From Candidatus Micrarchaeia archaeon (GTDB taxonomy: Archaea > Micrarchaeota > Micrarchaeia > Anstonellales > Bilamarchaeaceae): 64,000 nucleotides of DNA. The position numbers and the translations under genes are program-made. This document shows positions 1 through 64,000 of this stretch, piece after piece. The notes below the pieces were generated by a model. That model worked only from the letters and a program-made list of their open reading frames with translations, searched no databases and was not told the origin of the DNA. The stretch is from NCBI GenBank assembly GCA_041649555.1, contig JBAZMS010000001.1:119219-183218 (forward strand). The letters run 5' to 3'. How positions within the stretch are numbered: the stretch's first letter is position 1; each line of letters starts with the position of its first letter.

Positions 1-1661
1 TTGCAATAAACAAGAGCGATTGCGCAAAAAAAAGCAAATTAATAATAGATGAAAAAAAACTTCAAGAGGAATTCGGAATTCCATTTGTCAAAATCTCTGC
101 AAAAAATCAAACAGGAATAAATGAACTGCTAAAACAAATAATTCAATCTTCAAAAAAACCTCTTTCTTTTAAAATTCCAGATGAGATAAAAAACAGGGAG
201 TTTATACAATTTGAAAAAGAAATCAGGCCATTTGCCAGGTCCCTTAACATTCCCTCGAAATGGCTTGCCTTAAAATTAATCGAAAAAGATAGTTTTGCCA
301 TAGGACTTGCAGAAAATTCAAAGAAAGGAAAACAAATAACTGCTAAAGCATCGCTTGTCGGGCAAAATATTGAAAGTTCCCTCAAATCTGATATCGGATC
401 GCATATCGCAAAAAAAAGATACTGTTTTTTAAAAAAAATTTCAGAGAAATCAATAAAATATGCAGAAAATCGAAAAGAATTTAATGCTGACAAATTTATT
501 TTAAACCCATTTGCAGGCATACCCATCTTTATACTTATATTATGGCTGACTTTTCAGCTTACATTTATACTTTCAGCTCCATTTTCAGATCTAATTGATG
601 AATTTTTTATTAATTTGGGGGAATTTTTAGGTGCATACCTTCAAAATATCGGGGTATCCGGATGGGCTATTTCATTGCTCCAGAATGGAATAATTGCAGG
701 AGTTGGAGGAATTTTAATTTTCACCCCTACAATCATCATTTTATTCATTTTATTATATACTCTTGAAGATTCAGGGTATATGGCCAGAGTTGCGGTAATT
801 CTAGATGGCATTGCAAGAAAAACAGGGCTTTCCGGAAAGTCGTTTATTCCGCTGATTCTTGGTTTTGGATGCAATGTTCCTGCAATAATGTCTGCAAGAA
901 TATTGGATAAAAAAGAGGACAGGCTTACAACGATGATTTTAATCCCCTTCATGTCTTGTGCTGCGCGTCTTCCTGTTTATCTTATTTTTATAGGGGTTTT
1001 TTTTAGCCAAAATCAGGGCCTTATTTTGCTTTTATTATATCTTCTTGGAATAATTCTTGCAATTATAACTTCATTCTTGCTTAGAAAATTTATTTTCAAA
1101 TCAGAATCCGGGGAATTATTGATAGAGCTTCCAAAATATCATTTTCCATCATGGAAGGTGGTTTTAATGCAGGCAAAACACCAAACATTTGCATTTATTT
1201 ACCGGGCAGGAACAATAATTCTTGTTGCAAGTATTTTTATGTGGTTTTTATCAAGCCTGCCTTACGGGGTTGAATATGGTTCAAAGGAAAGCATTAGCGG
1301 AATAATAGGGGGCGCAATTGCACCTGTTTTAGAGCCCCTCGGGTTTGGGACATGGCAGGCATCAGTTTCATTAATATTCGGGTTTGTAGCAAAAGAAGTT
1401 GTAGTAAGTTCAATGCTTACCTCATATGGGGTGGGAGAGGAAGGCTTGACCTCTGTTCTTAAAGAAGATTTTACAACTCTCTCAGCTATTTCATTTATGG
1501 TGTTTGTTTTGCTTTATGTTCCCTGCATTGCAGTTATCGGAACATTGAAAAGAGAAACAAACAGCTGGAAAATAACGCTTGGAGCAACGATATATTATAT
1601 CGCAGTTGCATGGATCATTTCGTTTTTAGTATTTCAAATAGGGTTATTCTTAGGTTATTAG
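1..1661 (+). CDS. feoB: Ferrous iron transporter FeoB, C-terminal part (5' end lies outside the window)
   Basis: Frame 3 is open from nt 3. The translation runs ...KISAKNQTGINELLKQI (end of the G domain), then permease segments GGILIFTPTIIILFILLYTLEDSGYMARVA and GFGCNVPAIMSAR typical of FeoB. The tracked ORF 615..1661 is only the portion after an internal TTG. Confidence 0.9.
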   Translation, partial: AINKSDCAKKSKLIIDEKKLQEEFGIPFVKISAKNQTGINELLKQIIQSSKKPLSFKIPDEIKNREFIQFEKEIRPFARSLNIPSKWLALKLIEKDSFAIGLAENSKKGKQITAKASLVGQNIESSLKSDIGSHIAKKRYCFLKKISEKSIKYAENRKEFNADKFILNPFAGIPIFILILWLTFQLTFILSAPFSDLIDEFFINLGEFLGAYLQNIGVSGWAISLLQNGIIAGVGGILIFTPTIIILFILLYTLEDSGYMARVAVILDGIARKTGLSGKSFIPLILGFGCNVPAIMSARILDKKEDRLTTMILIPFMSCAARLPVYLIFIGVFFSQNQGLILLLLYLLGIILAIITSFLLRKFIFKSESGELLIELPKYHFPSWKVVLMQAKHQTFAFIYRAGTIILVASIFMWFLSSLPYGVEYGSKESISGIIGGAIAPVLEPLGFGTWQASVSLIFGFVAKEVVVSSMLTSYGVGEEGLTSVLKEDFTTLSAISFMVFVLLYVPCIAVIGTLKRETNSWKITLGATIYYIAVAWIISFLVFQIGLFLGY

Positions 1662-1671
1662 AGGTATTTTT

Positions 1672-1833
1672 ATGGATGAGAAAATATTTTATTTTTTAGG
1701 AATTTTAGTTCTTTTGGCATTTTTATATTTTGTAAAAAAATACATAAACAATCCATGTTCCGGGTGTACATTTAAAGGAAAATGCAGTTTAGCTTGCAAG
1801 AAACCATTGCAAAAAAAAGAAAAGGAAATCTAA
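1672..1833 (+). CDS. FeoB-associated Cys-rich small membrane protein (53 aa, absent from the ORF track)
   Basis: ATG lies 11 nt after the feoB stop. Product is MDEKIFYFLGILVLLAFLYFVKKYINNPCSGCTFKGKCSLACKKPLQKKEKEI: one TM helix followed by a CxxC...C...C tail. Position and architecture match the FeoB-associated Cys-rich family as I recall it. Confidence 0.6.
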   Translation: MDEKIFYFLGILVLLAFLYFVKKYINNPCSGCTFKGKCSLACKKPLQKKEKEI

Positions 1834-2066
1834 TTTTTTATTTTGTATAAAACTGCAAATGCAGCTGCAAATGTTAGCACATTTCCAAATGCAATTTCAT
1901 ATGCTCCGGATAGGTATGCATTAATTATTAGTATAATTATTCCGATGCAATTTATAATTATAAAAGAATTTGATATTTTTCTTTTTCCATCTCTCATGTA
2001 AAAAAACTGAATAAGCCATCCGATTGCAATTAATACCAGGCCCATAAGAGAGATATAATCTGCCAT
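1830..2066 (-). CDS. Small integral membrane protein (78 aa, about 3 TM), function unknown
   Basis: ORF with strongly hydrophobic segments (LMGLVLIAIGWLIQFF, IIINCIGIIILIINAYL, FGNVLTFAAAFAVLY). No recognisable motif. Confidence 0.5.
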   Translation of the reverse strand: MADYISLMGLVLIAIGWLIQFFYMRDGKRKISNSFIIINCIGIIILIINAYLSGAYEIAFGNVLTFAAAFAVLYKIKN

Positions 2067-2140
2067 AAAATCAGTTATCCTTTACTATTTAAAAGGTATC
2101 CCCTGTTTATAATTAATTATAAACTTTTCAAGGTGTAAAA

Positions 2141-2299
2141 ATGGGAAAAACAAAAAGAGATTTAAGTAAAATAGTTTCAAATATAAAAAAAAGAATTACA
2201 GATCTTGAAGCAAAAGTAAGAATGGACCCTTTACGGAAAAATCCTGCAATACATGAAGAATTGGCACAGTTAAAAAAGAAGCTTGAAGAGAAGTATTAG
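2141..2299 (+). CDS. Hypothetical small coiled-coil protein (52 aa)
   Basis: ATG is preceded by aaGGTGtaaaa. Product is MGKTKRDLSKIVSNIKKRITDLEAKVRMDPLRKNPAIHEELAQLKKKLEEKY. Not in the ORF track (under 60 aa). Support is only the RBS and the open frame. Confidence 0.3.
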   Translation: MGKTKRDLSKIVSNIKKRITDLEAKVRMDPLRKNPAIHEELAQLKKKLEEKY

Positions 2300-2358
2300 A
2301 AATTTTTCATTCTCCAATTCCTGCGCTAGATTTTTAAGCAGTATACAATTATTATTTT

Positions 2359-2955
2359 ATGCATAAAAGAGGGGTATTAGTAGTTTTAGACGGGCTGGAT
2401 GGCGCTGGAAAAAGCCTTCAGATAAAACTTTTGAAAAGGAAATTTAAGGATATAGTTTCCTTTTCCTATCCTACGAAAAAAACTCCAAAACTTAGAAAAT
2501 ACCTTAATAAAAAGATAGAACTCAAATCTTTTGAAATTTTCAATCTTTTTTTATCAGATATCATCAATGACCAAAAGAACATAATTAAAAATCTAAAAAG
2601 CGGAAAAATAGTGGTTTTAGACAGGTATATTTTTTCAACAATTGCCTATAAGCTTAAGGGGATTTCATATGCCCTTGCAAAAAGAATAGTAAAAGATTCA
2701 AATATTCTTGTTCCAGACATTGTTATTATACTTGATATAAAACCTAATCATGCATACGAACGGAAGAAAAAGCAAAAAACCCCGGACAGGTATGAAAGCG
2801 ATATAAAATACTTAAAACAAGTTAGGTCAAATTTTTTAAGGCTTGCAAGAGAAAGATTCATTTCAAAAAATTGGATTATTCTTGATGCTTTGAAAAACGC
2901 CCGGTTCATCAATAAAAAAATATCCGGGCAAATAAACAAAAAATTAATTAATTGA
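2359..2955 (+). CDS. tmk: Thymidylate (dTMP) kinase
   Basis: N-terminal P-loop VVLDGLDGAGKSLQ, a DRY-like segment VLDRYIFSTIAY, and about 200 aa length, typical of Tmk. Confidence 0.8.
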   Translation: MHKRGVLVVLDGLDGAGKSLQIKLLKRKFKDIVSFSYPTKKTPKLRKYLNKKIELKSFEIFNLFLSDIINDQKNIIKNLKSGKIVVLDRYIFSTIAYKLKGISYALAKRIVKDSNILVPDIVIILDIKPNHAYERKKKQKTPDRYESDIKYLKQVRSNFLRLARERFISKNWIILDALKNARFINKKISGQINKKLIN

Positions 2956-3008
2956 AAATTGAAAAACAAACCTTTTTATTTTGTTTCCTGAATTCATTTA
3001 CTCTGCAA

Positions 3009-3248
3009 GCTCCTGTAGTCTAGTTCGGCCAAGGATGCTGGACTTTCATTCAGGTTTTTTGGCCTAAGTTTAACTTATTGGCAAAAACCCTGACGAAAAA
3101 ACCATGCGGCATAACTTGTGCCTTTGGTGGAGAAATCCAGTGACTCGGGTTCAAACACCAGGCGGGGGAAGTGTCCCCCTCCTCGTGATAACCAACCCCC
3201 TCTATTTTGAATAAAAATAGATCAGGTTTGAAAATCCCGACAGGAGCG
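3009..3248 (+). tRNA. tRNA-Glu(UUC) interrupted by two introns (about 3049-3134 and 3156-3234)
   Basis: Acceptor GCTCCTG (3009-3015) pairs perfectly with CAGGAGC (3241-3247). D arm is GTCT/AGTTCGGCCAA/GGAT. Anticodon stem CTGGA (3038-3042) pairs with TCCAG (3136-3140), loop CTTTCA+A, anticodon TTC. T stem TCGGG (3145-3149) pairs with CCCGA (3236-3240), and the T loop TTCAAA|T is split. Spliced length is about 75 nt. Confidence 0.85.
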
Positions 3249-3372
3249 ATTTTTTCTATTTTTTTATAATGTAGAAAAAAATTATCCCCATAGTTATTCC
3301 CGGTAATTTGTGGATATACCAGTTACCCCCACACTTTTTAAAGTTTATTGTGGGTATAACTACCGTGATAAG

Positions 3373-4332
3373 ATGCCGATAAAGAAAAGAAAGGTCAAAG
3401 GCAAGATATATTTCTATTTCGAAAAGAACATTCGTATCGGTGAAAACAACTGGAAGACATTTTCGATTTATATTGGTTCGAAGAAACCTGATGCAGTTCA
3501 ATTAAAGACACTCAAAAAGAGACTCGAAAAGACAATTAATGCCTACCTGAAAAAAGAGATCCAGGGATCAAAGACTCAGCATATCGATATAAAAACAGCA
3601 TTAAAGCTGGAAAAAATCAGAACTGCCCACAAAAAAATACTTGTTGCCCTAGACAAAACCAGCAGAGAACATTACCTAAAAAGGCAAAGAGAGCAATTTA
3701 TCACCAATACTAATGCTATCGAAGGCAGCCAGCTAACTCTTGAACAAACAAAAAAGATACTTGGATTGAAAAAGCAATATGAAGCGCAAGGCCGAGAAGA
3801 ACTTGAAGTTATAAATATGGAAAAGTGCCTTGAGCTTTATGATGAACTTATTCTGCAAAAGATAGATATTGACCTAAAAATCATATTGCATCTCCATATG
3901 CTACTTTTAAAAGCAATTCCAGATTACGAAGGCTATGCTGGAGTCTGGAGACCAGTTAATATTTATATCCGAGGCTCAAAATACAATTTTCCAGTATGGA
4001 AAGATGTCCCTGGGCTTATAAAAGAGCTTTTGCAATGGTATGAACAAAACAAGGATAAACTTCACCCAGTAGAGTTAGCCGCGATATTTCATGCCAGATT
4101 AGTCACCATCCATCCGTTTGCTGACGGAAATGGAAGAATGGCAAGATTGCTTATGAATTACATTCTTCAATTGCATGGTTTTCCTTTTACTGATATCTCT
4201 TTTTCTAAGAGAAATGAGTATTTTAGCACTCAAGAAGAGGGGCATTTTGGAAAATACCAATCTTTCGTAAAATTCTTGGTAAATGAGATAAAATCGCAGT
4301 TTACAGAACTTAAGAAAAGGAAAGAGAGGTAA
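3373..4332 (+). CDS. Fic family protein (AMPylase/Fido domain)
   Basis: Canonical Fic motif HPFADGNGRMARLLMNY. ATG at 3373 is preferred over the GTG at 3310 used by the ORF track. Confidence 0.9.
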   Translation: MPIKKRKVKGKIYFYFEKNIRIGENNWKTFSIYIGSKKPDAVQLKTLKKRLEKTINAYLKKEIQGSKTQHIDIKTALKLEKIRTAHKKILVALDKTSREHYLKRQREQFITNTNAIEGSQLTLEQTKKILGLKKQYEAQGREELEVINMEKCLELYDELILQKIDIDLKIILHLHMLLLKAIPDYEGYAGVWRPVNIYIRGSKYNFPVWKDVPGLIKELLQWYEQNKDKLHPVELAAIFHARLVTIHPFADGNGRMARLLMNYILQLHGFPFTDISFSKRNEYFSTQEEGHFGKYQSFVKFLVNEIKSQFTELKKRKER

Positions 4333-4585
4333 TATTATGGATAAAGATAAGCAAATTTTATTGCCTTCTTACTGAGAAATTGTTAAACATTGTCAAGAAA
4401 GGCAAAGCGCAGTGGTTTGAAAACCCTGCTACCTCTTGAAACGATTCCTAACTCTCTTACCTGCGCGTGGATATATCTTATGCTTCGAAAACGCCAAAGA
4501 TTTAAGGGTTAATGTGATAACTTATAGGTTTTTAAAGTTAATTCTTCATATAATATTATTAATATTAACAAAATAAGGTGTATCT

Positions 4586-5308
4586 ATGGCGCAAAATCTT
4601 TTAACAAATAAGAAACCAATGAGGGAGATGAAAGGTTCATTTAATCAGGTTACGATGTTCCAACTTAAAGAAAAGTTCAATCCTAAGTTAGAAGGTATTG
4701 CAACTGTAAATGAAATAGATGATGCTTTGAACAGTAGTAAAATCTATCAGGCAGTTATGGGAACTAAATGGGTTAGAACTGACCCATACGCAGTTTATAA
4801 GAAAGATCCAACAAAACCTCTGGGAAAAAAGGTTACATGGGTTGAAGATGGAGTTAGATATGTCCAGCAAATCCCAGATATTCCAGTTATGTTTAATGGA
4901 AAGGAAATAAGTTTACAAAAAGTCGCTGCAATGGGCGTTTATGATTCAATTGATTTGCTGAAAATTGAGCAAACAGATACTAGTTTATATACTGTTTCAG
5001 TAGTTGATTTAGAAACTCTTGCAGGAAGAGTCAGAGCAGTTAACTTTATGAGAAACAACTGGGCTTTGACTGATGAATATGGATTCCCGCTTGCCAATCA
5101 ACCTGTTTCTTCAAGCAATACTGAGGCAAGATACGGCCGGGTAAGGTCTAGTTATGAAGAAAATTCAGATGGATGGCACGGTTCTGTTGCCCGCTTCTTC
5201 AACGTCTTCGACGTCGGCGGCAGGCGTCTTGTCAATGCTATCGACGATTGGTCCGTTGTGTCTGGGGTGGCGTTAATTGGCCGCTCTGCGGCCGCGCCAT
5301 TGATCTAG
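4586..5308 (+). CDS. Hypothetical protein (240 aa); the frame continues open after the TAG stop
   Basis: aaGGTGtatct precedes the ATG. No motif recognised. The 3' 150 nt is unusually GC-rich. See the finding on the in-frame extension 5309-5521. Confidence 0.6.
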   Translation: MAQNLLTNKKPMREMKGSFNQVTMFQLKEKFNPKLEGIATVNEIDDALNSSKIYQAVMGTKWVRTDPYAVYKKDPTKPLGKKVTWVEDGVRYVQQIPDIPVMFNGKEISLQKVAAMGVYDSIDLLKIEQTDTSLYTVSVVDLETLAGRVRAVNFMRNNWALTDEYGFPLANQPVSSSNTEARYGRVRSSYEENSDGWHGSVARFFNVFDVGGRRLVNAIDDWSVVSGVALIGRSAAAPLI

Positions 5309-5527
5309 GTATCAAAAGAAGCGCTTACCAAAGTTACAGATCCAAAAGCATTATTACAACGAGCAGAACGACTAGAGCTAATGGTAAAAGAACTAACAGG
5401 ATACTTAGGTGCATCACTTACTTCGGAAGGTTTTACGACATTGATCAAGCCAATCTTAGATGAGGTAACTTTCCTAAGGGAATTAGCAGGAAAAATAGAA
5501 TCAATCAAGCCAAAAGAGTAATCCTTT

Positions 5528-6112
5528 CTATTTTTTTAGTATCTCCAAGACTCTGTTTCTAATCCTTTTTGGAACTTTTTTAAGGTAATTTTTCAGTTTA
5601 TCCATTTTAATATTTTTTTTAATTTCTGTTAGCGTTTCTTCATTCAGGTACTCTCCAAAATAAATAAAATCTATCAATGTCTTTTCAACATCAGATACCG
5701 GCACCCAGAAATCATAATACTTAACCATCTCAAAACCAAAAAACATTTTTTGGGATATTCTTCTTATTAATACATTTTTCCCAAGTATTTTTTTCAATCC
5801 GGTCCTTGTTTTTCTTGTTGTTATTATTACCGGGTTTGTTTCTTGTTCCCACAAATTTCTTAATGATAATGCTTCCTGCAGGCCGTAATAAAAAGGGGAA
5901 TATGCAAACCCACATACTTCTATCTCCTCTTCAAAGCTGTAATAACCCTTTGTTATCCGTGTTATCTCACCCCTTTTTGCCAGATGATTTAACAGCAAAT
6001 AGGCATATCCTCTGGTTCCACCCATTTTTGTTATTATAATTACTGCATCCCTTGTTTTGAATAACGGGAGTTTTCTGAATTTTTTTCTTATTTCATTTAT
6101 ATATTTCATCAT
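5528..6112 (-). CDS. AbiEi-like antitoxin / transcriptional regulator (wHTH)
   Basis: N-terminal pattern F.TRDAV...GG.RGYAYLLLNHLAKRGEITRITKGYYSF and C-terminal VSDVEKTLIDFIYF resemble the AbiEi family. There is a 4-nt overlap with the adjacent AbiEii gene. Confidence 0.7.
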   Translation of the reverse strand: MMKYINEIRKKFRKLPLFKTRDAVIIITKMGGTRGYAYLLLNHLAKRGEITRITKGYYSFEEEIEVCGFAYSPFYYGLQEALSLRNLWEQETNPVIITTRKTRTGLKKILGKNVLIRRISQKMFFGFEMVKYYDFWVPVSDVEKTLIDFIYFGEYLNEETLTEIKKNIKMDKLKNYLKKVPKRIRNRVLEILKK

Positions 6113-6762
6113 ATTTTCCTCTTCAAATACTCAACAATCTGGTTAAAATTTGGTATATTTCCTGCATAAACTATTGCCTTTAGATTGCCCTCGTCCAGAG
6201 GTCTGCCAATATTGCTAAGAAATGTTCTCACCCTGTTTTTTTCCTGTTTTCCAAGTTCTATAACCGAACTTAGATAAAAAATATCATAGATATCCCTTAT
6301 TAATCTCCTGTTGCTGTATGCATCTATTTTTTCCAATAATAATTCTTCAGCGCTTATCATTAGAACATTCATTATTGTTCCATCGGTTTTCTCATAGTTT
6401 CCTATAATTCCTTTTTTACCAGTTAGCCTTATTTCCAGCCTTACTTCTATATTCTCTTTGGATATTTTTGAAAATAGGACATTTTCCGTTTTTTTGTATT
6501 TTTTTAGAATCAGCCCTCTTGTTTTCAATTTTTCCTCTAATTTATTTTTGAAATCCTTTTCCACATTTCCATAAAAATCCAGATCTTCTGAAAACCTCCC
6601 CCCGCTGTAGCATCTCCATATACAAGTGCCTCCATGGAAAACAAACTCATTTTTCAGATCGTATAATATATCCACTAACTCGTCCTGAAGGTAGGCTATA
6701 TCTATATGCAGCCTTTTTTTAAGCCTTTTTTCCAGCGGAAGCTCCATATAATTACTATTCAA
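6109..6762 (-). CDS. Nucleotidyltransferase AbiEii/AbiGii family toxin (DUF1814)
   Basis: Signature FVFHGGTCIWRCYSGGRFSEDLDFYG (family consensus as I recall it: GGTAL...Y...RFSEDLDF). Confidence 0.8.
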   Translation of the reverse strand: MNSNYMELPLEKRLKKRLHIDIAYLQDELVDILYDLKNEFVFHGGTCIWRCYSGGRFSEDLDFYGNVEKDFKNKLEEKLKTRGLILKKYKKTENVLFSKISKENIEVRLEIRLTGKKGIIGNYEKTDGTIMNVLMISAEELLLEKIDAYSNRRLIRDIYDIFYLSSVIELGKQEKNRVRTFLSNIGRPLDEGNLKAIVYAGNIPNFNQIVEYLKRKI

Positions 6763-6813
6763 CCAAACTTATAAAAAACTATATGTTTGGTTGATTGTAA
6801 TTTTTCCTCAATT

Positions 6814-7638
6814 TTATTTCATGAATAGATCCCTATGCTCTGATAATCCTCGGTATACGCGTTCTGCTGTCATTTTAATTTCTTTGTGCAATTCCATGGA
6901 TTCTTGAGTGTTTATATCACATAAGAGACTGAATATGTGTGACATATTATTGGTTTCAACAGAAACTATAAAACGGGCAACATCAAAGGCTTCCATTTCT
7001 TTTATGACTTTATGTACTAATTCCCCAGCAATCATAATTGCTTCAAAATCTTTCCTTTTTTCCTCAAGTGTATTGTTTCTTGCCAACATTGATTTATGTT
7101 CGCGTCCAACTAAACTGAGAATTCTTCCTATATTCTCAGGATTCAGGATTGATATGAACCGTTTTCTTACTCTTTTATTGCTTTTTTCCAGAATAGAAAA
7201 GTTTTGATTCCATCCGCACAGGATCGTATTAACTAGATATATATCAGAAACCGAGGCCCTTGTTTTTTCTCCGAGGATTAAAAGACTTTCCAGTACCTCT
7301 GGTTTAAATTCTAAAAATATTGCTCTTTGACTCAGTAGTCTCAGTAGTATTAAATGGATATATTCATCAGAGTTAGAATAGCCGTAACTTACCTTTGTTT
7401 CCATTCCTATCCCGCCCATGAAATTCCTTTGAAGTGCTGATTCTAATGATTTTTTCGCTTCGTTTTTGTTAAACACATCCGTATATGGCTCTGTGTTTTC
7501 TTTATTTTCACTTCTAATTTTTTCCATTTCTTTATCTAATCTTGCCTTCCATTTCATTACTTCATTTATTTTGGCCCTTCTATTTTCCAAAACCCCTTTT
7601 GAAGTCATTCTCATTTTTTCTCCAGCCATAATCATCAC
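6814..7638 (-). CDS. Hypothetical protein (274 aa)
   Basis: Long ORF divergent from the TrmB-like gene. No recognisable motif. Confidence 0.5.
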   Translation of the reverse strand: MMIMAGEKMRMTSKGVLENRRAKINEVMKWKARLDKEMEKIRSENKENTEPYTDVFNKNEAKKSLESALQRNFMGGIGMETKVSYGYSNSDEYIHLILLRLLSQRAIFLEFKPEVLESLLILGEKTRASVSDIYLVNTILCGWNQNFSILEKSNKRVRKRFISILNPENIGRILSLVGREHKSMLARNNTLEEKRKDFEAIMIAGELVHKVIKEMEAFDVARFIVSVETNNMSHIFSLLCDINTQESMELHKEIKMTAERVYRGLSEHRDLFMK

Positions 7639-7705
7639 TCCAGGGCTTTCGTTCTAACACTAAAACCCCGAACTTATAACGCATTCCATATATTTAAATA
7701 ATGTT

Positions 7706-7721
7706 GGTGATAATTATCACC
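7706..7721. promoter_or_regulatory. Perfect 16-bp palindrome GGTGATAATTATCACC, candidate operator
   Basis: It lies between an AT-rich TATA-like box (ATATATTTAAATAA, about 7689-7702) and the ATG of the TrmB-family gene at 7724. Confidence 0.4.
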
Positions 7722-7723
7722 AT

Positions 7724-8485
7724 ATGTATGAAGAAACCTTTAGGGAACTCGGTCTGAGTAGCAACGAGGCAAAAATTTATGAGTCCATGCTAGGCCTTGG
7801 GGAAGTAAATGTAGATTTAATCTCAGTAAAATCAAAAGTCCATAGGAGAAATGCCTATGATTCCATAGCAAAATTAATTGAAAAAGGCCTGGTATCCGAA
7901 GTATTTGTGGAAAACAGGAAATATTATAGGGCAATAAATCCTTCAAGGCTTTCAGATATTTTATATGAAAAACAAAAGAAAATAGAAACAATAATTCCTG
8001 AGCTTGAAAAGAAATTCATAAAAGGGGCAACTCAGGAAAAGGCGTATATTTACAAAGGAATTCAAGGTTTTAAGAATTACCTGAAAGATATTATAGAAAC
8101 AGGGGAAGATGGTTATTTTATAGCTGCAAAAGGCGGATGGTTTGATGAGCGCCTAAAATATCTAATCCCGAAATTCCTTAAGGAATCGGAAAAGAAAGGC
8201 CTGAAGCATTATCATTTATTTGATTTTGAAATGAGGCAAAAAATGCCAGAAATATTTGGGCAAAAGAATTTTATCTATAAAATACTCCCAAAAGAATATT
8301 CCACAACATCTGCAGTAGATGTTTTTGGAGACCATGTGGTAACCTTCACTGGATTAAATATAGGAAAACTTGATGGTGATTTAACCCAGTTTGTTGTTAT
8401 AAGCAGGGGGCTGGCGGATTCCTATAAAACCTGGTTTAAGTTGGTTTGGGATATTCTTCCAGGAGGAAAATTTCCAAAATCCTAG
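7724..8485 (+). CDS. TrmB family transcriptional regulator
   Basis: N-terminus LGLSSNEAKIYESMLGLGEVNVDLISVKSKVHRRNAYDSIAKLIEKGLV matches the TrmB-type wHTH. About 250 aa with a C-terminal sensor-like domain. Confidence 0.75.
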   Translation: MYEETFRELGLSSNEAKIYESMLGLGEVNVDLISVKSKVHRRNAYDSIAKLIEKGLVSEVFVENRKYYRAINPSRLSDILYEKQKKIETIIPELEKKFIKGATQEKAYIYKGIQGFKNYLKDIIETGEDGYFIAAKGGWFDERLKYLIPKFLKESEKKGLKHYHLFDFEMRQKMPEIFGQKNFIYKILPKEYSTTSAVDVFGDHVVTFTGLNIGKLDGDLTQFVVISRGLADSYKTWFKLVWDILPGGKFPKS

Positions 8486-8504
8486 ATTTTAAATAATTAA
8501 TCCT

Positions 8505-9668
8505 TCAAACTCTTTTAAAAAATGCCTGCCTTCCATCTGAAATTACAAAAAAATCTATAACCGGAAGCTCTTTTTCTTCCATAGCTTTGATAAAAGCATC
8601 ATTCCATTCATTGTCATTGACTAGTTGCCCCAACTCTGCGATAATTGAAATTTGCGGTTTAAAAATTTGCGAACGCGATCCGTGTCCATATGCCAGATCA
8701 GAAAGTATTTTTTCCAGTTTTTGATTGGAACCAAATGGAAAAAAAGTCAATATCCTTTTTCGAACCATCACCTCTGGGTATATAAGGTTTCCAAATGGGA
8801 TGTATATTGCACCCTCTTCAGTTTCTCGAAGCATAGGCCCACTGGCAAATACCCTGGTCTTACAAATCACTCCTTCAGGAGTTGTTACGCCCCTGACAAA
8901 AGGAGCTTTGATTTCCCCTTCAATTGGTTCTCTATCCAAGATGAATGTAGCTGGAGAAAAATCTCTTGTTCTATGATACTGTAAAAAATAATTTTTATTG
9001 CCCACTGTTTTAAATTCCATTATTGGACAGTGGTTTGCGTCGAAATTTTCAAGATTTCTTATCCTTTCATAAGTTTTTATTAATCCGTCTAATCCATTTC
9101 TAAGTTCGGAAGTGAGCTTGTTTAAATAAGAAGTGAGGTATTCATGAACAATCCCATCATCAATAATTGTATAATACTTTTTTGAAAATTCCAAATTGCT
9201 ATCACAACTCATGATATGATATCTGCCTTCAATAGAAGAATCAGCAACAACTATCTGATCTACCCCGGATAAATATTCCCAAAATGAAAAAGAAACTTCT
9301 AATTCAAAGGCATCTCTATCTAAATTTAGGTACCTGCAAATATCAGTTATTCTATGCGGTATGATATTATATTCTCCAATTTCCATCATTTTTGTTTTAA
9401 AATCATCATATCCTTTCCCTACAAATGCCTCGTTATCTTTTGATAAAACAGGGCTTCTAAGCAGACCTGAAATGCCATCATATTCTTGAGGATGTTCACT
9501 TCTTGCAATTATATCTTTTCCAGATCGCATAGCATCCTCGTATGATTCAAATATCTGTGGGACTAAAATCCCACAAGACTGCGCGTATCTTGCAATCTCC
9601 AATTTGGGTTGTTTTGCAGGGTGTTTGAGATAAAAATCAGTTCTTTTAGTTTTGTGTGCATATCCCAT
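8505..9668 (-). CDS. Hypothetical protein (387 aa)
   Basis: Long ORF. No confident motif. Confidence 0.55.
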   Translation of the reverse strand: MGYAHKTKRTDFYLKHPAKQPKLEIARYAQSCGILVPQIFESYEDAMRSGKDIIARSEHPQEYDGISGLLRSPVLSKDNEAFVGKGYDDFKTKMMEIGEYNIIPHRITDICRYLNLDRDAFELEVSFSFWEYLSGVDQIVVADSSIEGRYHIMSCDSNLEFSKKYYTIIDDGIVHEYLTSYLNKLTSELRNGLDGLIKTYERIRNLENFDANHCPIMEFKTVGNKNYFLQYHRTRDFSPATFILDREPIEGEIKAPFVRGVTTPEGVICKTRVFASGPMLRETEEGAIYIPFGNLIYPEVMVRKRILTFFPFGSNQKLEKILSDLAYGHGSRSQIFKPQISIIAELGQLVNDNEWNDAFIKAMEEKELPVIDFFVISDGRQAFFKRV

Positions 9669-9769
9669 TACTTAATAGTGTTTAGATATATTAATAAATG
9701 TGCTAGTTTTTAGCTCATATTTTTTTGTATCTGCATCCTTTTTATTATTTTCTTTACTTATTATATGTT

Positions 9770-10309
9770 ATGAAAATTCAATATTATGTGTTTGGAATCC
9801 TTTTGGTGCTTCTTTTTGCAGGATGCACAAGCCCCAAAGAAATAGTCTATCTTCCGATTGTAGAGCAGACTGTTGAAAAAGAATCATTTATGTCGGAAGT
9901 TCAGATCACTGATTACGAGCAAATAGAATTATCCGGAAATTATGCAATAATAACTACTGATAATGTCCAAATAAAAAATATAATATATGAATCTATTTTC
10001 AAAAATACCAAACAAGGTTCCGAGCTATCATTTGCAGGTGCAAAATGGACTTTGCAATCCCTTGACTGTTCCAAAAAACAAATTCTCATTTCAAATTCAC
10101 AAAACTCGATAACATTATCTGAATCTGAAAAATACCACAGCAACTGGGATGTTTTATTGGAGTGCGATGAAACTTATTTGTATGGGATTAAATTATCCTC
10201 ATCAGAAAGTATAACTGCAACTTCAGGAGATATGGTGTATATTCCTGATTCATCCCCTGGGTATAAATTGCAATACTTACAAAAAGGAGAATTTAAACTT
10301 GCAAACTAA
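9770..10309 (+). CDS. Putative lipoprotein (179 aa)
   Basis: MKIQYYVFGILLVLLFAGCTSPKE is a signal peptide with lipobox LFAG|C. ATG at 9770 is preferred over the upstream alternative start at 9725. Confidence 0.6.
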   Translation: MKIQYYVFGILLVLLFAGCTSPKEIVYLPIVEQTVEKESFMSEVQITDYEQIELSGNYAIITTDNVQIKNIIYESIFKNTKQGSELSFAGAKWTLQSLDCSKKQILISNSQNSITLSESEKYHSNWDVLLECDETYLYGIKLSSSESITATSGDMVYIPDSSPGYKLQYLQKGEFKLAN

Positions 10310-10386
10310 CCTTTTCCTTTTTAAATTTTTTTATCTAATTATCTCAAGATAAACTATAAAAAGAAATTAATTTATGAGGTGTAATA

Positions 10387-12372
10387 ATGATTGATTCAAC
10401 ATTATTTGGTTTTATTTCAGGATTTTTAGTATTGCTTTATGCATTATTTCTTGCATTTAAGGTAAACAAGGCTCCAAACGGAGATATAAAAATGAATGAT
10501 ATTGCAAAAGCAATACAGGTAGGGGCAAATGCTTTTCTGAAAAGACAATATATGACAATTGTCCCAATAGTGATTATTCTTGCAGCAGTAATAGGCTATT
10601 TTATCGGATTGGATACTTCAATTTCCTTTGTTTTCGGAGTTATTCTTTCTGCACTTGCAGGCTATATCGGAATGCAGGTTTCAGTAAGGGCAAATGTCAG
10701 GGTTGCAGAAGGGGCAAAATCAGGACTTTCAAGAGCATTAGAACTTGCTTTTTCAGGAGGAGCAGTTACAGGAATGTCTCTTATAGGTCTTGGGCTTATG
10801 GGAGTTAGCTTTTTGTATTGGTATTTTGGAAGCCTGATTCCTTTAATCGGCTTTGGTTTTGGTGCATCGCTTATCTCTTTATTTGCAAGGGTTGGGGGAG
10901 GGATATACACCAAGGCAGCAGATGTTGGAGCTGACCTGGTTGGAAAAATTGAAAAAGGAATTCCAGAAGATGACCCAAGAAATCCAGCAGTAATTGCAGA
11001 TAATGTAGGGGATAATGTTGGAGACTGCGCAGGAATGGCAGCAGATGTTTTTGAATCTTTTGTTGTAACCATAATTGCAGCTATGATTATTGGTTCTTTT
11101 ACAAATAATTCCACTTTCATAGAACTTCCTTTATATATTGCATCAATTGGAGGGCTTTCAGGAATTATTGGTTCATTTTTTGTAAGGCTTGGAAAAGAAA
11201 AAAACATAATGGGTGCGTTTTATAAGGGAATTATTGCAGCCTCTATTGTAATGGCGATATCATCCTTTATTTATTTAAATTCATTATTTCCTTCTGACTA
11301 CTCACTTTTTATATCAGTGATGGTCGGAGTGGTTTTAACAGGGCTTATGTTTTTGGTAACTGAATATTATACCTCATATCAATATTCTCCGGTCAAACAG
11401 ATTGCAGAAAGCTCAAAAACAGGAGCAGGAACAAATCTAATTTCAGGTCTTGCAATTGGAATGCAGTCAACTGCGCTTCCATTAATCTTTGTAGTTTTAT
11501 CAATTGCAATCTCATATCATTTTGCCGGAATGTATGGAATCGCACTGGCAGCAGCAGCAATGCTTTCTTTGAGTGCAATTGTCATATCAGTCGATTCTTA
11601 TGGCCCGATTACAGATAATGCAGGAGGAATCGCAGAGATGTCTGGATTATCTTCAAAAGTAAGAACTATTACAGATGCTCTTGATGCAGTTGGAAATACA
11701 ACCAAGGCAACAACCAAAGGGTTTGCAATTGCAGGTGCAGCTCTTGGAGCGCTTGCATTGTTTGTTGCATTTGCAAATGATGCAGGGCTTGCAACAATTA
11801 ATCTTCTAAATCCAGCAGTAACTATCGGGCTTTTCATCGGAGCATTATTGCCGTTCCTTTTTTCAAGCTTTTTAATGACTGCAGTTGGAAAGGCGGCATT
11901 TGAAATAGTCGAGGAAGTAAGAAGACAATTTAAAACAATAAAAGGCCTTATGAGTGGAAAAGAAAAACCTGACTATGCAACATGTGTTGACATAAGCACA
12001 AAAAGTGCGCTAAGAGAACTTATCGTTCCAGGCCTTTTGGCAGTATTGACCCCATTGCTTATAGGTTATCTTCTTGGAGCAGAAGCATTGGCAGGCCTTT
12101 TGGCAGGAACAATTGCGTCCGGGTTTTTGCTTGCATTATTTATGTGCACTTCAGGTGCTGCATGGGATAATGGCAAAAAATATATTGAGCTTGGAAATTT
12201 TGGAGGCAAAGGCTCTGATGCGCACAAGGCGGCGATAGTAGGGGATACAGTTGGGGACCCGTTAAAAGATACTGCAGGGCCTGCATTAAATGCATTAATT
12301 AAGGTGGTAAATACAGTATCACTTGTATTTATTGGAGTAATTATGGCATATGGAATAACCCTTTTGGGTTAA
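10387..12372 (+). CDS. hppA: Membrane-bound H+/Na+-translocating pyrophosphatase
   Basis: Motifs GGGIYTKAADVGADLVGKIE, DPRNPAVIADNVGDNVGDCAGMAADVFES and GDTVGDPLKDTAGPALN. 661 aa, polytopic. Confidence 0.95.
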   Translation: MIDSTLFGFISGFLVLLYALFLAFKVNKAPNGDIKMNDIAKAIQVGANAFLKRQYMTIVPIVIILAAVIGYFIGLDTSISFVFGVILSALAGYIGMQVSVRANVRVAEGAKSGLSRALELAFSGGAVTGMSLIGLGLMGVSFLYWYFGSLIPLIGFGFGASLISLFARVGGGIYTKAADVGADLVGKIEKGIPEDDPRNPAVIADNVGDNVGDCAGMAADVFESFVVTIIAAMIIGSFTNNSTFIELPLYIASIGGLSGIIGSFFVRLGKEKNIMGAFYKGIIAASIVMAISSFIYLNSLFPSDYSLFISVMVGVVLTGLMFLVTEYYTSYQYSPVKQIAESSKTGAGTNLISGLAIGMQSTALPLIFVVLSIAISYHFAGMYGIALAAAAMLSLSAIVISVDSYGPITDNAGGIAEMSGLSSKVRTITDALDAVGNTTKATTKGFAIAGAALGALALFVAFANDAGLATINLLNPAVTIGLFIGALLPFLFSSFLMTAVGKAAFEIVEEVRRQFKTIKGLMSGKEKPDYATCVDISTKSALRELIVPGLLAVLTPLLIGYLLGAEALAGLLAGTIASGFLLALFMCTSGAAWDNGKKYIELGNFGGKGSDAHKAAIVGDTVGDPLKDTAGPALNALIKVVNTVSLVFIGVIMAYGITLLG

Positions 12373-12480
12373 TCTCTTTTTATTCCTAAATATTGCAGTT
12401 ATTCTCTTATGAAAATATCACTATTAATTCTCATTGCAATTATTTGTTTTTTGTAAGAGTACCTGATAGTATTACACTAA

Positions 12481-12511
12481 AATGTAACATTTATATATAC
12501 TTTGTTACATT
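12481..12511. promoter_or_regulatory. 8-bp perfect inverted repeat AATGTAAC-N15-GTTACATT bracketing a TATA-like box
   Basis: The spacer ATTTATATATACTTT contains TTTATATATA. The ATG of the downstream ATPase gene is at 12522. Confidence 0.3.
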
Positions 12512-12521
12512 AAAGGGTAAC

Positions 12522-13802
12522 ATGAAAGTAGAAAAGCTTGTGGAATGGAATCCATGGTGGGAAAGTGGAAAGGTTGATTTTGAACTGCAAGGAAAAAAAA
12601 GATCTGATTGCAGGGAATTATTATCCTCTATAGATGTAAAAGAAGTAACAATAATAACTGGAATAAGAAGATGCGGAAAAAGCACTATTATGTACCAAAT
12701 GATAAATCGCTTATTGGAAAGAGGGATAAATCCGGAAAAGATCTTATTTGTTAATTTGGAGGATAAAAAACTTTCACAAGATTCCCTGGATGATATTTAC
12801 GCTGCTTATAGAAAAGAAATAAATACTGGAGAAAAAGCATATGTTTTCCTAGATGAGATCCATAAAAGAGCAGGATGGGAATCATGGATAAGAAAAAAAT
12901 ATGACCTTAAGACGAATGATAAATTTGTTATTTCTGGGTCCTGTTCCTATTTGCTAAAAAAGGAATATTCAACCTTGCTTACCGGAAGAAATTTATCTTA
13001 TGAAGTTTTTCCGCTGGATTTTAAGGAATTTTTATCATTTAATGGTTTGGAAATCGATAATAAAAAAATTGGCAGGGGTATATTGACTGAAAAAACCAGA
13101 ATAGAAATTTTACGGTATTTTGAAAACTATTTAAATTTTGGAGGGTTTCCGGAAATATTGTTTAAACCGGAAAATTTCAAGATAAAACTGCTGTCACAAT
13201 ATTTTGATGATATTTTATATAAGGACATAGTGGATAGGCATAACCTTAACAGTGAAAAAGCAAAAGATCTTGCGCTGTTTTTTATGAACAACCTTGCAGG
13301 ATTAATGTCGTTAAGAAATATACGAAATTCACTTGGGCTATCCTATGATACTGCAAAAGATTATCTGTCCTATTTTAAGGATGCATTTCTTTTTTTTAGT
13401 GTAGATCATTTTTCATATTCATTCAAAGAACAAAAAACCCTGCCTTCTAAAATTTATACGATAGATGGCGGGCTTAGGAACTCTGTGAGCTTTAAGTTTT
13501 CAAAAGATGAGGGCAAATTAATCGAGAATCTGGTATTTGTAGAACTGAAAAGGAGGGGTTTTTATCCATATTACTGGAAAAATAAAAAGGAAGTGGATTT
13601 TATAGTTAAGGACAATAATCAAAACCTTATTGCTATAAATGTTTCATATGCTGATGAGATTGATGCGCGTGAGCTTGAAGGCCTGAAAGAATTTAAAAAA
13701 GAATTCATAAAAACCAAAAAGCTTGTGATTATTACAAAAGATGTGGAAAAAGTTGAGGAAAATATAGAATTTATTCCTATCTGGAAATGGCTTTTAGAGT
13801 AA
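12522..13802 (+). CDS. AAA-family ATPase with DUF4143 C-terminal domain
   Basis: WNPWWE N-terminus, Walker A GIRRCGKST, Walker B VFLDEIH, and a C-terminal restriction-endonuclease-like EVDFIV. Start is moved to the ATG at 12522 (MKVEKLVEWNPWW). Confidence 0.85.
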   Translation: MKVEKLVEWNPWWESGKVDFELQGKKRSDCRELLSSIDVKEVTIITGIRRCGKSTIMYQMINRLLERGINPEKILFVNLEDKKLSQDSLDDIYAAYRKEINTGEKAYVFLDEIHKRAGWESWIRKKYDLKTNDKFVISGSCSYLLKKEYSTLLTGRNLSYEVFPLDFKEFLSFNGLEIDNKKIGRGILTEKTRIEILRYFENYLNFGGFPEILFKPENFKIKLLSQYFDDILYKDIVDRHNLNSEKAKDLALFFMNNLAGLMSLRNIRNSLGLSYDTAKDYLSYFKDAFLFFSVDHFSYSFKEQKTLPSKIYTIDGGLRNSVSFKFSKDEGKLIENLVFVELKRRGFYPYYWKNKKEVDFIVKDNNQNLIAINVSYADEIDARELEGLKEFKKEFIKTKKLVIITKDVEKVEENIEFIPIWKWLLE

Positions 13803-13808
13803 TGATAT

Positions 13809-14228
13809 TTATTTAAAACCCCTTTTTATTTTATCCCAAACCGTTTCCAGATCTATTTTTTTATTCGCATCCCTGTGAAACCATAATTTTAATCCATCAT
13901 CAAAATATCTTGGAACAATGTGCATATGGTAATGGAATATAATCTGTCCGCCTGCTTTTTCGTTTGCCTGATGAATTGTAATTCCGTCAGCTTCAAATAA
14001 TTGTTTATATTTTTTTGCAAGGTTTTTTGTAACCATAGTTACATTAGCCAAATCCCCCTCAGAAATATCATATATATTCTCATAATGCTTTTTTGGAATA
14101 ACCAAAGTATGCCCAGAACTAACAGGATTTATATCCAAAAATGCCAAAACAGACTCATCCTCATAAATCCTATAACAGGGAATCTCTCCTGTTACAATTT
14201 TGCAAAATATACAATCCATAAAAATCAA
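13809..14228 (-). CDS. HIT (histidine triad) family hydrolase
   Basis: CIFCKI zinc-binding N-terminus and histidine triad FHYHMHIVPR. Confidence 0.9.
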   Translation of the reverse strand: MIFMDCIFCKIVTGEIPCYRIYEDESVLAFLDINPVSSGHTLVIPKKHYENIYDISEGDLANVTMVTKNLAKKYKQLFEADGITIHQANEKAGGQIIFHYHMHIVPRYFDDGLKLWFHRDANKKIDLETVWDKIKRGFK

Positions 14229-14324
14229 ATCCTTCGCATTTCCTGCAAATTAATGATTCTTTCCTTTTAATTTTTAAATATATCCATTTATTCATCTAAT
14301 ATCTATTAGAGAATTAGTGATTCG

Positions 14325-15443
14325 ATGATTTCTATTCCAAACATATATAAGGGCAATTACATTCTTCTTTCAATCCCTGCATTAATTTTAATACTGCTTT
14401 CAGCATATTTTATTTTTATAACGCCCCAAATAAAAATGGGAGTGGATTTTAACGGAGGAATGCTGATTTCATTATCATTAGACAATCAGGTGGACCCGGT
14501 TAGCCTTCAGGATGCATTAAAAAATGAAGGATATGATGCCTCTGTAAAAGTTTTTGATACTGCAGTAGGGCTTAAAGCTGAAATAGAAATCCCGCAGGGT
14601 GAAAACATCATTTTTGCCGATAATCTAAAGAATAATTTTGATGAATTGCTTGAAGAAACCGCATCCCTTGAGGCAATATCTGCAATGGATGAATCATATG
14701 TCCCAGAATACAAAATTAAACGGGCAGAGCTTGATAAAACTGCAAATGAGTTATTTGCAATTGCAGGAATAAGCAATGATTCAGCACAAATAGAAAATCT
14801 AAATGTTCTTCGAAAAACTTTTCTGTCAGCATACAGCAAGGTGTACAAGGATTATGAAACAACTGTCTCAAAAACAATACAGCAGTATGCATCATACTCT
14901 TCAATTTCAATTCAATCTGTAAGCCCAAGGCTTAGCACCCATTTTATTGACAGCGCAGTAAATGTAGTAATCATAGCCGCAATCTTAAGTACAGTTCTCG
15001 TATTCTTTTTTTTCAGAAACATAGTTCCAAGTTTTGCAGTAATGCTTGGAGCCTTTTGTGATATCGTTCTCGCGCTCGGTGCAATGGCATTCTTTCAAAT
15101 ACCTCTGACCCTTCCCTCATTTGCAGCGCTTTTACTATTGATAGGATATTCTCTTGATACTGATATCCTTCTTACAATGAGGATGCTAAAAAGAAAAGGG
15201 GATCCAAAAGAAAAAGCTTTTGATGCAATGAAAACAGGAATTACAATGACATTTACCGGAATAATTGCTTTTCTGGTATTATTTATATTGAGTATAATGA
15301 CAAATATACCAACCTATTATGAAATTTCAGCAGTTGCGCTTGCAGGATTGTTTGGGGATCTTTTGGCAACCTGGGGCATAAATGCAGTGATCCTGTTAAA
15401 ATATCTCGAAAAAAAGGAAAAAGATGTGAAACAGAATGGATAA
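14325..15443 (+). CDS. secF: Protein-export membrane protein SecF (archaeal)
   Basis: GVDFNGG motif and a C-terminal 6-TM bundle with IGYSLDTDILLTMRMLKRKG. Sits upstream of secD, as in archaeal secFD operons. Confidence 0.8.
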   Translation: MISIPNIYKGNYILLSIPALILILLSAYFIFITPQIKMGVDFNGGMLISLSLDNQVDPVSLQDALKNEGYDASVKVFDTAVGLKAEIEIPQGENIIFADNLKNNFDELLEETASLEAISAMDESYVPEYKIKRAELDKTANELFAIAGISNDSAQIENLNVLRKTFLSAYSKVYKDYETTVSKTIQQYASYSSISIQSVSPRLSTHFIDSAVNVVIIAAILSTVLVFFFFRNIVPSFAVMLGAFCDIVLALGAMAFFQIPLTLPSFAALLLLIGYSLDTDILLTMRMLKRKGDPKEKAFDAMKTGITMTFTGIIAFLVLFILSIMTNIPTYYEISAVALAGLFGDLLATWGINAVILLKYLEKKEKDVKQNG

Positions 15444-17118
15444 CTGGAAAAAAACAATAACCTCCAAAAAAGGAATAATACTCCTTGTTACATTCCTACT
15501 TTTTGTGCTAAGCATTTATTTTTATGGGAGGTATGCAGGCATTTTCCTTATGTTTTCCCTTCTTGTTTTCGGAGCATTATCATTTTTCTGGAAAGAACGG
15601 GAAATCAAAATCTTAACCCTCGTATGTATGGTAGTCCTTGCAGTTATTAATATAGGAATAAATCCAATGAAATTTGGAATTGATTTTAGCGGAGGAACAA
15701 GAATACCAGTAATTCTTGAGCATCCTGTTGATTCTGCAACAATGGAAGAGCTTGTCGATACAATTAAAAAAAGGGCAAGCGTTCTAGGGCTCTCAGAGGT
15801 AAAGGTTAGCGCAATAGGGGATTCTGAAATAAACATTGAAGTCCCTTCGGATAATCAGGAACAAATCTTATTTATAGAAGAGGTTCTCTCAAAACAAGGT
15901 GTTTATGAAGGAATTGTTGATGGCAAGGTTGCAATAATCGGGGAAGATATTCTTCCAGGTTCTGTTCAGCCGCTTGCAGCCCAATATCTCTCAGGCTCAG
16001 CTGATTGGGGGGTCTCATTTTCAATAACCTCAAAATCTGCAAAATACTTTTCAGAAGTGGTATACGGAAAGGCAAATTATCCATTATATATGTTTTTAGA
16101 CAGGCCAAAAAATGCAATAATAATTCTAAGCTATGATGAGCTTTCTATAACTGCGCAAAAAGAGCATTCAATTGATGATCTAGTTGATGCCTGCAACGAT
16201 GCCCTAAAACATGAAAATAATGACTTAAAATTATATCTGCTTGAAGAAATAGATATTAATTCTTCACTAGTCCCATACGATAATAAGACAAAAGCGTTAA
16301 TTTCTGAAGATTCCCCAGACTGGTTGGTAAATTATCTTTCTGAAAATGGGTTTATAATCACATTTATAAATAAAGAGGCGATCTCACCTTCATTTACCCA
16401 AGGTGCAACCCTTCCATCAATAATTGAATGGGATGGAGTAGGGCTTTTGTCTGCCCCCCGCCTTTCAAAATCAATAACAGAAGGCTCAATAAGCACATAT
16501 TACTCGATATCTGGCCCAGCGCAAGGAGAAGGCGCCCAAAAAACAAAGGATGCGCAAGAAAATGTAAAAAGAATAACCTCTGTTTTGAAAGGAGGGGCGC
16601 TTCCAGTCAAAATTACGCTTGGCTCAAAAACAGTTCTTCCACCCCAACTTGGAATGGAATTTTTAAGATTAAGTTTAATTGGAATTGCAGCCTCCCTTCT
16701 TATAATTTCAATAATGATAGGGATAAGATACATGAAGAAAAAATTAATCATTCCTGTTGTAATAATAAGCATCTCTGAACTTATAATCCTTATTTCGATA
16801 CTTGGCTCATTTACAATTGATCTTGCTGCAATGGCAGGAATAATCGCAGCAATTGGAGTAGGAGTAGATGCCCAGATAGTAATAACTGATGAGATATTAA
16901 AAAAACAAAGCATTGAATTGCAAGAAAAGCTTGAAAACGCATTTAAAATAATAAAAATTAATGTTATCGTTGCAATAGTTGCAATGCTCCCTTTATTATT
17001 TTCAGGAATGGTTGAAATAATCGGTTTTTCAATTTCTACGATACTTGGTGCCCTTCTTGGCTATCTGCTTTCAAGGCCTGCTTATGCTGCAATAGTAAGA
17101 GATATCGCAGAACACTAG
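15436..17118 (+). CDS. secD: Protein-export membrane protein SecD (archaeal)
   Basis: GIDFSGGTRI motif, a large extracytoplasmic loop, and a C-terminal TM bundle with IGVGVDAQIVITDE. Overlaps secF by 8 nt. Confidence 0.8.
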   Translation: MDNWKKTITSKKGIILLVTFLLFVLSIYFYGRYAGIFLMFSLLVFGALSFFWKEREIKILTLVCMVVLAVINIGINPMKFGIDFSGGTRIPVILEHPVDSATMEELVDTIKKRASVLGLSEVKVSAIGDSEINIEVPSDNQEQILFIEEVLSKQGVYEGIVDGKVAIIGEDILPGSVQPLAAQYLSGSADWGVSFSITSKSAKYFSEVVYGKANYPLYMFLDRPKNAIIILSYDELSITAQKEHSIDDLVDACNDALKHENNDLKLYLLEEIDINSSLVPYDNKTKALISEDSPDWLVNYLSENGFIITFINKEAISPSFTQGATLPSIIEWDGVGLLSAPRLSKSITEGSISTYYSISGPAQGEGAQKTKDAQENVKRITSVLKGGALPVKITLGSKTVLPPQLGMEFLRLSLIGIAASLLIISIMIGIRYMKKKLIIPVVIISISELIILISILGSFTIDLAAMAGIIAAIGVGVDAQIVITDEILKKQSIELQEKLENAFKIIKINVIVAIVAMLPLLFSGMVEIIGFSISTILGALLGYLLSRPAYAAIVRDIAEH

Positions 17119-17161
17119 AAAGCAAACATCCATAAAAAACTTTCTTTTCAAATTGATTTAT

Positions 17162-17812
17162 ATGGAAAAAATATTTTTTGGAGTATTCAAAAAAAACAAA
17201 TTTATCTATACCAATAATTTAATCCCCGGAAAAACAGTTTATGGAGAGCGCATTGTAAAAGAGGAAGGTATTGAATATAGGTCTTGGGATCCTTTCAGAA
17301 GCAAACTTGGGGGCGCAATAAGAAAAGGCCTTGCAAACTGGCCTTTTGAAAAAAACTCAAAAATATTATACCTTGGGGCATCTACAGGAACTACAATATC
17401 CCATTTATCCGATATATGCACGAATGGAGAGATATACTCTGTTGAAATTTCTGCGCATGTTCTTGAAAGATTGGTCATGCTCTCTGAAAAAAGGGAAAAT
17501 ATAATCCCAATAATGGCTGATGCGCGCCAGCCGCAGGAATATCTGGAAGTTGGGGAAGTAGATATCCTATATGAAGATGTTGCCCAGCCGGACCAATCAG
17601 ACATACTGCTTAAAAATGCTGGATTATTTCTAAAAAAAGGAGGGATTGCCTTTTTTGCAATAAAAAGCCAAAGTATAGATGTTTTAAAAAATCCGCAGGA
17701 AATTTACGACAAAATAATTAAAGAACTTCAGGACAAATTTGAAATTCTTGAGAAAATAAAACTTGAACCCTATGATAAGGACCACCTTTTTTTAGTATTA
17801 AAGAGGAAATAA
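17162..17812 (+). CDS. flpA: Fibrillarin-like rRNA/tRNA 2'-O-methyltransferase
   Basis: YGERIVKEEGIEYRSWDPFRSKLGGAI, SAM motif ILYLGASTGTTISHLSDI, and YEDVAQPDQ. Confidence 0.9.
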   Translation: MEKIFFGVFKKNKFIYTNNLIPGKTVYGERIVKEEGIEYRSWDPFRSKLGGAIRKGLANWPFEKNSKILYLGASTGTTISHLSDICTNGEIYSVEISAHVLERLVMLSEKRENIIPIMADARQPQEYLEVGEVDILYEDVAQPDQSDILLKNAGLFLKKGGIAFFAIKSQSIDVLKNPQEIYDKIIKELQDKFEILEKIKLEPYDKDHLFLVLKRK

Positions 17813-17813
17813 A

Positions 17814-19244
17814 ATGCTCATTCTTGTCTGCGGGCTTCCGGGAAGCGGGAAAACAACTCTTTCACAGGAACTTTCAGGAAGAATAAACGGAATAAGCCTA
17901 AATACAGATTCAATAAGAGAAGAACTTTTTGAAACCAGAACCTACTCTAAGCAGGAAAAGGAAAAAGTTTATGAAAAACTGCTTGAATGTTCACAGAAAA
18001 ATCTTGAGAATGAAAAAAATGTTGTTGTGGATGCAACCTTCTACAAAAAAGAATTAAGAGAAAAATTCATCAGCCTTGCAAACAAACTTGGGAAAAAATC
18101 ATATCTCATTTATTGTTTTTTAGATGAAGAAAAAACAAAAATCCGCCTTCAAAACAGAAAAAATGACAAAAGCGAGGCTGATTTTTCAGTTTATCTAAAA
18201 ATAAAACGCTGTTTTGAGCCAATCCAGAAAAATTATCTGCAGATAAACACATCAGAAAATATCCAAAAACAAATAGAGCAGGTATTATTTTATATAATGA
18301 AAGAGCAGCTAAAAGAAAAATACCAGCTAATCGAAACACACATCTCCCTTATATTTCTTGATGATACTTTTGCCTACAAAATAAAAAAACCGGTTAAATT
18401 TTCATTTCTTGATTTTTCAACCAAAGAAAAAAGGAAATTTTATCTAAACGAAGAATTAAGGCTTAACAAAAAAATTTCCCCTGCAATTTATCTTGGAATA
18501 GTAGATGTTAATTTTCAAAAAGATAAATTTCTAATAGGAAATGGGGGGCAATCATTCGAATTAGCACTTAAAATGAAAAAAATAGAAAATAAAAAAAAGA
18601 TGGACAATCTAATTCAGGCAGGAAAAATTTCAGAAAAGGAAATAGAGCTGCTTGCAAAACAAATATCCAATTTCCATCAGAACGCAGAGATAATAAAGGA
18701 TTTTAGGTATAATTCAGCGCAAATGCTTGCAGACCAGATAAATGACCTGGGAAATTTTAAGAAACCAATAAACATTTGCTGTTTTATGGGAAAAGAAGTG
18801 GATTTTATCCTGGAAAAATGCAATAAATTTATAGAGAACAATCAAGACTTGCTTTTAAAAAGGCAAAAAATTGGAAAAATAAAAGAGTGCCACGGAGACC
18901 TTCACACAGGAAATATCTTTTTTGACAAATATCCAATAATTTTTGACTGCATAGAATTCAATAATGAATTTCGTTTCATAGATATCCTGTCGGATGTGGG
19001 CTTTCTTGCAATGGATCTTGATGCAAAAGGCCAAAACCAGCTTTCAGATTTTCTGATAAAAAAATATGCCCTGTTTTCTAAAGATCCAGACATTGAAAAA
19101 TTGATGCCCCTATACAAGTGCTATAGGGCAAATGTAAGGGCAAAAATTGCAGCAATTGAATATGAACAAAAAAAAGATGAAAACAACAGAGAAAAACTTG
19201 AATTATACTTAAACCTTGCAGAAGGGTATGCGAAAAATTTATAA
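17814..19244 (+). CDS. Fusion protein: N-terminal P-loop kinase (AAA_33-like) and C-terminal aminoglycoside-phosphotransferase/protein-kinase-like domain
   Basis: Walker A GLPGSGKTT at the N-terminus. Kinase catalytic-loop-like CHGDLHTGNIFF and a downstream DILSDVGFLAMDL in the C-terminal half. Confidence 0.7.
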   Translation: MLILVCGLPGSGKTTLSQELSGRINGISLNTDSIREELFETRTYSKQEKEKVYEKLLECSQKNLENEKNVVVDATFYKKELREKFISLANKLGKKSYLIYCFLDEEKTKIRLQNRKNDKSEADFSVYLKIKRCFEPIQKNYLQINTSENIQKQIEQVLFYIMKEQLKEKYQLIETHISLIFLDDTFAYKIKKPVKFSFLDFSTKEKRKFYLNEELRLNKKISPAIYLGIVDVNFQKDKFLIGNGGQSFELALKMKKIENKKKMDNLIQAGKISEKEIELLAKQISNFHQNAEIIKDFRYNSAQMLADQINDLGNFKKPINICCFMGKEVDFILEKCNKFIENNQDLLLKRQKIGKIKECHGDLHTGNIFFDKYPIIFDCIEFNNEFRFIDILSDVGFLAMDLDAKGQNQLSDFLIKKYALFSKDPDIEKLMPLYKCYRANVRAKIAAIEYEQKKDENNREKLELYLNLAEGYAKNL

Positions 19245-19269
19245 TTTCACAATCCGAGTTGTATTGCAT

Positions 19270-20421
19270 ATGAAGATACTGATGGTCAATCTCTTTTACT
19301 ATCCCTACATGGGAGGGACAGAAAAAAATATAATGGAGATTTCAAAAGAGCTCTCATGCAAGGGACATAAAATAACTGTGCTTTCAGCCCAGCTTCCAAA
19401 AACAAAAAGAACAGAAATCCTGGATAAAATAAAAATAGTGCGGGTTCCATCCAAAATATTTTATAATCTTCCGCACCCCTTTCCGCCACCATATCCGGTA
19501 ATGCATAATTTTTTGGAAGAGTACGAAACTCTTCTAAAAAAGGAAAAATTTGATATAGTTCATATACACAATAGATTCTGCTTTGGAAAAAAGATAGTCC
19601 AAATGGCAAAAAGATACAAAGCAAAAACAATTCTTACGATTCATAATTCAAGAACTCTAAACATTGATTTTTTCACTGATTTTTTCGGGCAGGCGTATGA
19701 TGATTTTTTCGGAAAAAATATAATGAAAGAATGCGATGGGATAATTGCAGTGAGCAAAAATGCCCTTGATACCACAATCCCTGAAAATTATAACGGAAAA
19801 AAAAGAGTAATTTACAATGGATGCAACTATGAAAAACTCAAAAAAACCAAAGTAAAAAACTGGGCTAATTTTTTTAAAAATAAAGGATTTGAAGGAAAAA
19901 TGGTTCTGGCCAATGCTCGCCTGGTAAAACAAAAAGGCCTTGAATATCTTATTGATGCAATGAAGCAGGTAAAGGAAGGATACCTTGTAATCTTTGGAAG
20001 GGGCCCTCTTGAAAAAGAGCTTAAAAAAAGAGCAGCTAAAAATAAGATCCGCGTTTATTTTCTTAATGAGAAAATTTCAGAAGAAGATCTTGCATCCCTT
20101 TATCGTTTTGCACATATTTTTGTTTTAAGCTCTCTTTATGAGCCATTTGGGATGGTAATAATTGAAGCATATGCCTCAAAAATTCCAGTAATTGCAACTA
20201 GATCCGGAGGTCCGGAGGAAATAGTCATTAATGAAAAAACAGGATTTTTGGTTTCCCCGCGGGATTCGCCCGGGCTTGCAGAAAAAATAAATTTTTTGAT
20301 GGCAAATAAGAAAAAATGGAGAGAGCTTTCAAAAAATGCATATGCATACTCAAAAAAATTCAGATGGAATTCAATTGCAAAACAAACGGAAAGATTCTAT
20401 AGGGAAATATTGAAAATCTAG
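19270..20421 (+). CDS. Glycosyltransferase family 4 (GT-B)
   Basis: MKILMVNLFYYPYMGGTEK N-terminus and the EX7E region SLYEPFGMVIIEAYASKIPVIATRSGGPEEIV. ATG at 19270 is preferred. Confidence 0.85.
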   Translation: MKILMVNLFYYPYMGGTEKNIMEISKELSCKGHKITVLSAQLPKTKRTEILDKIKIVRVPSKIFYNLPHPFPPPYPVMHNFLEEYETLLKKEKFDIVHIHNRFCFGKKIVQMAKRYKAKTILTIHNSRTLNIDFFTDFFGQAYDDFFGKNIMKECDGIIAVSKNALDTTIPENYNGKKRVIYNGCNYEKLKKTKVKNWANFFKNKGFEGKMVLANARLVKQKGLEYLIDAMKQVKEGYLVIFGRGPLEKELKKRAAKNKIRVYFLNEKISEEDLASLYRFAHIFVLSSLYEPFGMVIIEAYASKIPVIATRSGGPEEIVINEKTGFLVSPRDSPGLAEKINFLMANKKKWRELSKNAYAYSKKFRWNSIAKQTERFYREILKI

Positions 20422-21884
20422 CCCAAAAATTTTCTTATCCATCCTGCCTGCACAATATCTTCTTTTATTGTGGACATCCTGCCAGAAAGTGTATTATGAA
20501 GAATTCTATCAGTTATTTCAATATGCTCCAAATCCGGATCATAATCAATCCATTCAAGAACTTTGCCAATATTCTTTTTTATTTTTGGAGAAAGAAAATT
20601 CAGATTTTTTTTATTCAAATATCTTGCTGCATCAGTTATATCTTTATCAAAATTATCATATATCTGCTGCACTTGGTCAAATTCTTCATTAGTTAATGCA
20701 GAAAGCCCCAAAAGTTCCGGGCTAAGCCCAATAGAATAAAATGATGCACAAAAACTTATAGCCCTTGGGAGTTTTATTCCTCCAGAAGACCGGGAATACC
20801 CAAAAAGACCAACATGCAAAGACCTTGTCCTTCTTGCAGGAATATATTTTGCCACTGCATTTATTATCTCTGCAATTTCATACAATTCCTTTTGATACTG
20901 CCCCTTTATTTTATCTATAAATTTCATTGCCATTTGTTCATCTATCTGGTTTGGCGGTTTTCTTCTGCCTGAATTCATCATATCTATCGAATTTACAACA
21001 TCCCTGAATGGAAAATCATACTTAAATGCAGACTGCAATGTAAATGTCTGGACGCTTGGATATTCTGCAGCGCAATTATCCACATTTATCGGTTTTAAGT
21101 TTCCCCTAAAAGGAGAGCTTCCAACCCCAAGTATCGGGTATATCGGAATGGATGTCTTTTGTTCAAGCTCAAAAAGATTCTGCAGTGCGATTTTTGCAAG
21201 AAGAACTGCAGTAACCGAGCCATAGTTGAGAGCTGGATCAGATCTTGCAAGAAAAACCCGCTGATATTCCGGTTTTGAGCTTTGGATATATTTCTCAACT
21301 AGTTTATGAACATTAATAAATGATTCAAAATTCTCAAAAAGAGGTATCACATTTATTTTCTCTGGTTTAAAATCTCCAATCCACTCCTTTATTTTTATAT
21401 CATTTTCAATCAGGCTCTTGCTTTGCTGACCAATAACAAATTTATCATAATACGATGCAATTCGCCCTATTTCAAGATGGTTTGTTGTCATTGGAAGTAT
21501 TACTTCAAAAATTGGCGCTATATCCTCGTGAAGCAGTTTTGCACTATCATACGCCCGTGGAATACTATGCAACACTTCAAGCAGAACCTTTCCCTGATTT
21601 TGCTGTATTGAAGGGTTTGGAACCCTGTATGTCAGGAATATATCTTTTCCAAGCACTGTTTTTGAAAAGAATTCAGTATATTTTGAAAGGAGCTTTTCAA
21701 CTACCTGATTATCTACATCCTTTCCTTCATTATCCCACATTTGTTCCCTGCATCCAAGCTGGGAAAAAACATAATATGCTTCCTTGACTTCTGTATTTGA
21801 AGATAATACCTCATTATCTGCAAAAAAAGGAATGGATACATTATCCGGATGCTGAGTGCTCATACATCTTGAAATATTTATCAT
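20418..21884 (-). CDS. ppcA: Archaeal-type phosphoenolpyruvate carboxylase
   Basis: N-terminal RCMSTQHPDNV signature and about 490 aa length characteristic of the archaeal PpcA family. Confidence 0.85.
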   Translation of the reverse strand: MINISRCMSTQHPDNVSIPFFADNEVLSSNTEVKEAYYVFSQLGCREQMWDNEGKDVDNQVVEKLLSKYTEFFSKTVLGKDIFLTYRVPNPSIQQNQGKVLLEVLHSIPRAYDSAKLLHEDIAPIFEVILPMTTNHLEIGRIASYYDKFVIGQQSKSLIENDIKIKEWIGDFKPEKINVIPLFENFESFINVHKLVEKYIQSSKPEYQRVFLARSDPALNYGSVTAVLLAKIALQNLFELEQKTSIPIYPILGVGSSPFRGNLKPINVDNCAAEYPSVQTFTLQSAFKYDFPFRDVVNSIDMMNSGRRKPPNQIDEQMAMKFIDKIKGQYQKELYEIAEIINAVAKYIPARRTRSLHVGLFGYSRSSGGIKLPRAISFCASFYSIGLSPELLGLSALTNEEFDQVQQIYDNFDKDITDAARYLNKKNLNFLSPKIKKNIGKVLEWIDYDPDLEHIEITDRILHNTLSGRMSTIKEDIVQAGWIRKFLG

Positions 21885-21955
21885 TAGAATGAAATAATAA
21901 AGGATACTCTTTTTAATATTTATTATCTTAGTTATTCACATTCAAAGGTGATTTA

Positions 21956-22750
21956 TTGTTTAATTCAATAAAACTTGCAGGAAAAGAATATGTTAAAAAA
22001 CCAGTTCAATATGCATGGGCAGTCCTTCTTTCAGTTATTCTGGATTTTATAATCCTTGGGGCGCTAGTCGGGGCGATTCTTATAATTTACTATTCCCTTT
22101 CAATTTTTAATTTAGGGAATATTCCTCTTATACTCTATATCCTTATGGCAATTTGTATCGTAATATACTTTGTTTTGATGAATGGCCTTAAAGGAGCACT
22201 TGTTAATGCCCTTTTCAAAATTCAAAAAGAAAGGGTTAGCGTGAGATCTTTTTTTAAGTATGCACTTTCCCATGGAGAAACTTTTTTTGGAATCAGCCTA
22301 ATAAAAACATTTCTCGCCATTTTATTCATAGGCCCAATAATCGCATTTTATATTTTTATTCTAGAGCCAATGGAAATTCCCTATGCATTCTGGATAATTG
22401 CAGTTATCTCTTTTGGAATTTACGGAATAATTGAATTTCCATTCATGTATGCCTATATCTCAGCAGGAACACAGGAAACCGGGATAATCAAGTCTATAAA
22501 AAATTCTTTTTCTTTTATAAGGCGAATGCATTTTCGGGCGTTTTCTCTTTATTTTGTTTATGGTCTTGCATGGCTGCTTTCCTTTTGTATGTATGGCGCG
22601 TATTACCAGCTTTGGAATACAATGGAAGGAAGCTTGCTTGCAACAGTTATATCATGTCTTCTGGTATTTGCAAGCATTGTTGTTTCACTAACTATATATC
22701 CTTTAATATATAGCGCGGCAATAATGTTTTATCAAAAAGGAAAAAAATAA
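21956..22750 (+). CDS. Polytopic membrane protein, unknown function (264 aa)
   Basis: TTG start preceded by aaGGTGa. About 6 hydrophobic helices. Confidence 0.5.
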   Translation: MFNSIKLAGKEYVKKPVQYAWAVLLSVILDFIILGALVGAILIIYYSLSIFNLGNIPLILYILMAICIVIYFVLMNGLKGALVNALFKIQKERVSVRSFFKYALSHGETFFGISLIKTFLAILFIGPIIAFYIFILEPMEIPYAFWIIAVISFGIYGIIEFPFMYAYISAGTQETGIIKSIKNSFSFIRRMHFRAFSLYFVYGLAWLLSFCMYGAYYQLWNTMEGSLLATVISCLLVFASIVVSLTIYPLIYSAAIMFYQKGKK

Positions 22751-22768
22751 TTTTTAGGTGAATTTGAT

Positions 22769-22954
22769 ATGATTACTATTAAGCATGCAGGTTGTCTTCA
22801 ATGCGCAGGTTGCTGTTCAGTATGTCCTACACGCGCACTTGAACTTGTTGGAGGAAAAATTGAGTTTTATCCGGAAAAATGTATTCAATGCGGTGCTTGT
22901 GTTCGAATTTGCCCTGCAAATGTAATCGAACTTAAAAAAGAGGGAAAAAAATGA
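22769..22954 (+). CDS. 2x[4Fe-4S] ferredoxin (61 aa)
   Basis: Two cluster motifs, CLQCAGCCSVCP and CIQCGACVRICP. Overlaps the downstream reductase by ATGA. Confidence 0.85.
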   Translation: MITIKHAGCLQCAGCCSVCPTRALELVGGKIEFYPEKCIQCGACVRICPANVIELKKEGKK

Positions 22955-24159
22955 AATCCGACCACGATGTTATAGTCATTGGAAGCGGGCCTGCAGGATC
23001 AAGCCTTGCGCGGGTTCTTGCAAAAGAAGGAAAAGATGTACTAATAATTGAAAAAAGAAAACAGATCGGAGTTCCTGTGCGATGCGGAGAAGGCCTTGGG
23101 GCACGGGAATTATTAAAACAAAATTTAACTCTTCCAAAAGGAATTTATTCTACAGAAATTTTAGGTGCAAAAGTAGTTGCGCCAAACGGGCAGCAAATAA
23201 TCTGGAAAGATGAAGAAACAAAAGGGTATATGCTTGAGAGAAAAGCATTTGATCAGTGGCTATGCGAGCTTGCAATAAAAGAAGGGGCAAAACTAAAAGT
23301 TTTAATGCGGGCAACAGATCTAATTATGAAAAATGGGAAAATTCAGGGCCTTAAGGTAATTTACAGAGAGCAAGAAGAGTTTGAATTAACTGCTCCTCTA
23401 ATTATTTCTGCAGAAGGAATGGAGGCCCAGATCGCAAAAAAAGCAGGATTCAATACAGTCCACAGCCCTTATGATGTAGATACCTGTTATCAGTATGAGA
23501 TGATGGAATACTCCCATGAAAATCTCATTGAGCTTTATTTTGGAGCAAAAATTGCCCCTAGAGGGTATGTATGGATTTTTCCAAAGGAGAACAAGAAAAT
23601 AAATTTGGGCCTTGGAATCGGAGGAAATATTTTAAATGGAAAAAAGCTTGGAGGAATGCAAGGCTCTGATCCAAAAATTCTTCTTGATGATTTTATTTCC
23701 AAAAATAAAGAATTGAAAAATGCAAGCATAATGAATGAATTTGGTGGGGTAATTTCTGTTGGCGCTCCAATAGATAAATTTGTAACCGACAATTTCATGG
23801 TAATTGGAACTGCATCAAAGCAAGTTGATCCCATACATGGAGGGGGGATTGCCCTTGCAATGGAATCAGGGCTAATGGCTGCAAAAATAATTCTTGATGC
23901 AAAAGGAAAATATTCAAAGGAAAATCTTGAAGGATATGAAAAAATCTGGAAGGAAGGCCCCGGAAAAAAGGTTGCAAAAAGATTAATGCTAAGAAAGGTA
24001 ATGGAAAAATTAAACGATGATGATCTTAATTATATTTTCAAGGCCATATGTGACAAGGAATTAAATCAAGTAATGAAGGGGAATTTTGCAGTCTCTGTTG
24101 CAAAGGTTCTTGCAGGGCGGCCGCAGTTATTAAAGATTTTAAGTGTTTTGACTAGTTGA
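22951..24159 (+). CDS. Geranylgeranyl reductase family flavoprotein (probable digeranylgeranylglycerophospholipid reductase)
   Basis: FAD-binding DVIVIGSGPAGSSLARVLAKEGKDVLIIEKR, RCGEG motif, and about 400 aa. Confidence 0.85.
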   Translation: MKSDHDVIVIGSGPAGSSLARVLAKEGKDVLIIEKRKQIGVPVRCGEGLGARELLKQNLTLPKGIYSTEILGAKVVAPNGQQIIWKDEETKGYMLERKAFDQWLCELAIKEGAKLKVLMRATDLIMKNGKIQGLKVIYREQEEFELTAPLIISAEGMEAQIAKKAGFNTVHSPYDVDTCYQYEMMEYSHENLIELYFGAKIAPRGYVWIFPKENKKINLGLGIGGNILNGKKLGGMQGSDPKILLDDFISKNKELKNASIMNEFGGVISVGAPIDKFVTDNFMVIGTASKQVDPIHGGGIALAMESGLMAAKIILDAKGKYSKENLEGYEKIWKEGPGKKVAKRLMLRKVMEKLNDDDLNYIFKAICDKELNQVMKGNFAVSVAKVLAGRPQLLKILSVLTS

Positions 24160-24663
24160 ATTTGTGCAATTTGTTTGATTTATCCCTGTCCCTTCTGAAG
24201 AATTAATAGAACTTATCCCAAATTTAAAATCTTCAGGCTCCGGGGCCTGTTCTTCTGTTTTAATTCCTTCATTTTCCAAATTAGAATAGCCCAAATTATC
24301 AGAAAACCCATCTTTTTGGATAAAAGGGTTATTCATAATAACTCCTGCTATAAATAAAATTACAATTCCAAGTATAATAAATGTGCTTATTGAGATCTTC
24401 TTTTTTGATGAGCCCATCAACTGTTTCCCTTTTCTGGTAAGAGAAAAATATTTCCATTTTCTTCCTTCTTCCTGTTTTTCTATTAATCCTGCGTTTTGCA
24501 ATTGATTCAAATGTTCTAAAATAGTTGGAACTGACAATGCCAGTTCTTTTGCAAGATCAGTCTGGGTTTTCTGGTGATTATATAAAGATTTTAAAATAGA
24601 AATTCTCGTTTCTGCTCCAATTGCTTTCAAAAGCTCCCTGTCTAAAATTATTTCTTCGCCCAT
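24139..24663 (-). CDS. ArsR-type wHTH regulator with a C-terminal TM segment
   Basis: LKAIGAETRISILKSLYNHQKTQTDLAKELALSVPTILEHLNQLQNAGLI, followed by the hydrophobic helix ISTFIILGIVILFIAGVIM. Confidence 0.6.
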   Translation of the reverse strand: MGEEIILDRELLKAIGAETRISILKSLYNHQKTQTDLAKELALSVPTILEHLNQLQNAGLIEKQEEGRKWKYFSLTRKGKQLMGSSKKKISISTFIILGIVILFIAGVIMNNPFIQKDGFSDNLGYSNLENEGIKTEEQAPEPEDFKFGISSINSSEGTGINQTNCTNSTSQNT

Positions 24664-24709
24664 TTTGTTCTAACCCGCCTATAAAAATATAAAAAGAAAA
24701 AATAAAAAG

Positions 24710-25480
24710 TTATTCGATTGCAAATGAGGTGCTAACCGAAACAGAGAAGGTGATTTCCCCTGATGAAAACGATGTTTCAGGAACAGCACTATCGTATTCC
24801 TTTGCTGAAAGGGAATAATCATATCTTGTTGGGTAGTAATAACTTGGAGTTCCATAGCTTGCAGACTGCAATTTTCCCAGCGTTGCGCCCCCTGCCTGAG
24901 CAATCTTTGATGCCAATGCCCGTGCATTAGATACTGCATCAGAAATTAATGTCTGCTCTAATGTTTTTCTTTTAGCATCACTCAAACTAAACTGCACATA
25001 TTCAACTAATGCTCCATCCTCAACAACTTTATCCGTTACTATCCCAGCATTATCCAAATCCTTGATTGTAACCTCTATTCTATGCGTTGTTTCATATCCT
25101 TTAAACACATAAGAATATGTTCCATTGTTATCTTTTTCCCATTCCTCTCTGATTTGAACAGAATAAGAAGTTGTTTTTATATTCTCCTTATCTATTTCCT
25201 CTCCGAGAAGAGATGCCTGAACCTTTTCATTTATTTTTGCATTTTCTTCCTGAGAGAATTTTGCCGTTTGTTCCAAAGTAGTTATATATAAATATAACTT
25301 AACTTGATCCGGCTCAGTTGTCATCTGGGCGCTTCCCTGAACTGAAATCTGGGGAATTTGATCCTGAGAGCTTATTAAATATTGTGGAGAGTTGTTTGAA
25401 AATCCTCCAACAAACATTGCACCAAGTGCGAATAAGACTACTGCAAATATTGCAATACCAATTGGGTTTTCACATTCCAT
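24710..25480 (-). CDS. SIMPL/DUF541 domain protein (membrane-anchored)
   Basis: N-terminal TM, then ISVQGSAQMTTEPDQVKLYLYI...A...N..INEKV pattern and size typical of DUF541. Confidence 0.6.
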   Translation of the reverse strand: MECENPIGIAIFAVVLFALGAMFVGGFSNNSPQYLISSQDQIPQISVQGSAQMTTEPDQVKLYLYITTLEQTAKFSQEENAKINEKVQASLLGEEIDKENIKTTSYSVQIREEWEKDNNGTYSYVFKGYETTHRIEVTIKDLDNAGIVTDKVVEDGALVEYVQFSLSDAKRKTLEQTLISDAVSNARALASKIAQAGGATLGKLQSASYGTPSYYYPTRYDYSLSAKEYDSAVPETSFSSGEITFSVSVSTSFAIE

Positions 25481-25552
25481 TGAATCACCAATTAGAATTA
25501 GAAAGATAAAGATTTAAAAAGAAAAAGAAATGATTAGGTTTTTTCCTAAAAT

Positions 25553-26560
25553 CTATCTTTTCCTTATTATATCCTCATATTTTGAATCCTTTCTCTTAAA
25601 CAATACTATTCTTGAAGGAGGATGCTCATTTATTATCCTATAATTTTTAAGCAGCAGGGCAAGTTTTTTTGAAAATCCGACAACATCTTCATGATAGGGC
25701 ATATTTTCTATCTTTAGCCTCTCTCTTGAAAGCCCTAAAAACATATAAGCCTTTATTTCAATAAAATCTGTTTTGGATTTTTCAAATAATCCGGCATAAT
25801 TTTTCAAATAGTTTTCATTATCATTCAATCCTTTAATTAATGTAAATCTTATTACCCGCCTGCAATTAAATTTAGCCATATATTTAAGGGTTTTGTTCAA
25901 TCTTTTCCATCCATCCCGGTATAATGATTTATTTATTTTATCAAAAAGAATTTTATTTGGGGCATCAAGAGACAAATATAATTGGGTTGGAAGGCAGCCT
26001 GTTTTTGAAAGTTTGAGCAGATGCTCTGGCTCCTGACCATTTGTAACTAAAAATATGGATCGCACCTCTTTATTTTTTTCAAGTCTGGATATCAATTCAC
26101 CAAGTTTTGGATAAATTGTGGGCTCTCCGGATAAAGAAATCGCCCAGTGCGATGGAAACTTCTCATATGCTTCCTTAAATAAAATCTGATTTGAGTCATA
26201 TGCCCCCTTTATTCCAACTATTAGTTTTTTTCTTTGCTTTATTGTCTCATTTATAATCTCTTCCGGGTCATCTACTTCTGCAGGCTTCATTTTTATTTTC
26301 TTCATCCATTCCATCTGTCTCCAGCAAAAAATGCAGTTTTGCTGGCACCACACAAGCGACGGGCTCATCTGAGCGCACCTATGGCAGTCCACTCCATAAA
26401 ATATCTGCTTATAGCAGACACCCTGATTTCGAAGCGCTTTTTTATTCCAAGAACAGATTTGAACTCCGGAATGATTTAAAACAAGTCCATAATTTTTTGA
26501 ATAAACTTCCTTTACTTTAGGGGAAAAGGTAATTTTTTGTGTTTTTGGCATTATAATCAA
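25553..26560 (-). CDS. taw1: 4-demethylwyosine synthase Taw1 (TYW1, radical SAM)
   Basis: HRCAQMSPSLVWCQQNCIFCWRQ (auxiliary Cys plus the CX3CX2C radical-SAM cluster followed by WR), and about 330 aa. Confidence 0.9.
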   Translation of the reverse strand: MIIMPKTQKITFSPKVKEVYSKNYGLVLNHSGVQICSWNKKALRNQGVCYKQIFYGVDCHRCAQMSPSLVWCQQNCIFCWRQMEWMKKIKMKPAEVDDPEEIINETIKQRKKLIVGIKGAYDSNQILFKEAYEKFPSHWAISLSGEPTIYPKLGELISRLEKNKEVRSIFLVTNGQEPEHLLKLSKTGCLPTQLYLSLDAPNKILFDKINKSLYRDGWKRLNKTLKYMAKFNCRRVIRFTLIKGLNDNENYLKNYAGLFEKSKTDFIEIKAYMFLGLSRERLKIENMPYHEDVVGFSKKLALLLKNYRIINEHPPSRIVLFKRKDSKYEDIIRKR

Positions 26561-26713
26561 TTAACCTTATATTGCAAAAAGATTTAACCATTAGCTCCTA
26601 AAGAATATGAAAAGAAATCCCGGGTTTGCAAGATACAAGAGAAAGGATTTATTAAATAAATATAATTAATATTAAATAGGTACAAAGCCTATACAAAATA
26701 TCAGGTGCTAAAA

Positions 26714-28468
26714 ATGTCAATTCGATCTCCAATCGTAGTAGTTATGGGCCATGTAGATCATGGAAAGACTACTATTCTTGATGCAATTAGAAAATCTCAT
26801 GTTGCAAAAAAAGAAGCAGGAGGAATAACCCAGATGATAGGGGCAAGCTATGTCTCAAAAGAAAATATAGAATTACTTGGGGCAAACCTTGCAAAAAAAA
26901 TGAACATCATCTTAAAAATTCCAGGCCTATTATTTATTGATACGCCCGGCCATGAGGTATTTACTAATTTAAGGGACAGAGGAGGAAGTATTGCAGATAT
27001 TGCGATTTTGGTAGTAGATGTGATGCAGGGGTTGCAGCCCCAGACAATTGAGAGCATTAAAATCCTAAGGCATTATAAGACCCCGTTTATAATTGCTGCA
27101 AATAAAATAGATCTGATTAAAGGCTGGAATAACAAAAAATCCACTTCTTTTCTTGAAAGTTTGCCTAGCCAACAAGAGCATGTAAAAGAAATATTGGATG
27201 AGAAAATTTATTCCATAATGGGCTCGATATCAGGGCATGGCTTTGATTCTGAAAGATTTGACAGGATAACTGATTTTGGAAAGCAGGTTGCAATAATTCC
27301 ATTAAGTGCTAAAACAAATGAAGGAATCGGAGAATTATTAATGCTCATTTCAGGTCTTTCTCAAAAGTATATGGAAGACGGCCTTAAAATAGAGGTGAAT
27401 GGCCCTGGAAAAGCAAGCGTTATGGAAATAAAGGAAGAAAAAGGAATGGGGACAACAGCAGATATAATCCTTTATGATGGAATAATAAAAAAAGGGGACG
27501 AAGTAATATTTCTTGCTAAAAATGGCTCAAAAACTGCAAAAATAAGAGGGCTTTTCGAGCCCAATGTTTCTGCAGTAAAACAGGATGAAAAATATAAAAA
27601 TGTTGATAAAATAGTCGCAGCCTCAGGAATAAAGATCCTTGCAAACGGGCTTGATGAATGCATTGCAGGCTCTCCACTCAATGTTGTTTCAGATCTAAAC
27701 GAAGATAAAAAATTGATAGAACAGCAGTTTAAGGAAGTTTTAATACAAAATGAGCATAATGGAGTCATTGTTCGCGCAGATAGTTTGGGCTCGGTTGAAG
27801 CCATGCTTGGGCTTTTAAGAGAAAAAAATATTCCTGTAAAAAACGCAGATGTTGGAAAAATCACCAAAAAAGATGTAATCGAGGCCCATGCAGTAGGCCT
27901 TAAAAATAGATTTTTAGGGGTTGTTTTAGGATTTAATATCTCTATAATGGATGATGCAAAAGAAGAGGCAAAAGATAAGGATATTCCAATCATATGGAGC
28001 AATATCATCTATAAAATAATTGAGGACTATGAGAATTGGGCAACTGATGAAAAGGAAAGAGAGAAAAAAGAAATATTTTCCAATCTTACCTATCCATGCA
28101 GAATAAAAATACTTGCAGGTTGCTGTTTTAGAATGTGCAAGCCTGCAATCTGCGGCATTGAGGTATTAGATGGAAAATTAAAAGTCGGAGATCGTCTTAT
28201 GAATAAACAGGGAGAAATCCTTGGAGAAGTAAAAACAATTCAGGAAAACAAGGAAAACATTAAAGAGGCAACAAAAGGAATGCAGGTTGCAATTTCCTCA
28301 CAAGATATGGTAATAGGAAAGGATGTTGTTGAAGGGGATGTTGTTTATACCTATATCATCAAAGAACAATTGAAAATATGGGATGAGAGAAAGACTACCC
28401 TAAATGATGAAGAACAAAAAGTATTAGAGGAAATAAAAATAAGAATTATAAAAAGTATTTTTAAATAA
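26714..28468 (+). CDS. infB: Translation initiation factor aIF5B (IF-2 homologue)
   Basis: RSPIVVVMGHVDHGKTT, FIDTPGHEVF, AANKID GTPase motifs, and a C-terminal beta-barrel. ATG at 26714 is preferred over the GTG at 26705. Confidence 0.95.
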   Translation: MSIRSPIVVVMGHVDHGKTTILDAIRKSHVAKKEAGGITQMIGASYVSKENIELLGANLAKKMNIILKIPGLLFIDTPGHEVFTNLRDRGGSIADIAILVVDVMQGLQPQTIESIKILRHYKTPFIIAANKIDLIKGWNNKKSTSFLESLPSQQEHVKEILDEKIYSIMGSISGHGFDSERFDRITDFGKQVAIIPLSAKTNEGIGELLMLISGLSQKYMEDGLKIEVNGPGKASVMEIKEEKGMGTTADIILYDGIIKKGDEVIFLAKNGSKTAKIRGLFEPNVSAVKQDEKYKNVDKIVAASGIKILANGLDECIAGSPLNVVSDLNEDKKLIEQQFKEVLIQNEHNGVIVRADSLGSVEAMLGLLREKNIPVKNADVGKITKKDVIEAHAVGLKNRFLGVVLGFNISIMDDAKEEAKDKDIPIIWSNIIYKIIEDYENWATDEKEREKKEIFSNLTYPCRIKILAGCCFRMCKPAICGIEVLDGKLKVGDRLMNKQGEILGEVKTIQENKENIKEATKGMQVAISSQDMVIGKDVVEGDVVYTYIIKEQLKIWDERKTTLNDEEQKVLEEIKIRIIKSIFK

Positions 28469-28568
28469 TCCAGGCTTATTGTTCGCTTTTTTATCTTTAT
28501 GCATTTATAAAACTCGTATAAAACCATCAAACATAACTTTAAAAACACTTATATTAAAAATTATATCT

Positions 28569-29426
28569 ATGGCTCATGAGAAGATGCTGAGCAGAAGGCA
28601 ATTTTTAACACCGTGGAGAAGGCCAAAGAATAATACTGCTAGAGATTATTTTGATGGACGAGAGGCATTGCTTCTTGTTGATGAGGGAACTGGAAAATTG
28701 TCTAATAAATTTGTATTTTTTATATGCGCGGCAATTTCCATTTCTAATAGTATGGGATTTTTTTTAAGCAGAAAAAAATCTATATCCCGAAGAGCATTTA
28801 TAGAAACAAGTATTTATTCTATTATAATGGGCGGCCTGATACCATTCAATACACTGATATGGAAAATAGCAACAGATAAAAAATTGAATAAACTAGAAGA
28901 ATTGCTAATAAAAAAGAAGTTTAATACAAAAAGATCAAGTCTTTTTAATGGAAATTTTATTGATGAATTGGAAAAAATCGCTTATTTGCAAAAAGACAAG
29001 GAAAAACCTGTTACATTTATTTATTTAAACGGACATGGAAATCTTGGGTCAATAGAGGGCAATTTAACTAGCTTCATAGAGATGGGCAACGGATTTTATC
29101 CATCAGATATATTATTTTCTAAGATGGATGAAATAAAAGGAAAGAAATTGGTTTTTGTTGATTCATGTCAGACCCTGGGTTTTGTGGAAAGTTTAAAGAA
29201 GCATCCCAGAGCTGAAGATTACTTTCTTGCTGTTAGCTCTGAAAGGGACTTATCTGGTGGGGTCATTTTCTGGGATCGTTTTTATCTGGATATAATAAAA
29301 TCACTTGAACAAGGAGGAGAAATGAGCAGTTATTTTACACCCAATAATATACTGGGATATACGGGCCCCTTATCATATAACCCCATGACTCTCGGGAAGT
29401 TTGACCTGGATTCTTTAGAGGTATAG
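28569..29426 (+). CDS. Membrane-anchored protein with a possible caspase-like (clan CD) His/Cys dyad
   Basis: Two TM helices, then beta-strand+GHG (FIYLNGHGN). 44 residues later comes beta-strand+DSC (LVFVDSCQTLG). Spacing and context resemble the caspase/legumain dyad. Weak call by eye only. Confidence 0.4.
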   Translation: MAHEKMLSRRQFLTPWRRPKNNTARDYFDGREALLLVDEGTGKLSNKFVFFICAAISISNSMGFFLSRKKSISRRAFIETSIYSIIMGGLIPFNTLIWKIATDKKLNKLEELLIKKKFNTKRSSLFNGNFIDELEKIAYLQKDKEKPVTFIYLNGHGNLGSIEGNLTSFIEMGNGFYPSDILFSKMDEIKGKKLVFVDSCQTLGFVESLKKHPRAEDYFLAVSSERDLSGGVIFWDRFYLDIIKSLEQGGEMSSYFTPNNILGYTGPLSYNPMTLGKFDLDSLEV

Positions 29427-29453
29427 CTATCAAATATTAATTATCTCTTTTAT

Positions 29454-31118
29454 TTACCTTAATAATAATTTCCCTTGGGATAGTCTATTAAGATTATTTC
29501 TATTATCCAAAATGGATTCTATACCAGTATGTTTTGTACTATAAAATACGTTTCCATTTCTAAGGACAATTAATTCCGGTACATATTCCGATTGCTTCCA
29601 TTTTTTGTGTCCCATAACATGGTCAATATCAACAATCGCAAGATCGTAAAATCTTCCATCATTTTGTTCTTTTGCCATAACAACGAGTTTTGGCAAAATT
29701 TCCTTGCATGGCCCGCACCAAGACGCTGTAAAATATACAACCACTGGTTTTCTCTGTGACTTCTTAACCAATTTTTCGAAATCTCCAGAAAATTCAAGAA
29801 TCCATGGCTCTGATTTGATTAATCTCTCCGACTGAAATTTTTTATCGTCCTGTTCTTTGCTTAATTTAAGAGAGTCTATCCCTCCCTCCAATAGATAGCT
29901 AGTATATTCTTTAATGTCAGCTAAAAATTTATGGTCCTGAATTATGCCTTCACGCTCTCTTATTTTAAGTGAAACATAAAAAGCCAATACTCTGGCAACT
30001 GTAGGATTAAAATTGGCATGCTCATATGAATCTTTCAATACTTTGGGCGCGGTTCTGATAATGTCTGGATTTTTCTTGATGAGCCTTTTGTAAGAATCGT
30101 GTGCCTCTTTATCATAACCAAAATAAAAAGTACAATCCTTCAATTGCGTGGCAACATCAGCCAATTTTCCTGTGAAATAAGATACCACCGAATAGGAAGA
30201 TAATTCTTCACGCATTTTTTCAATTAAAGATTGCGTTTCATTCAAAAAATGTGAATCTAGAATCCCGTATCCTGAAAGTTTGTACAAATTTAAGTATGCA
30301 TAACAAAGCCTCATAACAAAGGCATTATCTTGAGGTATTCCATTAATAGGAAAAAACTCACTATTTTCACTTAATAGAGCCATAACTTCATATTTATTGT
30401 CCTCCATAAAAGAATGGTCCTCGCTAGAACCAGAATAAGTACTTTTTTCCCCATTAAATTGGTGCATTTGAATCAGCGAAAGAATTTGATTTTTTATTAA
30501 TTCTGTTTTTAGGAAATCAAAGGCCTTACGCACATTTTCTAAAGAAGATGAAGTTTCATTAATTTCACCTTTACTAATCATATCCAAAATAGTGTTTAAA
30601 TAATTAAGCGCGGCTCTGGCATAATTCCTATCATCGTTAGTAGTATAATAGGTATTTATTCTGCTTTCTAAATAATTAAGCGCGGCTCTGGAATAATTCC
30701 CATAATCGTTAAGAGTATAATGGGCATTTATTCTGCTTTCGCATTGGTTTTTCTCTACAAATTCAATTATAGCTTTTTTTATGGAAGGATCCTGAAATTT
30801 GAAATCAGGACCAACAAATGAACTCTCAAAACTTGCAATAGCTTTCTCAAGATTAGATAATGTATACTTAGTTATTGTGCTATTTTTATGGGAATTCCAT
30901 CCTTTAGAAGATTCATCCCTTTCTTCTATTCTTTGCGGGGTTATAGCTACTATTTTAGGAATAGATGTACATGCAGTTAGTAACAGGATCCCCACTAAGA
31001 CAAGTGTATAAGCTGGATAACGAAAAGCATATTTTCTAAAGGTTCCTAATCTAGTTCCTTTTGATTTTGCTCCTGGTTGTAGAATTAACTGATCTCTTTT
31101 GAATAATATCAAATTCAA
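29454..31118 (-). CDS. Membrane-anchored helical-repeat protein with C-terminal thioredoxin domain
   Basis: N-terminal TM (YTLVLVGILLLTAC) and a C-terminal VVVYFTASWCGPCK thioredoxin active site. Contains an internal 24-aa tandem duplication. Confidence 0.7.
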   Translation of the reverse strand: MNLILFKRDQLILQPGAKSKGTRLGTFRKYAFRYPAYTLVLVGILLLTACTSIPKIVAITPQRIEERDESSKGWNSHKNSTITKYTLSNLEKAIASFESSFVGPDFKFQDPSIKKAIIEFVEKNQCESRINAHYTLNDYGNYSRAALNYLESRINTYYTTNDDRNYARAALNYLNTILDMISKGEINETSSSLENVRKAFDFLKTELIKNQILSLIQMHQFNGEKSTYSGSSEDHSFMEDNKYEVMALLSENSEFFPINGIPQDNAFVMRLCYAYLNLYKLSGYGILDSHFLNETQSLIEKMREELSSYSVVSYFTGKLADVATQLKDCTFYFGYDKEAHDSYKRLIKKNPDIIRTAPKVLKDSYEHANFNPTVARVLAFYVSLKIREREGIIQDHKFLADIKEYTSYLLEGGIDSLKLSKEQDDKKFQSERLIKSEPWILEFSGDFEKLVKKSQRKPVVVYFTASWCGPCKEILPKLVVMAKEQNDGRFYDLAIVDIDHVMGHKKWKQSEYVPELIVLRNGNVFYSTKHTGIESILDNRNNLNRLSQGKLLLR

Positions 31119-31196
31119 TACACCTGTATTGTTATGAAATATGTATAAAAAGGTTTAAAAATTAGGTTGTCGCATAACTAAAAACAACAAATTAGA

Positions 31197-32624
31197 TTAT
31201 ACTTTTCTTATTGTTCCATTTAAACAATCAACTTCTATTTTTTCTCCATCCTTAAATAATTTTGTTGCAACCTTAGTTCCGACAATACAGGGAATTCCAA
31301 GCTCTCTTGAAACAATTGCAGCATGGCAGGTTATCCCCCCTTCATCAGTCACTATTCCTGATGCTTTTCTCATCGCAGTAATATAATCCGGGCTTGTAAA
31401 CGATGCAATCAAAATATCTCCCTCTTTCATTTTTGAGATTTCTTTTGGCGAATGCAAAATTCTTGCAAAGCCTACAACAGTTCCCCTGCTCACCGCAATC
31501 CCAGTTATCTCTTTTGCGTTTTTATCAAATTTCTTTTCAATATAGGGTAAAATCAATGACCTTGCCTTTTCTTTTGTATAATAATCAATAATTCCATCCT
31601 CTTTAAAATGAAATAAAAATCCTGAAAATCTTTCCCGTGTATTTATCTTTTTATTATCTTTTAAAAGAGAAATAATTTCATCTACAGTATAATGGCAAAT
31701 TTCTAAGAAATCAATATTATACCTTTTTGAAAACTCCATTAGAAATAATTTTATATAATGGTTTGCAATAAATATATACTTTTTTCTTAAATCCTGCCAC
31801 CATATCGAATATGAAAGGGAATTCCCAATCTCTAAAATATCCCCATTAAGATTGTATTCGTTCATTATTTTTTCCTTTTCGTCTAACGTTTTTCTTCTAA
31901 ATGCCTCCAATTCTATTATTTTAATTTCAGCATCCTTTATTGATATTCTATTAAGCCTTTCTCTAAAAAAAGAAACTCCGAGTATTGTTGCATCTTCATA
32001 ATTGTTTGAAAGCCAATAATATTTTTTTTGATGCGTTTCAAGCTCCTTTTCAAATTCTTCTTTATTTTCAATTAATTTTATTTTTAAAAGTTCCAGTTCC
32101 TCTTTTTGAAAAAATGAAATATCCAAAGGAGCGCAAAGCCGTTCATAAATTATTGTAAAATGCTCGTTATTTATTTTTTGAATTTTTTCTTTTAGGTATT
32201 TTTCTCCTCCCCAGTTTGAAAGCTCTGGAATAAAACCATAAAACCAGAATTGGTTGTATACCCAATTAAATTTGAAAAATAATTCCTTTAAATCCTCATT
32301 ATTTAATTCTGACAGGCGCCGATCTGAAACCTCATTTGCAAAATTTTCCAGCTGTTTTGCAAAATCAAACCATATGATAAATGCGCTATCTCTTTCTTTT
32401 TCATTGAGGATATATTTTTTAAAGAAAAATTCTCCGTTATCTTTAAGGATTAAATAATCCAATACGCAAATGCATCTATCTTCTTTTATAAACATCAATG
32501 TTTCCGGCCAGCCTGATGGATATTTTTGATTAAATGAATGAAAATTTCTGATAAAATAGTCTAAATAAACCGGCCTTGCATCTATCGGGCCCCACTTGAA
32601 TAATTCCCTTTTAGGATCCATCAT
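31197..32624 (-). CDS. PEP-utilising enzyme, mobile (swivel phosphohistidine) domain protein
   Basis: C-terminal GIVTDEGGITCHAAIVSRELGIPCIVG motif. The N-terminal roughly 380 aa are unassigned. Start is set to MMDPK (32624), which removes the overlap with the upstream regulator. Confidence 0.7.
   Translation of the reverse strand: MMDPKRELFKWGPIDARPVYLDYFIRNFHSFNQKYPSGWPETLMFIKEDRCICVLDYLILKDNGEFFFKKYILNEKERDSAFIIWFDFAKQLENFANEVSDRRLSELNNEDLKELFFKFNWVYNQFWFYGFIPELSNWGGEKYLKEKIQKINNEHFTIIYERLCAPLDISFFQKEELELLKIKLIENKEEFEKELETHQKKYYWLSNNYEDATILGVSFFRERLNRISIKDAEIKIIELEAFRRKTLDEKEKIMNEYNLNGDILEIGNSLSYSIWWQDLRKKYIFIANHYIKLFLMEFSKRYNIDFLEICHYTVDEIISLLKDNKKINTRERFSGFLFHFKEDGIIDYYTKEKARSLILPYIEKKFDKNAKEITGIAVSRGTVVGFARILHSPKEISKMKEGDILIASFTSPDYITAMRKASGIVTDEGGITCHAAIVSRELGIPCIVGTKVATKLFKDGEKIEVDCLNGTIRKV
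32575..32595 (+). repeat. Left copy of the 21-bp perfect direct repeat CTTGCATCTATCGGGCCCCAC
   Basis: Exact match to 34857-34877. Lies inside codons KWGPIDAR of the PEP-utilising gene. Confidence 0.9.
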
Positions 32625-32640
32625 AAATACACCCAAGCAA

Positions 32641-33609
32641 TTATATAAAATGGAAATAGTTAATACCATATTCTTTTGATATGATCACAGATTCATAGTT
32701 CCTTATAAAATCAAATTTTTCTCTCAGGATTTTCATTATCGAATGGAATTCATGGAAATTATCAACAATGAACTCAAATTCTATGTCCCAGGAGCCCACC
32801 GATTTAATTACTGTGAATATCTCAGGAAGTTGTTCAATATAGGCAATGAGCTTTTTTTCCTTTTCCGAGGTTTTGCTTTTGAGATAAATAAAGCTTTTGC
32901 AGAATTCCTTTCCTAATTTTTTATAATCCAGCCCTATCCTGTAAGCATTTATAATTCCATTCCTTTCCATTTTTTTTATTCTTTCGATTACTGCTCCGCT
33001 GGTTAAATTTACATTTGTTGCCAAATCAATTATGTGGATTCGTGAATTATCCGAAAGATAAGCAAGAATTTTATAATCTAATTCATCAATTGAAGGCTGT
33101 TCTAATTTTCCCCCGACTGTAGTTTTTTTGATTATGTGGCTGTTATTAATCCATTTCCTATTATATGTTATGAAAAAAGAGGTTGCTGAAACTTCCTTGT
33201 TTAGGATATATTCTGAAAATTTATCCATAATCCGAGTTAGATATTCGTCAAAATGGTGGACATCCTTTGCCCCAAAACTTATGATCATATCATATTTTCC
33301 ACTGCAGCTTATTACCCAAGGTATTCCCAATTCCTGAGTAAAATAACTATACATCTCCTTTTCCTTTTCTTCTGTTAGATTCTGGAACTGGAAATAGATT
33401 TTATATATCTGCAGTCCAAATTTAGCAAGATTAATCTCAGTGAAAAACCTGATTATTACTCCGTTTTTTACAAGGTTTTTTACCCTATAATTAACTACTT
33501 CCTTGCTTGTTCTGCACTTCTTGGCTATTTTTGGATAGCTTTGCCTTGAATTCAATTCTAATTCCGAGAGTATTTTCCTGTCCAGCTTATCTAGAGTGTA
33601 TTTTTCCAT
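32641..33609 (-). CDS. Tandem (duplicated) Lrp/AsnC family transcriptional regulator
   Basis: Two HTH_AsnC units, LDRKILSELELNSRQSYPKIAKKCRTSKEVVNYRVKNLVKNGVI and LDYKILAYLSDNSRIHIIDLATNVNLTSGAVIERIKKMERNGII, each followed by a RAM-like segment. Confidence 0.75.
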   Translation of the reverse strand: MEKYTLDKLDRKILSELELNSRQSYPKIAKKCRTSKEVVNYRVKNLVKNGVIIRFFTEINLAKFGLQIYKIYFQFQNLTEEKEKEMYSYFTQELGIPWVISCSGKYDMIISFGAKDVHHFDEYLTRIMDKFSEYILNKEVSATSFFITYNRKWINNSHIIKKTTVGGKLEQPSIDELDYKILAYLSDNSRIHIIDLATNVNLTSGAVIERIKKMERNGIINAYRIGLDYKKLGKEFCKSFIYLKSKTSEKEKKLIAYIEQLPEIFTVIKSVGSWDIEFEFIVDNFHEFHSIMKILREKFDFIRNYESVIISKEYGINYFHFI

Positions 33610-33718
33610 TATATTTATCTATATTGAAAAATATTTAAAATCTATTGAATTTTGATAAAAAAATTATTAGTAAATTTTATTAACCTGTTTTATACACAAT
33701 TGAACATATGGTGATACA

Positions 33719-34852
33719 ATGAAGGAAAAAACACTCGCAAACGAATTAGGATTGGTTCACCAACCAAAATATATGCGTATCCCGAAAAAAAGGTTGGAAA
33801 TTCTTGGAAACAAAGTAGTTGCACAAATAGGAGGGAAATACACACTACCAGAGGCTTATAGATTGATAAAAAATATAAACATGGAAAATGGTACAAATAT
33901 TAAAATAATAGATCCTGAAATGGTAGAGGTACTGGGGCGGTGCGGAGCTTATTATGACCACTATGGATTTGCAGGAGGGTATACTGTTTATTATGGGCAT
34001 CCGGATTGGCTCGATTCAAGTAAATATTTTACCAATTTAGTAATTGGGTTTGATAAAGCAAATGTTCCCCTTGGAAAAGAGATAGTGGACTGCGATATCT
34101 CTATGAGGGTTCCAGAAGAAGCTATTGGAAAAAGAAATGAGGTAATAGGTATTAAAAATTTGGACTTTTCGAAGTATTATAGGGATTCAAGATATATAAT
34201 TTCTGCAAAAAGAGCAGAAATTTTAAGCAATGATTTTATACCTGAGAGGGAAGAACATGAATCGGAAACCTGCTATTATGAATTCGACCCAAAAACATTG
34301 GTTCCTTTTGGAAGAAATTTAAGAGAGCTAAGCAGGGAAGAATGGGAAAAGAAAGGAGACCGTAAATACCGTTTTCAATATATGAATCATCCGAGTATAC
34401 GAGCACTATGTATAGATGTTGATGATAATCAAAGAAGAAAATATCCATATGAAATTTGCTTTGAAAACATACATCAGAAATTAAATTTAGTTGTTGAGAT
34501 GCCAAAACAAGACTTAAAACCATTATTCAGGGAAACTTACTTAGAGATTACAAAGATGGAAGAGCCATATTTTATCGCACAAAATACAAGTGGATTATCA
34601 AAATCAGGAGTAAACTCCGGTAAATTCAAGGGAATTTATACTATTCTTGATGTTTTAGAAGAAATTGCAAATAAAGAAGGTATCCTGCTTGGAATTGACC
34701 TGGAAACTCTTATAAGAACTTTTAATAGAGCAAAAAGAGAATATAATACTGTCAGTCAGGTGATATCAGGAAGTACTATTGATTTTCTAAAAGAGCTCCT
34801 GGACAAATTTGGAAAGGAACTGGAAAAATTAAGGGCACAGAAAACCGTTTAA
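33719..34852 (+). CDS. Hypothetical protein (377 aa)
   Basis: Long ORF. No motif recognised. Confidence 0.55.
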   Translation: MKEKTLANELGLVHQPKYMRIPKKRLEILGNKVVAQIGGKYTLPEAYRLIKNINMENGTNIKIIDPEMVEVLGRCGAYYDHYGFAGGYTVYYGHPDWLDSSKYFTNLVIGFDKANVPLGKEIVDCDISMRVPEEAIGKRNEVIGIKNLDFSKYYRDSRYIISAKRAEILSNDFIPEREEHESETCYYEFDPKTLVPFGRNLRELSREEWEKKGDRKYRFQYMNHPSIRALCIDVDDNQRRKYPYEICFENIHQKLNLVVEMPKQDLKPLFRETYLEITKMEEPYFIAQNTSGLSKSGVNSGKFKGIYTILDVLEEIANKEGILLGIDLETLIRTFNRAKREYNTVSQVISGSTIDFLKELLDKFGKELEKLRAQKTV

Positions 34853-34856
34853 CAGT

Positions 34857-34877
34857 CTTGCATCTATCGGGCCCCAC
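34857..34877 (+). repeat. Right copy of the 21-bp direct repeat CTTGCATCTATCGGGCCCCAC
   Basis: Exact match to 32575-32595. On the minus strand its flank reads MFLMINLSSELFLWGPIDAR, a degenerate copy of the N-terminus of the PEP-utilising protein (VFMMDPKRELFKWGPIDAR). Confidence 0.9.
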
Positions 34878-34959
34878 AAAAAAAGCTCTGAACTTAAGTT
34901 TATCATCAAAAACATATAGCCAAACAGATTTTTAAATCTTTCAACACACTTTTAGTTAT

Positions 34960-36144
34960 ATGTTTCATTTATCAGAACAGATGAGTTCTGGGGCCAGAAA
35001 CACAACTAATCACTCAAAATTTGGTCCTTCAATGCTTTTGGAGAATTTATCTCTTGCAAGAACCCATGGAAAGGATGAATTTGGAAAGAAAACCGAATGT
35101 TCTTTTCCAAACCTTCTTGGTTTATCCATAACTGTTTCAACTGTTTCATTTTTTACATACAGGAGCAATAAAAATTTTTTAAAGTCACTTTCAACTAAAG
35201 ATGCAGATGGATTGGTAAAAGAGGGAACGCATAAAAGAAAGGACCTTTTGGTAATAACTGATTTGTATCGTGCAGTACGGCTTTTTTCCTATCAAAAAGA
35301 AAAATATAGAATTGAATTTAGGGAGTCAAAATTGGCAAAATTGATTGAAGAACTAAATTTGGATGTTTATTCTTCAGATAACTTTTCAGAAAAATTAGAA
35401 AATATCTTTCAAAAATTAACTGAGCTGAAAAAAGAGCTTGAGGCAAAACAAGGAGCACCGTTTTATCTTCCAACAGAGCATTTGAAAAAAGCAGAAAAAT
35501 TATTGATGAAAGCCAGAGATGAAAAAAATAAATCAAGGCGGACAACCATGATAGGTTCTGTGCATATGCTCATCAGCTCAAAAAACAGGACCAGAGAAGG
35601 GCGGATAGATGAAATACTAAGGAGAGGGAGCATGGCATCATTAAGAGAGAACGCTGTTAGAAGAAAGCGGGACGAGTTTATTATGGAAAGGTTAGAATAT
35701 CTGATAAATTTAACGGGCAAAGGAAATGAAAAATGCTTTGCAATTAAACGACTGTGGGAAAATGACCAAAAAACAACAGATATTTTAGAAAAATTAACCC
35801 AAAAAAATGTCAAAAGAAAAATGGAACTTCTACAGAATGAAAAATTAGATGAGAAAAAGAACGGATTTGTTGAAGCTGCAAGAAAATTTTTATTAGAAAA
35901 TGAGGAAACAGAAGCATTTTATGAATTAAAAAAATTATATTTTTTCATCCTTTCAAATAAACCCAAATATATCCTAGAACAGCTTGAAAAAACACAAGAT
36001 GGCTACCTTCATGAAAAAAACACAGAAGGCTATTCTTTTATGGATTATTTTAAATCAGGTGTTGAGCTTTTTGAAAATGGGGTTTTTGAAAGGGCAGGGC
36101 ATTGTTTTAAGAAGGCTGGCGAAATTCTCTCCCAAAGTGTTTAA
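34960..36144 (+). CDS. Hypothetical protein (394 aa, Lys/Glu-rich helical)
   Basis: Long ORF. No motif recognised. Confidence 0.5.
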   Translation: MFHLSEQMSSGARNTTNHSKFGPSMLLENLSLARTHGKDEFGKKTECSFPNLLGLSITVSTVSFFTYRSNKNFLKSLSTKDADGLVKEGTHKRKDLLVITDLYRAVRLFSYQKEKYRIEFRESKLAKLIEELNLDVYSSDNFSEKLENIFQKLTELKKELEAKQGAPFYLPTEHLKKAEKLLMKARDEKNKSRRTTMIGSVHMLISSKNRTREGRIDEILRRGSMASLRENAVRRKRDEFIMERLEYLINLTGKGNEKCFAIKRLWENDQKTTDILEKLTQKNVKRKMELLQNEKLDEKKNGFVEAARKFLLENEETEAFYELKKLYFFILSNKPKYILEQLEKTQDGYLHEKNTEGYSFMDYFKSGVELFENGVFERAGHCFKKAGEILSQSV

Positions 36145-36182
36145 ATCCCTTTCAATTAATTAGATAATTTGGTGCTTTTTGT

Positions 36183-37190
36183 ATGTTTATAGGGCTTACA
36201 GGTGAAAACTGCTCAGGAAAGGGAACTGTTGCAGAATATTTGGGAAAAAAGAGTTTTTATTATATCTCACTATCAGATGTGATAAGAGAAGAGCTTGCAG
36301 CAGAAGGCATTGAAATCACAAGGGATAATCTTGTAAAAAAAGCAAACAAGCTAAGGGAAGAATTCGGCCCTGCAATCCTTGCAAAAAAAACAATTGCAAA
36401 ACTTGAAAAAGACAGAAATTACGTGATAGACTCCATCAGGAACCCTGCAGAAGCAGAGGAACTGAAAAAACTGAAGAACTTCTTCCTGGTTTATACCACT
36501 GCCCCTGAAGAAATAAGATTTGAGAGAATGAAAACAAGAGGAAGGGAAAACGATCCCAGAACTTTTGAGGCATTCAAAAAATTAGAGGAGCTTGAATCAA
36601 AAAACAAAGAAGGATACAAACAGAATCTTTATGAAACAGGAAAAATGGCAAACAAAACAATTGAAAATCACGGTTCTTTTACTGAACTCTATGACCGAAT
36701 TGATATTATTCTTTCTGAATTTTCAAATGAATTTAAAATGGACAGGCCGACCTGGGACGAATATTTCATGAACATTGCAAAACAGGTTGCAACAAGATCA
36801 AACTGCGTGAAAAGAAAGGTTGCAGCAATTATTATAAAGGATAAAAGAATTATATCAACAGGTTACAATGGAACGCCGCGAGGCACAAAAAACTGCAATG
36901 AGGGCGGATGTCCAAGATGCAATAATTTTTCAGACAGCGGAAAAAACCTTGATGAATGCCTATGCGCACACGGAGAAGAAAATGCAATCGTTCAGGCAGC
37001 ATACCATGGCATAAGCATTAACGGAGGGATATTATATACAACCTTTTCACCCTGCCTTTACTGCTCAAGAATGATAATTAATTCAGGAATAAAAGAAGTG
37101 GTCTATAACTCAAAATATCCAATGTCAGAAACCCCGTTTAAACTTTTAAAAGAAGCAGGAGTAATCGTAAGGGCAATAGATGAAAAATAA
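36183..37190 (+). CDS. Fusion protein: N-terminal P-loop nucleotide kinase (UPF0200/dephospho-CoA-kinase-like) and C-terminal dCMP deaminase
   Basis: N-terminal GLTGENCSGKGTVAEYL, IDSIRNPAEAEEL and RFERMKTRGRENDP. C-terminal zinc motifs CAHGEENAI and SPCLYCSRMI (HAE/PCxxC of the cytidine/dCMP deaminase fold). Confidence 0.85.
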   Translation: MFIGLTGENCSGKGTVAEYLGKKSFYYISLSDVIREELAAEGIEITRDNLVKKANKLREEFGPAILAKKTIAKLEKDRNYVIDSIRNPAEAEELKKLKNFFLVYTTAPEEIRFERMKTRGRENDPRTFEAFKKLEELESKNKEGYKQNLYETGKMANKTIENHGSFTELYDRIDIILSEFSNEFKMDRPTWDEYFMNIAKQVATRSNCVKRKVAAIIIKDKRIISTGYNGTPRGTKNCNEGGCPRCNNFSDSGKNLDECLCAHGEENAIVQAAYHGISINGGILYTTFSPCLYCSRMIINSGIKEVVYNSKYPMSETPFKLLKEAGVIVRAIDEK

Positions 37191-37208
37191 TCTGCAATCA
37201 ATAATAAA

Positions 37209-37472
37209 TTAGGTTCTGCTAACAAGTTTTGTTTCTTTTCTGCAAATCATAATTGATTGATCCGAATTTGGTTTCATTTCATCCATTTTAAACAAGTGTT
37301 CACATTCCATATTTCCCGGGCCATTACATTTTCTATACTGGTGCTCCATTCTAGAAAAAGCCCTGTCTCTTTCTTTTCTATAATCCTCTATTAAAATAAT
37401 CTGCCTAGAAAAAGGATCACCAAGATATTTGCATTGCTGTTTAGATATTCCTTTTTGTTCACAATGACACAT
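37209..37472 (-). CDS. Hypothetical Cys-rich small protein (87 aa)
   Basis: ORF only. Begins MCHCEQ and contains several further Cys residues (QQCKY, RKCNGPGNMECEH, IMCRK). Confidence 0.35.
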   Translation of the reverse strand: MCHCEQKGISKQQCKYLGDPFSRQIILIEDYRKERDRAFSRMEHQYRKCNGPGNMECEHLFKMDEMKPNSDQSIMICRKETKLVSRT

Positions 37473-37627
37473 TTTTATTCACCAACAACACCAATAATGG
37501 GGAGATGTCCAATCAAAATTGATTATTTTTCTAGTTTTAAATATATTTTTTTGATTCATAAAACCACATATTTAATAAATTAATATATTATGAAAAATTT
37601 ATAAATGGGTCATGAGATAATATTAAT

Positions 37628-37686
37628 GTGGCTGTGATGATACCGTCCCGGGCTGAATATGATGACCAGAGTAGCTGCTGAGCCGC
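37628..37686 (+). ncRNA. C/D-box sRNA (2'-O-methylation guide)
   Basis: Terminal stem GTGGC/GCCGC. Order is C box GUGAUGA (37634-37640), 12-nt guide TACCGTCCCGGG, D' CUGA (37653-37656), C' AUGAUGA (37659-37665), 12-nt guide CCAGAGTAGCTG, D CUGA (37678-37681). This is the canonical archaeal 12-nt spacing. Intergenic. Confidence 0.85.
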
Positions 37687-37704
37687 AATAGAGATGATAA
37701 AAAA

Positions 37705-38310
37705 ATGGTTGAGGAAAACAGAAAAATCTCAGAAGTAATAAACTCTGTAAATCTTGCATTAGATAGGTATGATGATATCTTTTCAGATTTTGACCCTTCA
37801 CCATACAGCAAGAGAACAATATCAGATGATTTTACAAGAGAGATACAAAAAAGATACACTGAAAATAAAAAGGGAAAATTTGAAGTAATATTCTCCCTCC
37901 CAAAACAGAAGAGAGATAGTAAATTAGAAGAAACAATAAAAAAAAGAATCAAAGAGCACTACAAAAATAAAGTAAAAGAAACTAGTGAAAAAATAGAAAA
38001 ATTTCAAAATAAAGGCATGCACAGAATCTTTTTCGGAGTCAGTTTTGTATTTTTAGGGGTATTGACAAGAATCTATCTATATTCTTTTTCCGAATTTATT
38101 GATATCCTAATCAGCTTTTTTGAAATCGCAGGATGGTTTTCAATTTGGACAGGTTTTGAATATTACTCTGACAGGCCGTCTGATTCAATTGAACAGAGAG
38201 AATTTTATAAAAAGTTCTATGATGCAGGATATATATTTATCTCCGAAGAAGAAATTCTGCAAGAAATAACACAGATAAAAGAAACGGGTCAGCCAAATGA
38301 AAAAAGATGA
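37705..38310 (+). CDS. Hypothetical membrane protein (201 aa)
   Basis: Charged N-terminal half, then two TM helices (IFFGVSFVFLGVLTRIYLY, ILISFFEIAGWFSIWTGF). Confidence 0.5.
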   Translation: MVEENRKISEVINSVNLALDRYDDIFSDFDPSPYSKRTISDDFTREIQKRYTENKKGKFEVIFSLPKQKRDSKLEETIKKRIKEHYKNKVKETSEKIEKFQNKGMHRIFFGVSFVFLGVLTRIYLYSFSEFIDILISFFEIAGWFSIWTGFEYYSDRPSDSIEQREFYKKFYDAGYIFISEEEILQEITQIKETGQPNEKR

Positions 38311-39154
38311 GTTTATAGACTATCTTAATTCCTATACCGATGGAGAACTTGCATTTGAAAAATTAATAAACCAGAGAGAATTTTTCAGGATAAACACCCT
38401 AAAAACAACCCCTAAAGGTTTTTTGAAATTCTCAAAACTGCAAACAGCAAAAACGAACGTATGGGAAAATGCCTTTGAGTACCAGGATAAAATTCCGATC
38501 GGAAAAACATGGGAATACTTTTTAGGTTATCTGCACCCGCAAAGTTTGACTTCAATGCTTCCAGCCTTAATTTTAAATCCAAAAGAAAGGGAGGATGTTT
38601 TGGATCTGACTGCAGCTCCCTGCGGAAAAACAACCCAAATTTCTGCAATGATGAGAAATACAGGAGTAATTGTTGCAAATGATGTTCCTGAAAAAGAAAA
38701 ATCAATGTTTGGAAACATAAAAAGACTTGGCGCGTTAAACATTATAATAATAACAAAAGATGCAAAAAATTTCAAAATAAGGGAAAGATTTGACAAGGTT
38801 TTATTGGATGCCCCATGCTCTGCGCTTGGAGGGGAAAAGGCAGCACATCTAAGATACACAAAAGAAATGTCCTATTCACTATCCACGATACAAAAAATGA
38901 TGATATTAAACGCATTTGACTCTGTTAAAAATGGAGGGGAGATGGTCTATTCAACCTGCACATTTGCAAAAGAGGAAAATGAAGAAGTAATTCAATTTTT
39001 GCTGGAAAAAAGAGGAGAAGCAAAATTAATCCCGATAAAACTCGATATAAAAAAAGAAAAAGGGATTGATGGACTTGATGATGCAGTAAGAATATACCCC
39101 CAGCATCTAAATTCAGAAGGTTTTTTCATTGCAAAAATAAAAAAGGTTTTATAA
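38297..39154 (+). CDS. NOL1/NOP2/Sun family RNA cytosine-C5 methyltransferase
   Basis: SAM motif VLDLTAAPCGKTTQI and catalytic motifs LLDAPCSALG (motif IV) and VYSTCT (motif VI). Confidence 0.85.
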   Translation: MKKDEFIDYLNSYTDGELAFEKLINQREFFRINTLKTTPKGFLKFSKLQTAKTNVWENAFEYQDKIPIGKTWEYFLGYLHPQSLTSMLPALILNPKEREDVLDLTAAPCGKTTQISAMMRNTGVIVANDVPEKEKSMFGNIKRLGALNIIIITKDAKNFKIRERFDKVLLDAPCSALGGEKAAHLRYTKEMSYSLSTIQKMMILNAFDSVKNGGEMVYSTCTFAKEENEEVIQFLLEKRGEAKLIPIKLDIKKEKGIDGLDDAVRIYPQHLNSEGFFIAKIKKVL

Positions 39155-39589
39155 ATGAAGGTTGGGGAATTTAATAATTATTTAAAAGAAAGATTCGGAT
39201 TAGTTCTCCCAAAAGGAGCCCAATTTTCCTCTGATTCTGGAAGCGCAATAAGAATTTATTCCACAACCCTAAACAGCATAAAAATGGATTTCGGATTTAA
39301 AGGATTTGTCGCATACAGCAAAAAGACCGGAATTTCAAATGAATTTATACAAATTTTTGGAAAATATGCCCAAAAAAATCTTGTTTTCCTAAACGAAGCC
39401 GAAGCAAAGGAATTTACCTCAGGAAAAAAAATAAACAAAAAAATATTTCTAAAAAAAGGCCCAGTAATTCTAAAATATCTAAATCATATTCTGGGAATTG
39501 CAACCTTTGATGGAAAATTTCTCTTTCCTAAATTGAAAGAAAAAAGAAAAAGGGAAATACTAAATTCAATAGGCCAGTATGCCACCTAA
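39155..39589 (+). CDS. Small protein resembling the RsmF-type C-terminal (PUA-like) domain, encoded separately
   Basis: ATG immediately follows the TAA of the methyltransferase. The segment GPVILKYLNHILGIATFDGKFLFPKLKEKRKRE resembles the C-terminal module of RsmF-like enzymes. Weak call. Confidence 0.45.
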   Translation: MKVGEFNNYLKERFGLVLPKGAQFSSDSGSAIRIYSTTLNSIKMDFGFKGFVAYSKKTGISNEFIQIFGKYAQKNLVFLNEAEAKEFTSGKKINKKIFLKKGPVILKYLNHILGIATFDGKFLFPKLKEKRKREILNSIGQYAT

Positions 39590-39603
39590 AATTTACTGTT
39601 CGT

Positions 39604-40608
39604 TTATTGATAGCCAATACTATATTCCGGCCCGTTCGATGTTATTTTTACTGTTCCCCCTTCAAATGTCTCATAGACCGTCGTATTTGCCCATGCAAGC
39701 TGCTGATAAGTCGGATCCCGTAACACCGGATTGCTTGGATTTTTTATATTTAAATCCCCTGTCATTACTGCATATTTTGGCTCTACATAGCTCAAAAGAA
39801 TATTTAAATTTGCATTTCCAGTTCCAAGCCCGCTATATGGAACCTGCATTATTTCGCAGGCAAGCAAGTTTCCGTATGCATTGATTATATTTGCCTGAGA
39901 GCCATAAACACTGTCTGATAAAAATAAGATGCATGTTTTATCGTATTCGAGCCGTGATATTATTGCACTTGTATCCGCGCTTGGAAATTTTTCTTTTGAA
40001 GGATTCAATATTTTCAAATCTGCGCCATTAACATCAAAAAAATCATCTTTTTCAACAGTTCTCAAAAATACTCCTTGCTCTGTAGCAATCTGCAATAATT
40101 GATAATACTCATCTGAATCATAAATTCCATTCCACCATATCTCATTAACTTTATACTTCTCTAAAATTGCACTAAGTCCCCCCCAATGCTCATTATCATC
40201 GTGGGTTATTATTATAACTTCAAGATCCCCTGAAATTTTTCCGGAAATAAAATCCATCACATGCTTTTCTGATTCTTTTGAACCACAGTCAATAAGCATT
40301 TCAAATTCCCCTTTTTTTATAAATATTGCATCTCCCTGCATATACCTGATTTTTGTATCTATAAAATAAACCGAAAGAATCGAATTGGGGGTATAAAGAT
40401 AAGTTCCGTTTACATAAATTTTGTCATCGCTTCGATGCCCTGTTATAGTGCCGTTTATTTCCGGCCCGATTTTTATTGAAGTGTTTGTCTCTGTTTTCGG
40501 ACCTGTTGTTTTGTTATTTTCTCCATTTAAACCTTTTTCAACATCCAGATTTATACACCCTAAAAAAATAAACATTGCCAGAAAAACAATAATTAATTTT
40601 CTAATCAT
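39604..40608 (-). CDS. Secreted/lipoprotein MBL-fold metallo-hydrolase (ComEC-type beta-lactamase domain)
   Basis: Lipobox FLGC, then MLIDCG....IIITHDDNEHWGG, resembling the H.D.DH.GG motif of ComEC-type MBL domains. Confidence 0.65.
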   Translation of the reverse strand: MIRKLIIVFLAMFIFLGCINLDVEKGLNGENNKTTGPKTETNTSIKIGPEINGTITGHRSDDKIYVNGTYLYTPNSILSVYFIDTKIRYMQGDAIFIKKGEFEMLIDCGSKESEKHVMDFISGKISGDLEVIIITHDDNEHWGGLSAILEKYKVNEIWWNGIYDSDEYYQLLQIATEQGVFLRTVEKDDFFDVNGADLKILNPSKEKFPSADTSAIISRLEYDKTCILFLSDSVYGSQANIINAYGNLLACEIMQVPYSGLGTGNANLNILLSYVEPKYAVMTGDLNIKNPSNPVLRDPTYQQLAWANTTVYETFEGGTVKITSNGPEYSIGYQ

Positions 40609-42073
40609 AAAAAATCCCCTCTATTTTTTTTGCTATTTTTTCTATCTCTATTCTTTCCTGGCCCATATCATCCCTTTTTCTTAATGTTACTGTCCCATCT
40701 TCCATAGTTTGATAATCAACAGTTATTGCAAAAGGAATACCTATTTCATCAACCCTTGCATATCTTCTTCCAATACTTCCCTTTTCATCATAAACAATAT
40801 CAAATCTTTTTTCAAGCAATTTTTTTATCTGAACTGCCTTTTCTGCAATTCCATCTTTTTTTACAAGCGGAAAAATAGCAATATGGTAAGGCGAAACCCT
40901 TGCAGGCATGCTCAAATAAATCCGTTCATCCTGCCCTCTTTTTTCATTTTTAAACGAATTGTCCAAAATCGCATAAACAGTTCTGTCTATTCCGGCAGAA
41001 ATCTCAAAAACATGCGGAATGAATTTTTCCCCGTCTTCATTTACACTAAGGTCTGTTCCGCTTCCTTCAAGATGGCTTAACAGGTCATGGTCTCCCCTGT
41101 AATTATTTGCAATTAATTCAATCCATCCAAGCGAGGTCAATACTTCAAAATCCCATGTTTCTTTTGCATAAAATGCCCTTTCTTCTGCAACAAGCCCCCT
41201 AAATCTCATTTTTTCCAATGGAAACCCGTATTTTTCATATAATTGCTGGACTCTTGCAAGATAATATGCTATGAGTCTTCCTGAGACAATTTTTTCTGCA
41301 ACCGCCCGCCTGCAGGTAAATCTTTTTATTTCTTTTTCATTTGGAAGAACAAGCCCCAGCTCATAATTTTCAATTTCATTCCATTTATCAATCTCATCTA
41401 TTTTTTTTGGATTGAAAAATATCTCAGCTTCCATTTGCCCAAGCTCCCGCTCCCGCAAAAGGGTGTTTCTTGGAGCTATCTCATTTCTAAAAGCAGAACC
41501 TGCCTGTGCAATTCCAAGCGGAAGATTTTTTCGTGAAACCTTATACACCCTTTGAAAATCCAAAAAGATGTTCTGGCAGGTTTCAGGCCTCAAATATCCT
41601 TTTATCTCTCCGGTTGCGCCAATATCTAGCCCCATCATCATATTAAATTTTCTTACCTTTTCAAATTCTTTTGATTTGCATTTATTACAGCTTATTCCTC
41701 TGCCGTTTATTATTCTATCAAAATCTTCACAGGTTAATGATTCCGGGATAAGCTCTTTGGTTTGATCCTCTATTAATTTATCTGCCCTGTATAATGAATG
41801 GCATTTTTTGCATTGAACTATCGGGTCATTAAAAGACTGCAGGTGCCCTGATGCTTCAAAAACTTTTTCCGGAAGAATCTGAGCGCCGAAAATCTCTTCA
41901 AAATCCTCTTGCTGCACAAGTTCTTTTCTCCAAACATCAAGCACCTTGTTTCTTATCTTTGTTCCGATTGGGCCGAATTCCCAAAATCCTCCCGGGCTGT
42001 TTGGATAGATTTCTGCGCTTGGAAAAAATATTGCTCTCCTAAGTGCCAGATTTGTTATTTCTTCATGACTCAT
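40601..42073 (-). CDS. glyS: Glycine--tRNA ligase (archaeal/eukaryotic alpha2 type)
   Basis: N-terminus LALRRAIFFPSAEIYPNSPGGFWEFGPIGTKIRNKVL, class II motifs (FRNEIAPR, GIDR), and a C-terminal anticodon-binding domain. The ATG at 42073 with GGAG 8 nt upstream is preferred over the TTG at 42085. Confidence 0.85.
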   Translation of the reverse strand: MSHEEITNLALRRAIFFPSAEIYPNSPGGFWEFGPIGTKIRNKVLDVWRKELVQQEDFEEIFGAQILPEKVFEASGHLQSFNDPIVQCKKCHSLYRADKLIEDQTKELIPESLTCEDFDRIINGRGISCNKCKSKEFEKVRKFNMMMGLDIGATGEIKGYLRPETCQNIFLDFQRVYKVSRKNLPLGIAQAGSAFRNEIAPRNTLLRERELGQMEAEIFFNPKKIDEIDKWNEIENYELGLVLPNEKEIKRFTCRRAVAEKIVSGRLIAYYLARVQQLYEKYGFPLEKMRFRGLVAEERAFYAKETWDFEVLTSLGWIELIANNYRGDHDLLSHLEGSGTDLSVNEDGEKFIPHVFEISAGIDRTVYAILDNSFKNEKRGQDERIYLSMPARVSPYHIAIFPLVKKDGIAEKAVQIKKLLEKRFDIVYDEKGSIGRRYARVDEIGIPFAITVDYQTMEDGTVTLRKRDDMGQERIEIEKIAKKIEGIFYD

Positions 42074-42087
42074 AAATATCTCCAAAA

Positions 42088-42480
42088 TTATTTTTTGCCT
42101 TCAACCTGCAATTTTGGAGGAACCAGAGGAGGCGAAAGATTTAAGACCCTTGCAATAAGTGTTCCATTTGCGCTTCCCGTATAATTTATCGCGCTCAAAA
42201 GCGCAGAAGCATATTCAGGAGGAAGTTTTTTCTGGCCGTCTTTTTTCCAATTGTCTGCAATTTCTTTTGCAAGTTTTTTATCTTCTTTTGAATAAAGAAT
42301 TCCTTTTATTGTTATCCCTCCTACATCCTTTTCATAGTTTGCTATATAGGTATAATGTATCTCAATTTCCTCTCCTTTCACCTTTACATCTTCGAGTGTT
42401 ATATTTATGGAAAGGCCCTCAATTTTATTTTCTGTTTTTTTTGTTGCTTCAACATGTTCGATTTTTCCACCTACTATCAT
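42088..42480 (-). CDS. Hypothetical protein (130 aa), co-oriented directly upstream of glyS
   Basis: ORF ending 14 nt before the glyS start. No motif recognised. Confidence 0.5.
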   Translation of the reverse strand: MIVGGKIEHVEATKKTENKIEGLSINITLEDVKVKGEEIEIHYTYIANYEKDVGGITIKGILYSKEDKKLAKEIADNWKKDGQKKLPPEYASALLSAINYTGSANGTLIARVLNLSPPLVPPKLQVEGKK

Positions 42481-42541
42481 CTAAATCACCATTATAAATT
42501 AGAAATGATAATTTTAAATGCTTATTTTTTGAATACTAATT

Positions 42542-43375
42542 ATGAATAAATCTGCAAATCTGTTATTTTTCATTTTATTAATGGGGGTTTTCTTTTCAAC
42601 ATTCGAGATAAAAAGCGTTGATGTAACGATAATGCCGGATAAAGGCGGGGATGCTTATGTTCTTGAGCGGATAACTTTTCTAGTGCAGGGTGAAGAATCA
42701 CAGGCAACTTATCTTAAAGGATTAAGCGACAATACTCTTTCTTTTTGGTCTTCAAGTACAAAACTTTCAGATATCAGGGTCCACTTAAATTCAAAAGAGG
42801 TAAATATCGTTGATTTCAGAATAATCCCACAGCCCCTAAAAAATTGCAATCAGGCAACAAATACCTGCCTTGGGGAAATAAAGCTGGATTATACTGCAAA
42901 ACCCTATTATAACTCAAAATCAGAGCCAATAGAAAATACAGGCCTTTTTTATATTGAAAAATATAAACCAAGAACCATTAAATATTCCATAAATCCCAAT
43001 GCGCTCTTATTTGATTCTTCAGATGTCGAGCACATAATCAGGATAAATGATTACACCTCATTGGTAATAAAAACTCCCACTGCAAGCAAAGTTTTGGAGG
43101 CAAACCCGATTCCGACAAATCTTCCAAATCCCTCCTTTCCAAACTATGAAAATACTTATATTTGGAAAAATACCCTTCTTGTAAAATTTTCATTCATTTA
43201 TGAAGTTGAGCAAAGCATTGATGAGGAAATAGTGGAGTTCTTTTCAGGGCTTTATTCCGGATTTGGATTTTTAAGTTTGAGTACTGAAGCAATATCAATA
43301 ATAATTGTGGTTATAATACTCATAATATTCTATATTGCTCTTAATTCACTTGACAAAGAAAAGAAACAAAGGTAA
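42542..43375 (+). CDS. Hypothetical secreted protein with a C-terminal TM anchor (277 aa)
   Basis: N-terminal signal-like LLFFILLMGVFFS and C-terminal helix ISIIIVVIILIIFYIAL. Confidence 0.5.
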   Translation: MNKSANLLFFILLMGVFFSTFEIKSVDVTIMPDKGGDAYVLERITFLVQGEESQATYLKGLSDNTLSFWSSSTKLSDIRVHLNSKEVNIVDFRIIPQPLKNCNQATNTCLGEIKLDYTAKPYYNSKSEPIENTGLFYIEKYKPRTIKYSINPNALLFDSSDVEHIIRINDYTSLVIKTPTASKVLEANPIPTNLPNPSFPNYENTYIWKNTLLVKFSFIYEVEQSIDEEIVEFFSGLYSGFGFLSLSTEAISIIIVVIILIIFYIALNSLDKEKKQR

Positions 43376-43380
43376 TTTTT

Positions 43381-44739
43381 ATGCAATACCCCGGAGAAGA
43401 GGAGATATTAAAATTTTTAAAAAATAGAAAATCATCTTCAATTAAGGAGGTTTCACAAGGATGCAGTCTTAATCTGGATACTGTCCGCCGGGCATCAGAA
43501 TCCCTTAAGGCCAAAGGGTTAATCAGTTTAGAAATCATCAAAAAAGAAATTCTAATGGATTCTCCAATTAGAAAAGATTTTGAAAAACTCGGGGAATTCC
43601 CCGAAGATTTAATTTACAAAAAATCATTGAAAAAATTAAATGTCTCAGAGCTTTCAACTCAGGAAAAATCGTTTGCACTTCCATGGGCAATAAAAAAAGG
43701 CCTTGTAAAAATCGAATCCGGAAAAATAATTCCTGTTGCAGATGAGACTGCAGCCAGACAGATTCATCTTGCTTCTGCTGCGATTACCTCTTCAAATCCT
43801 CTAACCTCCGCCCAAAAAGAAGAGGGAATTCGAAGAAAATGGCTCATAAAACAAGAGGAAACCGAAGTCAAACTCACCCTAAAGGAATCAGGACCTGCTT
43901 CAAATCACCTAATTTTTGAGAAAAACAATAATTTTGATGTTAATGTTCCTGTAAAAAATGCCCTGCTTGGAAAAACTCATCCATTATCAAGAGCAATATC
44001 CAAAATGAAAGAAATATTTGTCCAGATGGGTTTTGAAGAAATGGAAGGGGAATATGTTGAAAGCACATTCTGGAATTTTGACGCCCTTTTCCAGCCGCAG
44101 GACCATCCTGCAAGAGAACTTGCAGATACCTTTTATCTTGAACACTCATTTCAGCTTCCTGATAATAAACTGGTAAATAAAATAAAAAATTCCCACCAGA
44201 AAGGATGGAAATATAAATGGTCTTTTAAAGAAGCCCAGAAAGCAGTTCTTAGAACCCATACAACCTGTCTTAGCGCCAGATATCTTTCAATGCTAAAAGA
44301 TACCCGCAAAAAATATTTTTCTGTAGGGCGGGTATTTAGAAATGAGGCAACAGATTTCAAGCACCTTTCAGAATTTCATCAGGTTGAAGGGATAATTGCC
44401 TGGAACAAGGCGACATTTTGCGACCTTCTTGGAATCTTGAAGGAATTCTATTCAAAGCTTGGATTTAAACAGATAAGGGTTAGGCCAAGCTATTTTCCAT
44501 ATACCGAGCCAAGTCTGGAAATAGAAGTTTATTATGCTCCAAAAAAACAATGGATGGAGCTTGGGGGGGCTGGAATTTTCAGGCCAGAGGTTACAAAACC
44601 CCTTACAAATGTTTATCCTGTTCTTGCATGGGGGCTTAGTCTTGAAAGACCCCTAATGATTTCACTTGGCATTGATGATATAAGAACATTCTACAAGAAT
44701 GATTTGGAATGGCTTAAATCAGTAAGAGTGAGAGAATGA
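43381..44739 (+). CDS. pheS: Phenylalanine--tRNA ligase alpha subunit (archaeal type)
   Basis: N-terminal wHTH repeats, HPARELADTFY, class II motifs VFRNEATDFKHLSEFHQVEG and GGAGIFRPEV. Confidence 0.9.
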   Translation: MQYPGEEEILKFLKNRKSSSIKEVSQGCSLNLDTVRRASESLKAKGLISLEIIKKEILMDSPIRKDFEKLGEFPEDLIYKKSLKKLNVSELSTQEKSFALPWAIKKGLVKIESGKIIPVADETAARQIHLASAAITSSNPLTSAQKEEGIRRKWLIKQEETEVKLTLKESGPASNHLIFEKNNNFDVNVPVKNALLGKTHPLSRAISKMKEIFVQMGFEEMEGEYVESTFWNFDALFQPQDHPARELADTFYLEHSFQLPDNKLVNKIKNSHQKGWKYKWSFKEAQKAVLRTHTTCLSARYLSMLKDTRKKYFSVGRVFRNEATDFKHLSEFHQVEGIIAWNKATFCDLLGILKEFYSKLGFKQIRVRPSYFPYTEPSLEIEVYYAPKKQWMELGGAGIFRPEVTKPLTNVYPVLAWGLSLERPLMISLGIDDIRTFYKNDLEWLKSVRVRE

Positions 44740-46622
44740 TTAAACCAAAAACAATCGCACTTGTTTTAATCCCAATAATTCTTGTAGCCCTAATTTTATT
44801 TTATCCAGCAGGCGAGCCGCAAAAAGATATGCAATATAGCGCAATCAATATTTCTTCTCTTGCAGTTGCAGGAAACCAGGGTTATGTTACCTACTCATCT
44901 GCGCAGGGCGCCCAGGTTTATCTTCTCGCGCTAAATAAAAAACCAATAAAAACTGTTTATGTTTTAGAAAGGGAAGAAGGCATCGGATTAAACAATCTTG
45001 GAAATTTTATGGAAAAACTAAATTCCCTTTCCAGTTATGGAATTGAGGTATCAAAAATTTTTTCTTTGAATGAAATCGGAAATGATGCATTTGTAATTAT
45101 CCCGCAGGGTGCAATGCCGGAAAGTGCGCTTGGATTTTTAGACGGGGATATAACAATTCTATATATTGGAAAAACAGATATTTTATACAAGAACGGGGCA
45201 ATACAAAATGATTGGTATTTTGGGCTTGAGGATTCAAAAAAAGAAAAAATAATCTTATACAATTTTTCCTTGGACGAGCTATATTCACAAGGTCTTGAAA
45301 ATGAATTGATTGATTCGATAATTTTCAACAAGTGGTCTCAAAAATCATCCACTTCCAAAATTTCAAAAGAAGGAATCCAAACAATAATTGTTCCATTTGA
45401 TAATGCAACTTATCTGCGTTTTATCTATCCTTATAAAGATGGGTTCCTTTTTCAGGATTCCCAACAAATTTCTAAAAGTGGGCATATAATAGAAATTGAT
45501 CCGGCGTTTCCGGATGAAACAAGATATGTTTATATGAATCTTGAGAATTCCAAAGGGGTTCCGCATCTTTTGATTTTTTTGGAAGGTGAAAAAATTCTTG
45601 AGGAAACACTTGGAACACTCGAGCAGGATGTTTTTTTCAAATCCCTTTCGTTTAATCAATCAGGGGACTATATCATAAGAATTCAGGACCACACAGGAGA
45701 AATTGCATCAGGAATATTTCATATATATGATCTGGATATAGAATACGAGGGTTCGCGTGATTTTTTTCAGGATTTTTATATAACCCTTGATTTGCAGCCT
45801 GTTTCCTCCCAAACTGCAAAAATCTGGATTTCAGAGCCGGATGATTACCTTGAACTTTCAGTTTATTCTGGAAAACTCAGTGTTCCTGCAAAATTAAAAC
45901 AGGGAGAAAATATAATCCACATACAGCTCTATGGAAAAACCTTTGAAAAGATAATCAACTACCAGCAGCAGAATATCTTTGACATTTATCTTTCATATGG
46001 GCCGTTTGTAGTGCTTGCCATAATCATATTATACTTGTTTATAATTTTTACAAAAAAACAGCCATACCGGATAAAATTTGATTCCGGGCTGAAGCTTACA
46101 TGCGGAGAAGTAAAGATAAAATCAGGCCAAATAAAAAAAATACTCTCCAGATCAATACAGGAATTCGGGGTAGGGGGATGCATAACTCCGAAAGAATTTT
46201 CATTATCATTAAAAAAATATATAACTGACGGATATGATGTTTTGGACGGGAATGCAGAGGCAGTATTAAAATATTTTGAAAAAAAAGGATATCTCTGCTC
46301 CTATAAGTCCTATTATTCCCTTAATGAAAAACAGGATATACAACGAATAGTTATGAACCGGCTGATACGCGAAAAATTAATTGAAAATGGGGTTTCATTT
46401 TTGATTAAGAATGAAGTATTCCAGACTAAAAATTATCTTTTGGTGTTTGGCCCAAGATTTCCAAAAACAGAGAAAAAAACAATCCTTGTTTTTGAAAACT
46501 CCAAAATGGTTTCAGACTATCTGGAATCCTTAGGGCAGAAGCAGGGCGCAGAAACCGCAATAAAAATAAGAAACAATACTTTGTTGTTTTTGGGTCTTGA
46601 AGAGCTTGCTGATTATCTATGA
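44736..46622 (+). CDS. Hypothetical membrane protein (628 aa), translationally coupled to pheS
   Basis: ATGA overlap with the pheS stop. N-terminal TM, large extracytoplasmic region, a second TM (VVLAIIILYLFIIF), and a C-terminal cytoplasmic domain. Confidence 0.55.
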   Translation: MIKPKTIALVLIPIILVALILFYPAGEPQKDMQYSAINISSLAVAGNQGYVTYSSAQGAQVYLLALNKKPIKTVYVLEREEGIGLNNLGNFMEKLNSLSSYGIEVSKIFSLNEIGNDAFVIIPQGAMPESALGFLDGDITILYIGKTDILYKNGAIQNDWYFGLEDSKKEKIILYNFSLDELYSQGLENELIDSIIFNKWSQKSSTSKISKEGIQTIIVPFDNATYLRFIYPYKDGFLFQDSQQISKSGHIIEIDPAFPDETRYVYMNLENSKGVPHLLIFLEGEKILEETLGTLEQDVFFKSLSFNQSGDYIIRIQDHTGEIASGIFHIYDLDIEYEGSRDFFQDFYITLDLQPVSSQTAKIWISEPDDYLELSVYSGKLSVPAKLKQGENIIHIQLYGKTFEKIINYQQQNIFDIYLSYGPFVVLAIIILYLFIIFTKKQPYRIKFDSGLKLTCGEVKIKSGQIKKILSRSIQEFGVGGCITPKEFSLSLKKYITDGYDVLDGNAEAVLKYFEKKGYLCSYKSYYSLNEKQDIQRIVMNRLIREKLIENGVSFLIKNEVFQTKNYLLVFGPRFPKTEKKTILVFENSKMVSDYLESLGQKQGAETAIKIRNNTLLFLGLEELADYL

Positions 46623-47773
46623 GAAGGCTCCTTTTTATTTTATTTTTTTTCCATCTTTGCTTTTCATCATATTTAATTCCCCCAACAGAAGAAATTTTAT
46701 CTTTTAATCTTGCGCATTCAAATCTTCTTGCAGATAATACTCCGGATGGCATTTATCCGACCAAAATAGATCCCATTCCCTACTCAAATATGGGCCTTGT
46801 CCTTGTTTCTCCATCTGTTGATGACAGAATTTCATATAAAACGAATTATCTTTTCTTAACTTACGGGTTTTTATTTTATACGGAGGGGAATAGCCATGGA
46901 TGCCCTCTTGATTTTCAAAACCAGCTGATTGAATATACAATTACATTTTTATTTCAAAACCAGACCAGATCAATTTCCGGTTCTTATGCCTCGTCTGCAT
47001 CCATTCCGACAACCTTTCAAATACCGTTCACTTCGCAAGAACTCTCAACTGCCAATGCAAATGATTCTCTTTTAATTTCTCTTTTATGGCATCATACCGT
47101 TACCTATTCCAAATATATCGAGTATAATGGAAGCTGTATTTATAGCGGAGATGCTAGCTACCAGTCTTCTGGTGCCAATTTCCTTTCCTATATTGTTGAA
47201 GGGGAAAAAACAATTGATTTTCTTTCAAGGCCGATTCTAAAAAGCCAATGGTTTCGAAACAATCATTTTGATTTTTTGGTGTTCTCAAATAAAAACTTTT
47301 ACCGTGCCCAGATAAAAAGAAACGGGCAGGAAACATCTAATTTTTTGCTTTATTCTTTTGAGGTAAATACTGATTCATTTGGCCTTAAAAAAATATCCTC
47401 AAATTATCTTCCAAATGAGTCTTATTCACAGCTTAATCAAATCACCAATCCGTATCCTCTTCAAATGGAAAATAAAACCTATTCTTTTATTTATTCCTTT
47501 AATTCCACTTATGAGGGATATGGAAAAGATAATTTTTCAGTTATCATGACTGATTTTTTCTCAAATGAATATTTGTTTGATTATGAAATCCTTAGCAGAA
47601 TAAACACCTATGATGGAACCTATTCTGAATTTGGGCAAGCGGCTAATATGGATGATGAAACCTACATCCCAAGCCAAAAATATTCTTATGATAATATAAT
47701 TTTTTTTTCAATCCCTCTTTCTTTTCTTGGGGTAATTTTGATTTTTGTTTTTCTCAAATTCAAGTACAATTAG
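46619..47773 (+). CDS. Hypothetical secreted protein with a C-terminal TM anchor (384 aa)
   Basis: ATGA overlap with the upstream gene. Signal-like LLFILFFFHLCFS, a Ser/Tyr/Asn-rich body, and a C-terminal helix. Confidence 0.5.
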   Translation: MRRLLFILFFFHLCFSSYLIPPTEEILSFNLAHSNLLADNTPDGIYPTKIDPIPYSNMGLVLVSPSVDDRISYKTNYLFLTYGFLFYTEGNSHGCPLDFQNQLIEYTITFLFQNQTRSISGSYASSASIPTTFQIPFTSQELSTANANDSLLISLLWHHTVTYSKYIEYNGSCIYSGDASYQSSGANFLSYIVEGEKTIDFLSRPILKSQWFRNNHFDFLVFSNKNFYRAQIKRNGQETSNFLLYSFEVNTDSFGLKKISSNYLPNESYSQLNQITNPYPLQMENKTYSFIYSFNSTYEGYGKDNFSVIMTDFFSNEYLFDYEILSRINTYDGTYSEFGQAANMDDETYIPSQKYSYDNIIFFSIPLSFLGVILIFVFLKFKYN

Positions 47774-48168
47774 ATGTCAAATAGGATCCTTAACTTGGTC
47801 TTTTCATTAGTTTTATCCAAAACAAAGGAATTATATGTTACTGCCTTTATTATATTTTTAAGAGTTCCCGTCTCTCCAAAAATTGTTGCCTCTATTCTCT
47901 TTTTTTCAACATCTATTTTTTTAATTTTTAATTTTTTTGGAATCATAAGCTCTGATTCGCATTCTGACAAAATTTTTGAAAAAAATTCAATAATCATAAT
48001 CTGTTTATCATAACCTGTGGCAGTTATTTCTATTTTTGCGTTTTGTTTTTTTGCCTCCCCCATATTCTTAAACATTATTTTTGCAACCTCGCATATCGCC
48101 TCCTTTAGGTCTTTTCCCTGCCCCTCAATATACAAATCCGAGGTATGCTCTAATATCTTTCCTGCCAT
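47770..48168 (-). CDS. Archease
   Basis: N-terminal ILEHTSDLYIEGQGKDLKEAICEVAKIMF (family consensus as I recall it: EHTAD..i.a.G.tlEE.f), and about 132 aa. Confidence 0.8.
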   Translation of the reverse strand: MAGKILEHTSDLYIEGQGKDLKEAICEVAKIMFKNMGEAKKQNAKIEITATGYDKQIMIIEFFSKILSECESELMIPKKLKIKKIDVEKKRIEATIFGETGTLKNIIKAVTYNSFVLDKTNEKTKLRILFDI

Positions 48169-48219
48169 GTGGCAATAAATCAGGCCATATTTTAAATTCT
48201 TCTGCCAATTTTTACAATC

Positions 48220-49566
48220 ATGTCTTTTTTGGAAGGAGAGAAAATTATAATAGAGGGGGTAATTCTTAGATCCGGAAGCTATAGGGCCGCGACAAACAGC
48301 ATATCTGATGGAAAAAATTTATTTGAATTGATTTATTCTTATCATCTAGAAGAAGGGTCCTGTTTTAGGGTATCTGGAGAAATCGTTAATTTTAGAGGAA
48401 TTCTCAAACTCAAGGTATTGGAAACCGAGCCTGTGCCTAATTCAGTTTATGAAAAAACAGAAAAAAAAGCAATGGATTCTGCACCTATAAAAGAGCAGTT
48501 TATCTATGAAGATGAAACCACAAGGAAGTTAAAAGAAAAGATAATTCTTTTTTCAAGAAAGCTTTATGCTGCTATGCATCTTAGAAAAAACTGCGCAGTC
48601 CGGTTTCACAACGATGGAGATGGAATCTGCGGGGCAATATGCATTAATCTCTTTTTAAAAGGAGAATACATCCAGCAAAATTCTGCAATTTATTCTATAA
48701 GGGATGCAATGAGAGATATTTCCAATCTTTCAAATTCAAAACATCCCCTTTTGGTGCTTGTTGATTTTGGCTCAAATGAAGAAAGTTTTGAAGCGCTTTC
48801 CCTTATAAAATCTGCCAAAATCGAAGTTTTAATAATTGACCATCACCCTGTTTTTGAAAAAACAATGGAAGGTTTTGAAGTATTAAATTTCTGGGAAACA
48901 AAAAATCCACTAAGCTCAAAATATACCGCAGGATATATATGTGCAGAGATTTCACATCTTTTGGGAAATGACTCAACAACCTATGCAAAAATCGCCCTGA
49001 ATTCTGACAAAAGTGATCTTATGGATTATACCCTGGATGAAAAAAATGCCGGGCTTGTATTAAATTATGCAGCAGCGTATTCTTCCCATCAAACCAGCCT
49101 CAATTTTTACCGTTCAATTCTAAAAAATAAAGATCTTTTTGATTCGATGCTCTATCAGGCCCAGGATAAAATTGACCAGCTGGTATCTGTAAGCCGGAAT
49201 CAGATGAAAGAAAAGAAAATCAAAGAATTTAATCTGTATTATCTCAATCTTGGAGCGCTTGTAAAAAAATTTGAGTTTCCAGGTCTTGGAAAATCTGCAA
49301 CCCAAATTTTTGATGCCCTAATTCCAAAAGACAAGCCTTCAATTCTCCTCTGCTACGGGCCAAAATCGATCGTGTTAAGATTAAACGATTTAGCAGTTGA
49401 GAAAGGGGCGAATGCGAACGAAATAATTGAATATCTAAAATCTTCTGCTCCCGGGGTAATTGAAAGCGGAGGCGGGCATATACGGGCTGCTGCAATCAGG
49501 GTGAGAGAAGAGTTTGAAAAGTCAATGATTGATGAAATAATCAATTATCTTGAGAATTTAAATTAA
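48220..49566 (+). CDS. DHH-family phosphoesterase with an N-terminal OB-like fold (archaeal RecJ/Cdc45-like candidate)
   Basis: DHH motifs HNDGDGICGA, LVLVDFGS and LIIDHHP. C-terminal GGGH-like ESGGGHIRAAA. Confidence 0.7.
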   Translation: MSFLEGEKIIIEGVILRSGSYRAATNSISDGKNLFELIYSYHLEEGSCFRVSGEIVNFRGILKLKVLETEPVPNSVYEKTEKKAMDSAPIKEQFIYEDETTRKLKEKIILFSRKLYAAMHLRKNCAVRFHNDGDGICGAICINLFLKGEYIQQNSAIYSIRDAMRDISNLSNSKHPLLVLVDFGSNEESFEALSLIKSAKIEVLIIDHHPVFEKTMEGFEVLNFWETKNPLSSKYTAGYICAEISHLLGNDSTTYAKIALNSDKSDLMDYTLDEKNAGLVLNYAAAYSSHQTSLNFYRSILKNKDLFDSMLYQAQDKIDQLVSVSRNQMKEKKIKEFNLYYLNLGALVKKFEFPGLGKSATQIFDALIPKDKPSILLCYGPKSIVLRLNDLAVEKGANANEIIEYLKSSAPGVIESGGGHIRAAAIRVREEFEKSMIDEIINYLENLN

Positions 49567-50097
49567 TTTTTTTCCCTTCCATTCTGCCTCATCTATTCTT
49601 TTCTTATAATTGGCCCACCTTGCGCAAACAAATAAAAAATCAGACAGTCTATTGAGGTATGCCGGAATTTCTTTTCGTATTCTTTCTTTTTTTGAAAGAG
49701 TTGAAACCCTTCGCTCAGCTCTTCTTGAAACTGTTCTTGCAAAATGAAGTATTGATGACCCGATTGTTTTTCCAGGGATTATAAAATGATTCAAAGGAGG
49801 CATTTCTTTTTCATAACCATCTATCCATTCTTCAAGCCGTTTTATTTCAATTTGGGTTATTTTTTTATAATTTTTTCCTCCTGAAAGTTCTACGCCCATA
49901 ATAAATAATTCTTTTTGAATCTCTTCGATTTGTTTTTTTATTTGCATTTCATCTATTTTGCATCTTACAAGCCCGAGTATCGCATTTAATTCATCAATTG
50001 TTCCATAAGCTTCAACTGCCAAATCGTCTTTGTATACTTCTTTTCCATCGAGAAGGGATGTTTTTCCTCCATCTCCCCTTTTTGTGTAAACAGGCAT
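49558..50097 (-). CDS. ATP:cob(I)alamin adenosyltransferase, PduO/MMAB type
   Basis: N-terminus VYTKRGDGGKTSLLDGKEVYKDDLAVEAYGTIDELNAILG, about 180 aa. Confidence 0.85.
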   Translation of the reverse strand: MPVYTKRGDGGKTSLLDGKEVYKDDLAVEAYGTIDELNAILGLVRCKIDEMQIKKQIEEIQKELFIMGVELSGGKNYKKITQIEIKRLEEWIDGYEKEMPPLNHFIIPGKTIGSSILHFARTVSRRAERRVSTLSKKERIRKEIPAYLNRLSDFLFVCARWANYKKRIDEAEWKGKKLI

Positions 50098-50160
50098 AAA
50101 GAAATATTTGAATTAAAATTAATAAACTTGCCGTTCTTTTAATGATTCTGCAAATTCTTT

Positions 50161-50545
50161 AACCCAAGTCCAATACAAGATTATAAAAGGGCCATATCAA
50201 ACAATAGAAAATTATTCTCCTAATTTCTTTCAAGTTGTATTAGTCTTTTTGTTTTGGGGTGACCACTTAGACCTTTTAACCCAAGTCCAATACAAGATTA
50301 TAAAAGGGCCATATCAAACAATAGAAAGTTGTTATCCTAATTTCTTTCAAGTTGTATTAGTCTTTTTGTTTTGGGGTGACCACTTAGACCTTTTAACCCA
50401 AGTCCAATACAAGATTATAACAGGGCCATATCAAACAATAGAAAGTTGTTATCCTAATTTCTTTCAAGTTGTATTAGTCTTTTTGTTTTGGGGTGACCAC
50501 TTAGACCTTTTAACCCAAGTCCAATACAAGATTATAAAAGGGCTA
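50161..50545. repeat. Tandem direct repeat, 117-bp unit x 3.3 copies
   Basis: Unit starts (AACCCAAGTCCAATACAAG...) at 50161, 50278, 50395 and 50512, an exact 117-nt period. Copies 2 and 3 differ at one position (AAAAGGG vs AACAGGG). Copy 1 differs in an 8-nt patch. The fourth copy is truncated after 34 nt, next to the RNase P RNA 3' end. Confidence 0.95.
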
Positions 50546-50546
50546 G

Positions 50547-50758
50547 TGATGGGAAGCATAGTCTGCCTTCTGTGTGGTTAGGCAACATTCGACTAAGCGG
50601 CGCAAAGGCCTTGCATACCACAGGCAATTCAAAAGCCGTTTCATCCTCAGAGAGGTAATCGTTTCTGTTCTTTTGAATCCGCCCTTAAGGCGTTGCCTGC
50701 ATAAAGGTATGGGCAGAACTTCCTCAGAAGAACTCCGTGAGTTGCCTGCTTCCCATCA
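50547..50758 (-). ncRNA. rnpB: RNase P RNA, unusually compact (about 212 nt)
   Basis: On the minus strand, the P1 5' strand UGAUGGGAAGC pairs with GCUUCCCAUCA, and the P2 strand AGGCAAC pairs with GUUGCCU. A P3 hairpin is present. A CR-I-like GAGGAAGUUCUGCCCAUACC compares with bacterial GAGGAAAGUCCGGGCUCCAUAGG. A CR-V-like ACAGAAGGCAGACUAU-P1' compares with ACAGAACCCGGCUUAU-P1'. P4 forms as UCUGCC/GGCAGA. P5 forms as CAUACC/GGUAUG, with nested helices between its strands. Confidence 0.75.
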
Positions 50759-50777
50759 ATATAATTACTCCTTCAGA

Positions 50778-50790
50778 CTTTTAAATTATT
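50778..50790 (-). promoter_or_regulatory. TATA-like box for the RNase P RNA gene
   Basis: Minus-strand AATAATTTAAAAG is centred about 25 nt upstream of the predicted 5' end (50758). Confidence 0.35.
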
Positions 50791-50870
50791 TCTATTGGAT
50801 ATTCATATTCTTATCCTTATATAAAAAATCACTTTTTAAATGTTTTCAAATAATCTTATCTTGATTAACA

Positions 50871-52235
50871 ATGCACATCTGCAATGAGGATATATTGGAT
50901 TTAATACAACAAGGAAAAACAAATGAACTAGTTAAATTAGGAAGCAGAGTAGTAAAACCCATGATATCATTATTATCACATTCAAGTATGAAAGTTAGAA
51001 ATGGATGTATCGAAGCACTAGCAGAAATAGCGAAAACAGATGAGACCACATTTCAAAGACTAATTGAGGAATTAAACACTCCACGCTTAAACGTTGAACA
51101 ATATATACATGTCAAAAGAGGTTGCATATATGCGTTGGGCCTGGTAGGTGATAAAAGAGCGGCAAAATCTTTGATAATATCTCTTTTACACGGTTCAGAT
51201 GATATTAGAAAAGCCTGTGCAGAAGCATTAGGTTCAATAGGAAATCAAAAAGCAGTGAGTGCATTATTAATACACGCATCGTCAAATCGCTATTTTGACA
51301 TCAGACAAGCATGTGTGATGGCATTAATACATATAGGGAAAAAAGATAGGCACAGTTCCTATGAATTAATTAATGAATTGAATACCAATAGTTCTCTTAG
51401 TATAAAATCTATCTGCGCACGAGTATTAGGGATGATAGGAGAACGCAGGGCAGTAGATGCATTAATAGAAGGATTAAAAAATTCAGATGAGAATGTCCGG
51501 ATATCATGTGAAAAATCTTTAATATTAATAGCAAAGTCTAATGAGAAGACCTTCCAGAGACTAATTAAAGAATTGAAAACCAATCGAAATCGTAAAATTA
51601 AAGAAACCTGTGCAGATGCGCTGGGAATAATAGGGGATAAAAGGGCCGTGGACGTTTTGATAGAATCACTGGATGATTTTTATCGTTTTAGTAGGGAAGC
51701 CGAAGTAACAGTGATAAATGCATTGGGTTTAATAGGGGATCCCAAAGCAGTTACGCCCTTAATAAGAATATTGAAAAGAGATATAAAGAAGACCTCACCG
51801 AACAGCCAGAAGAAAGCCAATAAAGCATTGGTAAACATAGCAAAATTGGATAAAGTTACTTTCTATCTATTAATTAGTGGATTGTTGCCAATAGGAAAAA
51901 ACAATACAGAAGATTGTATAGGAATATTAACGGAAAACACAGATGAAAAAGGATCATGTTTTATAAAAATAATCTGTGAAAGGAGTGAAGAATGTGCATT
52001 AGAAATAGGAATGGAAAAAACCTTGGCAACCATCAAAGAATACATAGGATTCATAAAAGATTATTATACCAAAGAAGAACTAAAAGAAATCCAAATCAGG
52101 TTATATTCCTTCTACAGAAAAACATTTGAAGAAGAATCTAGTTCAAGAATAAAAATGGATTTACCTAAACTAGAGATAAAACCACCAAAGAGAGGCCCTG
52201 AAATATGTGCCAAATTATTGAGGGTAGGATCATGA
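50871..52235 (+). CDS. HEAT-repeat (PBS-lyase type) paralogue A, 454 aa
   Basis: Has the family N-module ...DILDLIQQGKTNELVKLG, multiple ALGxIGDxRAVxxLI/DxxVRxxC repeats, and the family C-module ...GMEKTLATIKEYIGFIKDYYTKEELKEIQIRLYSFYRKTFE...MDLPKLEIKPPKRGPEICAKLLRVGS. Confidence 0.8.
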   Translation: MHICNEDILDLIQQGKTNELVKLGSRVVKPMISLLSHSSMKVRNGCIEALAEIAKTDETTFQRLIEELNTPRLNVEQYIHVKRGCIYALGLVGDKRAAKSLIISLLHGSDDIRKACAEALGSIGNQKAVSALLIHASSNRYFDIRQACVMALIHIGKKDRHSSYELINELNTNSSLSIKSICARVLGMIGERRAVDALIEGLKNSDENVRISCEKSLILIAKSNEKTFQRLIKELKTNRNRKIKETCADALGIIGDKRAVDVLIESLDDFYRFSREAEVTVINALGLIGDPKAVTPLIRILKRDIKKTSPNSQKKANKALVNIAKLDKVTFYLLISGLLPIGKNNTEDCIGILTENTDEKGSCFIKIICERSEECALEIGMEKTLATIKEYIGFIKDYYTKEELKEIQIRLYSFYRKTFEEESSSRIKMDLPKLEIKPPKRGPEICAKLLRVGS

Positions 52236-53296
52236 TTACAAAAGAAGAAGTATTAAAATTAATACAACAAGGAAAAACTGAAGAACTAGTTGCTCTAGGT
52301 CCAGAAGCATATGATACTCTTTTCAGGGGGCTTGCAAATGAATTTCCATCAAGAAGATCTACTTGTTGCAGGGCATTAGTAGAAATTGCCAAAAAAGACC
52401 AAGATGTTTTTGAAAGGTTAATGTCAGATACTTCAGGAAATTATAGTTATACCTCTGTACAACTTAGGATCAAAAAATGCCATCTGTGGATCTTAGGCGA
52501 AGTTGGCGACACTAGAGTAGTCCCATACCTTTTCTCTTTTCTGGACCGTTCGCCCCATGAGTTTGAGGAGAGTATCTCTATTGCACTGGCAAAAATAGCA
52601 AGAACAAACGAAGAAACCTTCCAACGCTTAATTAATGAAATCCTGCATATTAAAGACCGGAAGATAAAAGCTCAATGCAGTTGTATCAGGGCATTATGTT
52701 TATTGAAGGATTCCAGGACATCAGAAGTATTGATCAAGACATTTTCAAGTTCTTTTGATTCTGCTGTTCTAGGCTTATGTGAAAAAACATTGGCAGAAAT
52801 AGCAAAAACAGATGAAAATACTTTAGAACTCTTGATTCAGACATTAAAAAATAATTTAGATCCGAATGTTAAGTTTCACTGTGCAATGGCATTAGGAACC
52901 ACAAACAGAGCAGATTTAATCGATATATTAGTGACTATGTCATTTATAGACAAAGATCTAGATCTTAAGTTTGCATGCACAAGAGCTTTGGGAAATATAA
53001 AAGATCCAAGGGGTCTTGCTTTCAAGAAAGTTATCTATGACAAAGACAAAGATTATGCATTAAAGATGGGAATAGAAAAAACCAGAGCAACCATAAAAGA
53101 ATATCTAGAACTTATAAAAAATTATTATTCTAAAGAAAGGGTAGGTGCGATTAAAATTGAATTACATTCCTTTTTTAGAGAGGTATTTGAAAAGGCAACA
53201 GACTTGAAGCCATGTATGGATTTACCTGAACTAAAGATAAAACCACCAAAGAGAGGCCCTGAAATATGTGCCAGATTAATGACGGTAAGAGTATGA
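52232..53296 (+). CDS. HEAT-repeat paralogue B, 354 aa
   Basis: ATGA overlap with A. Starts MITKEEVLKLIQQGKTEELVALG and ends MDLPELKIKPPKRGPEICARLMTVRV. The start is set to MITK by analogy with paralogues D and F. Confidence 0.8.
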   Translation: MITKEEVLKLIQQGKTEELVALGPEAYDTLFRGLANEFPSRRSTCCRALVEIAKKDQDVFERLMSDTSGNYSYTSVQLRIKKCHLWILGEVGDTRVVPYLFSFLDRSPHEFEESISIALAKIARTNEETFQRLINEILHIKDRKIKAQCSCIRALCLLKDSRTSEVLIKTFSSSFDSAVLGLCEKTLAEIAKTDENTLELLIQTLKNNLDPNVKFHCAMALGTTNRADLIDILVTMSFIDKDLDLKFACTRALGNIKDPRGLAFKKVIYDKDKDYALKMGIEKTRATIKEYLELIKNYYSKERVGAIKIELHSFFREVFEKATDLKPCMDLPELKIKPPKRGPEICARLMTVRV

Positions 53297-54522
53297 TTAC
53301 AAAAAAAGAAGTATTAGAGTTAATACAACAAGGAAAAACTGAAGAATTGATTTCATTAGGACCTAAAATAGCAGAGCCTCTATTAGCCATATTAGAATAT
53401 TCAGATCTCCCTGAAATTCATATGATTGCAAGCGTATTGGCTGAACTGGCAAAAAAATATGAATGCATCTTTCAGCGACTAACCAAGGAGCTGAATTTCA
53501 AAAAATTCAAGAATAATTTAAATCTCAGGATAGGTTGTGCAGAAGCATTAGGAAAAACAGCATCCCCTGTAGCAGTCATTTTTCTTCTTGACAGCTTAGG
53601 ATGCGACCCAGACCCCAACGTCCGAATCTTATGTGCGAAAGCCTTAGGAGAGATAGGAGATCCAAGAGCAGTAGATGGATTAAAGAAAAGTATCTATGAT
53701 TATGAGTATGTTAATAGGGCGTCCGTTTCCGCGTTGAAAAGGATAGGAACCCAGAAGGCACTTAATTCATTAGCCTGGAAATTAAGGTCTGAAAATATCC
53801 TATTCGATATCTGTGAAGAGGCTCTTATAACCACCGGTGGTTTGAAGGTATTACAAGCATTAATACATAGCATGGGCATCATGCATAATGGAAATCCATC
53901 TCATCGTGACAGCTGTGTAAAAATCTTTACAGAATTGGGCAAAAAAGATGAAATTTTTTTTCAGGGTTTGATCCATGAATTTGAAAATAATCAGAATTGG
54001 GTCGTTAGAGAAATATGTGCAAGAGCATTTGAACTTATAAAAAACCCAAAAGCAGTAAAAGTATTAATAGAAGGATTAAAGGATAATCGTGTGGAGGTCA
54101 AATTAGCGTGCATCTCTGCATTAGGTTCAATCGGAGGTCCTGGCGTAATTGATTTGTTAATAATCCATTTAGCAGACAGCTCCCTTGGTTTTAAATGCGC
54201 AAAAGCACTGGAAAATATAAAAGATCCAAGAGGTCTGCACTTCAAAAAAATAATTTATGACCGCGCAGAGAGTTATGAATCCGTATGTTATATATCAAAA
54301 ATAGGAATAGAAAAAACCCGGGTAATAATTCTTGAATATCTAGAAATGATAAAAGACCATTATCCGAAAGAGAAACTAGCTAAAATCAAAATCAACTTGT
54401 TCTCATTTTACAGAAGAGCGTTCAACTCTACTTCTAGACCACCAATGGAGTTACCTATCTTTGCCGTTAAACCTAAAAAGGTCGGTCCTAGGATATGTGC
54501 TAGATTAACGGTTGTAATATGA
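53293..54522 (+). CDS. HEAT-repeat paralogue C, 409 aa
   Basis: ATGA overlap with B. Starts MITKKEVLELIQQGKTEELISLG, has HEAT repeats, and ends in a more divergent tail MELPIFAVKPKKVGPRICARLTVVI. Confidence 0.8.
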   Translation: MITKKEVLELIQQGKTEELISLGPKIAEPLLAILEYSDLPEIHMIASVLAELAKKYECIFQRLTKELNFKKFKNNLNLRIGCAEALGKTASPVAVIFLLDSLGCDPDPNVRILCAKALGEIGDPRAVDGLKKSIYDYEYVNRASVSALKRIGTQKALNSLAWKLRSENILFDICEEALITTGGLKVLQALIHSMGIMHNGNPSHRDSCVKIFTELGKKDEIFFQGLIHEFENNQNWVVREICARAFELIKNPKAVKVLIEGLKDNRVEVKLACISALGSIGGPGVIDLLIIHLADSSLGFKCAKALENIKDPRGLHFKKIIYDRAESYESVCYISKIGIEKTRVIILEYLEMIKDHYPKEKLAKIKINLFSFYRRAFNSTSRPPMELPIFAVKPKKVGPRICARLTVVI

Positions 54523-55349
54523 TTACAAAAAAAGAAGTATTAGAGTTAATACAACAAGGAAAAACAAATGAATTAGTTAAATTAGGAAGCAGAGCAGTAA
54601 AACCCATGATATCATTATTATCACATTCAAGTATAAAAGTTAGAAATGGATGTATCGAAGCACTAGCAGAAATAGCGAAAACAGATGAAAATACTCTCCA
54701 GAGACTAATTCAAGAATTAAAAACTAATAAAAAATGTAAAACTAGGATAGGTTGTGCAGATGTATTAGGTTTTATACGGGATTCAAGAGTAGCAGAACCG
54801 TTAATAAAGGAATTAAAAACTAGTCGAGATTGGCTCGTTGGACGAAGTTGTGCAATTTCGCTAAGTCGGATAATAGACCCAAAAGCAGTAAAAGTATTAA
54901 TAGAAGGATTAAAGGATGAGGATTCAGATGTTAGAAAACCGTGCGCAGCTGCATTAGGTATAATTGGGGATATAACGGCAGTAGACTTTCTAATCTTAGG
55001 ATTAACGGATAATAATGTTAATCATCCTTTTGCACATGCATTAGAAAATATAAACGATCCAAGAGGTCTTGCTTTCAAGAAAGTTATCTATGACAAAGAC
55101 AAGGATTATGCATTAAAGATAGGAATAGAAAAAACCAGAGCAACCATAAAAGAATATCTAGAACTTATAAAAAATCATTATTCTAAAGAAAGGATAGGTG
55201 AAATTAAAGTTGAGTTATATATCTTTTACAGAAAAGTATTTGAAAAGGCAACAGACTTGAAGCCATGTATGAAGTTACCTGAACTAAAGATAAAACCACC
55301 AAAGAGAGGCCCTGAAATATGTGCCAGATTAATGACGGTAAGGGTATGA
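54519..55349 (+). CDS. HEAT-repeat paralogue D, 276 aa
   Basis: ATGA overlap with C. Starts MITKKEVLELIQQGKTNELVKLG and ends MKLPELKIKPPKRGPEICARLMTVRV. Confidence 0.8.
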   Translation: MITKKEVLELIQQGKTNELVKLGSRAVKPMISLLSHSSIKVRNGCIEALAEIAKTDENTLQRLIQELKTNKKCKTRIGCADVLGFIRDSRVAEPLIKELKTSRDWLVGRSCAISLSRIIDPKAVKVLIEGLKDEDSDVRKPCAAALGIIGDITAVDFLILGLTDNNVNHPFAHALENINDPRGLAFKKVIYDKDKDYALKIGIEKTRATIKEYLELIKNHYSKERIGEIKVELYIFYRKVFEKATDLKPCMKLPELKIKPPKRGPEICARLMTVRV

Positions 55350-55519
55350 TTACAAAAGAAGAAGTATTAAAATTAATACAACAAGGAAAAACTGAAGAAT
55401 TGATTTCATTATGACCTAAAATAGAGTTGCCCCAGTTAAGCATCAAAAAACCAAAGCATCCATATAAGATATATTATCCTTCAAAAAATTCGCATTTAGC
55501 TCAAACATTAATAAACTAA
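55346..55519 (+). pseudogene. Collapsed HEAT-family paralogue: N-module fused to a degenerate C-tail, interrupted by an in-frame TGA
   Basis: ATGA overlap with D. Reads MITKEEVLKLIQQGKTEELISL, then TGA (55412-55414; paralogue C has GGA Gly at this position), then in frame PKIELPQLSIKKPKHPYKIYYPSK..., which resembles the family tail ELPELKIKPPKRGPEI. Confidence 0.7.
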
Positions 55520-55563
55520 CACTTTAAAAATCTTTTTATATTAATTATATTAGGTGTAATTTT

Positions 55564-56640
55564 ATGAATTCAGCCAATAACAATTGTGTAATGCGAGAAT
55601 TAAATCCGCCTACTTTGGCAAATGGAAGTTATAGACGGACGAGGGGAGGAATTTTTATTCCAGAAAGGAATGTTCTGTTAGACACCCTGAAAAAAACAAT
55701 AGTTCCACCAGATAAAAAGCTAAATTATATCCCTTATGGTGATGAACTTAATTCGCTAGAAATAGCACAGAAAACAGGACAGGCTGTTCTTTTTGCAGGT
55801 CCAACAGGAGTTGGAAAAAGTATGCTTGCCCTGAAATATGCTCAAAATACTGGCCTACCCTTTCTTTATTCCACATGCGATCCGGATAAGACGCAGGGCC
55901 AATTAATGGGAAAGCCAAATTTATTATTTTCTGTAGTTGAATTGGATGGAAAGCCCTTTGTAATCAGCAATCAGGTTTTTATGCCCTCAAATATTTCTAT
56001 TGCTGGTCTTGCTGGAGAAAAGGTTATAATTTTTATAGACGAACTCCATAAACTAAGAAAGGATGTTGATGTATTATTCCACCCTCTTTTACAGGAGAGA
56101 ATAGTGAACTTGTCTGATCACTTAGGTCCAGGAGAGATTTATAATTTACATCCCGAATCTCTCATAATCTTTTCTTTGAATCCTTATTACGGCGACAGTG
56201 GAATTGAAAAGGTCGGCCCTGCGATGCGACAAAGAGTCAAGACACTCTATTTTCCGATGATTACTGATGAAAATAAAATTTTTGAAATTGTAAAGGCAAA
56301 TGTTGATGGTTATGAAAATTTGGCAAAGGATAAACAGGAGACATTTAAACGGATAGTTCTTATGAGCATGGCTATTGCTAGAATTTATCTTGAATACAAA
56401 AAACAGGGAACTACGAATCAGGATGATTTAACATTAAAAAATGAGTTAAAAAATAGTCTTCCTTTAATTAATGAAGCGCCTTCACCACGATTACTTGTTA
56501 ATGTTGCCAAGTGTATAGTAGCAGGCCAGAATCCTCGCGATGCATTGATAGAAGGACTTTTTAATGCAATAACCAATGACTTTGGTTTGACTACAAATGG
56601 ATTTTTAACCCAGGCAATGTCATGGTATAATATCAGATGA
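55564..56640 (+). CDS. MoxR-class AAA+ ATPase, CbbQ/NorQ/GvpN-like (AAA_5)
   Basis: Walker A FAGPTGVGKSM, Walker B VIIFIDELH, sensor-1 IFSLNP, Arg-finger region GPAMRQRV, sensor-2 SPRLL. 358 aa. Own TATA-like (CTTTTTATATTA) and AGGTG upstream. Confidence 0.85.
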   Translation: MNSANNNCVMRELNPPTLANGSYRRTRGGIFIPERNVLLDTLKKTIVPPDKKLNYIPYGDELNSLEIAQKTGQAVLFAGPTGVGKSMLALKYAQNTGLPFLYSTCDPDKTQGQLMGKPNLLFSVVELDGKPFVISNQVFMPSNISIAGLAGEKVIIFIDELHKLRKDVDVLFHPLLQERIVNLSDHLGPGEIYNLHPESLIIFSLNPYYGDSGIEKVGPAMRQRVKTLYFPMITDENKIFEIVKANVDGYENLAKDKQETFKRIVLMSMAIARIYLEYKKQGTTNQDDLTLKNELKNSLPLINEAPSPRLLVNVAKCIVAGQNPRDALIEGLFNAITNDFGLTTNGFLTQAMSWYNIR

Positions 56641-56652
56641 TGGTTGTCTTCA

Positions 56653-59283
56653 ATGTCCAAATTAAAGGAAAAACTAACTGGAAAAATAGTTCCTTTTAAA
56701 CCTGTTAAACCTAAAAATGATCCTCTTCTCGAGGAGTTTGATAAAGTAAGATTATGTATGGATGCAGCAGTATCTAGATTTGGAGAATTAATTTTTGAGG
56801 CCAAAGAAGAAGAAAAAAAGAAGGAAATGAAAGAAAACTTTCCTGTTTTAAAGAAATTAATCAATTCTCTTTTATCAGGAGACAAAGAATCACAAGACAG
56901 GTTGCTGTTTTTTGCCCATTGCATGGTCGAACTGAATTCCTCCGGCCATTATATCTCTAGGGATTATCTGATTGAAAATGCACTAACTATTCTAAGTCAC
57001 AGTGCGTGGAAGGTAAGCCAATTGCAATATTGCCTCTCTGAATTTCAGAGCGATATAACCAGTTATTTTTTTATGACATATTTTCTCCCTAAAATTGGTG
57101 AAAGGGTTTATTGGAATACCTTTGTCTCTGAATTGAATAATTACGAAGAGGATTATGTCTATAAATGTTTGGCCGAAGATCTTTTAGCAGAGTATCTTAT
57201 ACATTTTAATGAAACTGTAATGCTGGCAGAGGAAGCAGTTTATAAATATGGATTAGTGCGATACCCTCAGTTAATTTTTGGAAAAGATATGCCTATTGAA
57301 ATAGGAAAAGAAGATAGTTTTCACACAAATTCCAGCGGCAAAATAGTAATCCCGCCATATGTTAATACTTTTCAAAGCAAGGAGGAAAATTCACTAGTAT
57401 ATCTAATCCTTTTTCATCATGAGATGGGGCACCATCTTTTCAGAACCTTTGATGTGAATCTGGACCCCAGGATTTTCGATTATCAGGCTTTCAGAGTTAG
57501 ATATCTCAGGCATACCACGCATAAGGGCCAGCTTGAAATTACTGTTGAAAGAGAAGGAACGGAAATAAAAGTAAATTCATTTGCAAAACTACTCTACCTT
57601 GTCAAATATCCCATATTACTACATTTTCTTCACAATATTGTTGATGACGGCAGGATAGATGCCAACAATATCGAGCGCTTTTCCGGGATAGCTGAAGACT
57701 ACAGGCAAATTGTGGAAAAACATTTTGAAAAAAGATGCAAGCTTGAACATTCTGATCTGGGAACTTTTCTTGAGGCCATGCTCCAGTACGCAATTGTTGG
57801 AAAGACAAGAAACGAGGTTCCGGCCGGTCTGAAAGCAAAGTTTAACAAGGCAAGAAAGATAATGAATGAGATGGATTTTGGTCCTGAAACTGATGGAACA
57901 GATTCAATGAATGTTGCAATAAAACTTTATAATCTTGTATTAGAGGATTTTGAGCAGTTGGTAAAGAATCTTTCAGAAAGAGAACTACCAGAATCGATGA
58001 TGAATTCTTCTACTGACTCGGGCAAAGCTCCAAACCTTATTATGAAAGATCCTCCTTGCAAGAAACAAAAAAGGAGGCCGGGGGTAAATCCGTTCGATTT
58101 GATCAATAATGATTCAGAACCCGGGGATAATAATGGGGAGGATGTTCCTTTGGAACCTACCTCCGAACCAAACAAAAAGAAAAATCCAGAAAATAGCAGT
58201 GGTGAAGAAGGCGAAGAGGAAAACAAACCCGGAAAAAAAAGCGATAAAAAACCAGAAGAAAATGATGATGAACCAAAAGCAGAAAATGGCAGTGGTGAAG
58301 AAGGCGAAAAGGAAAAAAAACCAGAAAAAACAGGAGACAATAATCCTGCAGGGGCAAATCCGTATGGGAATCTTAAAACAGGAGAGCAAGGTGACGCAAA
58401 TAGAAATGATCGAAACACTCCCACAATTTTCTATTATGATGGTTGGGACGGATTCAAGCAAGTATTTGAAGAACACAGGGTAGAGCAATTGCATGCAGAC
58501 GGCAAACTCCTTACATACGATCCTGCAGAAGAGGAAAAAATAAGGAGAACATTCAGGAAATATGCCCCAAAGACAGGAGTTCTGGTTAGAGGAACTGAAG
58601 ATGGAGACATTGACCCGGAATTACTATCTCAATATTTTCTCGATCTGAGGGCAGGAAAACTCGAGGACATGAATTTTTATCAGAGAGTATTATATGAGCA
58701 GAGGGATGTTGCAACAATGGTTCTTGTAGATTTAAGCGGAAGTGCCCTAATTGTAAAACCGCAGATACTTGATTCCTGCGCAGTACTCGGAGTGGCAAGC
58801 GATACCCTCCATGATCCGTTGCTTATTGCAGGATTCAGCGGAGATCTTGGCGATGAGAAATTTATTGTTATGAAGGGCATTCATGAAAAAGACATCACTT
58901 CCAGCGAATACAGCTCTAATACTCCATTAGGGGGTCCATTAAGGCATTGTAGTTATTTGATGGGAAATGTCTATGAATTAAAATGCAAGGGATTTAAACA
59001 GCTTTTTGTGATAACTGACGGGGCTGCCAATGTTGGAAAAAATCCAGTAGAAGATGCGAAAAAGGCAGTTGAAGAGGCTTGGAAAAAGTACAGGATCAAT
59101 GTTATGGCATTCGGGATATTAAATCAAGATGGTCCAGTATCTTATAGCGAGATGGAAAAATACCTTGAATCTGTATTTGGGGCTGGAAATTATTTTATAA
59201 TAACTGATAAAGATGTTGACAACAAATTTTTGCATCATTACTTCGAGAGATATTACCGGAAACAGGTAAATAAAGTGAGGTAA
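56653..59283 (+). CDS. CbbO/NorD-like von Willebrand factor A protein with an HExxH-containing N-domain and an acidic repeat linker
   Basis: NorD/CbbO-like FYYDGWD motif. DLRAGKLEDMNFYQRVLYEQRDVATMVLVDLSGS contains a MIDAS DxSxS, and ...FVITDGAANVG follows. HHEMGHH lies at 57415-57435. A 31-aa E/K/G-rich repeat starts at 58189 and 58282. ATG at 56653; a TTG at 56644 is also possible. Confidence 0.8.
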   Translation: MSKLKEKLTGKIVPFKPVKPKNDPLLEEFDKVRLCMDAAVSRFGELIFEAKEEEKKKEMKENFPVLKKLINSLLSGDKESQDRLLFFAHCMVELNSSGHYISRDYLIENALTILSHSAWKVSQLQYCLSEFQSDITSYFFMTYFLPKIGERVYWNTFVSELNNYEEDYVYKCLAEDLLAEYLIHFNETVMLAEEAVYKYGLVRYPQLIFGKDMPIEIGKEDSFHTNSSGKIVIPPYVNTFQSKEENSLVYLILFHHEMGHHLFRTFDVNLDPRIFDYQAFRVRYLRHTTHKGQLEITVEREGTEIKVNSFAKLLYLVKYPILLHFLHNIVDDGRIDANNIERFSGIAEDYRQIVEKHFEKRCKLEHSDLGTFLEAMLQYAIVGKTRNEVPAGLKAKFNKARKIMNEMDFGPETDGTDSMNVAIKLYNLVLEDFEQLVKNLSERELPESMMNSSTDSGKAPNLIMKDPPCKKQKRRPGVNPFDLINNDSEPGDNNGEDVPLEPTSEPNKKKNPENSSGEEGEEENKPGKKSDKKPEENDDEPKAENGSGEEGEKEKKPEKTGDNNPAGANPYGNLKTGEQGDANRNDRNTPTIFYYDGWDGFKQVFEEHRVEQLHADGKLLTYDPAEEEKIRRTFRKYAPKTGVLVRGTEDGDIDPELLSQYFLDLRAGKLEDMNFYQRVLYEQRDVATMVLVDLSGSALIVKPQILDSCAVLGVASDTLHDPLLIAGFSGDLGDEKFIVMKGIHEKDITSSEYSSNTPLGGPLRHCSYLMGNVYELKCKGFKQLFVITDGAANVGKNPVEDAKKAVEEAWKKYRINVMAFGILNQDGPVSYSEMEKYLESVFGAGNYFIITDKDVDNKFLHHYFERYYRKQVNKVR

Positions 59284-59344
59284 TGCAATGGTGAGCTTTT
59301 ATGATATCTAATATTGGATTCATTTTCAGACTTAGGGGTTGAAT

Positions 59345-60514
59345 ATGACCACAGAAATATCAAAATTAATGGAACTTGGGAAAAAAGAAGAATTAGTTAA
59401 ACTAGGTCCTGAAGCAGTAGAATCTATCATACCCCGGTTATCCAGTTCGTATTTACATCTCAAAGAGTATCGCATAGAAGCATTGGCAGAAATAGCAAAA
59501 ACAGATGAAGGTGGTTTCCAGAGACTAATTAAAGAATTAGTAACTAATGAAAATTGGAGGGTTAAAGCAGGTTGTGCAGAAGCATTAGGTCTAATAGGAG
59601 ATCTAAGAGCAGTAGGAGCATTAATAGAAGGATTAAAAGATAAAGATTTAGATGTTAGAGAAGCCTACATGAAAGCCTTAGTAGAAATAGCAAAAACAGA
59701 TGAAGGTGGTTTCCAAAAACTAATAATTAAATTAGGAATTGGAGTGGTAACTGATTTAATAAAGGAGCTAAAATATTATCATGAGTCTGCAATTAAAGAA
59801 TATATCATACAAACATTAGCCGAAATAGCAAAAACAGATGAAAAAACCTTCCAGATACTACTTAAAGAATTAGAAACTAATGAAAGTTGGTGGATTAAAA
59901 TAGATTGTGCAAAAGCACTAGGTCTAATAGGAGATCCAAGAGCAGTAGGAACATTAATAGAAGGATTAAAAGATAAAGATTCAGATGTTAGAAAAGCCTG
60001 CATGAAAGCCTTAGTAGAAATAGCAAAAACAGATGAAAATACTTTAGAACTCTTGATTCAGACATTAAAAAATACTTTAGGTCTGAATGTTAAGTTTCAC
60101 TGTGCAAAAGCATTAGGGCAGATAGGAGATCCAAGAGCAGTAGGAGTATTAATAGAAGTATTAAAGGATGAAGATTCAGATGTTAGTGAATCCTGCGCAA
60201 AAGCATTAGAAAATATAAACGATCCAAGAGGTCTGCACTTCAAAAAAATAATTTATAATAAAAGTGAAGATTATGCTCTAGAACTAGGAATAGAAAAAAC
60301 TAGAGCAACCATAAAAGAATATCTAGAACTTATAAAAAATCATTATTCTAAAGAAAGAATAGGTGAAATTAAAGTTGAGTTATATATCTTTTACAGAAAA
60401 GTATTTGAAAAGGCAACAGACTTGAAGCCATGTATGGATTTACCTAAACTAGAGATAAAACCACTAAAGAGAGGCCCTGAAATATATGCCAAATTAATGG
60501 GGATAGGATTATGA
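59345..60514 (+). CDS. HEAT-repeat paralogue E, 389 aa
   Basis: N-module variant MTTEISKLMELGKKEELVKLG. Four near-identical ALxEIAKTDE..FQ.LIKEL..NE.W..K..CA.ALGLIGD.RAVG.LIEGLKDKD.DVR units. Family C-module ending MDLPKLEIKPLKRGPEIYAKLMGIGL. Confidence 0.8.
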   Translation: MTTEISKLMELGKKEELVKLGPEAVESIIPRLSSSYLHLKEYRIEALAEIAKTDEGGFQRLIKELVTNENWRVKAGCAEALGLIGDLRAVGALIEGLKDKDLDVREAYMKALVEIAKTDEGGFQKLIIKLGIGVVTDLIKELKYYHESAIKEYIIQTLAEIAKTDEKTFQILLKELETNESWWIKIDCAKALGLIGDPRAVGTLIEGLKDKDSDVRKACMKALVEIAKTDENTLELLIQTLKNTLGLNVKFHCAKALGQIGDPRAVGVLIEVLKDEDSDVSESCAKALENINDPRGLHFKKIIYNKSEDYALELGIEKTRATIKEYLELIKNHYSKERIGEIKVELYIFYRKVFEKATDLKPCMDLPKLEIKPLKRGPEIYAKLMGIGL

Positions 60515-61569
60515 TTACAAAAGAAGTATTAGAGTTAATACAACAAGGAAAAACAAATGAACTAGTTAAATTAGGAAGCATAGTAGTAGAGCCCATGATA
60601 TTATTATTATCAGATTCAGGTATAGAAGTCAGGAACGGATGTATTGAGGCACTGGCAGAAATAGCAAAAACAGATGAAAATACTTTAAAACTCTTGATTC
60701 AGACATTAAAAAATAATTTAGATCCGAATGTTAAGTTTCACTGTGCAAAAGCATTAGGGCAGATAGAGGATCCAAAAGCAATAAGCGCATTAATTTTTAT
60801 GATGGAATATGGTGGATGCAATCTTTCTGAAGTTTGTTTGGACATATTAGTTAAACTTGCAAGAAGAAATAAGGATGTTGTTGATCAATTAATCATTGAA
60901 TTTGAAAATCCCCCCCCCATAATCATAAGAGGCTATGGGTGTTGCGCAGAAGCCTTGGGCGAAATAGGAGATAAAAAAGCAACAGCTGTTTTATTTAATG
61001 GATTGCGTAATTATTTTATGATAAGAGAATTATGTGCTAATGCCTTGGCAAAAATAGCAGAAAGAGACGAAGAAACATTTGAATTATTAGTTGAAGGATT
61101 AAATGACTCTACTCTTTTTGTTAGAAAGGCCTGCGCAGGAGCTTTGGGCAAAATAAAAGATAAAAGAGCAGTAGATCCCCTGATAAGAGGCTTGCAAGAT
61201 CCTGAACCTGAATTTAAACAAGCCTGTGCTAATGCACTCGAGAACATAAATGATCAAAGAGGCGTACATTTCAAGAGAATTATTCATGATAGATTTTATG
61301 ATATCATTCCTGGTTCTGCGCAGCATTATGCATTAAAAATAGGAATGCAAAAAACCCTTGAGATTATTAGGGAATATTTAGAATTAATAAAAAAAGATTA
61401 TCCAAAAGGAGAAATAAAAGAGATTCGGGTAAGTTTGTTTGATTTTTACAGAAAGGCATTTGAAAAAAGTTCTGCGCACAGAGTTAGGTTGGAATTACCT
61501 GAATTAAAGATAAAACCACCAAAGAGAGGTCCTGAAATATGTGCCAGATTAATGAGGATAGGATTATGA
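60511..61569 (+). CDS. HEAT-repeat paralogue F, 352 aa
   Basis: ATGA overlap with E. Starts MITKEVLELIQQGKTNELVKLG and ends LELPELKIKPPKRGPEICARLMRIGL. Confidence 0.8.
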   Translation: MITKEVLELIQQGKTNELVKLGSIVVEPMILLLSDSGIEVRNGCIEALAEIAKTDENTLKLLIQTLKNNLDPNVKFHCAKALGQIEDPKAISALIFMMEYGGCNLSEVCLDILVKLARRNKDVVDQLIIEFENPPPIIIRGYGCCAEALGEIGDKKATAVLFNGLRNYFMIRELCANALAKIAERDEETFELLVEGLNDSTLFVRKACAGALGKIKDKRAVDPLIRGLQDPEPEFKQACANALENINDQRGVHFKRIIHDRFYDIIPGSAQHYALKIGMQKTLEIIREYLELIKKDYPKGEIKEIRVSLFDFYRKAFEKSSAHRVRLELPELKIKPPKRGPEICARLMRIGL

Positions 61570-62777
61570 TTACAAAAGAAGAAGTACTAAGGCTAGTAAA
61601 ACAAGGAAAAACAAATGAATTAGTTAAATTAGGAAGCATAGTAGTAGATATACTAATTGAAAGTTTAAACTCTAACATTGATACCAAACATAGTATAACA
61701 GCCTTAGTAGAAATCGCAAAAACAGATGAAAATACTTTTCAAAGGCTAATTAAGGAATTGGAGAATAATACCTCTTGGAAGAGTAGAAGATACATTGCCC
61801 AATCATTAGGTTTACTAAAAGATAAAAGAGCAGTAAAAGCATTAGTAACAAGATTAGAAGACGAAAATGAAAATTTCCTTGTTAGAGAATCATGTGCAGA
61901 ATCCCTAGGAAAAATTAGGGATCCAAAGGCAGTAGATCCCCTAATAGAACTATTAAAAATCCACATGGGGGACCTTATGGAATCCTGCACAGAAGCATTG
62001 GCAGAAATAGCAAAAACAAATAGAAATACTTTTCGAAGAATAACTACTGAATTATTAAATAGTGATTCTGAAAATGTCAAGAAAGCCTGTGTAATGGCAC
62101 TAGACCTCATAAATGATTTAAGAGCAGTAGATTATTTGATAAAAGGATTAAAAGATAAAGATTCGGATGCTAGCCCAAGTATTATACATTTACTGGCCAA
62201 AATCGCAAGGAAAGATGACAGTACTTTCCAAAAACTCATAAAAGAATTATTGACCAATAATCTTCAATCTGTTAGGTTTTGCTGTGCAGTAGCATTAAAA
62301 TGTGTGGGGGATAGAATAGTAGAAAAAAATATAGAAAAAAGATTATTTGAGCTTTCGAAAAAAAATTCTTACACGAAAGGAGAATTTGCAAAAATAAAAC
62401 TTGAGATATATAAAATTTACTTTGAAATAACTGGGCACAAAAGTTTTCTAAGAGTAATGAATGAATATTTGTCTATAATACGGGATAAGACTTCAAAGAA
62501 AGAGTTTGCAAAAACAAAACTTGAGCTGTATAGGGCTCATGTAACTATAGTGGGATCAGAAAAAACATTAGAAACCATCAAAGGATATCTAGAACTTATA
62601 AAAAACGATTATTCCAAAGAAGAACTAGATAAAATTAAATTAAACTTATATTCTTTTTATAGAATGGTGTTTGAGTGTGAATCAGCCATAAGAGGAAAAA
62701 TGGATTTACCTAAACTAGAGATGAGACCACCAAAGAGAGGTCCTATAATACATGCTCAATTGAGGGTTGCAACATGA
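61566..62777 (+). CDS. HEAT-repeat paralogue G, 403 aa, with a triplicated C-terminal helical unit
   Basis: ATGA overlap with F. Starts MITKEEVLRLVKQGKTNELVKLG. Has three successive copies of the ...EFAKIKLEIY.IY... unit. Ends MDLPKLEMRPPKRGPIIHAQLRVAT. Confidence 0.8.
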   Translation: MITKEEVLRLVKQGKTNELVKLGSIVVDILIESLNSNIDTKHSITALVEIAKTDENTFQRLIKELENNTSWKSRRYIAQSLGLLKDKRAVKALVTRLEDENENFLVRESCAESLGKIRDPKAVDPLIELLKIHMGDLMESCTEALAEIAKTNRNTFRRITTELLNSDSENVKKACVMALDLINDLRAVDYLIKGLKDKDSDASPSIIHLLAKIARKDDSTFQKLIKELLTNNLQSVRFCCAVALKCVGDRIVEKNIEKRLFELSKKNSYTKGEFAKIKLEIYKIYFEITGHKSFLRVMNEYLSIIRDKTSKKEFAKTKLELYRAHVTIVGSEKTLETIKGYLELIKNDYSKEELDKIKLNLYSFYRMVFECESAIRGKMDLPKLEMRPPKRGPIIHAQLRVAT

Positions 62778-64000
62778 TAAACTCGGAAGAAACGTGGGGC
62801 GTATTAGAATTAATACGCAAAGGAAAAACCAAGAAACTAGTTAAATTAGGAAGAGAGGCAGCAGATATTTTAATAGCAGAATTGCAGAATCCCCATTTTG
62901 TTCATAAACAAACTTGTATAAACTCCTTAGTAGAAATAGCAAAATCCGATGAAGAAACTTTTCAGAGACTAATTGAAGAATTGGAAAATAGTAAAAACTT
63001 GAAAATTAAAGCAGGTTGTGCAAAAGCATTGGGTTTAACAGGGAATAGAAGGGCAACCACTGCATTAATAGAAGAGTTATGCAAAAATGATGGATCATCG
63101 TATCAATATTCTGATGTTAAAATAGCCTGCGCAGAAGCATTAGGCATGATGAGAGATAAACAAGCAATACCCTATTTGGTAAAGGAACTAAGGAATATGA
63201 ACCGTTCAGTTGGATTTGCCTGTATAAAATCCTTGGGAGAAATTGGAGGTCTGGCTGGGGCAGAAGCAATAATACAAAGATTAGAAGAGATAATAAATAT
63301 TTCAGGAATATGGGGAGATTTAGAAACAATTTGTAAAGAAACGCTAAGCAACATGGCTAAAAAAAATAAAGCCGTCCAGCAGTTTTTAATATATAAATTT
63401 GAGAATTCTGGTAATAACACAGTGAAAAATGTTTGCTTACAGGCGTTATGTCATATTGCTGATCCAAAACTTGCAGAATTTTATATAAAGAATTTAACTG
63501 GTCCTGCAGGTCCTGCTGTATATTGTGCAGAAGCATTAGGAAAAATAAAAGATAACAGAGCAATACCTTATTTATTAAATGGGCTAGAAAAAGAATATCA
63601 CGGTCTTAGAAGAGCCTGCGCAGAAGCATTAAAGAAAATAGGTGATCCAATAGCCGTAGATTATTTAATTAAACGATTGACAGACCTCCATCCTTCTGTT
63701 CGAAAAGCTTGTTCTGAAGCATTAAAGAAAATAGGTGATCCAAGAGGACTCTATTTTGAGAGAGTTATCTATGATGATGCAGGTGCTTTAAAGATCGGCA
63801 TGGATAACACCCTGAAAATTATTAAAGAATATCTTGATTTCATAGCAGATGAATATCCCGAGGAAAGAACAAGACAAATTAGACTAGGTTTATTTTTATA
63901 TTATAGAAGAATATTTGAAAAAGAATCCAGTTCAAGAATAAAAATGGAATTGCCTGAACTAAAAATAAGACCACCAGTGAAGGGCCCTATACTATATACT
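62774..64000 (+). CDS. HEAT-repeat paralogue H (3' end outside the window)
   Basis: ATGA overlap with G, and the frame is open for all 409 codons to the window edge. It is not in the ORF track because no stop is present. Reads MINSEETWGVLELIRKGKTKKLVKLG..., CAEALGKIKDNRAIPYL, CSEALKKIGDPRGLYFERVIYDD, ...MELPELKIRPPVKGPILYT. Confidence 0.8.
   Translation, partial: MINSEETWGVLELIRKGKTKKLVKLGREAADILIAELQNPHFVHKQTCINSLVEIAKSDEETFQRLIEELENSKNLKIKAGCAKALGLTGNRRATTALIEELCKNDGSSYQYSDVKIACAEALGMMRDKQAIPYLVKELRNMNRSVGFACIKSLGEIGGLAGAEAIIQRLEEIINISGIWGDLETICKETLSNMAKKNKAVQQFLIYKFENSGNNTVKNVCLQALCHIADPKLAEFYIKNLTGPAGPAVYCAEALGKIKDNRAIPYLLNGLEKEYHGLRRACAEALKKIGDPIAVDYLIKRLTDLHPSVRKACSEALKKIGDPRGLYFERVIYDDAGALKIGMDNTLKIIKEYLDFIADEYPEERTRQIRLGLFLYYRRIFEKESSSRIKMELPELKIRPPVKGPILYT

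Follow-up and report, generated by a model that had tools for sequence, protein, structure and literature searches.

A compact, type M-like RNase P RNA gene with a minimal P12 in a Micrarchaeota archaeon

The window, a 64-kb stretch of DNA from a Micrarchaeota (DPANN) archaeon, carries a gene for RNase P RNA on its minus strand between positions 50547 and 50758. The Rfam model of archaeal RNase P RNA, RF00373, matches 50548-50757 on this strand with 91.1 bits (E = 6e-24), which is above its gathering cut-off of 84 bits, and the alignment is not truncated, spanning model positions 1-288. RF00373 is the sole Rfam family above threshold in the window. A permissive Rfam search of 50050-50900 returned nothing except RNase P, and with ARAGORN no tRNA or tmRNA gene was detected in the 64 kb. 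Additionally, a covariance model of our own, R1, matches 50547-50757 at 202.7 bits. An initial annotation of this DNA had proposed a small RNase P RNA on the minus strand, and both parts of that proposal are confirmed, the RNA measuring about 210 nt compared with the 288 positions of the Rfam consensus. The proposal also holds up at the level of the genome (1.09 Mb, 6 contigs, estimated to be 90.5% complete), where the archaeal Rfam model gives a single match and no second copy of the RNA was found.

The features of the locus are listed below. Positions in the RNA are converted to window coordinates by subtracting them from 50758.

50778..50786, minus strand: TATA box ATTTAAAAG (TTTAAAA at 50779-50785), read from the sequence and putative as a promoter element, centred about 25 nt upstream of G50757
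50547..50758, minus strand: RNase P RNA gene, mature RNA of about 210-212 nt
50748..50757 with 50548-50557 (RNA 1-10 / 201-210), minus strand: P1; 10/10 pairs compensatory, 97% paired
50741..50747 with 50580-50586 (RNA 11-17 / 172-178), minus strand: P2, AGGCAAC/GUUGCCU, 7 bp; 7/7 pairs compensatory, 96% paired
50725..50737 (RNA 21-33), minus strand: P3 hairpin, 5 bp with a UUC loop; 4/5 pairs covary, 94% paired
50712..50725 (RNA 33-46), minus strand: CR-I (GAGGAAGUUCUGCCC) and the 5' strand of P4, with a bulged U at 50717 (U41)
50706..50711 with 50614-50619 (RNA 47-52 / 139-144), minus strand: P5, CAUACC/GGUAUG; 3/4 modelled pairs covary
RNA 53-57, minus strand: J5/7, 5 nt
50620..50700, minus strand: specificity domain, made up of P7, P9, P10/11, CR-II, P12 and CR-III
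50694-50700 with 50620-50626 (RNA 58-64 / 132-138), minus strand: P7, 7 bp; 62% paired, weak support
50680-50692 (RNA 66-78), minus strand: P9, a branching hairpin of 5 bp; 93.5% paired, every pair covaries
50670-50678 with 50627-50635 (RNA 80-88 / 123-131), minus strand: P10/11, 9 bp; 86.7% paired, every pair covaries
50659-50669 (RNA 89-99), minus strand: CR-II, ACAGAAACGA; nearly invariant in 30 relatives
50645-50655 (RNA 103-113), minus strand: minimal P12, 4 bp with a UCU loop
50636-50644 (RNA 114-122), minus strand: CR-III, GAUGAAACGG; nearly invariant in 30 relatives
50611..50613 (RNA 145-147), minus strand: L5-15 linker CAA, candidate 'A anchor'; A146 and A147 invariant in 30 sequences
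50599..50610 (RNA 148-159), minus strand: P15, 3-bp hairpin GGC CUUUGC GCC with a 6-nt loop; 3/3 pairs covary, 99% paired
within 50558..50598 (RNA 160-171), minus strand: J15/2 (CR-IV, GCUUAGUCGAAU); invariant or near-invariant columns
within 50558..50598 (RNA 185-198), minus strand: CR-V and the 3' strand of P4, ACAGAAGGCAGACUAU; invariant or near-invariant columns, P4 covariation
50536..50539, minus strand: T4 run, a likely archaeal terminator, 8-11 nt past the end of P1

Of 41 relatives belonging to the same family and order, 34 have a homologue of the RNA, and Rfam matches occur in 81 of 99 genomes of the family. In one congener (G002), the same RNA gene adjoins the same neighbour gene. 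The comparative figures given above come from 30 sequences taken from the homologues in the 34 relatives and aligned to a covariance model, which was built from the reading of the window RNA structure and does not contain the P4 pseudoknot. An alignment made in this way is fitted to the nested helices and therefore favours them, while P4 and an RNAalifold prediction are free of that bias. P4 (AGU-U-CUGCC/GGCAGACU, with the bulged U) has 99% of its cells paired, and six of its eight pairs covary. When 12 short forms were simply aligned with MAFFT, RNAalifold recovered P1, P2, P5, P9, P10/11, P12 and P15 unprompted, with compensatory changes in 34 of 48 pairs. In the full set of 30 sequences, 90.0% of cells pair, a share that falls to 39-45% once the partners are shifted by 1-3 columns. 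Changes on both sides are found in 57 of 61 pairs, the P4 pseudoknot included, and none of 500 shuffles reached the observed pairing values. The low value for P7 probably reflects misalignment of sequences that possess P8 or insertions. The RNA also folds more stably than expected, with a z-score of -3.2 and no dinucleotide shuffle out of 200 folding as well. Together, the RF00373 score, the fold z-score and the strong covariation indicate that these elements lie beyond chance.

The helices and conserved regions that had been read from the sequence, namely P1 of 11 bp, P2 of 7 bp, the P3 hairpin, CR-I, CR-V, P4 and P5, were all found where the initial annotation had placed them, and P1, P2 and P4 are supported by covariation among the 30 sequences. 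P1 consists of GAUGGGAAGC paired with GCUUCCCAUC and is extended to 11 bp by U50758-A50547. CR-I GAGGAA and the U-C of P4 (U41, C42) are invariant in 30 of 30 sequences. The RNA retains P1-P5, P7, P9, P10/11, the five conserved regions, the bulged P4 uridine and the CAA linker, and in the alignment of 30 sequences it has kept every universally conserved nucleotide.

The small size of the RNA results from the loss of peripheral elements. In the Rfam alignment the P8 columns are deleted, and P7 runs straight into P9. Only 5 nt are inserted at P12 where the consensus has 47, and CR-II and CR-III are separated by 16 nt that form the 4-bp stem with its UCU loop. At P15-P17, 6 nt stand in place of the 39 in the RF00373 model, leaving no L15, P16, P17 or P6. 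The catalytic domain, with these four elements missing and a short P3, accounts for about half of the size reduction. A strongly reduced specificity domain had been proposed, with only three nested helices remaining between the strands of P5. The count of helices proved to be too low, as this region contains P7 (7 bp), the branching P9, P10/11 (9 bp) and P12 (4 bp) along with intact CR-II and CR-III. The reduction itself is real in that P8 is absent and P12 is minimal; however, the module of CR-II and CR-III, which are inferred to fold into interleaved T-loops, has been kept. The specificity domain is thus shortened but not gutted.

Some of these losses are shared across the lineage. The P15 region is 10-19 nt long in 27 of 29 sequences across the order, which makes the type M-like catalytic domain a lineage trait. 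P12 falls into two size classes. The long class (37-59 nt, with GA-rich, K-turn-like motifs) comprises 13 sequences, and the short class (14-24 nt) comprises 16, namely 13 of 15 from the family of the window genome and three from the families f2, f6 and f10.

Transcription probably starts at or beside G50757, from the gene's own TATA promoter, with the T-run shortly after P1 as its probable end point, as judged from sequence motifs. An A/T-rich, TATA-like motif was seen by eye about 25-30 nt upstream in most of 27 relatives, and T-runs follow the RNase P RNA gene in both congeners. Three metatranscriptome runs from lake water each contain one short contig, 90-95% alike, that covers 50550-50730. 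Two of the three stop at about 50550, whereas a contig from groundwater DNA continues. The RNA-library contigs are Logan assemblies from a close relative and are uninformative on strand, level and exact ends, and they provide a weak hint of the expression and the 3' end of that relative's RNA. The groundwater DNA run (X2) yielded an identical contig of 495 nt, which starts inside a repeat at 50452. No contig aligned to 50289-50450, a gap that is no evidence of absence.

This repeat lies at 50158-50543, directly 3' of the RNase P RNA, and consists of 3.3 tandem copies of a 117-bp unit with 98% identity. Every unit opens with the T-run located 3' of the RNA gene. The repeat is absent from the congener G002, in which the gene for the same neighbour, a PduO-type adenosyltransferase, follows the RNA within about 35 nt, and no further copy was found in the genome. 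It has no Rfam match, and neither strand folds significantly (z = +1.3 and -0.1). A duplicated RNA 3' end, which would be a signature of integration, was not found in the window. Further along the plus strand, at 50871-53296, an array of genes for HEAT-repeat proteins (Pfam HEAT_2, HEAT_PBS) begins.

The genome also encodes the proteins expected of an archaeal RNase P holoenzyme. Pop5 (96 aa, 46.5 bits), Rpp21 (36.8 bits), Rpp29 (57 bits) and L7Ae (99.6 bits) were identified. The candidate for Rpp30 is a protein of 149 aa that scores 14.7 bits against a Pfam cut-off of 35 (PF01876), and standard annotation would therefore miss it. Its gene (L033:1279-1728; G000 contig 2, 258317-258763) is located directly downstream of rpl15e, which is the conserved position in archaea. 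A word-index protein search returned two close proteins only, but an exhaustive HMMER search found 83 homologues, among which forms of about 150 aa are common, and 41 of 48 aligned homologues match PF01876. The AlphaFold model of the protein has a pLDDT of 97.5, and its top seven matches in the PDB are all archaeal Rpp30, including the chain from the Methanocaldococcus jannaschii holoenzyme. Based on the homologues, the synteny with rpl15e and the predicted fold, the gene encodes a shortened Rpp30; its counterparts in M. jannaschii and P. aerophilum have 232 and 180 aa, respectively (PMC13462272). The holoenzyme set of Pop5, Rpp30, Rpp21 and Rpp29 is thus complete. HARP, the protein-only RNase P, was not found in the 90.5%-complete genome with either the Pfam model or the protein of a relative, so the RNase P described here is probably the only one in the cell and would presumably be essential.

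Three types of archaeal RNase P RNA, A, M and T, have been distinguished (PMC13462272, 2026). The defining feature of type M is the loss of L15, P16, P17, P6 and usually P8 (PMC3579882). The absence of P8 is typical, with variants in the Archaeoglobaceae that keep it. Like the type M RNAs of Methanocaldococcus, Methanococcus and Archaeoglobus fulgidus (6K0A/6K0B, PMC6565675), the window RNA has a P15 that ends in a small hairpin, here of 12 nt between the CAA linker and J15/2, and it lacks the four P15-P17 region elements as well as P8. P1-P5, P7, P9, P10/11, P12, CR-I to CR-V and the 3-nt L5-15 linker with its central A are shared with type M, and the same four specific proteins are encoded. 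In contrast, the window RNA does not possess the P12.1/P12.2 extension with the K-turn, which is bound by L7Ae in M. jannaschii and in most archaea. Its P3 has only 5 bp, and its Rpp30 is well short of the M. jannaschii protein (PMC13462272). As of 2012, type M had been reported from the Methanococcales and Archaeoglobus genera of the Euryarchaeota (PMC3579882). Since the host of the window RNA is instead a member of the Micrarchaeota, the resemblance is probably convergent, in which case the type M deletion set arose again in a DPANN lineage.

The other two types differ more strongly. Type T, found in the Thermoproteaceae (Rfam RNaseP-T; PMC3579882, PMC13462272), is likewise radically shortened and is accompanied by shortened Pop5 and Rpp30. 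However, type T keeps L15, P16, P17 and P6 and loses most of the specificity domain, including CR-II and P10-P12, and it has a P2 of 3 bp, a 2-nt linker between P5 and P15, and no Rpp21. The window RNA shows the opposite pattern, having lost the P15-P17 region while keeping CR-II, CR-III and P10-P12, with a 7-bp P2, a 3-nt linker (CAA) and an encoded Rpp21. A Pyrobaculum-type (type T) identity was rejected on the basis of the P2, the linker, CR-II with P10-P12, and Rpp21, and the suggested likeness to the smallest known forms does not extend to kind, as the Pyrobaculum type T is devoid of the specificity domain. With type A, represented by the RF00373 consensus, the window RNA shares the Rfam family, the core, the conserved regions and the protein set, but it falls about 80 nt short of the 288-position consensus and lacks P8, P6, P16, P17 and the long P12.

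According to a recent study, P6, P16, P17 and P8 have been lost independently in several lineages of archaea, and P12.1/P12.2 are segments that were added on (PMC12974513, 2026). A word search of its main text gives no mention of the Micrarchaeota or DPANN, and the section concerned does not describe the combination of deletions seen in the window RNA. Since independent peripheral losses are already known, the architecture represents a new combination of known changes rather than a new principle. The gene itself is an expected housekeeping gene that Rfam-based annotation would find here, and its value is comparative. It shows that the P12 K-turn arm, where L7Ae usually docks, can be lost from an archaeal RNase P RNA that still keeps both of its putative tRNA anchors and all four dedicated proteins.

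Overall, the gene is a functional-looking, single-copy gene for a compact, type M-like RNA with a minimal P12. The probability that 50547-50758 is a functional gene for the catalytic RNA of a ribonucleoprotein (RNP) RNase P is put at about 0.93, and catalysis on pre-tRNA is predicted from the sequence. The RNA of about 210 nt adopts the universal P1-P4 pseudoknot fold, whose core contains the active site and the bulged U in P4. By analogy with the M. jannaschii holoenzyme, this core would perform catalysis, and pre-tRNA would be held at two points. One anchor would be formed by CR-II and CR-III, whose interleaved T-loops would stack on the elbow of the tRNA, as they do in M. jannaschii, and the other by the CAA linker that joins P5 to P15, whose central A would stack on the first base pair of the acceptor stem. 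This 'A anchor' role of the linker is taken from the M. jannaschii cryo-EM structure (PMC6565675). Pop5 and the shortened Rpp30 would bind the catalytic domain, and Rpp21 and Rpp29 the specificity domain. Because the RNA lacks P8, L15/P16/P17/P6 and the K-turn extension of P12, base pairing with the 3'-CCA of the tRNA and docking of L7Ae on P12 are both unlikely.

It could be argued that L7Ae is nevertheless a subunit, recruited through Rpp21 or a non-canonical kink, and that the enzyme works like type M despite its short P12. L7Ae is encoded in the genome, it touches Rpp21 directly in M. jannaschii (PMC6565675), and in type T the K-turn sits elsewhere in the RNA (PMC13462272). However, the presence of L7Ae is uninformative, since the ribosome and the box C/D RNPs require it. 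The P12.1/P12.2 extension that bears the K-turn is absent, P12 being reduced to 4 bp and a 3-nt loop. By inspection, the other helices are continuous Watson-Crick helices in which no 3-nt bulge with tandem G-A pairs occurs. Retention of L7Ae as a subunit is therefore considered improbable, and the missing P12 extension, together with the inspection of the helices of the window RNA, points to an enzyme that would be independent of L7Ae.

Two further readings would deny the gene its function altogether. The plus-strand ORFs 50249-50581 and 50574-50864 would make the region protein-coding, and both frames are open in this genome. However, neither has a Pfam match, 50249-50581 crosses the 117-bp tandem repeat that the congener does not have, on the strand opposite the RNA all three frames are interrupted by stops in 23 of 30 relatives, and the substitution pattern at the locus is that of a paired RNA. 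The ORFs had already been taken as spurious, and the chance that they are real genes is negligible. The RNA might instead be a decaying relic whose shrinkage reflects relaxed selection, HARP or an unknown enzyme having taken over the processing of tRNA 5' ends. Such a replacement would fit a lineage in which 89 of 99 family genomes encode HARP and four genera seem to have lost the RNP. In this genome and in either congener, however, HARP was not found, while all four RNase P proteins are intact and the universally conserved nucleotides are all retained. Moreover, compensatory changes maintain the helices, and they are seen even between the two congeners with 210-nt RNAs. Decay is thus very unlikely, if somewhat less so than a protein-coding region, and the locus is better explained as a working RNase P RNA gene.

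The distribution of the two kinds of RNase P within the family is a more surprising and more interesting lead than the RNA gene. HARP is found in the family with scores of 139-191 bits, whereas in the genus of the window genome (three genomes) the RNP is present and HARP was not found in any of the three. At the other extreme are 12 genomes from four genera, estimated to be 67-93% complete, in which only HARP was detected. These are G014 and G089-G095 in g13 (8 genomes), G015 and G114 in g14 (2), G018 in g17 and G019 in g18, and all 12 encode a full-length HARP (PF08745, 146-178 bits; for example the loci L042-L045). RNase P RNA was not found in the 12 at E <= 1e-5, with an 18-bit partial match in G018 only. 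The short-form model R1 likewise gave no RNase P RNA in five genomes of g13, g14 and g18, a result that carries weight only together with the missing proteins. Rpp29 and Pop5 were not found in any of the 12, nor was Rpp30 with a family-specific profile, and for Rpp21 one sub-threshold match of 17 bits was the sole exception. Control genomes of the same family do contain the RNP components. The 12 are metagenome-assembled genomes and, as kin, are not independent of each other, but five unlinked genes are unlikely to have gone missing together through an accident of assembly.

This pattern contradicts the earlier statements that no DPANN archaeon has HARP and that archaea with HARP always possess the RNP proteins as well (PMC6380272, 2019). 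A later mining of more than one million genomes, published in 2025, also lists no DPANN order among the carriers of HARP (PMC12153264). One interpretation, for and against which the odds appear about even, is that the family is part-way through a replacement of its RNase P. The RNP would then be the only enzyme in the genus of the window genome, with its 210-nt RNA devoid of a K-turn and its 149-aa Rpp30, while most genera would have both the RNP and HARP, and the four genera with the 12 genomes would have HARP only. If this is true, the window RNA would belong to a minimal, L7Ae-independent RNP that suffices alone, and the HARP-only genera would represent the first report of archaea that lack all components of the RNase P RNP. 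A single family with RNP-only, dual and apparently HARP-only members would provide a natural experiment in the replacement of a ribozyme, and the survey bears on the question of why two unrelated designs of RNase P coexist.

The survey also has a consequence for annotation. Among the 81 family genomes with an Rfam match to RNase P RNA, only 30 reach the gathering score, so most RNase P RNA genes of the family have probably been left unannotated by Rfam-based procedures. A lineage-specific covariance model would correct this.

The RNase P RNAs of the relatives vary in other respects. The smallest is 191 nt. The congener G001 (L021 1208-1470) has two additions, one of about 40 nt that separates the 3' strand of P2 from CR-V and one of about 11 nt that follows P5. 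G011 and G012 (L027, L030) have about 45 nt extra after P15, and G017 (L028) has more than 100 nt extra before CR-V. These four genomes carry added helices at unusual sites of the RNA.

Follow-up and report, generated by a model that had tools for sequence, protein, structure and literature searches.

HEAT-repeat gene arrays with a common C-terminal tail adjoin a NorQ/CbbQ-like ATPase and a VWA protein in a DPANN archaeon

The gene cluster analysed here combines eight HEAT_PBS/HEAT_2 paralogues, one collapsed remnant and the genes for an AAA+ ATPase and an 879-aa protein, all encoded on the plus strand between positions 50871 and 64000 of a 64,000-nt stretch of DNA (the window). We tentatively interpret it as a remodelling system similar to NorQ-NorD or CbbQ-CbbO, whose clients or receptors would be the HEAT proteins docked via their tails, and rate the chance of this reading a little short of even. 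The linkage of HEAT-tail arrays with a MoxR/VWA pair appears to be undescribed: as presumed in an earlier reading of the letters without database searches (the sequence-only reading), comparison with characterised operons, defence models and the literature gave no match to the cluster. The plus-strand ORFs were recovered at the positions and in the order proposed there (A to D, the remnant, the AAA+ gene, the gene for the large protein, E to H), and the features are as follows:

50871..52235, +, HEAT-tail paralogue A, 454 aa; ORF, HEAT_2 (E 1e-34), HEAT_PBS (E 2e-24), C-module profile match
52232..53296, +, HEAT-tail paralogue B, 354 aa counted from the MITKEEV start; ORF, HEAT domains, C-module profile match
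53293..54522, +, HEAT-tail paralogue C, 409 aa, tail variant KPKKVGPRI; ORF, HEAT domains, alignment, C-module profile
54519..55349, +, HEAT-tail paralogue D, 276 aa, shortest complete member, modelled with AlphaFold2; ORF, HEAT domains, Foldseek
55254..55346, +, basic tail of D (residues 246-276: TDLKPCMKLPELKIKPPKRGPEICARLMTVRV), predicted to be disordered; motif in relatives, low pLDDT
55346..55516, +, collapsed paralogue remnant with N-module, stop codon and frameshifted tail fragment; weak C-module tail match (E 0.11)
55564..56640, +, MoxR-class AAA+ ATPase, CbbQ/NorQ/GvpN-like, 358 aa; NorQ/CbbQ structure matches, AAA_5, CbbQ_C
56644..59283, +, 879-aa adaptor protein, whole gene; ORF
56644..58038, +, adaptor N-terminal domain, residues 1-465; resembles no known family, invariant motifs
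58039..58428, +, adaptor linker, acidic, Glu/Gly/Pro/Lys-rich, residues 466-595; composition, comparable orthologue linkers
58429..59283, +, adaptor NorD-type pre-VWA region and VWA domain; family profile vs. PDB, aligned MIDAS residues
59339..60514, +, HEAT-tail paralogue E, 391 aa from TTG (389 aa from ATG at 59345); ORF, HEAT domains, C-module profile
60511..61569, +, HEAT-tail paralogue F, 352 aa; ORF, HEAT domains, ATGA overlap, C-module profile
61566..62777, +, HEAT-tail paralogue G, 403 aa, C-module hairpin duplicated internally; three C-module HMM domains
62774 to beyond 64000, +, HEAT-tail paralogue H, 415 aa complete; ORF, HEAT domains, complete sequence available as P0013

The proposed chaining of the paralogues by ATGA stop/start overlaps was confirmed at seven junctions (A/B, B/C, C/D, D/remnant, E/F, F/G and G/H), as was the size range from 276 aa (D) to 454 aa (A). 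The remnant reads MITKEEVLKLIQQGKTEELISL up to its stop codon and continues out of frame with PKIELPQLSIKKPK. Paralogue H, correctly described as open at the window edge, ends 6 residues beyond it according to the complete P0013 sequence. Four further paralogues (P0011, P0010, P0008 and P0015) are located on another contig, giving 12 known HEAT-tail paralogues on two contigs for the window's lineage; P0008 comes from a sequencing run that also contains the core of the window as an identical copy. The cluster is not an assembly artefact of collapsed or expanded repeats, which had been named as a possible objection, because a second, independent assembly agrees with positions 55382–59517 at 100% identity, the paralogues are only 38–55% identical to one another overall, and relatives show the same architecture; the exact junctions could still be affected by shared segments of 100–300 nt with 93–96% identity, which may mislead short-read assemblers. 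The host is a small symbiotic DPANN archaeon, probably a member of the Micrarchaeia.

The AAA+ protein is closest to the structures of NorQ (9qh4, E 5e-12) and CbbQ (5c3c/6l1q, about 1e-10), with matches ranging from 5e-12 to 3e-10, and is recognised by the Pfam models AAA_5 (E 3e-11) and CbbQ_C (precisely at the cutoff). Its Walker A (GPTGVGKS) and Walker B (IFIDELHK) motifs, the sensor-1 Asn and two Arg residues are kept in three orthologues. On these grounds, it is identified by homology as a NorQ/CbbQ-like MoxR ATPase, in agreement with the initial assignment. The 879-aa protein gave no match to Pfam, and its similarity to NorD was apparent from the single sequence with an E value of 0.0018, whereas a profile of its family matched the NorD complex chains 9qh6_G (E 1.6e-11) and 9qhd_G (E 9.4e-10). 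The MIDAS residues (DxSxS at 58729–58743, Thr760 and Asp792) are intact and aligned with those of NorD in the single-sequence alignment. Sequence comparison thus identifies the C-terminus as a NorD homologue over the pre-VWA region and the VWA domain, which upholds the NorD/CbbO-type VWA of the sequence-only reading, although an N-terminal domain with an HExGHH motif had gone unmentioned there. The linker between both parts carries a net charge of −9 (pI 4.7), has comparable counterparts in the orthologues and holds an internal 93-nt duplication (family D14). The protein family is very rare: a set of 5.8 billion proteins yielded two full-length clusters, and fragments occur on three further contigs.

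All eight HEAT paralogues match HEAT_2 (E 1e-16 to 1e-34) and likewise HEAT_PBS. The N-module, alternating repeats and C-module described in the sequence-only reading are visible in the alignment of the window's paralogues, but as judged from the relatives, the N-module and the C-module of ~95 aa are lineage-specific, and the element conserved throughout the family is a basic C-terminal tail of ~25 aa. Its motif, hydrophobic-L-x-[DE]-x-P-KPPK[KR]G-x-[IV]-[YC]-x-x-[LM]-R, is common to relatives with GC contents of 34–59%, across which the tail protein sequence is kept while the HEAT bodies are <35% identical. The tails are uniformly basic (net charge +2 to +7), in contrast to the adaptor, which is acidic throughout. 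Their conservation at the extreme C-terminus is in part imposed by the next gene, whose start codon and ribosome-binding region overlap it, and none of their acidic residues shows the strict invariance that might be expected of a MIDAS ligand. The AlphaFold2 model of paralogue D (pLDDT 89.7) predicts a helical solenoid for residues 1–245 and a disordered tail for residues 246–276 (pLDDT below 50). The best Foldseek matches of this model were alphaRep HEAT binders (7q1f_C, E 5e-7; 33–41% identity), which are artificial binders. The paralogues have the same 31-residue repeat as alphaRep or Mth187-type PBS-lyase HEAT-like proteins, with an invariant framework and variability at positions 8, 9, 12 and 16, which we take to be those randomised in alphaRep binders; a Cys residue in each repeat is confined to the window's lineage. 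We know of no natural alphaRep relatives with this C-module or tail, recombining arrays or a linkage to MoxR/VWA genes. The cutoffs of the equivalog models for CpcE, CpcF and NblB were not reached.

The arrays undergo mosaic recombination and strain-level turnover. The loci L011 and L012 represent two strains whose flanks share about 94% identity but whose array interiors are non-orthologous (5 vs. 7 genes), where the best gene pairs show 30–53% amino acid identity. The nearly identical segments shared between the window's paralogues amount to mosaic gene conversion: the C-modules of B and D show 93% nucleotide identity, and F and B have a common 109-nt segment with 96% identity (family D7). 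The HEAT genes show dN/dS values of 0.24–0.31 with discordant dS, compared to 0.07 for the adaptor gene, which is under strong purifying selection. Together with the variable repeat positions, these data would fit a biological role in recognition or conflict, with the HEAT arrays as fast-diversifying binders sensing foreign or host molecules, e.g., virus or host-cell proteins, and the MoxR/VWA pair as an NTP-dependent switch. Such a role would be compatible with a docking mechanism and analogous in logic to the predicted VMAP-type MoxR-vWA ternary conflict systems, which share the MoxR and vWA core, HEAT and TPR arrays as scaffolds, occasional metallopeptidase domains with the vWA protein and the theme of diversification (Kaur, Burroughs, Iyer and Aravind 2020, PMC7159879). 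In these systems, the repeats form fusions with the vWA protein and take the effector position, the third component, VMAP, is defining, and caspase or trypsin effectors are typical (PMC7159879). Unlike them, the clusters of our tiny-genome archaea showed neither a VMAP-like gene nor any nuclease, toxin, caspase or trypsin domain as an effector; PADLOC and PHROGs gave no match, and no viral relatives were found. Moreover, the cluster lies amid housekeeping genes and not on an island, the L001 lineage carries the same 3-gene array in identical form in three samples, and variability at the respective positions is a general trait of this PBS-lyase-type HEAT class. The translational coupling implies joint production of all paralogues, which also counts against this role, and we regard it as rather unlikely.

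The N-terminal domain of the adaptor matched nothing in Pfam, NCBIfam, PADLOC, PHROGs or the PDB sequences and by this measure is a new, large, previously unseen domain. It contains the motif HE[CM]GHH (57418–57435), located where a predicted helix ends, and a second motif, FLHN[VI][AV]DD.R.D (57625–57660), whose H-N-[VI]-[AV]-D-D core follows 71 residues downstream; both are invariant in 4–5 orthologues. This spacing recalls the HExxH ... E-x-x-A-D arrangement of M48/M56 gluzincins. Peptidase-VWA proteins of the COG3864/DUF2201 type likewise consist of an N-terminal HExxH domain and a C-terminal VWA domain and are encoded beside a MoxR ATPase, but the adaptor is about twice as long, contains an acidic linker and has a NorD-like VWA; the corresponding Pfam models stayed silent even at E 10. 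The domain may be considered as a zincin-type metallopeptidase cleaving the HEAT tails to activate, release or degrade these proteins, with the VWA domain and the AAA+ ring presenting the substrate. A protease recognition site would also look like a conserved disordered tail, and peptidase-plus-VWA proteins paired with MoxR ATPases as well as peptidases within MoxR-vWA systems are known (PMC7159879). Nevertheless, profile searches against Pfam, NCBIfam and PDB revealed no peptidase family even at E 10, HExxH motifs can be coincidental or belong to metal sites of proteins other than proteases, and the tail lacks an evident conserved small-residue cleavage signature. Because the AlphaFold2 model of the domain reached a pLDDT of only 33 and is unusable, its role is guesswork, and proteolysis seems improbable to us.

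The adaptor was found in four lineages (that of the window, L001-3, L011-13 and L009), a small sample of mainly short metagenomic contigs, which cover GC contents of 34–59% and share about 30% identity in this protein. HEAT genes with the same tail directly adjoin the adaptor gene in all four, and two loci, L009 and L013, show an 8-nt overlap between the stop codon of the HEAT gene and the ATG of the adaptor gene; the linkage is conserved and translationally coupled. The gene orders vary between AAA-VWA-HEATx3, AAA-HEAT-VWA-HEATx7 to 9 or more and HEATx4-AAA-VWA-HEATx4, and the flanks differ as well, containing RNase P RNA (window), a HAD hydrolase and SRP54 (L001) or ribosomal proteins (L011). 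The objection of a normally dispersed, unlinked family, named in the sequence-only reading, is contradicted by the linkage in all four lineages, with one qualification: L014, L015 and L016 contain divergent family members with degenerate or different tails and no MoxR/VWA pair nearby. In the MAG GCA_964559795.1, 7–10 kb separate family members from the nearest AAA_5 or VWA genes, and a homologue of the adaptor was not found, so either the HEAT family can exist without the pair or the MAG is incomplete. HEAT arrays also adjoin a thermosome gene in three lineages, with or without MoxR/VWA genes, and a single phylum may comprise all of the lineages. An independent lineage-specific expansion, e.g., of scaffolds or co-chaperones, next to a MoxR/VWA pair retained by inherited synteny would be consistent with these cases, but the linkage outlasts rearranged gene orders, exchanged neighbourhoods and a protein divergence of about 70%, and HEAT genes are interleaved with the adaptor gene and overlap its start codon. 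We therefore judge a lack of any functional link to be quite unlikely.

Among known motors, NorQ-NorD, involved in NO reductase maturation, and CbbQ-CbbO, a Rubisco activase, share the adjacent order of AAA+ and VWA genes with the cluster, and NorD is also built in the same way, with a disordered linker between its N-domain and its VWA domain. They differ in that our adaptor has an N-domain of roughly 460 aa that is unrelated to NorD by sequence and bears HExGHH, that 3 to at least 9 tandem hypervariable HEAT genes with a common tail are present, and that the cluster belongs to a DPANN archaeon; the inspected flanks showed no enzyme that could be a target, such as Rubisco or NO reductase. The chelatase motors CobS-CobT and ChlI-ChlD as well as Rea1/Midasin also combine an AAA_5-type ATPase with a protein consisting of an acidic linker and a MIDAS/VWA domain, as observed here. 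The differences are clear: the CobT VWA reached only E 0.72 against the adaptor profile and TIGR02442 E 0.25, no CobT, CobS_N or Mg_chelatase domain scored above threshold, and a CobN or ChlH subunit is lacking. NorQD is involved in providing iron for NO reductase, and CoxDE copper for CO dehydrogenase. An analogous metallochaperone, which would open the HEAT proteins or a scaffolded complex for insertion of a metal or cofactor, with the HExGHH site handling the metal, appears very unlikely, since its supporting points, namely the kinship of both motor parts to cofactor-insertion or activase systems (PMC9976466), several invariant His and Asp residues in the N-domain and weak matches to the cofactor handlers CpcE/F and NblB and to di-iron DOHH, are opposed by HEAT bodies without a metal-ligand motif conserved across lineages (the Cys of each repeat being lineage-specific), by CpcE/F, NblB and CobT models far under their cutoffs, and by a dozen hypervariable clients unlike any known metallochaperone target.

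The NorQD/CbbQO-like remodeller therefore remains our tentative preference, based on the component identities, the linkage, the purifying selection on the adaptor and a tail that is conserved, basic and predicted to be disordered, but degenerate or different in those family members that have no MoxR/VWA pair close by; the sample size, the unmodelled N-domain, the variable acidic residues of the tail, the MAG GCA_964559795.1 and the overlap-forced conservation of the C-terminus count against it. In NorD, the N-domain is proposed to set the target specificity, followed by a disordered linker and the VWA domain, whose MIDAS binds acidic residues of the target (PMC9976466). In the proposed system, the 358-aa MoxR ATPase would build the motor ring, and the 879-aa protein would serve as its sole adaptor, in which a novel N-terminal specificity domain, bearing the metal-type HExGHH motif, would be joined by an acidic disordered linker to a NorD-type VWA/MIDAS domain coupling it to the ring. 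The sequence-only reading had suggested the HEAT paralogues as substrates, adaptors or sensors; we infer that the variable alphaRep-like solenoid of each may bind its own ligands, and that the conserved disordered basic tail may be a docking element, a common handle through which the adaptor would grasp every paralogue. ATP hydrolysis would then lead to loading, release or exchange of the HEAT proteins or their cargo.

The ORF map reproduced the gene order and positions that the sequence-only reading had proposed, with all genes on the plus strand. Eight HEAT-repeat paralogues (A-H) and the remnant of a collapsed copy surround a gene pair for a 358-aa AAA+ ATPase and an 879-aa protein, here called the adaptor.

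Genes of the locus (window positions, strand, product)
50871-52235, plus, paralogue A
52232-53296, plus, paralogue B
53293-54522, plus, paralogue C
54519-55349, plus, paralogue D
55346-55516, plus, paralogue remnant (22-aa N-module, stop codon, out-of-frame tail fragment)
55564-56640, plus, AAA+ ATPase
56644-59283, plus, 879-aa adaptor, directly downstream of the AAA+ gene
59339-60514, plus, paralogue E
60511-61569, plus, paralogue F
61566-62777, plus, paralogue G
62774 onward, plus, paralogue H, open at 64000

As described before, the paralogues are chained by ATGA stop/start overlaps (A/B, B/C, C/D, D/remnant, E/F, F/G and G/H), and their repeats were recognised by the Pfam models HEAT_2 (PF13646) and HEAT_PBS (PF03130) above the gathering thresholds in all eight. 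Aligning A-H showed conserved N- and C-terminal modules around repeats that vary in number. The nucleotide sequences of the genes are mosaics: with an overall protein identity of only 38-55%, the C-modules of B and D share 93% of their nucleotides, and B contains a 109-nt block with counterparts in F (96% identity) and E (93%). The remaining 50 kb of the window gave no additional match to a C-module profile. An assembly artefact, named earlier as a possible refutation, was rejected on the evidence of an independent contig from run SRR8542065 that is 100% identical to window positions 55382-59517. Paralogue G carries the helical hairpin of the C-module in about 2.5 copies (three profile domains, 62300-62700). 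The repeat motif C-A-x-A-L-G of the window lineage has a Cys at a position that is Ala in relatives and in typical PBS-HEAT repeats, and this Cys is invariant in the 11 canonical repeats scored (from A, C, D, E, G and H; e.g. 59573-59647). An identity as phycobilin lyase CpcE/CpcF or as NblB was rejected, because the scores were 25-77 bits against NCBIfam equivalog cutoffs of 220-330 and the organism is a non-photosynthetic archaeon.

Among the other genes of the window are housekeeping ones (aIF5B, PheRS, H+-PPase, SecDF, archease and a DHH phosphoesterase). Since such genes form the flanks and IMG/VR yielded no relatives, including none of the adaptor family, we rejected a mobile element or virus as the carrier. 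An archaeal RNase P RNA gene lies at 50548-50757 on the minus strand (91 bits vs. a gathering score of 84); it has only 210 nt against the 288 positions of the model, with only 5 of 47 nt left in one helical element and 6 of 39 nt in another, and is best classed as a compact form in a small-genome archaeon. Its 3' end is abutted by 3.3 head-to-tail copies of a 117-bp unit (50158-50543, 98% identity) without a match in Rfam, which is not a CRISPR because spacers are absent. Further upstream, two overlapping large ORFs (44736-47773; 628 and 384 aa) gave no Pfam match; their hydrophobic N-termini and many N-x-S/T sites suggest that the products may be surface or secreted proteins.

The ATPase matched Pfam AAA_5 (E 3e-11) and scored 20.6 bits with the CbbQ_C lid domain, exactly the cutoff of 20.6, and its sequence matches to NorQ and CbbQ structures had E-values from 5e-12 to 3e-10 (NorQ 9qh4, E 5e-12; CbbQ 5c3c, E 2e-10). 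Walker A (GPTGVGKS), Walker B (IFIDELHK), the sensor-1 residue Asn206 as well as Arg222 and Arg224 are kept in three orthologues. Judged from its sequence, the protein is a MoxR-class AAA+ of the CbbQ/GvpN/NorQ subgroup and nearest to NorQ/CbbQ, as had been proposed; its 34.5 bits against the GvpN equivalog cutoff of 266.8 show that it is not GvpN.

The adaptor had no match in Pfam, where the VWA model reached 13.6 bits and stayed under its threshold of 23.8. However, a profile of six adaptor sequences retrieved the two NorD chains of the PDB with E-values of 1.6e-11 and 9.4e-10. Residues ~597-855 align with NorD, the profile match spanning its pre-VWA region and the VWA domain in full, and D696, S698, S700, T760 and D792 fall on the MIDAS positions (DxSxS...T...D). 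These alignments bear out the earlier assignment to the NorD/CbbO type and identify the C-terminus as a NorD-type VWA domain with a MIDAS motif. It is preceded by an acidic low-complexity linker rich in Glu, Gly, Pro and Lys (residues 466-595; net charge -9, pI 4.7). This linker contains an internal 93-nt tandem duplication (58182-58351, 81% identity), indicating that it evolves by repeat expansion. NorD itself consists of an N-domain, a disordered linker and a MIDAS-VWA domain and is encoded beside a MoxR gene; its N-domain is proposed to provide target specificity, and its MIDAS is a binding site for acidic target residues (PMC9976466). The adaptor has the same plan of N-domain, disordered linker and MIDAS-VWA. 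Its N-domain (~465 residues) found nothing in Pfam, NCBIfam, PADLOC, PHROGs or a PDB profile search that included the NorD chains, and the inspected flanks of the window and the related loci were free of nor and cbb genes. Because the N-domain is unrelated and a nor or cbb target is absent from these flanks, we classify the protein as a NorD-type VWA adaptor which is neither NorD nor CbbO.

The adaptor family is exceptionally rare. Among 5.8e9 proteins, the only full-length members we found were the window's own and one further cluster (P0002, 28% identity), the remaining matches covering the VWA domain only; adaptor fragments from two more lineages came to light in GTDB genomes and JGI metagenomes. 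One relative sits in a 'Candidatus Micrarchaeota archaeon' genome.

Gene organisation in the adaptor-bearing lineages (locus, GC content, gene order)
Window, 34%: four HEAT genes, remnant, AAA+, adaptor, four HEAT genes
L001-3, 58-59%: AAA_5, adaptor, three overlapping HEAT genes, then SRP54 and thermosome
L013, 48%: AAA+, HEAT, adaptor
L011 (lineage of L013), 48%: adaptor, then 7 HEAT genes
L012 (lineage of L013), 48%: adaptor, then at least 9 HEAT genes
L009, 42%: HEAT stop and adaptor ATG in an 8-nt overlap, as in L013

HEAT genes directly flank the adaptor gene in all four lineages, and the AAA+ gene adjoins in each of the three whose sequence shows that side. The linkage of HEAT genes with the MoxR/VWA pair, which had been named as the key test, was therefore kept in 4/4 lineages holding the adaptor. 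A HMMER search of 1.84e9 representatives with the C-module gave 19 matches, namely the eight window paralogues, ten relatives and one false positive (P0018).

The N- and C-modules described in the sequence-only reading are conserved in the window paralogues but proved not to be universal across lineages, between which the HEAT bodies are barely alignable. The common element is a basic C-terminal tail; locus L005 bridges both forms of the C-module.

C-terminal tails of the HEAT proteins
Window: ..MDLPELKIKPPKRGPEICARL..
L001: ..DIMLDDKPKPPKRGQVYQEMRRV..
L011-13: ..DKGILLTDIPKPPKKGxIYxxxRRV..
L009: ..GELLLGDTVKKPKKDGKVYRELRKV..
L005: ..GGELLRDTVKPPKDGMYRAMERR..

The tail is conserved from 34% to 59% GC, hence at the protein level, and its overlap with the start codon and ribosome-binding region of the next gene can explain only the last three or four residues. 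A confident structural model of paralogue D (pLDDT 89.7) shows an uninterrupted helical solenoid at residues 1-245, the C-module included, while the tail (residues 246-276) has a pLDDT below 50 and is predicted to be disordered; alphaRep proteins were the best Foldseek matches of this model. The tails are always basic (net charge +2 to +7), the HEAT bodies vary between -11 and +9, and all three parts of the adaptor are acidic. Degenerate or different tails mark the family members for which no MoxR/VWA pair was found nearby, namely L014 and L016, which belong to one MAG of ~31% GC, and L015, whose tail is different and longer (..KKDAPLxDxELTRxAxxRMExRK...PRIFRQ..). This correlation of tail degeneracy with absence of the pair is suggestive in a small sample. 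The L015 array (2737-8452, GC 43%) comprises at least five tandem paralogues with a window-type C-module, and its 8.4-kb contig contains no MoxR/VWA gene.

The best-supported reading, to which we give somewhat less than an even chance, is a NorQD/CbbQO-like remodeller whose HEAT partners dock by their tails. The adaptor would engage the co-encoded HEAT proteins via the common tail, one of its domains presumably binding it, and the variable solenoids would be the ligand-binding parts. The data behind this reading establish what the components are, a linkage that is conserved and coupled in translation, a tail that is conserved and predicted to be disordered, recombination with turnover between strains, and strong constraint on the adaptor; docking by the tail, the adaptor domain involved and the ligands of the solenoids are inferred.

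The arrays differ even between strains. L011 and L012, from closely related strains, share 94% of their nucleotides over the adaptor gene, the first two HEAT genes and the downstream junction, but between these anchors L011 has five HEAT genes (3680-7911) and L012 seven (3756-10139), the best pairs of which are 30-53% identical, so that the array interiors are non-orthologous. The adaptor is under strong constraint (dN/dS 0.07, dS 0.42), whereas the two common HEAT genes show dN/dS values of 0.31 and 0.24 at dS values of 0.11 and 0.06, indicating recent exchange or conversion and faster protein change. Such turnover is not universal, since the L001 lineage has three identical array genes in three samples. 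Within the canonical repeats of the window, the framework does not vary, and entropy is highest at positions 8, 9, 12 and 16, which we take to be those randomised in alphaRep binder libraries; these peaks come from 11 repeats only. Variability at particular positions is, however, common to this repeat class in general. Four close paralogues of the window HEAT genes (P0011, P0010, P0008 and P0015) are encoded consecutively (MFA5050254-257) in a 'Candidatus Micrarchaeia archaeon' MAG, on a contig other than the window's and adjoining a thermosome gene; P0008 was also found in SRR8542065, the run that yielded the exact copy of window 55382-59517. Together with the archaeal RNase P RNA, the housekeeping genes and the adaptor relative in a Micrarchaeota genome, these matches make a Micrarchaeia (DPANN) chromosome the probable origin of the window. 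In the JGI contig L017 (875-2427), P0008 directly follows P0011, while the NCBI MAG lists P0010 between them. As P0010 and P0011 are identical over the C-terminal ~95 residues, the difference reflects either copy-number variation or assembly collapse at a repeat.

Diversification of this kind would also fit a role in recognition or conflict; such a role, which could coexist with tail docking, we consider possible but unlikely. Kaur et al. (PMC7159879) described MoxR-vWA conflict systems that resemble the cluster in their repeat scaffolds and diversification, but no sign of their third VMAP component, fused architecture or effectors was seen here. In each locus the HEAT-tail genes are the only ones conserved next to the pair, and Pfam revealed no effector domains. 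Against PADLOC and PHROGs, the adaptor gave no match, the AAA+ only generic P-loop matches and the HEAT protein only a generic HEAT-ARM match.

A zincin-like adaptor N-domain might instead cleave the tail, which we regard as unlikely. The motif HE[CM]GHH is invariant among the adaptor orthologues, together with FLHN[VI][AV]DD.R.D and TDGTDS[ML]NVA; no peptidase family matched the N-domain in Pfam or the PDB profile search. An AlphaFold2 model of this domain from a two-sequence alignment (pLDDT 33) had an unreadable fold.

Mere inherited synteny of the HEAT genes with the MoxR/VWA pair is improbable. Gene order and wider neighbourhood vary between lineages while the AAA+/adaptor/HEAT set stays together, the classical signature of a functional unit; on the other side stand the arrays without a nearby pair. 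HEAT-tail arrays also lie immediately upstream of a thermosome gene (Cpn60_TCP1) in three lineages (L006 2807-4444, L016 10915-12561 and L001 16140-17810), one of which has no nearby MoxR/VWA pair, and this adjacency may reflect either ancestral synteny or a functional tie with the chaperonin. Metal or cofactor insertion is very improbable. An identity as chelatase (CobS/CobT or ChlI/ChlD) was rejected, because the matches were only marginal (TIGR02442, E 0.25; CobT 21vt, E 0.72), no CobN or ChlH gene occurs among the scanned ORFs and related loci, and the nearby cobalamin adenosyltransferase gene (49558-50097) is not conserved in the related loci.

Within the library searched, no paper, defence model or phage family was found to describe this cluster, in agreement with the earlier statement that no described system with this architecture was known, and public annotation calls its parts only 'HEAT repeat domain-containing protein' and 'hypothetical protein'. 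We regard the cluster as real, conserved, rare and mechanistically suggestive; its parts come from known superfamilies, and its function is what we infer. MoxR/VWA pairs are widespread, with clients known in only a handful of cases, and to our knowledge their target recognition is poorly understood. The conserved tail of the HEAT proteins, about 25 residues long, predicted to be disordered and present on every co-encoded partner, offers an unusually explicit candidate recognition element.

More speculatively, and with a low but appreciable probability, the arrays may be a natural, recombination-driven library of alphaRep-like binders, a DPANN germline repertoire of receptors for fast-changing host-cell or viral partners, in which the common tail plugs the receptors into one AAA+/VWA machine, perhaps also a peptidase, by which binding is read out or reset. 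If true, this would be a new prokaryotic recognition class with a conserved handle and interchangeable solenoids. For protein engineering, the system would be a counterpart in nature to the alphaRep binder scaffold. DPANN archaea are host-dependent and have genomes of ~1 Mb. The locus takes up ~13 kb of the window, and more if the four additional paralogues belong to the same genome. Such an investment in an archaeon with a ~1-Mb genome, together with the strain-variable arrays, suggests that the system matters for some function under fast-changing selection.

Follow-up and report, generated by a model that had tools for sequence, protein, structure and literature searches.

The duplicated tuf genes and the rRNA operons are classical examples of concerted evolution, and Neisseria pilE/pilS, Borrelia vlsE and Anaplasma msp2 are antigenic-variation cassette loci. 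Ectopic gene conversion and concerted evolution in prokaryotic multigene families have been surveyed (PMC6053082), and the locus described here, in a Micrarchaeia-like DPANN archaeon, has in common with them short, near-identical tracts between paralogues of one genome, homogenised silent sites and incongruent segment trees. It differs from the classical cases in that the copies have not been kept uniform. Exchange is confined to patches in eight or more diverged genes for repeat proteins, and one cassette now occupies a new repeat position. No comparable report of such conversion in DPANN archaea was found in the literature; the phenomenon is known, and the gene system is undescribed. The other point of comparison is the bacterial vWA-MoxR ternary conflict systems, which consist of a MoxR and vWA core with a variable third component and in which superstructure-forming repeats of HEAT/TPR type are common (PMC7159879). 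Diversification is a theme of these systems in multicellular bacteria (Kaur et al. 2020, PMC7159879), and examples with HEAT or TPR modules and DGR diversification have been described (PMC7159879; PMC10907252).

In the window, i.e., the whole 64,000-nt stretch that was analysed, eight co-oriented HEAT-repeat paralogues (A–H) stand in a row with ATGA stop/start overlaps and flank an ATPase/VWA pair (Table 1). The array comprises at least eight paralogues, with H passing the window end; it reaches beyond the 50901–61620 given in the first-pass annotation, G and H continuing to the end of the window. A TATA-like box lies ~45 nt 5' of paralogue A, and the ten genes upstream of the array are housekeeping genes. 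The only truncated copy is the 22-codon remnant after D, with a tail-like ELPQLSIKKPK stretch 3' of its TGA. Together with four paralogues on a second contig, which probably belongs to the same genome, the lineage-restricted family has ~12 members. The mosaic structure of these genes was very probably left by non-allelic homologous recombination that has acted repeatedly within the chromosomal tandem HEAT array.

Table 1. Genes, shared tracts and edge motif of the HEAT array, in window coordinates.
Feature	Position	Strand	Basis
Paralogue A, 454 aa; opens upstream sub-array	50871–52235	+	ORF; HEAT_2 1e-34, HEAT_PBS 1.9e-24
5' tract of A; matches D 54538–54688 (96.7% over 151 nt), F 60527–60677 (88.7%)	50893–51043	+	blastn; pS 0.00–0.08
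Paralogue B, 354 aa from ATGA start	52232–53296	+	ORF, Pfam, translation
Internal one-repeat cassette of B; matches F 60653–60758 (97%), E 60016–60117 (95%)	52791–52896	+	blastn, recount
3' module of B, junction and start of C; matches 3' module of D and remnant, 55046–55424 (93.7% over 379 nt)	52993–53371	+	blastn, three-way alignment
Paralogue C, 409 aa	53293–54522	+	ORF, Pfam, translation
Paralogue D, 276 aa	54519–55349	+	Painting, three-way alignment, AF2 model
Tract of D; equals E 60302–60436 but for 1 nt; nested in B-like 3' module of D	55137–55271	+	Recount, three-way alignment, pS
Remnant: start of one more paralogue, 22 codons (MITKEEVLKLIQQGKTEELISL), then TGA	55346–55414	+	Translation; 55046–55424 is 93.7% identical to B/C junction
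MoxR-class AAA+ ATPase, NorQ/CbbQ/GvpN type, 358 aa	55564–56640	+	Pfam, PDB matches
Large HExGHH/VWA partner protein, 879 aa	56644–59283	+	Motifs; family profile matches NorD
Paralogue E, 391 aa; internal duplication, 333-nt period	59339–60514	+	ORF, Pfam, blastn
Paralogue F, 352 aa; A/D-like 5' module, then B/E-like cassette	60511–61569	+	blastn, painting
23-nt motif, GAAATAGCAAAAACAGATGA-like, encoding AEIAKTDE; one of ten copies	60658–60680	+	Motif/tract-edge comparison
Paralogue G, 403 aa	61566–62777	+	ORF, Pfam
Paralogue H (P0015), full length 415 aa, cut by window end	62774–64000	+	ORF; exchange tests

The first-pass annotation had claimed that long, near-identical blocks of DNA are shared by otherwise diverged paralogues. 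A recount gave exactly the numbers claimed: three mismatches in 143 nt between A (50901–51043) and D (54546–54688), one in 96 nt between B (52791–52886) and F (60653–60748), and one in 131 nt between D (55141–55271) and E (60306–60436). The related copy that it had placed in E is real, as 60016–60117 is 95% identical to B 52795–52896, and the ~300-nt junction was found at all eight gene ends at which it had been reported (51986, 53047, 54288, 55100, 60265, 61320, 62531 and 63775), its recurrences falling in repeat families D1, D2 and D8. Two blocks absent from the earlier list were added by blastn, one between C 54196–54258 and E 60194–60256 (95%) and one between C 54037–54084 and D 54870–54917 (96%). 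Within E, 59462–59704 matches 59795–60037 at 88%; this duplication and the 379-nt block between the B/C junction and D/remnant had likewise not been listed. The tracts are 93–99% identical (88% for the E internal match and the F 5' tract) against a paralogue background of ~55–70%, and the quoted blocks lie far beyond chance. The F version of the A/D 5' tract represents an older level of sharing than that between A and D. The register of the one-repeat cassette common to B, E and F is kept in B and E and displaced in F.

Such blocks might also be preserved without any recombination, if the protein itself or an RNA or DNA signal is under strong purifying selection: the protein ends are functionally conserved, and all HEAT proteins of the syntenic DPANN loci have the tail motif. 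Protein-level selection, however, does not keep silent sites identical. When synonymous and non-synonymous divergence were compared per segment, the flanks were found to be saturated and pS in the blocks was close to zero: in sliding windows, pS was 0.6–0.9 outside the tracts and 0.00–0.09 inside. Directly upstream of the D/E tract pS was 0.94, with a pN of only 0.19, and within the tract it was 0–0.09. Nor does constraint explain why one segment is 97–99% identical in one pair and 55–65% in others, or why the B/E/F cassette and the A/D 5' tract encode stretches that the rest of the family does not conserve. The last ~75 nt of nearly every copy are alike, silent sites included, and part of the junction signal may therefore be due to nucleotide-level constraint, e.g., translational coupling over the ATGA overlaps, instead of conversion. 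For the main tracts, the selection reading is already contradicted, and as a general account of the blocks it is barely conceivable. The blocks are the result of recent DNA exchange, not of protein conservation.

The relationships between segments are incongruent, as the first-pass annotation had stated in asserting that different segments have different closest relatives. The 5' module unites A, D and F (82–89% alike, remaining pairs 55–65%); in the 3' module, it is B, D and E that are alike (84–93%, remaining pairs 58–70%). Paralogue D is the most mosaic copy, its best match running in the painting from F to A, through a divergent stretch, and on to B, E and B again. A three-way alignment resolves the last part of this series: D follows B, then E (one mismatch, against 12 for B), then B, a patchwork that is impossible by constraint. 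A Sawyer-type gene-conversion test on the polymorphic sites of the aligned paralogues placed 10 of the 28 pairs at the minimum p of 0.0005. Runs of identical third codon positions exceeded 10,000 permutations in 10 of the 28 pairs after Bonferroni correction, under a null that presumes uniform constraint along the gene. Paralogue H served as the internal negative control and showed no sign of exchange with the other copies in the third-codon-position test (p > 0.4). The low pS, the incongruent modules, the patchwork in D and the permutation tests together bear out the earlier view that the paralogues have recombined, not simply duplicated and diverged.

The recombination would have proceeded mostly by short gene-conversion tracts of ~50–380 nt, seeded where functional demands hold the DNA similar in all copies. 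Candidate seeds are the 3' module, ATGA overlap and 5' cap at the junctions, the AEIAKTDE motif and the GDPRAV..LIEGLKD motif. Whole repeat units would be copied between paralogues, sometimes into a different repeat position, and seeding in functionally conserved stretches would explain why the gene ends remain alike. Besides the copy of the 23-nt AEIAKTDE motif given in Table 1, nine copies lie at 51024, 52796, 54669, 59489, 59684, 59822, 60017, 61710 and 62933. Five tract edges (51043, 52791, 54688, 60016 and 60653/60677) lie on copies of this motif, and the switch in paralogue F from the A/D-like 5' module to the B/E-like cassette takes place inside it. Unequal exchanges are also likely to have occurred, and would account for the duplicated repeat inside E as well as for the remnant behind D. 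The D/E tract appears to have passed from E into D, because the E-like tract is nested in the B-like 3' module of D; this polarity comes from the three-way comparison.

The family has a second array, on a 234-kb contig, in which two neighbouring paralogues share a ~222-nt exact tract. Members of one array have exchanged more strongly with each other than with those of the other array. The first-pass annotation had called the exchange ongoing. Tract identities in the window span 88% to 99%, and it is this spread, together with the exact tract in the second array, that would suggest continuing exchange. Other DPANN contigs show the same gene order (HEAT genes, AAA+, large VWA protein, HEAT genes), with HEAT copy numbers that vary widely between loci. 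No DNA-level similarity between paralogues was found in the syntenic loci of other DPANN lineages, so that conversion is a feature of the young expansion in this lineage and not of the system in general.

A mosaic of this kind might also arise in the assembly, either by wrong threading through repeats or by the collapse of similar copies into one consensus. The source run was examined as k=31 unitigs, which break at every shared block and leave the linkage of the flanks unverified. In contigs of a low-depth (3x) second run, the blocks connect B with F and D with C, and in a short JGI contig P0018 and P0016 are directly connected across the 222-nt exact repeat. These were the only candidates seen for variant arrangements within a population, and either could be due to mis-threading. 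However, a block with two left and two right flanks is a mosaic under any pairing of the flanks. Every piece was recovered at 100% identity in unitigs assembled independently from the source run, with a depth of ~13–17x in the unique parts and two to three times that in the shared blocks. No alternative letters were found inside the blocks in this 16x run, and the depth is additive, so the reads themselves carry identical copies. All unique segments match the flanking 49-kb unitig in depth, and are therefore not strain variants strung together. No exact repeat in the window exceeds 78 nt, which is below ordinary read length. With additive depth and so short a longest repeat, a chimeric assembly is therefore unlikely, and an artefact as the origin of the mosaic is very improbable.

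The products are predicted to be cytosolic, alphaRep-like HEAT (PBS-lyase-type) solenoids with a disordered basic C-terminal tail. All eight copies tested scored 59–119 bits against HEAT_2/HEAT_PBS, where the curated Pfam cut-off is 27.7 bits. The AF2 model of paralogue D (pLDDT 85.6) is a soluble alpha-solenoid, and its top Foldseek matches were alphaRep structures (E 3e-07 and weaker, 32–40% identity). The 31-residue repeat is common to these proteins and to the artificial alphaRep binders and their natural PBS-HEAT parents (PMC3754942), which are the best structural matches; the proteins here add a family-specific 3' helical module and the disordered tail. The basic, proline-bearing tail ends 31 of 31 HEAT proteins from five loci, and the 3' module is confined to 18 clusters among 1.84 billion representative proteins.

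It had been suggested that the conserved ends and shuffled middles resemble contingency or variable-surface loci. The antigenic-variation loci do have conserved ends, variable middles and copies patched by segmental gene conversion in common with this array, but they rely on a single expression site with silent donors, while here full ORFs stand in an operon-like row, the products are cytosolic and no dedicated switch was found. A contingency locus is not supported, since the eight copies are all intact ORFs, equipped with start codons and linked through ATGA overlaps, and not silent donors. Surface exposure or secretion is not supported either, with no signal peptide or membrane segment in the HEAT proteins by hydropathy scan and a soluble alpha-solenoid model. 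No recombinase, reverse transcriptase or simple-sequence switch was found nearby, among the ten upstream genes and in a repeat scan, in which the sole tandem repeat was a 117-nt array outside genes. A DGR target was likewise dismissed: there is no reverse transcriptase among the ORFs examined, and the mismatch spectrum is dominated by transitions (95 of 127; 69 A/G and 26 C/T) in both directions. With no silent cassettes, export signals, recombinase or DGR, the surface-variation analogy is not supported. The array reflects ordinary gene conversion in a tandem family, not a programmed surface-variation system.

The ATPase between the two sub-arrays matches Pfam AAA_5 (3e-11) and CbbQ_C, and in the PDB NorQ (5e-12) and CbbQ (2e-10). 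Its 879-aa partner consists of an N-terminal half with an invariant HExGHH, an acidic/lysine-rich linker and a C-terminal VWA with a full MIDAS, of which D696, S698, S700, T760 and D792 are invariant in five orthologues. The partner family profile matches NorD 9qhd_G at 2.4e-10, and Pfam VWA was detected in two of the five orthologues; the N-terminal HExGHH half resembles no identifiable family. NorQ–NorD and CbbQ–CbbO are built alike, with a NorQ/CbbQ-related AAA_5 ATPase beside a large protein whose C-terminal half is NorD-like with MIDAS. Unlike these, the pair here has no NO reductase or Rubisco gene in the window or in the syntenic loci and is always set within HEAT-repeat gene arrays. 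The bacterial vWA-MoxR ternary systems carry their repeats as fusions to the vWA protein, with VMAP, iSTAND, FtsH or a beta-propeller as third component (PMC7159879). In the DPANN archaea, that place is taken by a multi-copy array of HEAT proteins, encoded separately and marked by a conserved tail of their own. A search of this component with Pfam profiles returned HEAT families only; the two kinds of system are alike in having a MoxR and vWA core with a variable third component. The HEAT proteins may be clients or adaptors of the AAA+/VWA machine, on which they would dock through the conserved disordered basic C-terminal tail.

Besides being real, the conversions might also be exploited. The array would then be a repertoire of binders or sensors for the AAA+/VWA machine, with cassette shuffling selected for new specificities, as a recombination-based counterpart of the DGR-diversified MoxR-vWA conflict systems or of plant NLR/LRR clusters. 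The fold best matches the alphaRep binder scaffolds, F holds a copy of a complete repeat unit at another repeat position, and bacterial MoxR-vWA ternary systems with HEAT/TPR and DGR are on record (PMC7159879; PMC10907252). The rarity of the 3' module (18 clusters) and the variable copy number in DPANN are both usual in conflict or host-interaction genes, and weak PADLOC matches to HEAT-ARM_XIII and OloA were obtained. On the other hand, there is no signal of positive selection, pS being saturated outside the tracts, and most tracts cover the conserved ends, so that the net effect looks homogenising, not diversifying. The surrounding genes have housekeeping functions, and neither an effector domain nor a nuclease or toxin was found. 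An exploited repertoire is therefore doubtful, and ordinary recombination within the tandem array is the preferred explanation. It is an improbable extension that DPANN archaea may hold an undescribed three-part system of a NorQ-like AAA+, a NorD-like VWA protein with a conserved HExGHH half, and a repertoire, variable in size, of alphaRep-like HEAT binders docking by their shared basic tail, which in this lineage would be actively re-assorted by cassette-wise conversion for new specificities, e.g., towards host or virus proteins. The HExGHH half of the NorD-like protein would in such a system possibly be a peptidase.

DPANN archaea have tiny genomes and are expected to shed redundancy. The ~12 paralogues of one family that have been kept here run against this expectation, and the array gives a clear and quantifiable example, from a DPANN archaeon, of gene conversion in patches. 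For annotation and binning, it means that short-read assemblies break, and can be mis-threaded, at such arrays. The locus also reveals a conserved, unstudied neighbourhood, in which tail-bearing HEAT arrays surround a NorQ/NorD-like pair, and whose function is directly testable.

The HEAT array comprises eight plus-strand ORFs, A to H, which run from 50871 to past 64000 and encode HEAT_2/HEAT_PBS repeat proteins, adjacent genes being joined by ATGA overlaps. D and E are separated by the genes for an AAA_5 ATPase (358 aa) and a VWA-domain protein (879 aa), and no further HEAT family member was found elsewhere in the window. Just 3′ of D lies the remnant of another paralogue start, in which 22 codons of the usual N-terminus are followed by TGA where C has GGA, and then by ELPQLSIKKPK, which is similar to the C-terminal tail of the family; it looks as if a gene body had been deleted here. 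Three junctions have an in-frame ATG (MCQI...), preceded by AGAGGA, 27 nt 5′ of the ATGA start, and the overlap there may be 31 nt rather than 4. The upstream neighbours are housekeeping genes (two aminoacyl-tRNA synthetases, archease, a DHH protein and cobalamin adenosyltransferase) and an archaeal RNase P RNA, which spans only 210 nt against a 288-position model and is thus a reduced form. A 117-nt tandem repeat, with no other copy in the window, adjoins the 3′ end of this RNA gene about 330 nt upstream of A. Neither a recombinase nor a reverse transcriptase nor a mobile element lies in the surroundings of the array.

The first-pass annotation had listed near-identical DNA blocks shared by otherwise diverged paralogues. 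A recount reproduced the mismatches of the A/D, B/F and D/E blocks exactly, and self-blastn of 50-64 kb together with a repeat finder recovered the related copy in E as well as the junction of about 300 nt at all eight gene ends where it had been noted. Further tracts were found (see table), and exact repeats reach 78 nt at most.

Features of the array and its surroundings (window coordinates)
Feature	Position	Second copy	Detail
A/D tract	A 50901-51043	D 54546-54688	3 mismatches in 143 nt
B/F tract	B 52791-52886	F 60653-60748	1 mismatch in 96 nt
Related copy in E	E 60016-60117		95% to B
D/E tract	D 55141-55271	E 60306-60436	1 mismatch in 131 nt
B/C junction tract	52993-53371	55046-55424 (end of D plus sequence behind)	93.7% over 379 nt
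C/E tract	C 54196-54258	E 60194-60256	95%
C/D tract	C 54037-54084	D 54870-54917	96%
Internal duplication in E	59462-59704	59795-60037	88%
Paralogue remnant 3′ of D	55346-55480
Upstream in-frame ATG	52205, 53266, 61539
Tandem repeat	50158-50543		3.3 copies, 98% identity
RNase P RNA	50548-50757, minus strand		Rfam RF00373, 91 bits
ATPase gene	55564-56640, plus strand
VWA protein gene	56644-59283, plus strand
Repeat in VWA protein linker	58182-58258	58275-58351	93 nt, 81%

That these tracts arose by recombination among the paralogues, as had been proposed, holds on several lines of evidence. The two gene ends are incongruent: A, D and F are mutually 82-89% alike over the first 186 nt and every other pair 47-73%, whereas over the last 300 nt it is B, D and E that group together (84-93%; remaining pairs 58-73%). 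D is a patchwork, its best matches in 60-nt windows running in the order F, A, a divergent stretch, B, E and B. In a three-way alignment D equals B at 55070-55135, equals E at 55138-55237 (one mismatch, where B has 12) and then equals B again; read most simply, D would have been B-like and have received about 130 nt from E. The silent sites point the same way. Synonymous divergence (pS; Nei-Gojobori proportions, 20-codon windows) is 0.6-0.9 across most of every pair and falls to 0.00-0.09 within the tracts; a recent whole-gene duplication is rejected on this ground, as saturation extends over the greater part of each pair. Directly before the D/E tract, pS reaches 0.94 and pN, its non-synonymous counterpart, 0.19; conservation here is confined to the protein and does not extend to the DNA, and selection at the protein level therefore cannot account for the tracts. 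A Sawyer-type permutation test on the polymorphic sites of the codon alignment placed 10 of the 28 pairs at the minimum p, and a test on third codon positions (10,000 permutations) left 10/28 significant after Bonferroni correction. H, which gave no signal with any partner in the latter test (p >0.4), serves as an internal control. A diversity-generating retroelement was also considered and rejected: the tract mismatches are mainly transitions, run in both directions and show no adenine-specific pattern, and no reverse transcriptase was found among the ORFs examined.

The exchanges appear to have two anchors. One is a 23-nt motif encoding AEIAKTDE, present in ten copies in the array, with which the edges of the A/D, B/F, B/E and A/F tracts coincide. 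In F, the motif is exactly where an A/D-like 5′ module (to 60677) and a B/E-like cassette (from 60653) overlap. The distance of this cassette from the C-terminus is about 165-168 codons for B and E and 305 codons for F, which indicates that an entire repeat unit has been put at another position. The other anchor is the junction, comprising 3′ module, ATGA overlap and 5′ cap.

That the identical blocks are chimeric assembly joins is unlikely. The source run, a landfill metagenome, was examined as k=31 unitigs aligned to the window. All pieces match at 100%, the unique parts have a depth of 13-17, equal to that of the flanking 49-kb unitig, the shared blocks are two to three times deeper, and no alternative letters occur within the blocks except those accounted for by a third copy. 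This shows that the copies are truly identical in the reads and that each of them occurs once in a single genome. The unitigs end at each shared block and so leave the pairing of left and right flanks unfixed. Nevertheless, the longest exact repeat is below ordinary read length, which counts against mis-threading, and a block common to two different contexts is mosaic under either pairing. Low-depth contigs from a groundwater run, in which essentially the same strain is present at 3-5x, connect B to F (52826/60689, with 7.9 kb skipped) and D back to C (54876/54044), both through shared blocks; these joints may be real recombinant molecules or low-coverage unitig chimeras.

The family has four further members beside a thermosome gene on a 234-kb JGI contig (Ga0265297_10000146, 6091-10872): P0018, P0017, P0016 and a copy of 192 aa. 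P0016 is present at 100% identity in the window's own run, and a unitig common to two second-array copies has a depth of 37, about twice that of the window. Both arrays are therefore probably from one genome, which would then hold about twelve paralogues. Exact-product look-ups for G (with both possible starts), H and P0017 gave no match. The 3′ modules of the neighbouring genes P0018 and P0017 have an exact stretch of about 222 nt in common, which is the youngest tract seen. No block above 90% was found between the two arrays, consistent with exchange being commoner within an array than between arrays. On a short contig from another sample P0018 is joined directly to P0016 without the second gene, through either a deletion in a variant or mis-threading in the assembly.

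The locus had also been likened to contingency or variable-surface loci, and this likeness does not stand: the copies are all complete and, by their layout, co-expressed, their products are cytosolic, and there is no switching device. In the AF2 model of D (pLDDT 85.6) the residues up to 244 form an all-helical solenoid and the last 32 are disordered. Signal peptides and membrane segments are missing from every paralogue. On these grounds a surface-antigen reading is rejected. The closest PDB matches of the model are alphaRep binders made from archaeal HEAT-like repeats. The disordered end corresponds to a basic, proline-bearing tail, hP.hK.P.K...R, that ends 31 of 31 HEAT proteins at five loci. 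Through this tail the AAA+/VWA machine may take hold of the HEAT proteins. The 100-residue 3′ module has a very restricted distribution: its profile gave 18 hits among 1.84 billion representatives, mostly the window's own genes.

The ATPase matches NorQ and CbbQ. Neither Pfam nor NCBIfam matched the window's own VWA protein, and a homologue search returned only two proteins, with low-complexity words dominating. When it was aligned with four orthologues, an invariant HExGHH motif, NxxDDxRxD and TDGTxSxN motifs and a complete MIDAS (D696, S698, S700, T760, D792) were found, and a profile from this alignment hit NorD (2.4e-10). Taken together, these matches identify the pair as a MoxR-VWA remodeller resembling NorQ/NorD, in which the N-terminal half of the larger partner is unassigned. 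An AF2 model of that half is unusable (pLDDT 33); a peptidase-like role is possible. The acidic/lysine-rich linker of the protein carries an internal repeat.

Relatives of the ATPase are rare, with only 14 in 5.8 billion protein clusters, and the named ones are all DPANN (Aenigmatarchaeota, Micrarchaeota). Neither the ATPase nor the 3′-module profile found a relative when GTDB representative genomes were scanned, and a look-up of the ATPase matched only a 4-kb unitig. The order of HEAT genes, ATPase, large protein and HEAT genes is repeated in three independent contigs, with 3 to 10 HEAT genes and no DNA-level similarity among their HEAT paralogues. In DPANN contigs L002, L005 and L007, the HEAT proteins flanking the orthologous pair, otherwise unrelated at the DNA level, carry 6-13 K/R in their last 32 residues.

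Literature searches on DPANN with HEAT paralogues or with MoxR brought up no description of such a system. The nearest described relatives in logic are the bacterial MoxR-vWA ternary systems (PMC7159879). Concerted and mosaic evolution of gene families is described for prokaryotes generally (PMC6053082), and the phenomenon seen here is ordinary evolution of this kind in a tandem family; that the shuffling is used to diversify binding specificities, rather than merely tolerated, seems quite unlikely. Less usual is the context, in which a lineage-restricted array of HEAT genes whose products have a common tail surrounds a NorQ/NorD-like pair in DPANN archaea.

Follow-up and report, generated by a model that had tools for sequence, protein, structure and literature searches.

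The closest described relatives of the gene pair studied here are NorQ and NorD, the FeB-insertion chaperone of cNOR (PDB 9qh4-9qhg). The finger of NorD enters the NorQ pore, the disordered linker of NorD is essential, and the MIDAS loop of MDN1 enters its AAA ring (PMC13036017). In the CobSTN complex the last helices of the armadillo-like solenoid domain of CobN adjoin the MIDAS of CobT (bioRxiv 10.64898/2026.07.21.739949), and a preprint describes the crystal structure of the CobT N-domain, a three-stranded sheet followed by helices, as peptidase-M48C-like. In the window, by which we mean the whole 64,000-nucleotide stretch of archaeal DNA analysed, a comparable ATPase/adaptor pair is surrounded by at least eight HEAT-repeat genes, all of whose products share one C-terminal module (Table 1).

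Table 1. Genes, domains and motifs of the locus, with their positions in the window
Feature	Position	Strand	Basis or remarks
HEAT paralogue 1, 454 aa	50871..52235	+	Pfam HEAT_2 1e-34; tail HMM 1e-21; tail ...MDLPKLEIKPPKRGPEICAKLLRVGS
HEAT paralogue 2, 354 aa from MITKEE	52232..53296	+	tail HMM 2e-23
HEAT paralogue 3, 409 aa	53293..54522	+	tail HMM 2e-16
HEAT paralogue 4, 276 aa	54519..55349	+	Pfam HEAT_2 2e-33; tail HMM 3e-24
MoxR-class AAA+ ATPase, NorQ/CbbQ/GvpN type, 358 aa	55564..56640	+	profile matches, motifs
VWA adaptor, 876 aa	56653..59283	+	N-terminal helical region, zincin-like domain, disordered linker, finger, VWA
Zincin-like N-domain core (predicted), aa 205-445	57265..57987	+	AF2 pLDDT ~90; superfamily HMM matches
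HEMGH (H256, E257, H260)	57418..57432	+	invariant in 27-sequence family
D331-D332-G-R334-I-D336 motif on downstream helix	57643..57660	+	candidate third metal ligand
Charged low-complexity linker, aa 446-590	57988..58422	+	E/N/K/P/G-rich; net charge -10
Two head-to-tail copies within linker	58182..58351	+	77 nt, 81% identical, 93-nt period
Beta-hairpin with FYYDGWD	58423..58494	+	Y-x-E/G-W-D hallmark common to NorD (YPEWD)
VWA domain with MIDAS	58510..59280	+	D693/S695/S697 58729-58743; T757 58921-58923; D789 59017-59019
Segment aligned to NorD finger (PdNorD 403-448)	58576..58707	+	profile alignment, conservation
HEAT paralogue 5, 391 aa from TTG (ATG at 59345)	59339..60514	+	HEAT_2 1e-34; tail HMM 8e-22
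HEAT paralogue 6, 352 aa	60511..61569	+	ORF list, tail alignment, tail HMM
HEAT paralogue 7, 403 aa	61566..62777	+	Pfam HEAT_2 1e-25; tail HMM 3e-21
HEAT paralogue 8, tail just starting (…ELPELKIRPPVKGPILY)	62774..64000, past window end	+	tail HMM 3e-12

A NorQ/NorD-like ATPase and adaptor

The ATPase and adaptor genes are separated by a 12-nt gap in the window, and the order ATPase-then-adaptor is kept in most of the related loci fetched; at the loci of two distant relatives (L112 and L113) no ATPase gene was recognisable. The adaptor ORF can start at ATG 56653 or at TTG 56644 (879 aa), the former agreeing with the database gene call of 876 aa. These loci are embedded among housekeeping genes, such as those for ribosomal proteins, SRP54 and the thermosome.

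Judging from its sequence, the ATPase is a member of the CbbQ/GvpN/NorQ (CGN) group of MoxR AAA+ proteins. It matches the Pfam AAA_5 domain (PF07728; 3e-11, 43.9 bits against a cut-off of 22), scores exactly at the cut-off of the C-terminal lid family CbbQ_C (PF08406; 20.6 bits), with the NorQ lid aligning weakly, and matches the GvpN profile at 1.5e-8, far under its equivalog cut-off. Its best PDB matches are NorQ (9qh4_A, 5e-12; 9qhd_A, 6e-11) and CbbQ (5c3c_A, 2e-10; 6l1q_C, 3e-10). An earlier sequence-only reading of this DNA had credited it with a complete set of ATPase motifs, and each of these could be located and aligned to NorQ: Walker A (GPTGVGKS), Walker B (IFIDELH), sensor 1 (FSLNP), the Arg finger (RQR) and sensor 2 (SPRLLV). 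The same reading had called the pair NorQ/NorD-like, which is borne out by the NorQ matches of the ATPase and by the C-terminal 280 aa of the adaptor, whose VWA domain retrieves NorD chain 9qh6_G both in the PDB profile search (1.2e-9) and in Foldseek (1.5e-15, TM(target) 0.68).

The VWA domain of the adaptor is clearly of the NorD type. The hallmarks of NorD and CbbO that the sequence-only reading had listed are all present, as is every other feature that it placed, with offsets of 1-12 nt: FYYDGWD at 58429-58449, which aligns to YPEWD of NorD; RDVATMVLVDLSGS at 58702-58743, with the MIDAS signature DLSGS beginning one nucleotide downstream of the earlier 58728-58742; and ITDG at 59011-59022. 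In addition, the C-terminus (...YFERYYRKQVNKVR) is similar to the ...IYRQL of NorD, and R646, G647, G651, D654 and E656 of the finger segment are nearly invariant. An incomplete MIDAS, which that reading had considered as an objection, is not what the alignment indicates, as conservation among 27 sequences is 90% or higher at D693, S695, S697 and D789; T757 reaches this level only in the 10 closest relatives.

The low-complexity linker anticipated between the two domains is likewise present, with pLDDT below 50 at residues 484-587 of the AF2 model, and the segment LPES..S.T..P...KKxKRRPG..P..FL in its N-terminal part is conserved. The linkers of adaptor relatives are also charged and span 53-193 aa, with net acidity not kept among them. 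As for the 93-nt (31-aa) tandem duplication described earlier within the linker, its period is real, and a repeat search placed the copies at 58182-58258 and 58275-58351; the frame originally given (58189/58282) shows identity at 62 of 93 nt, and clear likeness between the copies is confined to the first ~16 residues. TRF leaves the duplication unscored. It has no counterpart in the relative P0002 and is hence a lineage-specific expansion.

The N-domain and its HExxH motif

The AF2 model of the whole adaptor has a pLDDT of 78, and in the N-domain, where it is ~90, the predicted topology is zincin-like: three short strands (215-217, 223-225 and 231-233) precede the long HExxH helix (243-262), which is followed by a beta-meander insert, a helix with the DDxRxD motif (320-342) and a helical bundle. 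A fold of the kind sought around the motif is thus predicted, with the candidate ligands D331, D332 and D336 situated on the acidic helix ~72 residues past H260. The HExxH had been correctly noticed, if assigned to 57415-57435; it is enclosed by LILFHHEMGHHLF, which spans 57403-57441. Conservation in orthologues, proposed as a check on this motif, is complete, in that both H-E-x-x-H and the downstream [D/E]-D-x-R-x-D are invariant in 27 relatives at 20-42% identity, which places the HExxH beyond chance. N246, N328, D332, R334 and D336 are invariant in the same set, and across 94 superfamily members R334 is invariant and position 331 always acidic. The intact H-E-x-x-H together with the downstream acidic helix suggests that in this clade the N-domain most likely binds a metal ion.

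The sequence-only reading had regarded the HExxH as foreign to NorD/CbbO-type proteins. This view does not hold, since at least 96 NorD-like proteins, all among the 150 best superfamily matches, possess a matching N-domain, and 54 of the 85 alignable members keep the motif. In the remaining 31 it is degenerate, including 20 with Gln in place of the catalytic Glu, a substitution never found in the 27-member clade; this degeneracy implies that the N-domain can work without catalysis. Furthermore, no catalysis has been reported for CobT_N or the NorD N-domain, both of which bind the small subdomain of the ATPase as well as the client, and the most conserved positions of the superfamily, R334 and the acidic 331, differ from the classical ligands. 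These features would be explained if the N-domain were a zincin-derived pseudo-peptidase that serves for docking alone, to the small subdomain of the ATPase and to the client. The HEAT or ankyrin proteins would then be remodelled or assembled uncut, and the HExxH would be retained for its role in the structure or in stabilising a metal. However, invariance of H, E and H along with N246, D332 and D336 throughout the divergent 27-member clade is what a functioning metal or catalytic site should show, and we regard such a non-cleaving scaffold as rather unlikely.

Pfam detected no family in the N-domain among the 27+10+10+40 proteins scanned, save weak matches to CobT PF06213, which together with the phage 'cobalamin biosynthesis protein' PHROG (phrog_5298) are the only families touching the region. 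Peptidase families gave no significant match to the N-domain by Pfam or PDB profile search, hhalign against an E. coli M48 alignment returned a probability of 5%, and the Foldseek list of the full-length adaptor was occupied by VWA matches; the only link to peptidase families is an indirect one, via the description of CobT_N as M48C-like. The suggested analogy with DUF2201-type proteins found no backing, as neither PF13203 nor PF09967 matched any scanned member at E up to 0.1-10. With these profiles absent and a VWA domain of the NorD type, membership in DUF2201_N plus DUF2201 was rejected.

Flanking solenoid proteins with a common tail

Apart from the ATPase/adaptor pair, the cluster at 50871-64000 contains HEAT genes only, with the start codon of paralogue 2 in an ATGA overlap with the stop of paralogue 1. 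The absence from this cluster of norCB, Rubisco genes and cobN led us to reject orthology with NorD, CbbO or CobT proper; the related loci fetched likewise lack an association with any of these genes, and no third conserved gene type beyond the pair and the solenoid arrays was seen. HEAT or ankyrin arrays flank the pair in 11 independent loci, mostly of Micrarchaeota (L001, L015, L016, L017, L018, L019, L024, L029, L030, L031 and L114), and in 10 of the 11 the flanking proteins possess a common C-terminal module (…KPPKRG…φ[F/Y]R…RVRNG). An HMM built from the tails of six loci matches 7-9 genes in a row, each at its extreme C-terminus, in the independent loci L029 and L030, as well as upstream genes in L004 and L031, and the ankyrin proteins of L017 bear the same tail as the HEAT proteins. 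The tails are net basic (+2 to +5), as against the net acidic linker of the window adaptor. These tail-bearing arrays, absent from the earlier account, constitute the strongest clue to function: as the pair lies within an array whose proteins share one C-terminal tail, the HEAT-repeat proteins are probably its clients. Gene adjacency also fits solenoid proteins acting as cofactors.

Conservation of the tails extends to their final residue. This suits recognition no less than removal and is thus also in keeping with uncut clients on a scaffold. A different option is that the HExxH/Asp site holds a metal, which ATP-driven twisting delivers into the solenoid proteins. The characterised relatives do serve metal insertion or metal-centre maturation (iron into cNOR by NorQD, cobalt into corrinoid by CobST), an HExxH with an acidic residue is a generic metal site, and repeats of the HEAT_PBS type occur in some metalloproteins, such as deoxyhypusine hydroxylase. 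Yet no conserved His/Cys/Asp cluster was seen among the client paralogues across loci, and the Cys in the window HEAT tails is Tyr or Phe in other loci. Moreover, NorD and CobT have themselves lost or diverged from the HExxH, and the motif is therefore dispensable for metal insertion in the known cases. A metal-insertion chaperone hence appears improbable.

The arrays are multi-copy and variable in length (226-985 aa), with conserved ends and a more variable middle, which raises the possibility of sensors or effectors in biological conflict or host interaction that the ATPase/adaptor activates, licenses or hands over, be it as a MoxR-vWA ternary-type defence or as symbiont effectors with a C-terminal targeting signal. 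Micrarchaeota are host-dependent DPANN archaea, and some secretion systems use basic C-terminal signals. Conflict systems of the MoxR-vWA kind that include HEAT/TPR repeats and peptidases have also been described (PMC7159879). However, PADLOC produced only generic matches, to a Walker-A protein (IetA, 2.6e-4) and to HEAT-ARM, and vWA-MoxR ternary systems carry their effector on the vWA protein and also have a VMAP partner, of a kind not seen here; on these grounds assignment to a MoxR-vWA-VMAP ternary or other known defence system was rejected. With no secretion or membrane component in the cluster, by the ORF list and the related loci, and with loci among housekeeping genes, we hold a conflict or host-interaction role to be very improbable.

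Proposed mechanism and comparison with known systems

We propose, with about an even chance of being right, that these genes encode a Micrarchaeota remodelling system of the AAA+/VWA class with three components, the clients being solenoid proteins tagged by their tails. Homology of the two proteins, conservation of the motifs, the order of domains, the synteny and the common tail are shown by the sequences. We infer the architecture of its complex, its client recognition and its metal binding from the plan of NorQ-NorD, CbbQ-CbbO and CobS-CobT. If the structures of NorQD and CobST are a guide, the NorQ-like ATPase would form a hexamer, into whose pore the finger of the adaptor VWA domain would insert, with the adaptor C-terminus docked on the ring. 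The clients would be the HEAT-repeat proteins (in one lineage, proteins with ankyrin repeats) that are encoded alongside the pair with translational coupling, recognised through the tail, namely a helix, an acidic/hydrophobic patch, K-P-P-K-R-G, φ-[F/Y/C]-R and a basic end, which the MIDAS face and the N-domain may hold. Our favoured guess is that the N-domain trims or cleaves this tail while ATP hydrolysis twists the adaptor; proteolysis by the HExxH site, taken alone, is a tentative proposal that we deem possible but doubtful.

Among known systems NorQ/NorD provides the best sequence and fold matches, sharing a MoxR ATPase followed by an adaptor with N-domain, linker, finger and C-terminal VWA-MIDAS, the Y-x-E/G-W-D hallmark, the finger motif RG..G..D.EL and the C-terminal ..YR.. 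tail. In contrast, nor genes are not adjacent here, and the adaptor is larger than NorD (876 against ~640 aa), with a larger N-domain and an intact HExxH. The NorD-like relative P0062 has ..LAHN.. at the HExxH position, and a comparison of its N-domain with the solved NorD chain yielded nothing significant. The client of NorQ/NorD is a membrane oxidoreductase, whereas those of the present system are presumably soluble solenoids. The Rubisco activase CbbQ/CbbO also combines a CGN-type MoxR ATPase, CbbQ being among the best PDB matches, with a large adaptor bearing a C-terminal VWA/MIDAS; Rubisco genes are not adjacent here, however, and the likeness to CbbO leaves the N-domain aside. Midasin/Rea1 (MDN1), whose MIDAS domain is the next-best fold match of the VWA after NorD (8ql1_C, 1.2e-5 in Foldseek), has AAA_5-type modules and a long charged (D/E-rich) unstructured region directly before the MIDAS domain, but all six of its AAA modules lie in a single giant polypeptide, it lacks a zincin-like domain, and its clients carry UBL domains.

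Proteins of the DUF2201_N/DUF2201 type share with the present pair the general idea of an HExxH domain and a VWA-like domain beside a MoxR ATPase. In the account of PMC3650047, CLCA proteins carry HExxH metalloprotease-type and VWA/MIDAS domains in one chain, an architecture that may serve as a precedent for protease-VWA coupling; they are secreted eukaryotic proteins without an AAA+ partner, and homology with the adaptor was not detected. With respect to the aerobic cobaltochelatase CobS/CobT/CobN and phage CobT-like proteins, cobN is not present at the locus, the similarity to CobT is marginal and under the Pfam gathering score, and tblastn against phage genomes found nothing. Nevertheless, the adaptor shares the domain order N-domain, disordered linker, finger and VWA with both NorD and CobT (PMC13036017; bioRxiv 10.64898/2026.07.21.739949), and its N-domain is touched by PF06213 and phrog_5298, the CobT_N counterpart being described as M48C-like. 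Viral CobT-like and VWFA proteins align with the adaptor over ~800 columns in Foldseek, and the client surface of the chelatase likewise includes an armadillo-like solenoid near the MIDAS.

The ATPase/adaptor pair and its HEAT-repeat array

The window is archaeal, as it contains an archaeal RNase P RNA gene; it also encodes an aIF5B 86% identical to its counterpart from a Candidatus Micrarchaeota MAG and has a GC content of about 34%. The genes for the MoxR-type ATPase and its VWA adaptor are embedded in a same-strand cluster with at least eight HEAT-repeat genes, which are mostly coupled through ATGA stop/start overlaps. The adaptor can be read from either of two starts, with the database gene call (876 aa) matching the ATG. 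All the motifs listed in the sequence-only reading were found, at most a few bases from where it had placed them.

Features of the window discussed in the text
Feature	Position	Size or number	Remarks
Tandem repeat	50158-50543	3.3 copies, 117-nt period	98% identical; abuts the 3' end of the RNase P RNA gene
RNase P RNA	50548-50757		archaeal; minus strand
Upstream HEAT genes	50871-55349	4	
ATPase	55564-56640	358 aa	neighbors the adaptor gene, both on the same strand
Adaptor, TTG start	56644	879 aa	
Adaptor, ATG start	56653	876 aa	
HEMGH	57418-57432		
FYYDGWD	58429-58449		
DLSGS	58729-58743		
ITDG	59011-59022		
Downstream HEAT genes	59339 to beyond 64000	4	

The ATPase matches the Pfam family AAA_5, with a match to CbbQ_C exactly at threshold, and its closest solved structures are NorQ (5e-12) and CbbQ, to which its Walker A, Walker B, sensor 1, Arg finger and sensor 2 all align. 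Searches of Pfam and NCBIfam with the whole adaptor and its halves left the N-domain without a match and yielded only a sub-threshold VWA match. In a PDB search, a two-sequence adaptor profile matched the VWA region of NorD (1.2e-9), and an AlphaFold model based on 27 relatives (pLDDT 78, versus 34 with a 2-sequence alignment) recovered the NorD VWA domain as its best Foldseek match (1.5e-15, TM 0.68 on the target), followed by the MIDAS domain of human MDN1. Among the 27 relatives, conservation is 90% or higher at the MIDAS residues D693, S695, S697 and D789, and for T757 it reaches 90% among the 10 closest only. Ahead of the first VWA strand is a segment alignable with the finger of NorD, the part that enters the NorQ pore; the adaptor also ends in ...YFERYYRKQVNKVR, similar to the NorD end ...IYRQL, which docks on NorQ (PMC13036017). 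The NorQ/NorD-like identity proposed from sequence is thus borne out, and the pair is a new member of the NorQD/CbbQO/CobST kind.

The HEAT proteins of the array all begin with a MITKEEVLELIQQGKT-like N-terminus and close with a C-terminal module of about 95 residues (hereafter the tail) ending in ...LPELKIKPPKRGPEICARLMTVRV. The paralogues (50871-55349 and 59339-62777) are mosaics with middles 31-56% identical: the genes at 50871 and 54519 are nearly identical in their first ~45 residues, and those at 54519 and 59339 in their last ~50. This mosaicism suggests gene conversion or recent duplication inside the array. The mechanically called ORF at 50249-50581 is simply the 117-nt tandem repeat in translation.

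The adaptor linker (residues 446-590) is E/N/K/P/G-rich with a net charge of -10, and residues 484-587 are predicted to be disordered in the AlphaFold model. The 93-nt duplication noticed earlier exists, though only in part: find_repeats detects two copies of 77 nt that are 81% identical and lie 93 nt apart, whereas TRF does not score the duplication. It is absent from the nearest full-length relative. Acidity was ruled out as a conserved feature of the linker because the net charge ranges from -14 to +22 among relatives. Its start (57988-58100, aa 446-483) is not low-complexity: it contains the conserved pattern LPES..S.T..P...KKxKRRPG..P..FL and is modeled with moderate confidence to form two short strands (452-454 and 461-463). 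By analogy with the NorD linker, which is said to cover the NorD N-domain (PMC13036017), this segment could pack on the adaptor N-domain.

The HExxH-bearing N-domain of the adaptor

A word-indexed homology search found a single relative of the adaptor and returned nothing for the N-domain alignment and the tail queries. As an exhaustive HMMER search recovered 1137 proteins, 26 of these below 1e-30, we take the two empty results as limits of the tool rather than as absence. When 27 full-length relatives (20-42% identity) are aligned, N246, H256, E257, H260, N328, D332, R334 and D336 alone remain invariant; they make up the motifs HExGHH and LHNxxDDxRxD. The sequence-only reading was therefore right about the presence of an HExxH, which is conserved, and wrong in setting the motif apart from the NorD-like family: a profile search with E-values set for the full library of 1.8 billion proteins detected the same N-domain in 96 of the 150 best superfamily matches, and H-E-x-x-H is kept in 54 of the 85 members alignable at the motif. 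Virtually all of these 85 members have R334 and an acidic residue at position 331. Judged from these sequence comparisons, the HExxH is ancestral in the NorD-like superfamily and no oddity, and the published view that the N-domains of MoxR-VWA adaptors are non-conserved and unrelated (PMC9976466) looks too strong.

Gln replaces the catalytic Glu in 20 of the 85 alignable members, and others are further degraded at the motif (e.g. HEAGY, RQAAY and LESGY). A rival reading takes the N-domain for a non-catalytic scaffold. Because the present clade keeps the catalytic Glu that is lost in many relatives, we favor, tentatively and with considerable doubt, a metal-dependent and possibly proteolytic step on the tail.

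In the AlphaFold model the HExxH lies on a helix (243-262) after three short strands, and the acidic motif on a helix (320-342) following a beta-meander insert. In the general zincin layout a sheet precedes a metal-binding helix, and a helix further on supplies an acidic ligand. To our eyes, the spacing of 72 residues and the D(i)/D(i+4) pattern may be reminiscent of the E-x-x-A-D helix that an E. coli alignment shows for M48 peptidases. An hhalign comparison of the N-domain profile with a four-sequence E. coli M48 alignment (BepA, LoiP, YcaL and HtpX) gave a probability of 5%, which in a low-powered comparison provides no specific support for M48. The top 50 listed Foldseek matches of the full adaptor model in the PDB were VWA matches only and therefore uninformative on the N-domain fold; searching the PDB with an N-domain profile yielded nothing above noise, and a NorD-like relative (P0062) compared with solved NorD showed a strong VWA match with a non-significant N-domain alignment. 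The DUF2201 analogy drawn in the sequence-only reading was unsupported in any profile scan, as was SprT, and both identities were rejected.

Indirect evidence on the fold comes from other families. The only Pfam family that touches the N-domain is CobT (PF06213; E = 8.9e-4 for P0062; three of 40 members, best 1.4e-5), and a phage 'cobalamin biosynthesis protein' PHROG matches 3 of 20 N-domains. The crystal structure of the CobT N-domain is reported to show a three-stranded sheet with helices after it and to be peptidase M48C-like (2026 preprint). In BFVD, viral 'CobT-like / VWFA' proteins align structurally with the adaptor model (56653-59280) over about 800 columns, including those of the haloarchaeal tailed viruses HCTV-2 and HVTV-1, many actinophages and other phages; despite these remote structural matches, tblastn of the adaptor against phage genomes gave no match.

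Recurrence of the pair with tail-bearing solenoid proteins

An AAA_5 gene, an adaptor gene and several solenoid genes recur together in other loci (L001, L015, L016, L018, L019, L024, L029, L030 and L031), with adaptors only 25-42% identical, and the same arrangement is seen in the more distant L114. The metagenome scan used a 10-sequence adaptor alignment, the 27-sequence one being too diverse. The window, L001 and L004 are of Micrarchaeota origin. With an HMM built on tails from six loci, tails were detected in independent loci, in every case at the very C-terminal end: runs of 7-9 consecutive genes are marked in L029 and L030, and in L004 and L031 the gene upstream. The HMM found no match in adaptor segment aa 446-483. 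In L017 (4291-6797, minus strand; same genes in L025) three ankyrin-repeat proteins, whose genes are transcribed divergently from the ATPase gene, replace the HEAT proteins. Because they carry the same tail (...KPPRRD..WR..RVRNG), association with the pair goes with the tail rather than with the repeat type. Tail variants follow lineages (KPPKRG..Y/F-R..RVRNG; ..KVFRQVRRAVA; ..LGLKRFPA..), and the tag seems to vary together with the lineage of the adaptor. In L114 (177-2428 and 6105-8094) the adaptor relative P0050 lies amid solenoid genes with a different shared C-terminal tag, …D-S-L-G-L-K-R-F-P-A….

Directly downstream of the L017 adaptor is a gene (10555-11610) for a RimK-type ATP-grasp ligase. 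RimK enzymes add residues to protein C-termini, and the position of this gene may hint at modification of the tail or be coincidental. Ribosomal-protein operons adjoin the cluster in L016 (9253-14689), L029 (8119-10580) and L030 (10348-10653), and a PNO1/KRR1-type KH protein is encoded between two HEAT genes in L017. A link to ribosome biogenesis has crossed our minds from such adjacency and the likeness to the Midasin MIDAS fold. Our literature search found no published description of this cluster.

Proposed function and relation to known MoxR-VWA systems

By homology with NorQD and CobST, the ATPase would form a hexameric ring into whose pore the adaptor finger projects and on which the C-terminus of the adaptor docks; the N-domain would be seated on an ATPase small subdomain, and the flexible linker would be stretched or twisted as ATP turns over. 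The solenoid proteins, which are likely the clients of the pair, would be held at the tail they have in common, by the MIDAS face, the N-domain or both. CobSTN provides a precedent for solenoid clients, as the C-terminal helices of the CobN armadillo-like domain adjoin the CobT MIDAS (bioRxiv 10.64898/2026.07.21.739949). Rival to the metal-dependent step that we favor is a reading of the pair as a metal-insertion chaperone; another takes the pair and arrays for a conflict or host-interaction system, against which PADLOC assigns the cluster no defense-system membership.

A more specific and rather unlikely scenario is an ATP-driven, MIDAS-guided processing protease, in which a NorQ-like motor would work through a NorD-like adaptor with an ancestral, still-catalytic zincin domain, recognize the family-wide C-terminal tag and cleave or mature the diversified HEAT/ankyrin set. 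If true, the 'unrelated' N-domains of NorD, CbbO and CobT would descend from an active metallopeptidase, and the clients could serve the symbiont in regulation or in interaction with its host.

MoxR-VWA pairs are widespread, and to our knowledge only a handful have known clients (cNOR, Rubisco, CobN and a few others). That a large share of NorD-like adaptors have one N-domain with a zincin-type motif points to a shared origin and provides a metal or catalytic site that can be tested. From genome context alone we propose a new, well-defined client class, solenoid proteins with a short conserved C-terminal tag, which would lend itself to straightforward recognition experiments. The cluster spans at least 13 kb, or ~1% or more of such a genome as estimated from a 1.57-Mb complete Micrarchaeota chromosome; as it is recurrent across the phylum, it probably matters for the mostly uncharacterized cell biology of DPANN archaea. 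What is new here is a conserved triad, combining tail-tagged HEAT/ankyrin arrays with an intact zincin-type motif, as a variant of the NorQD/CbbQO/CobST systems.
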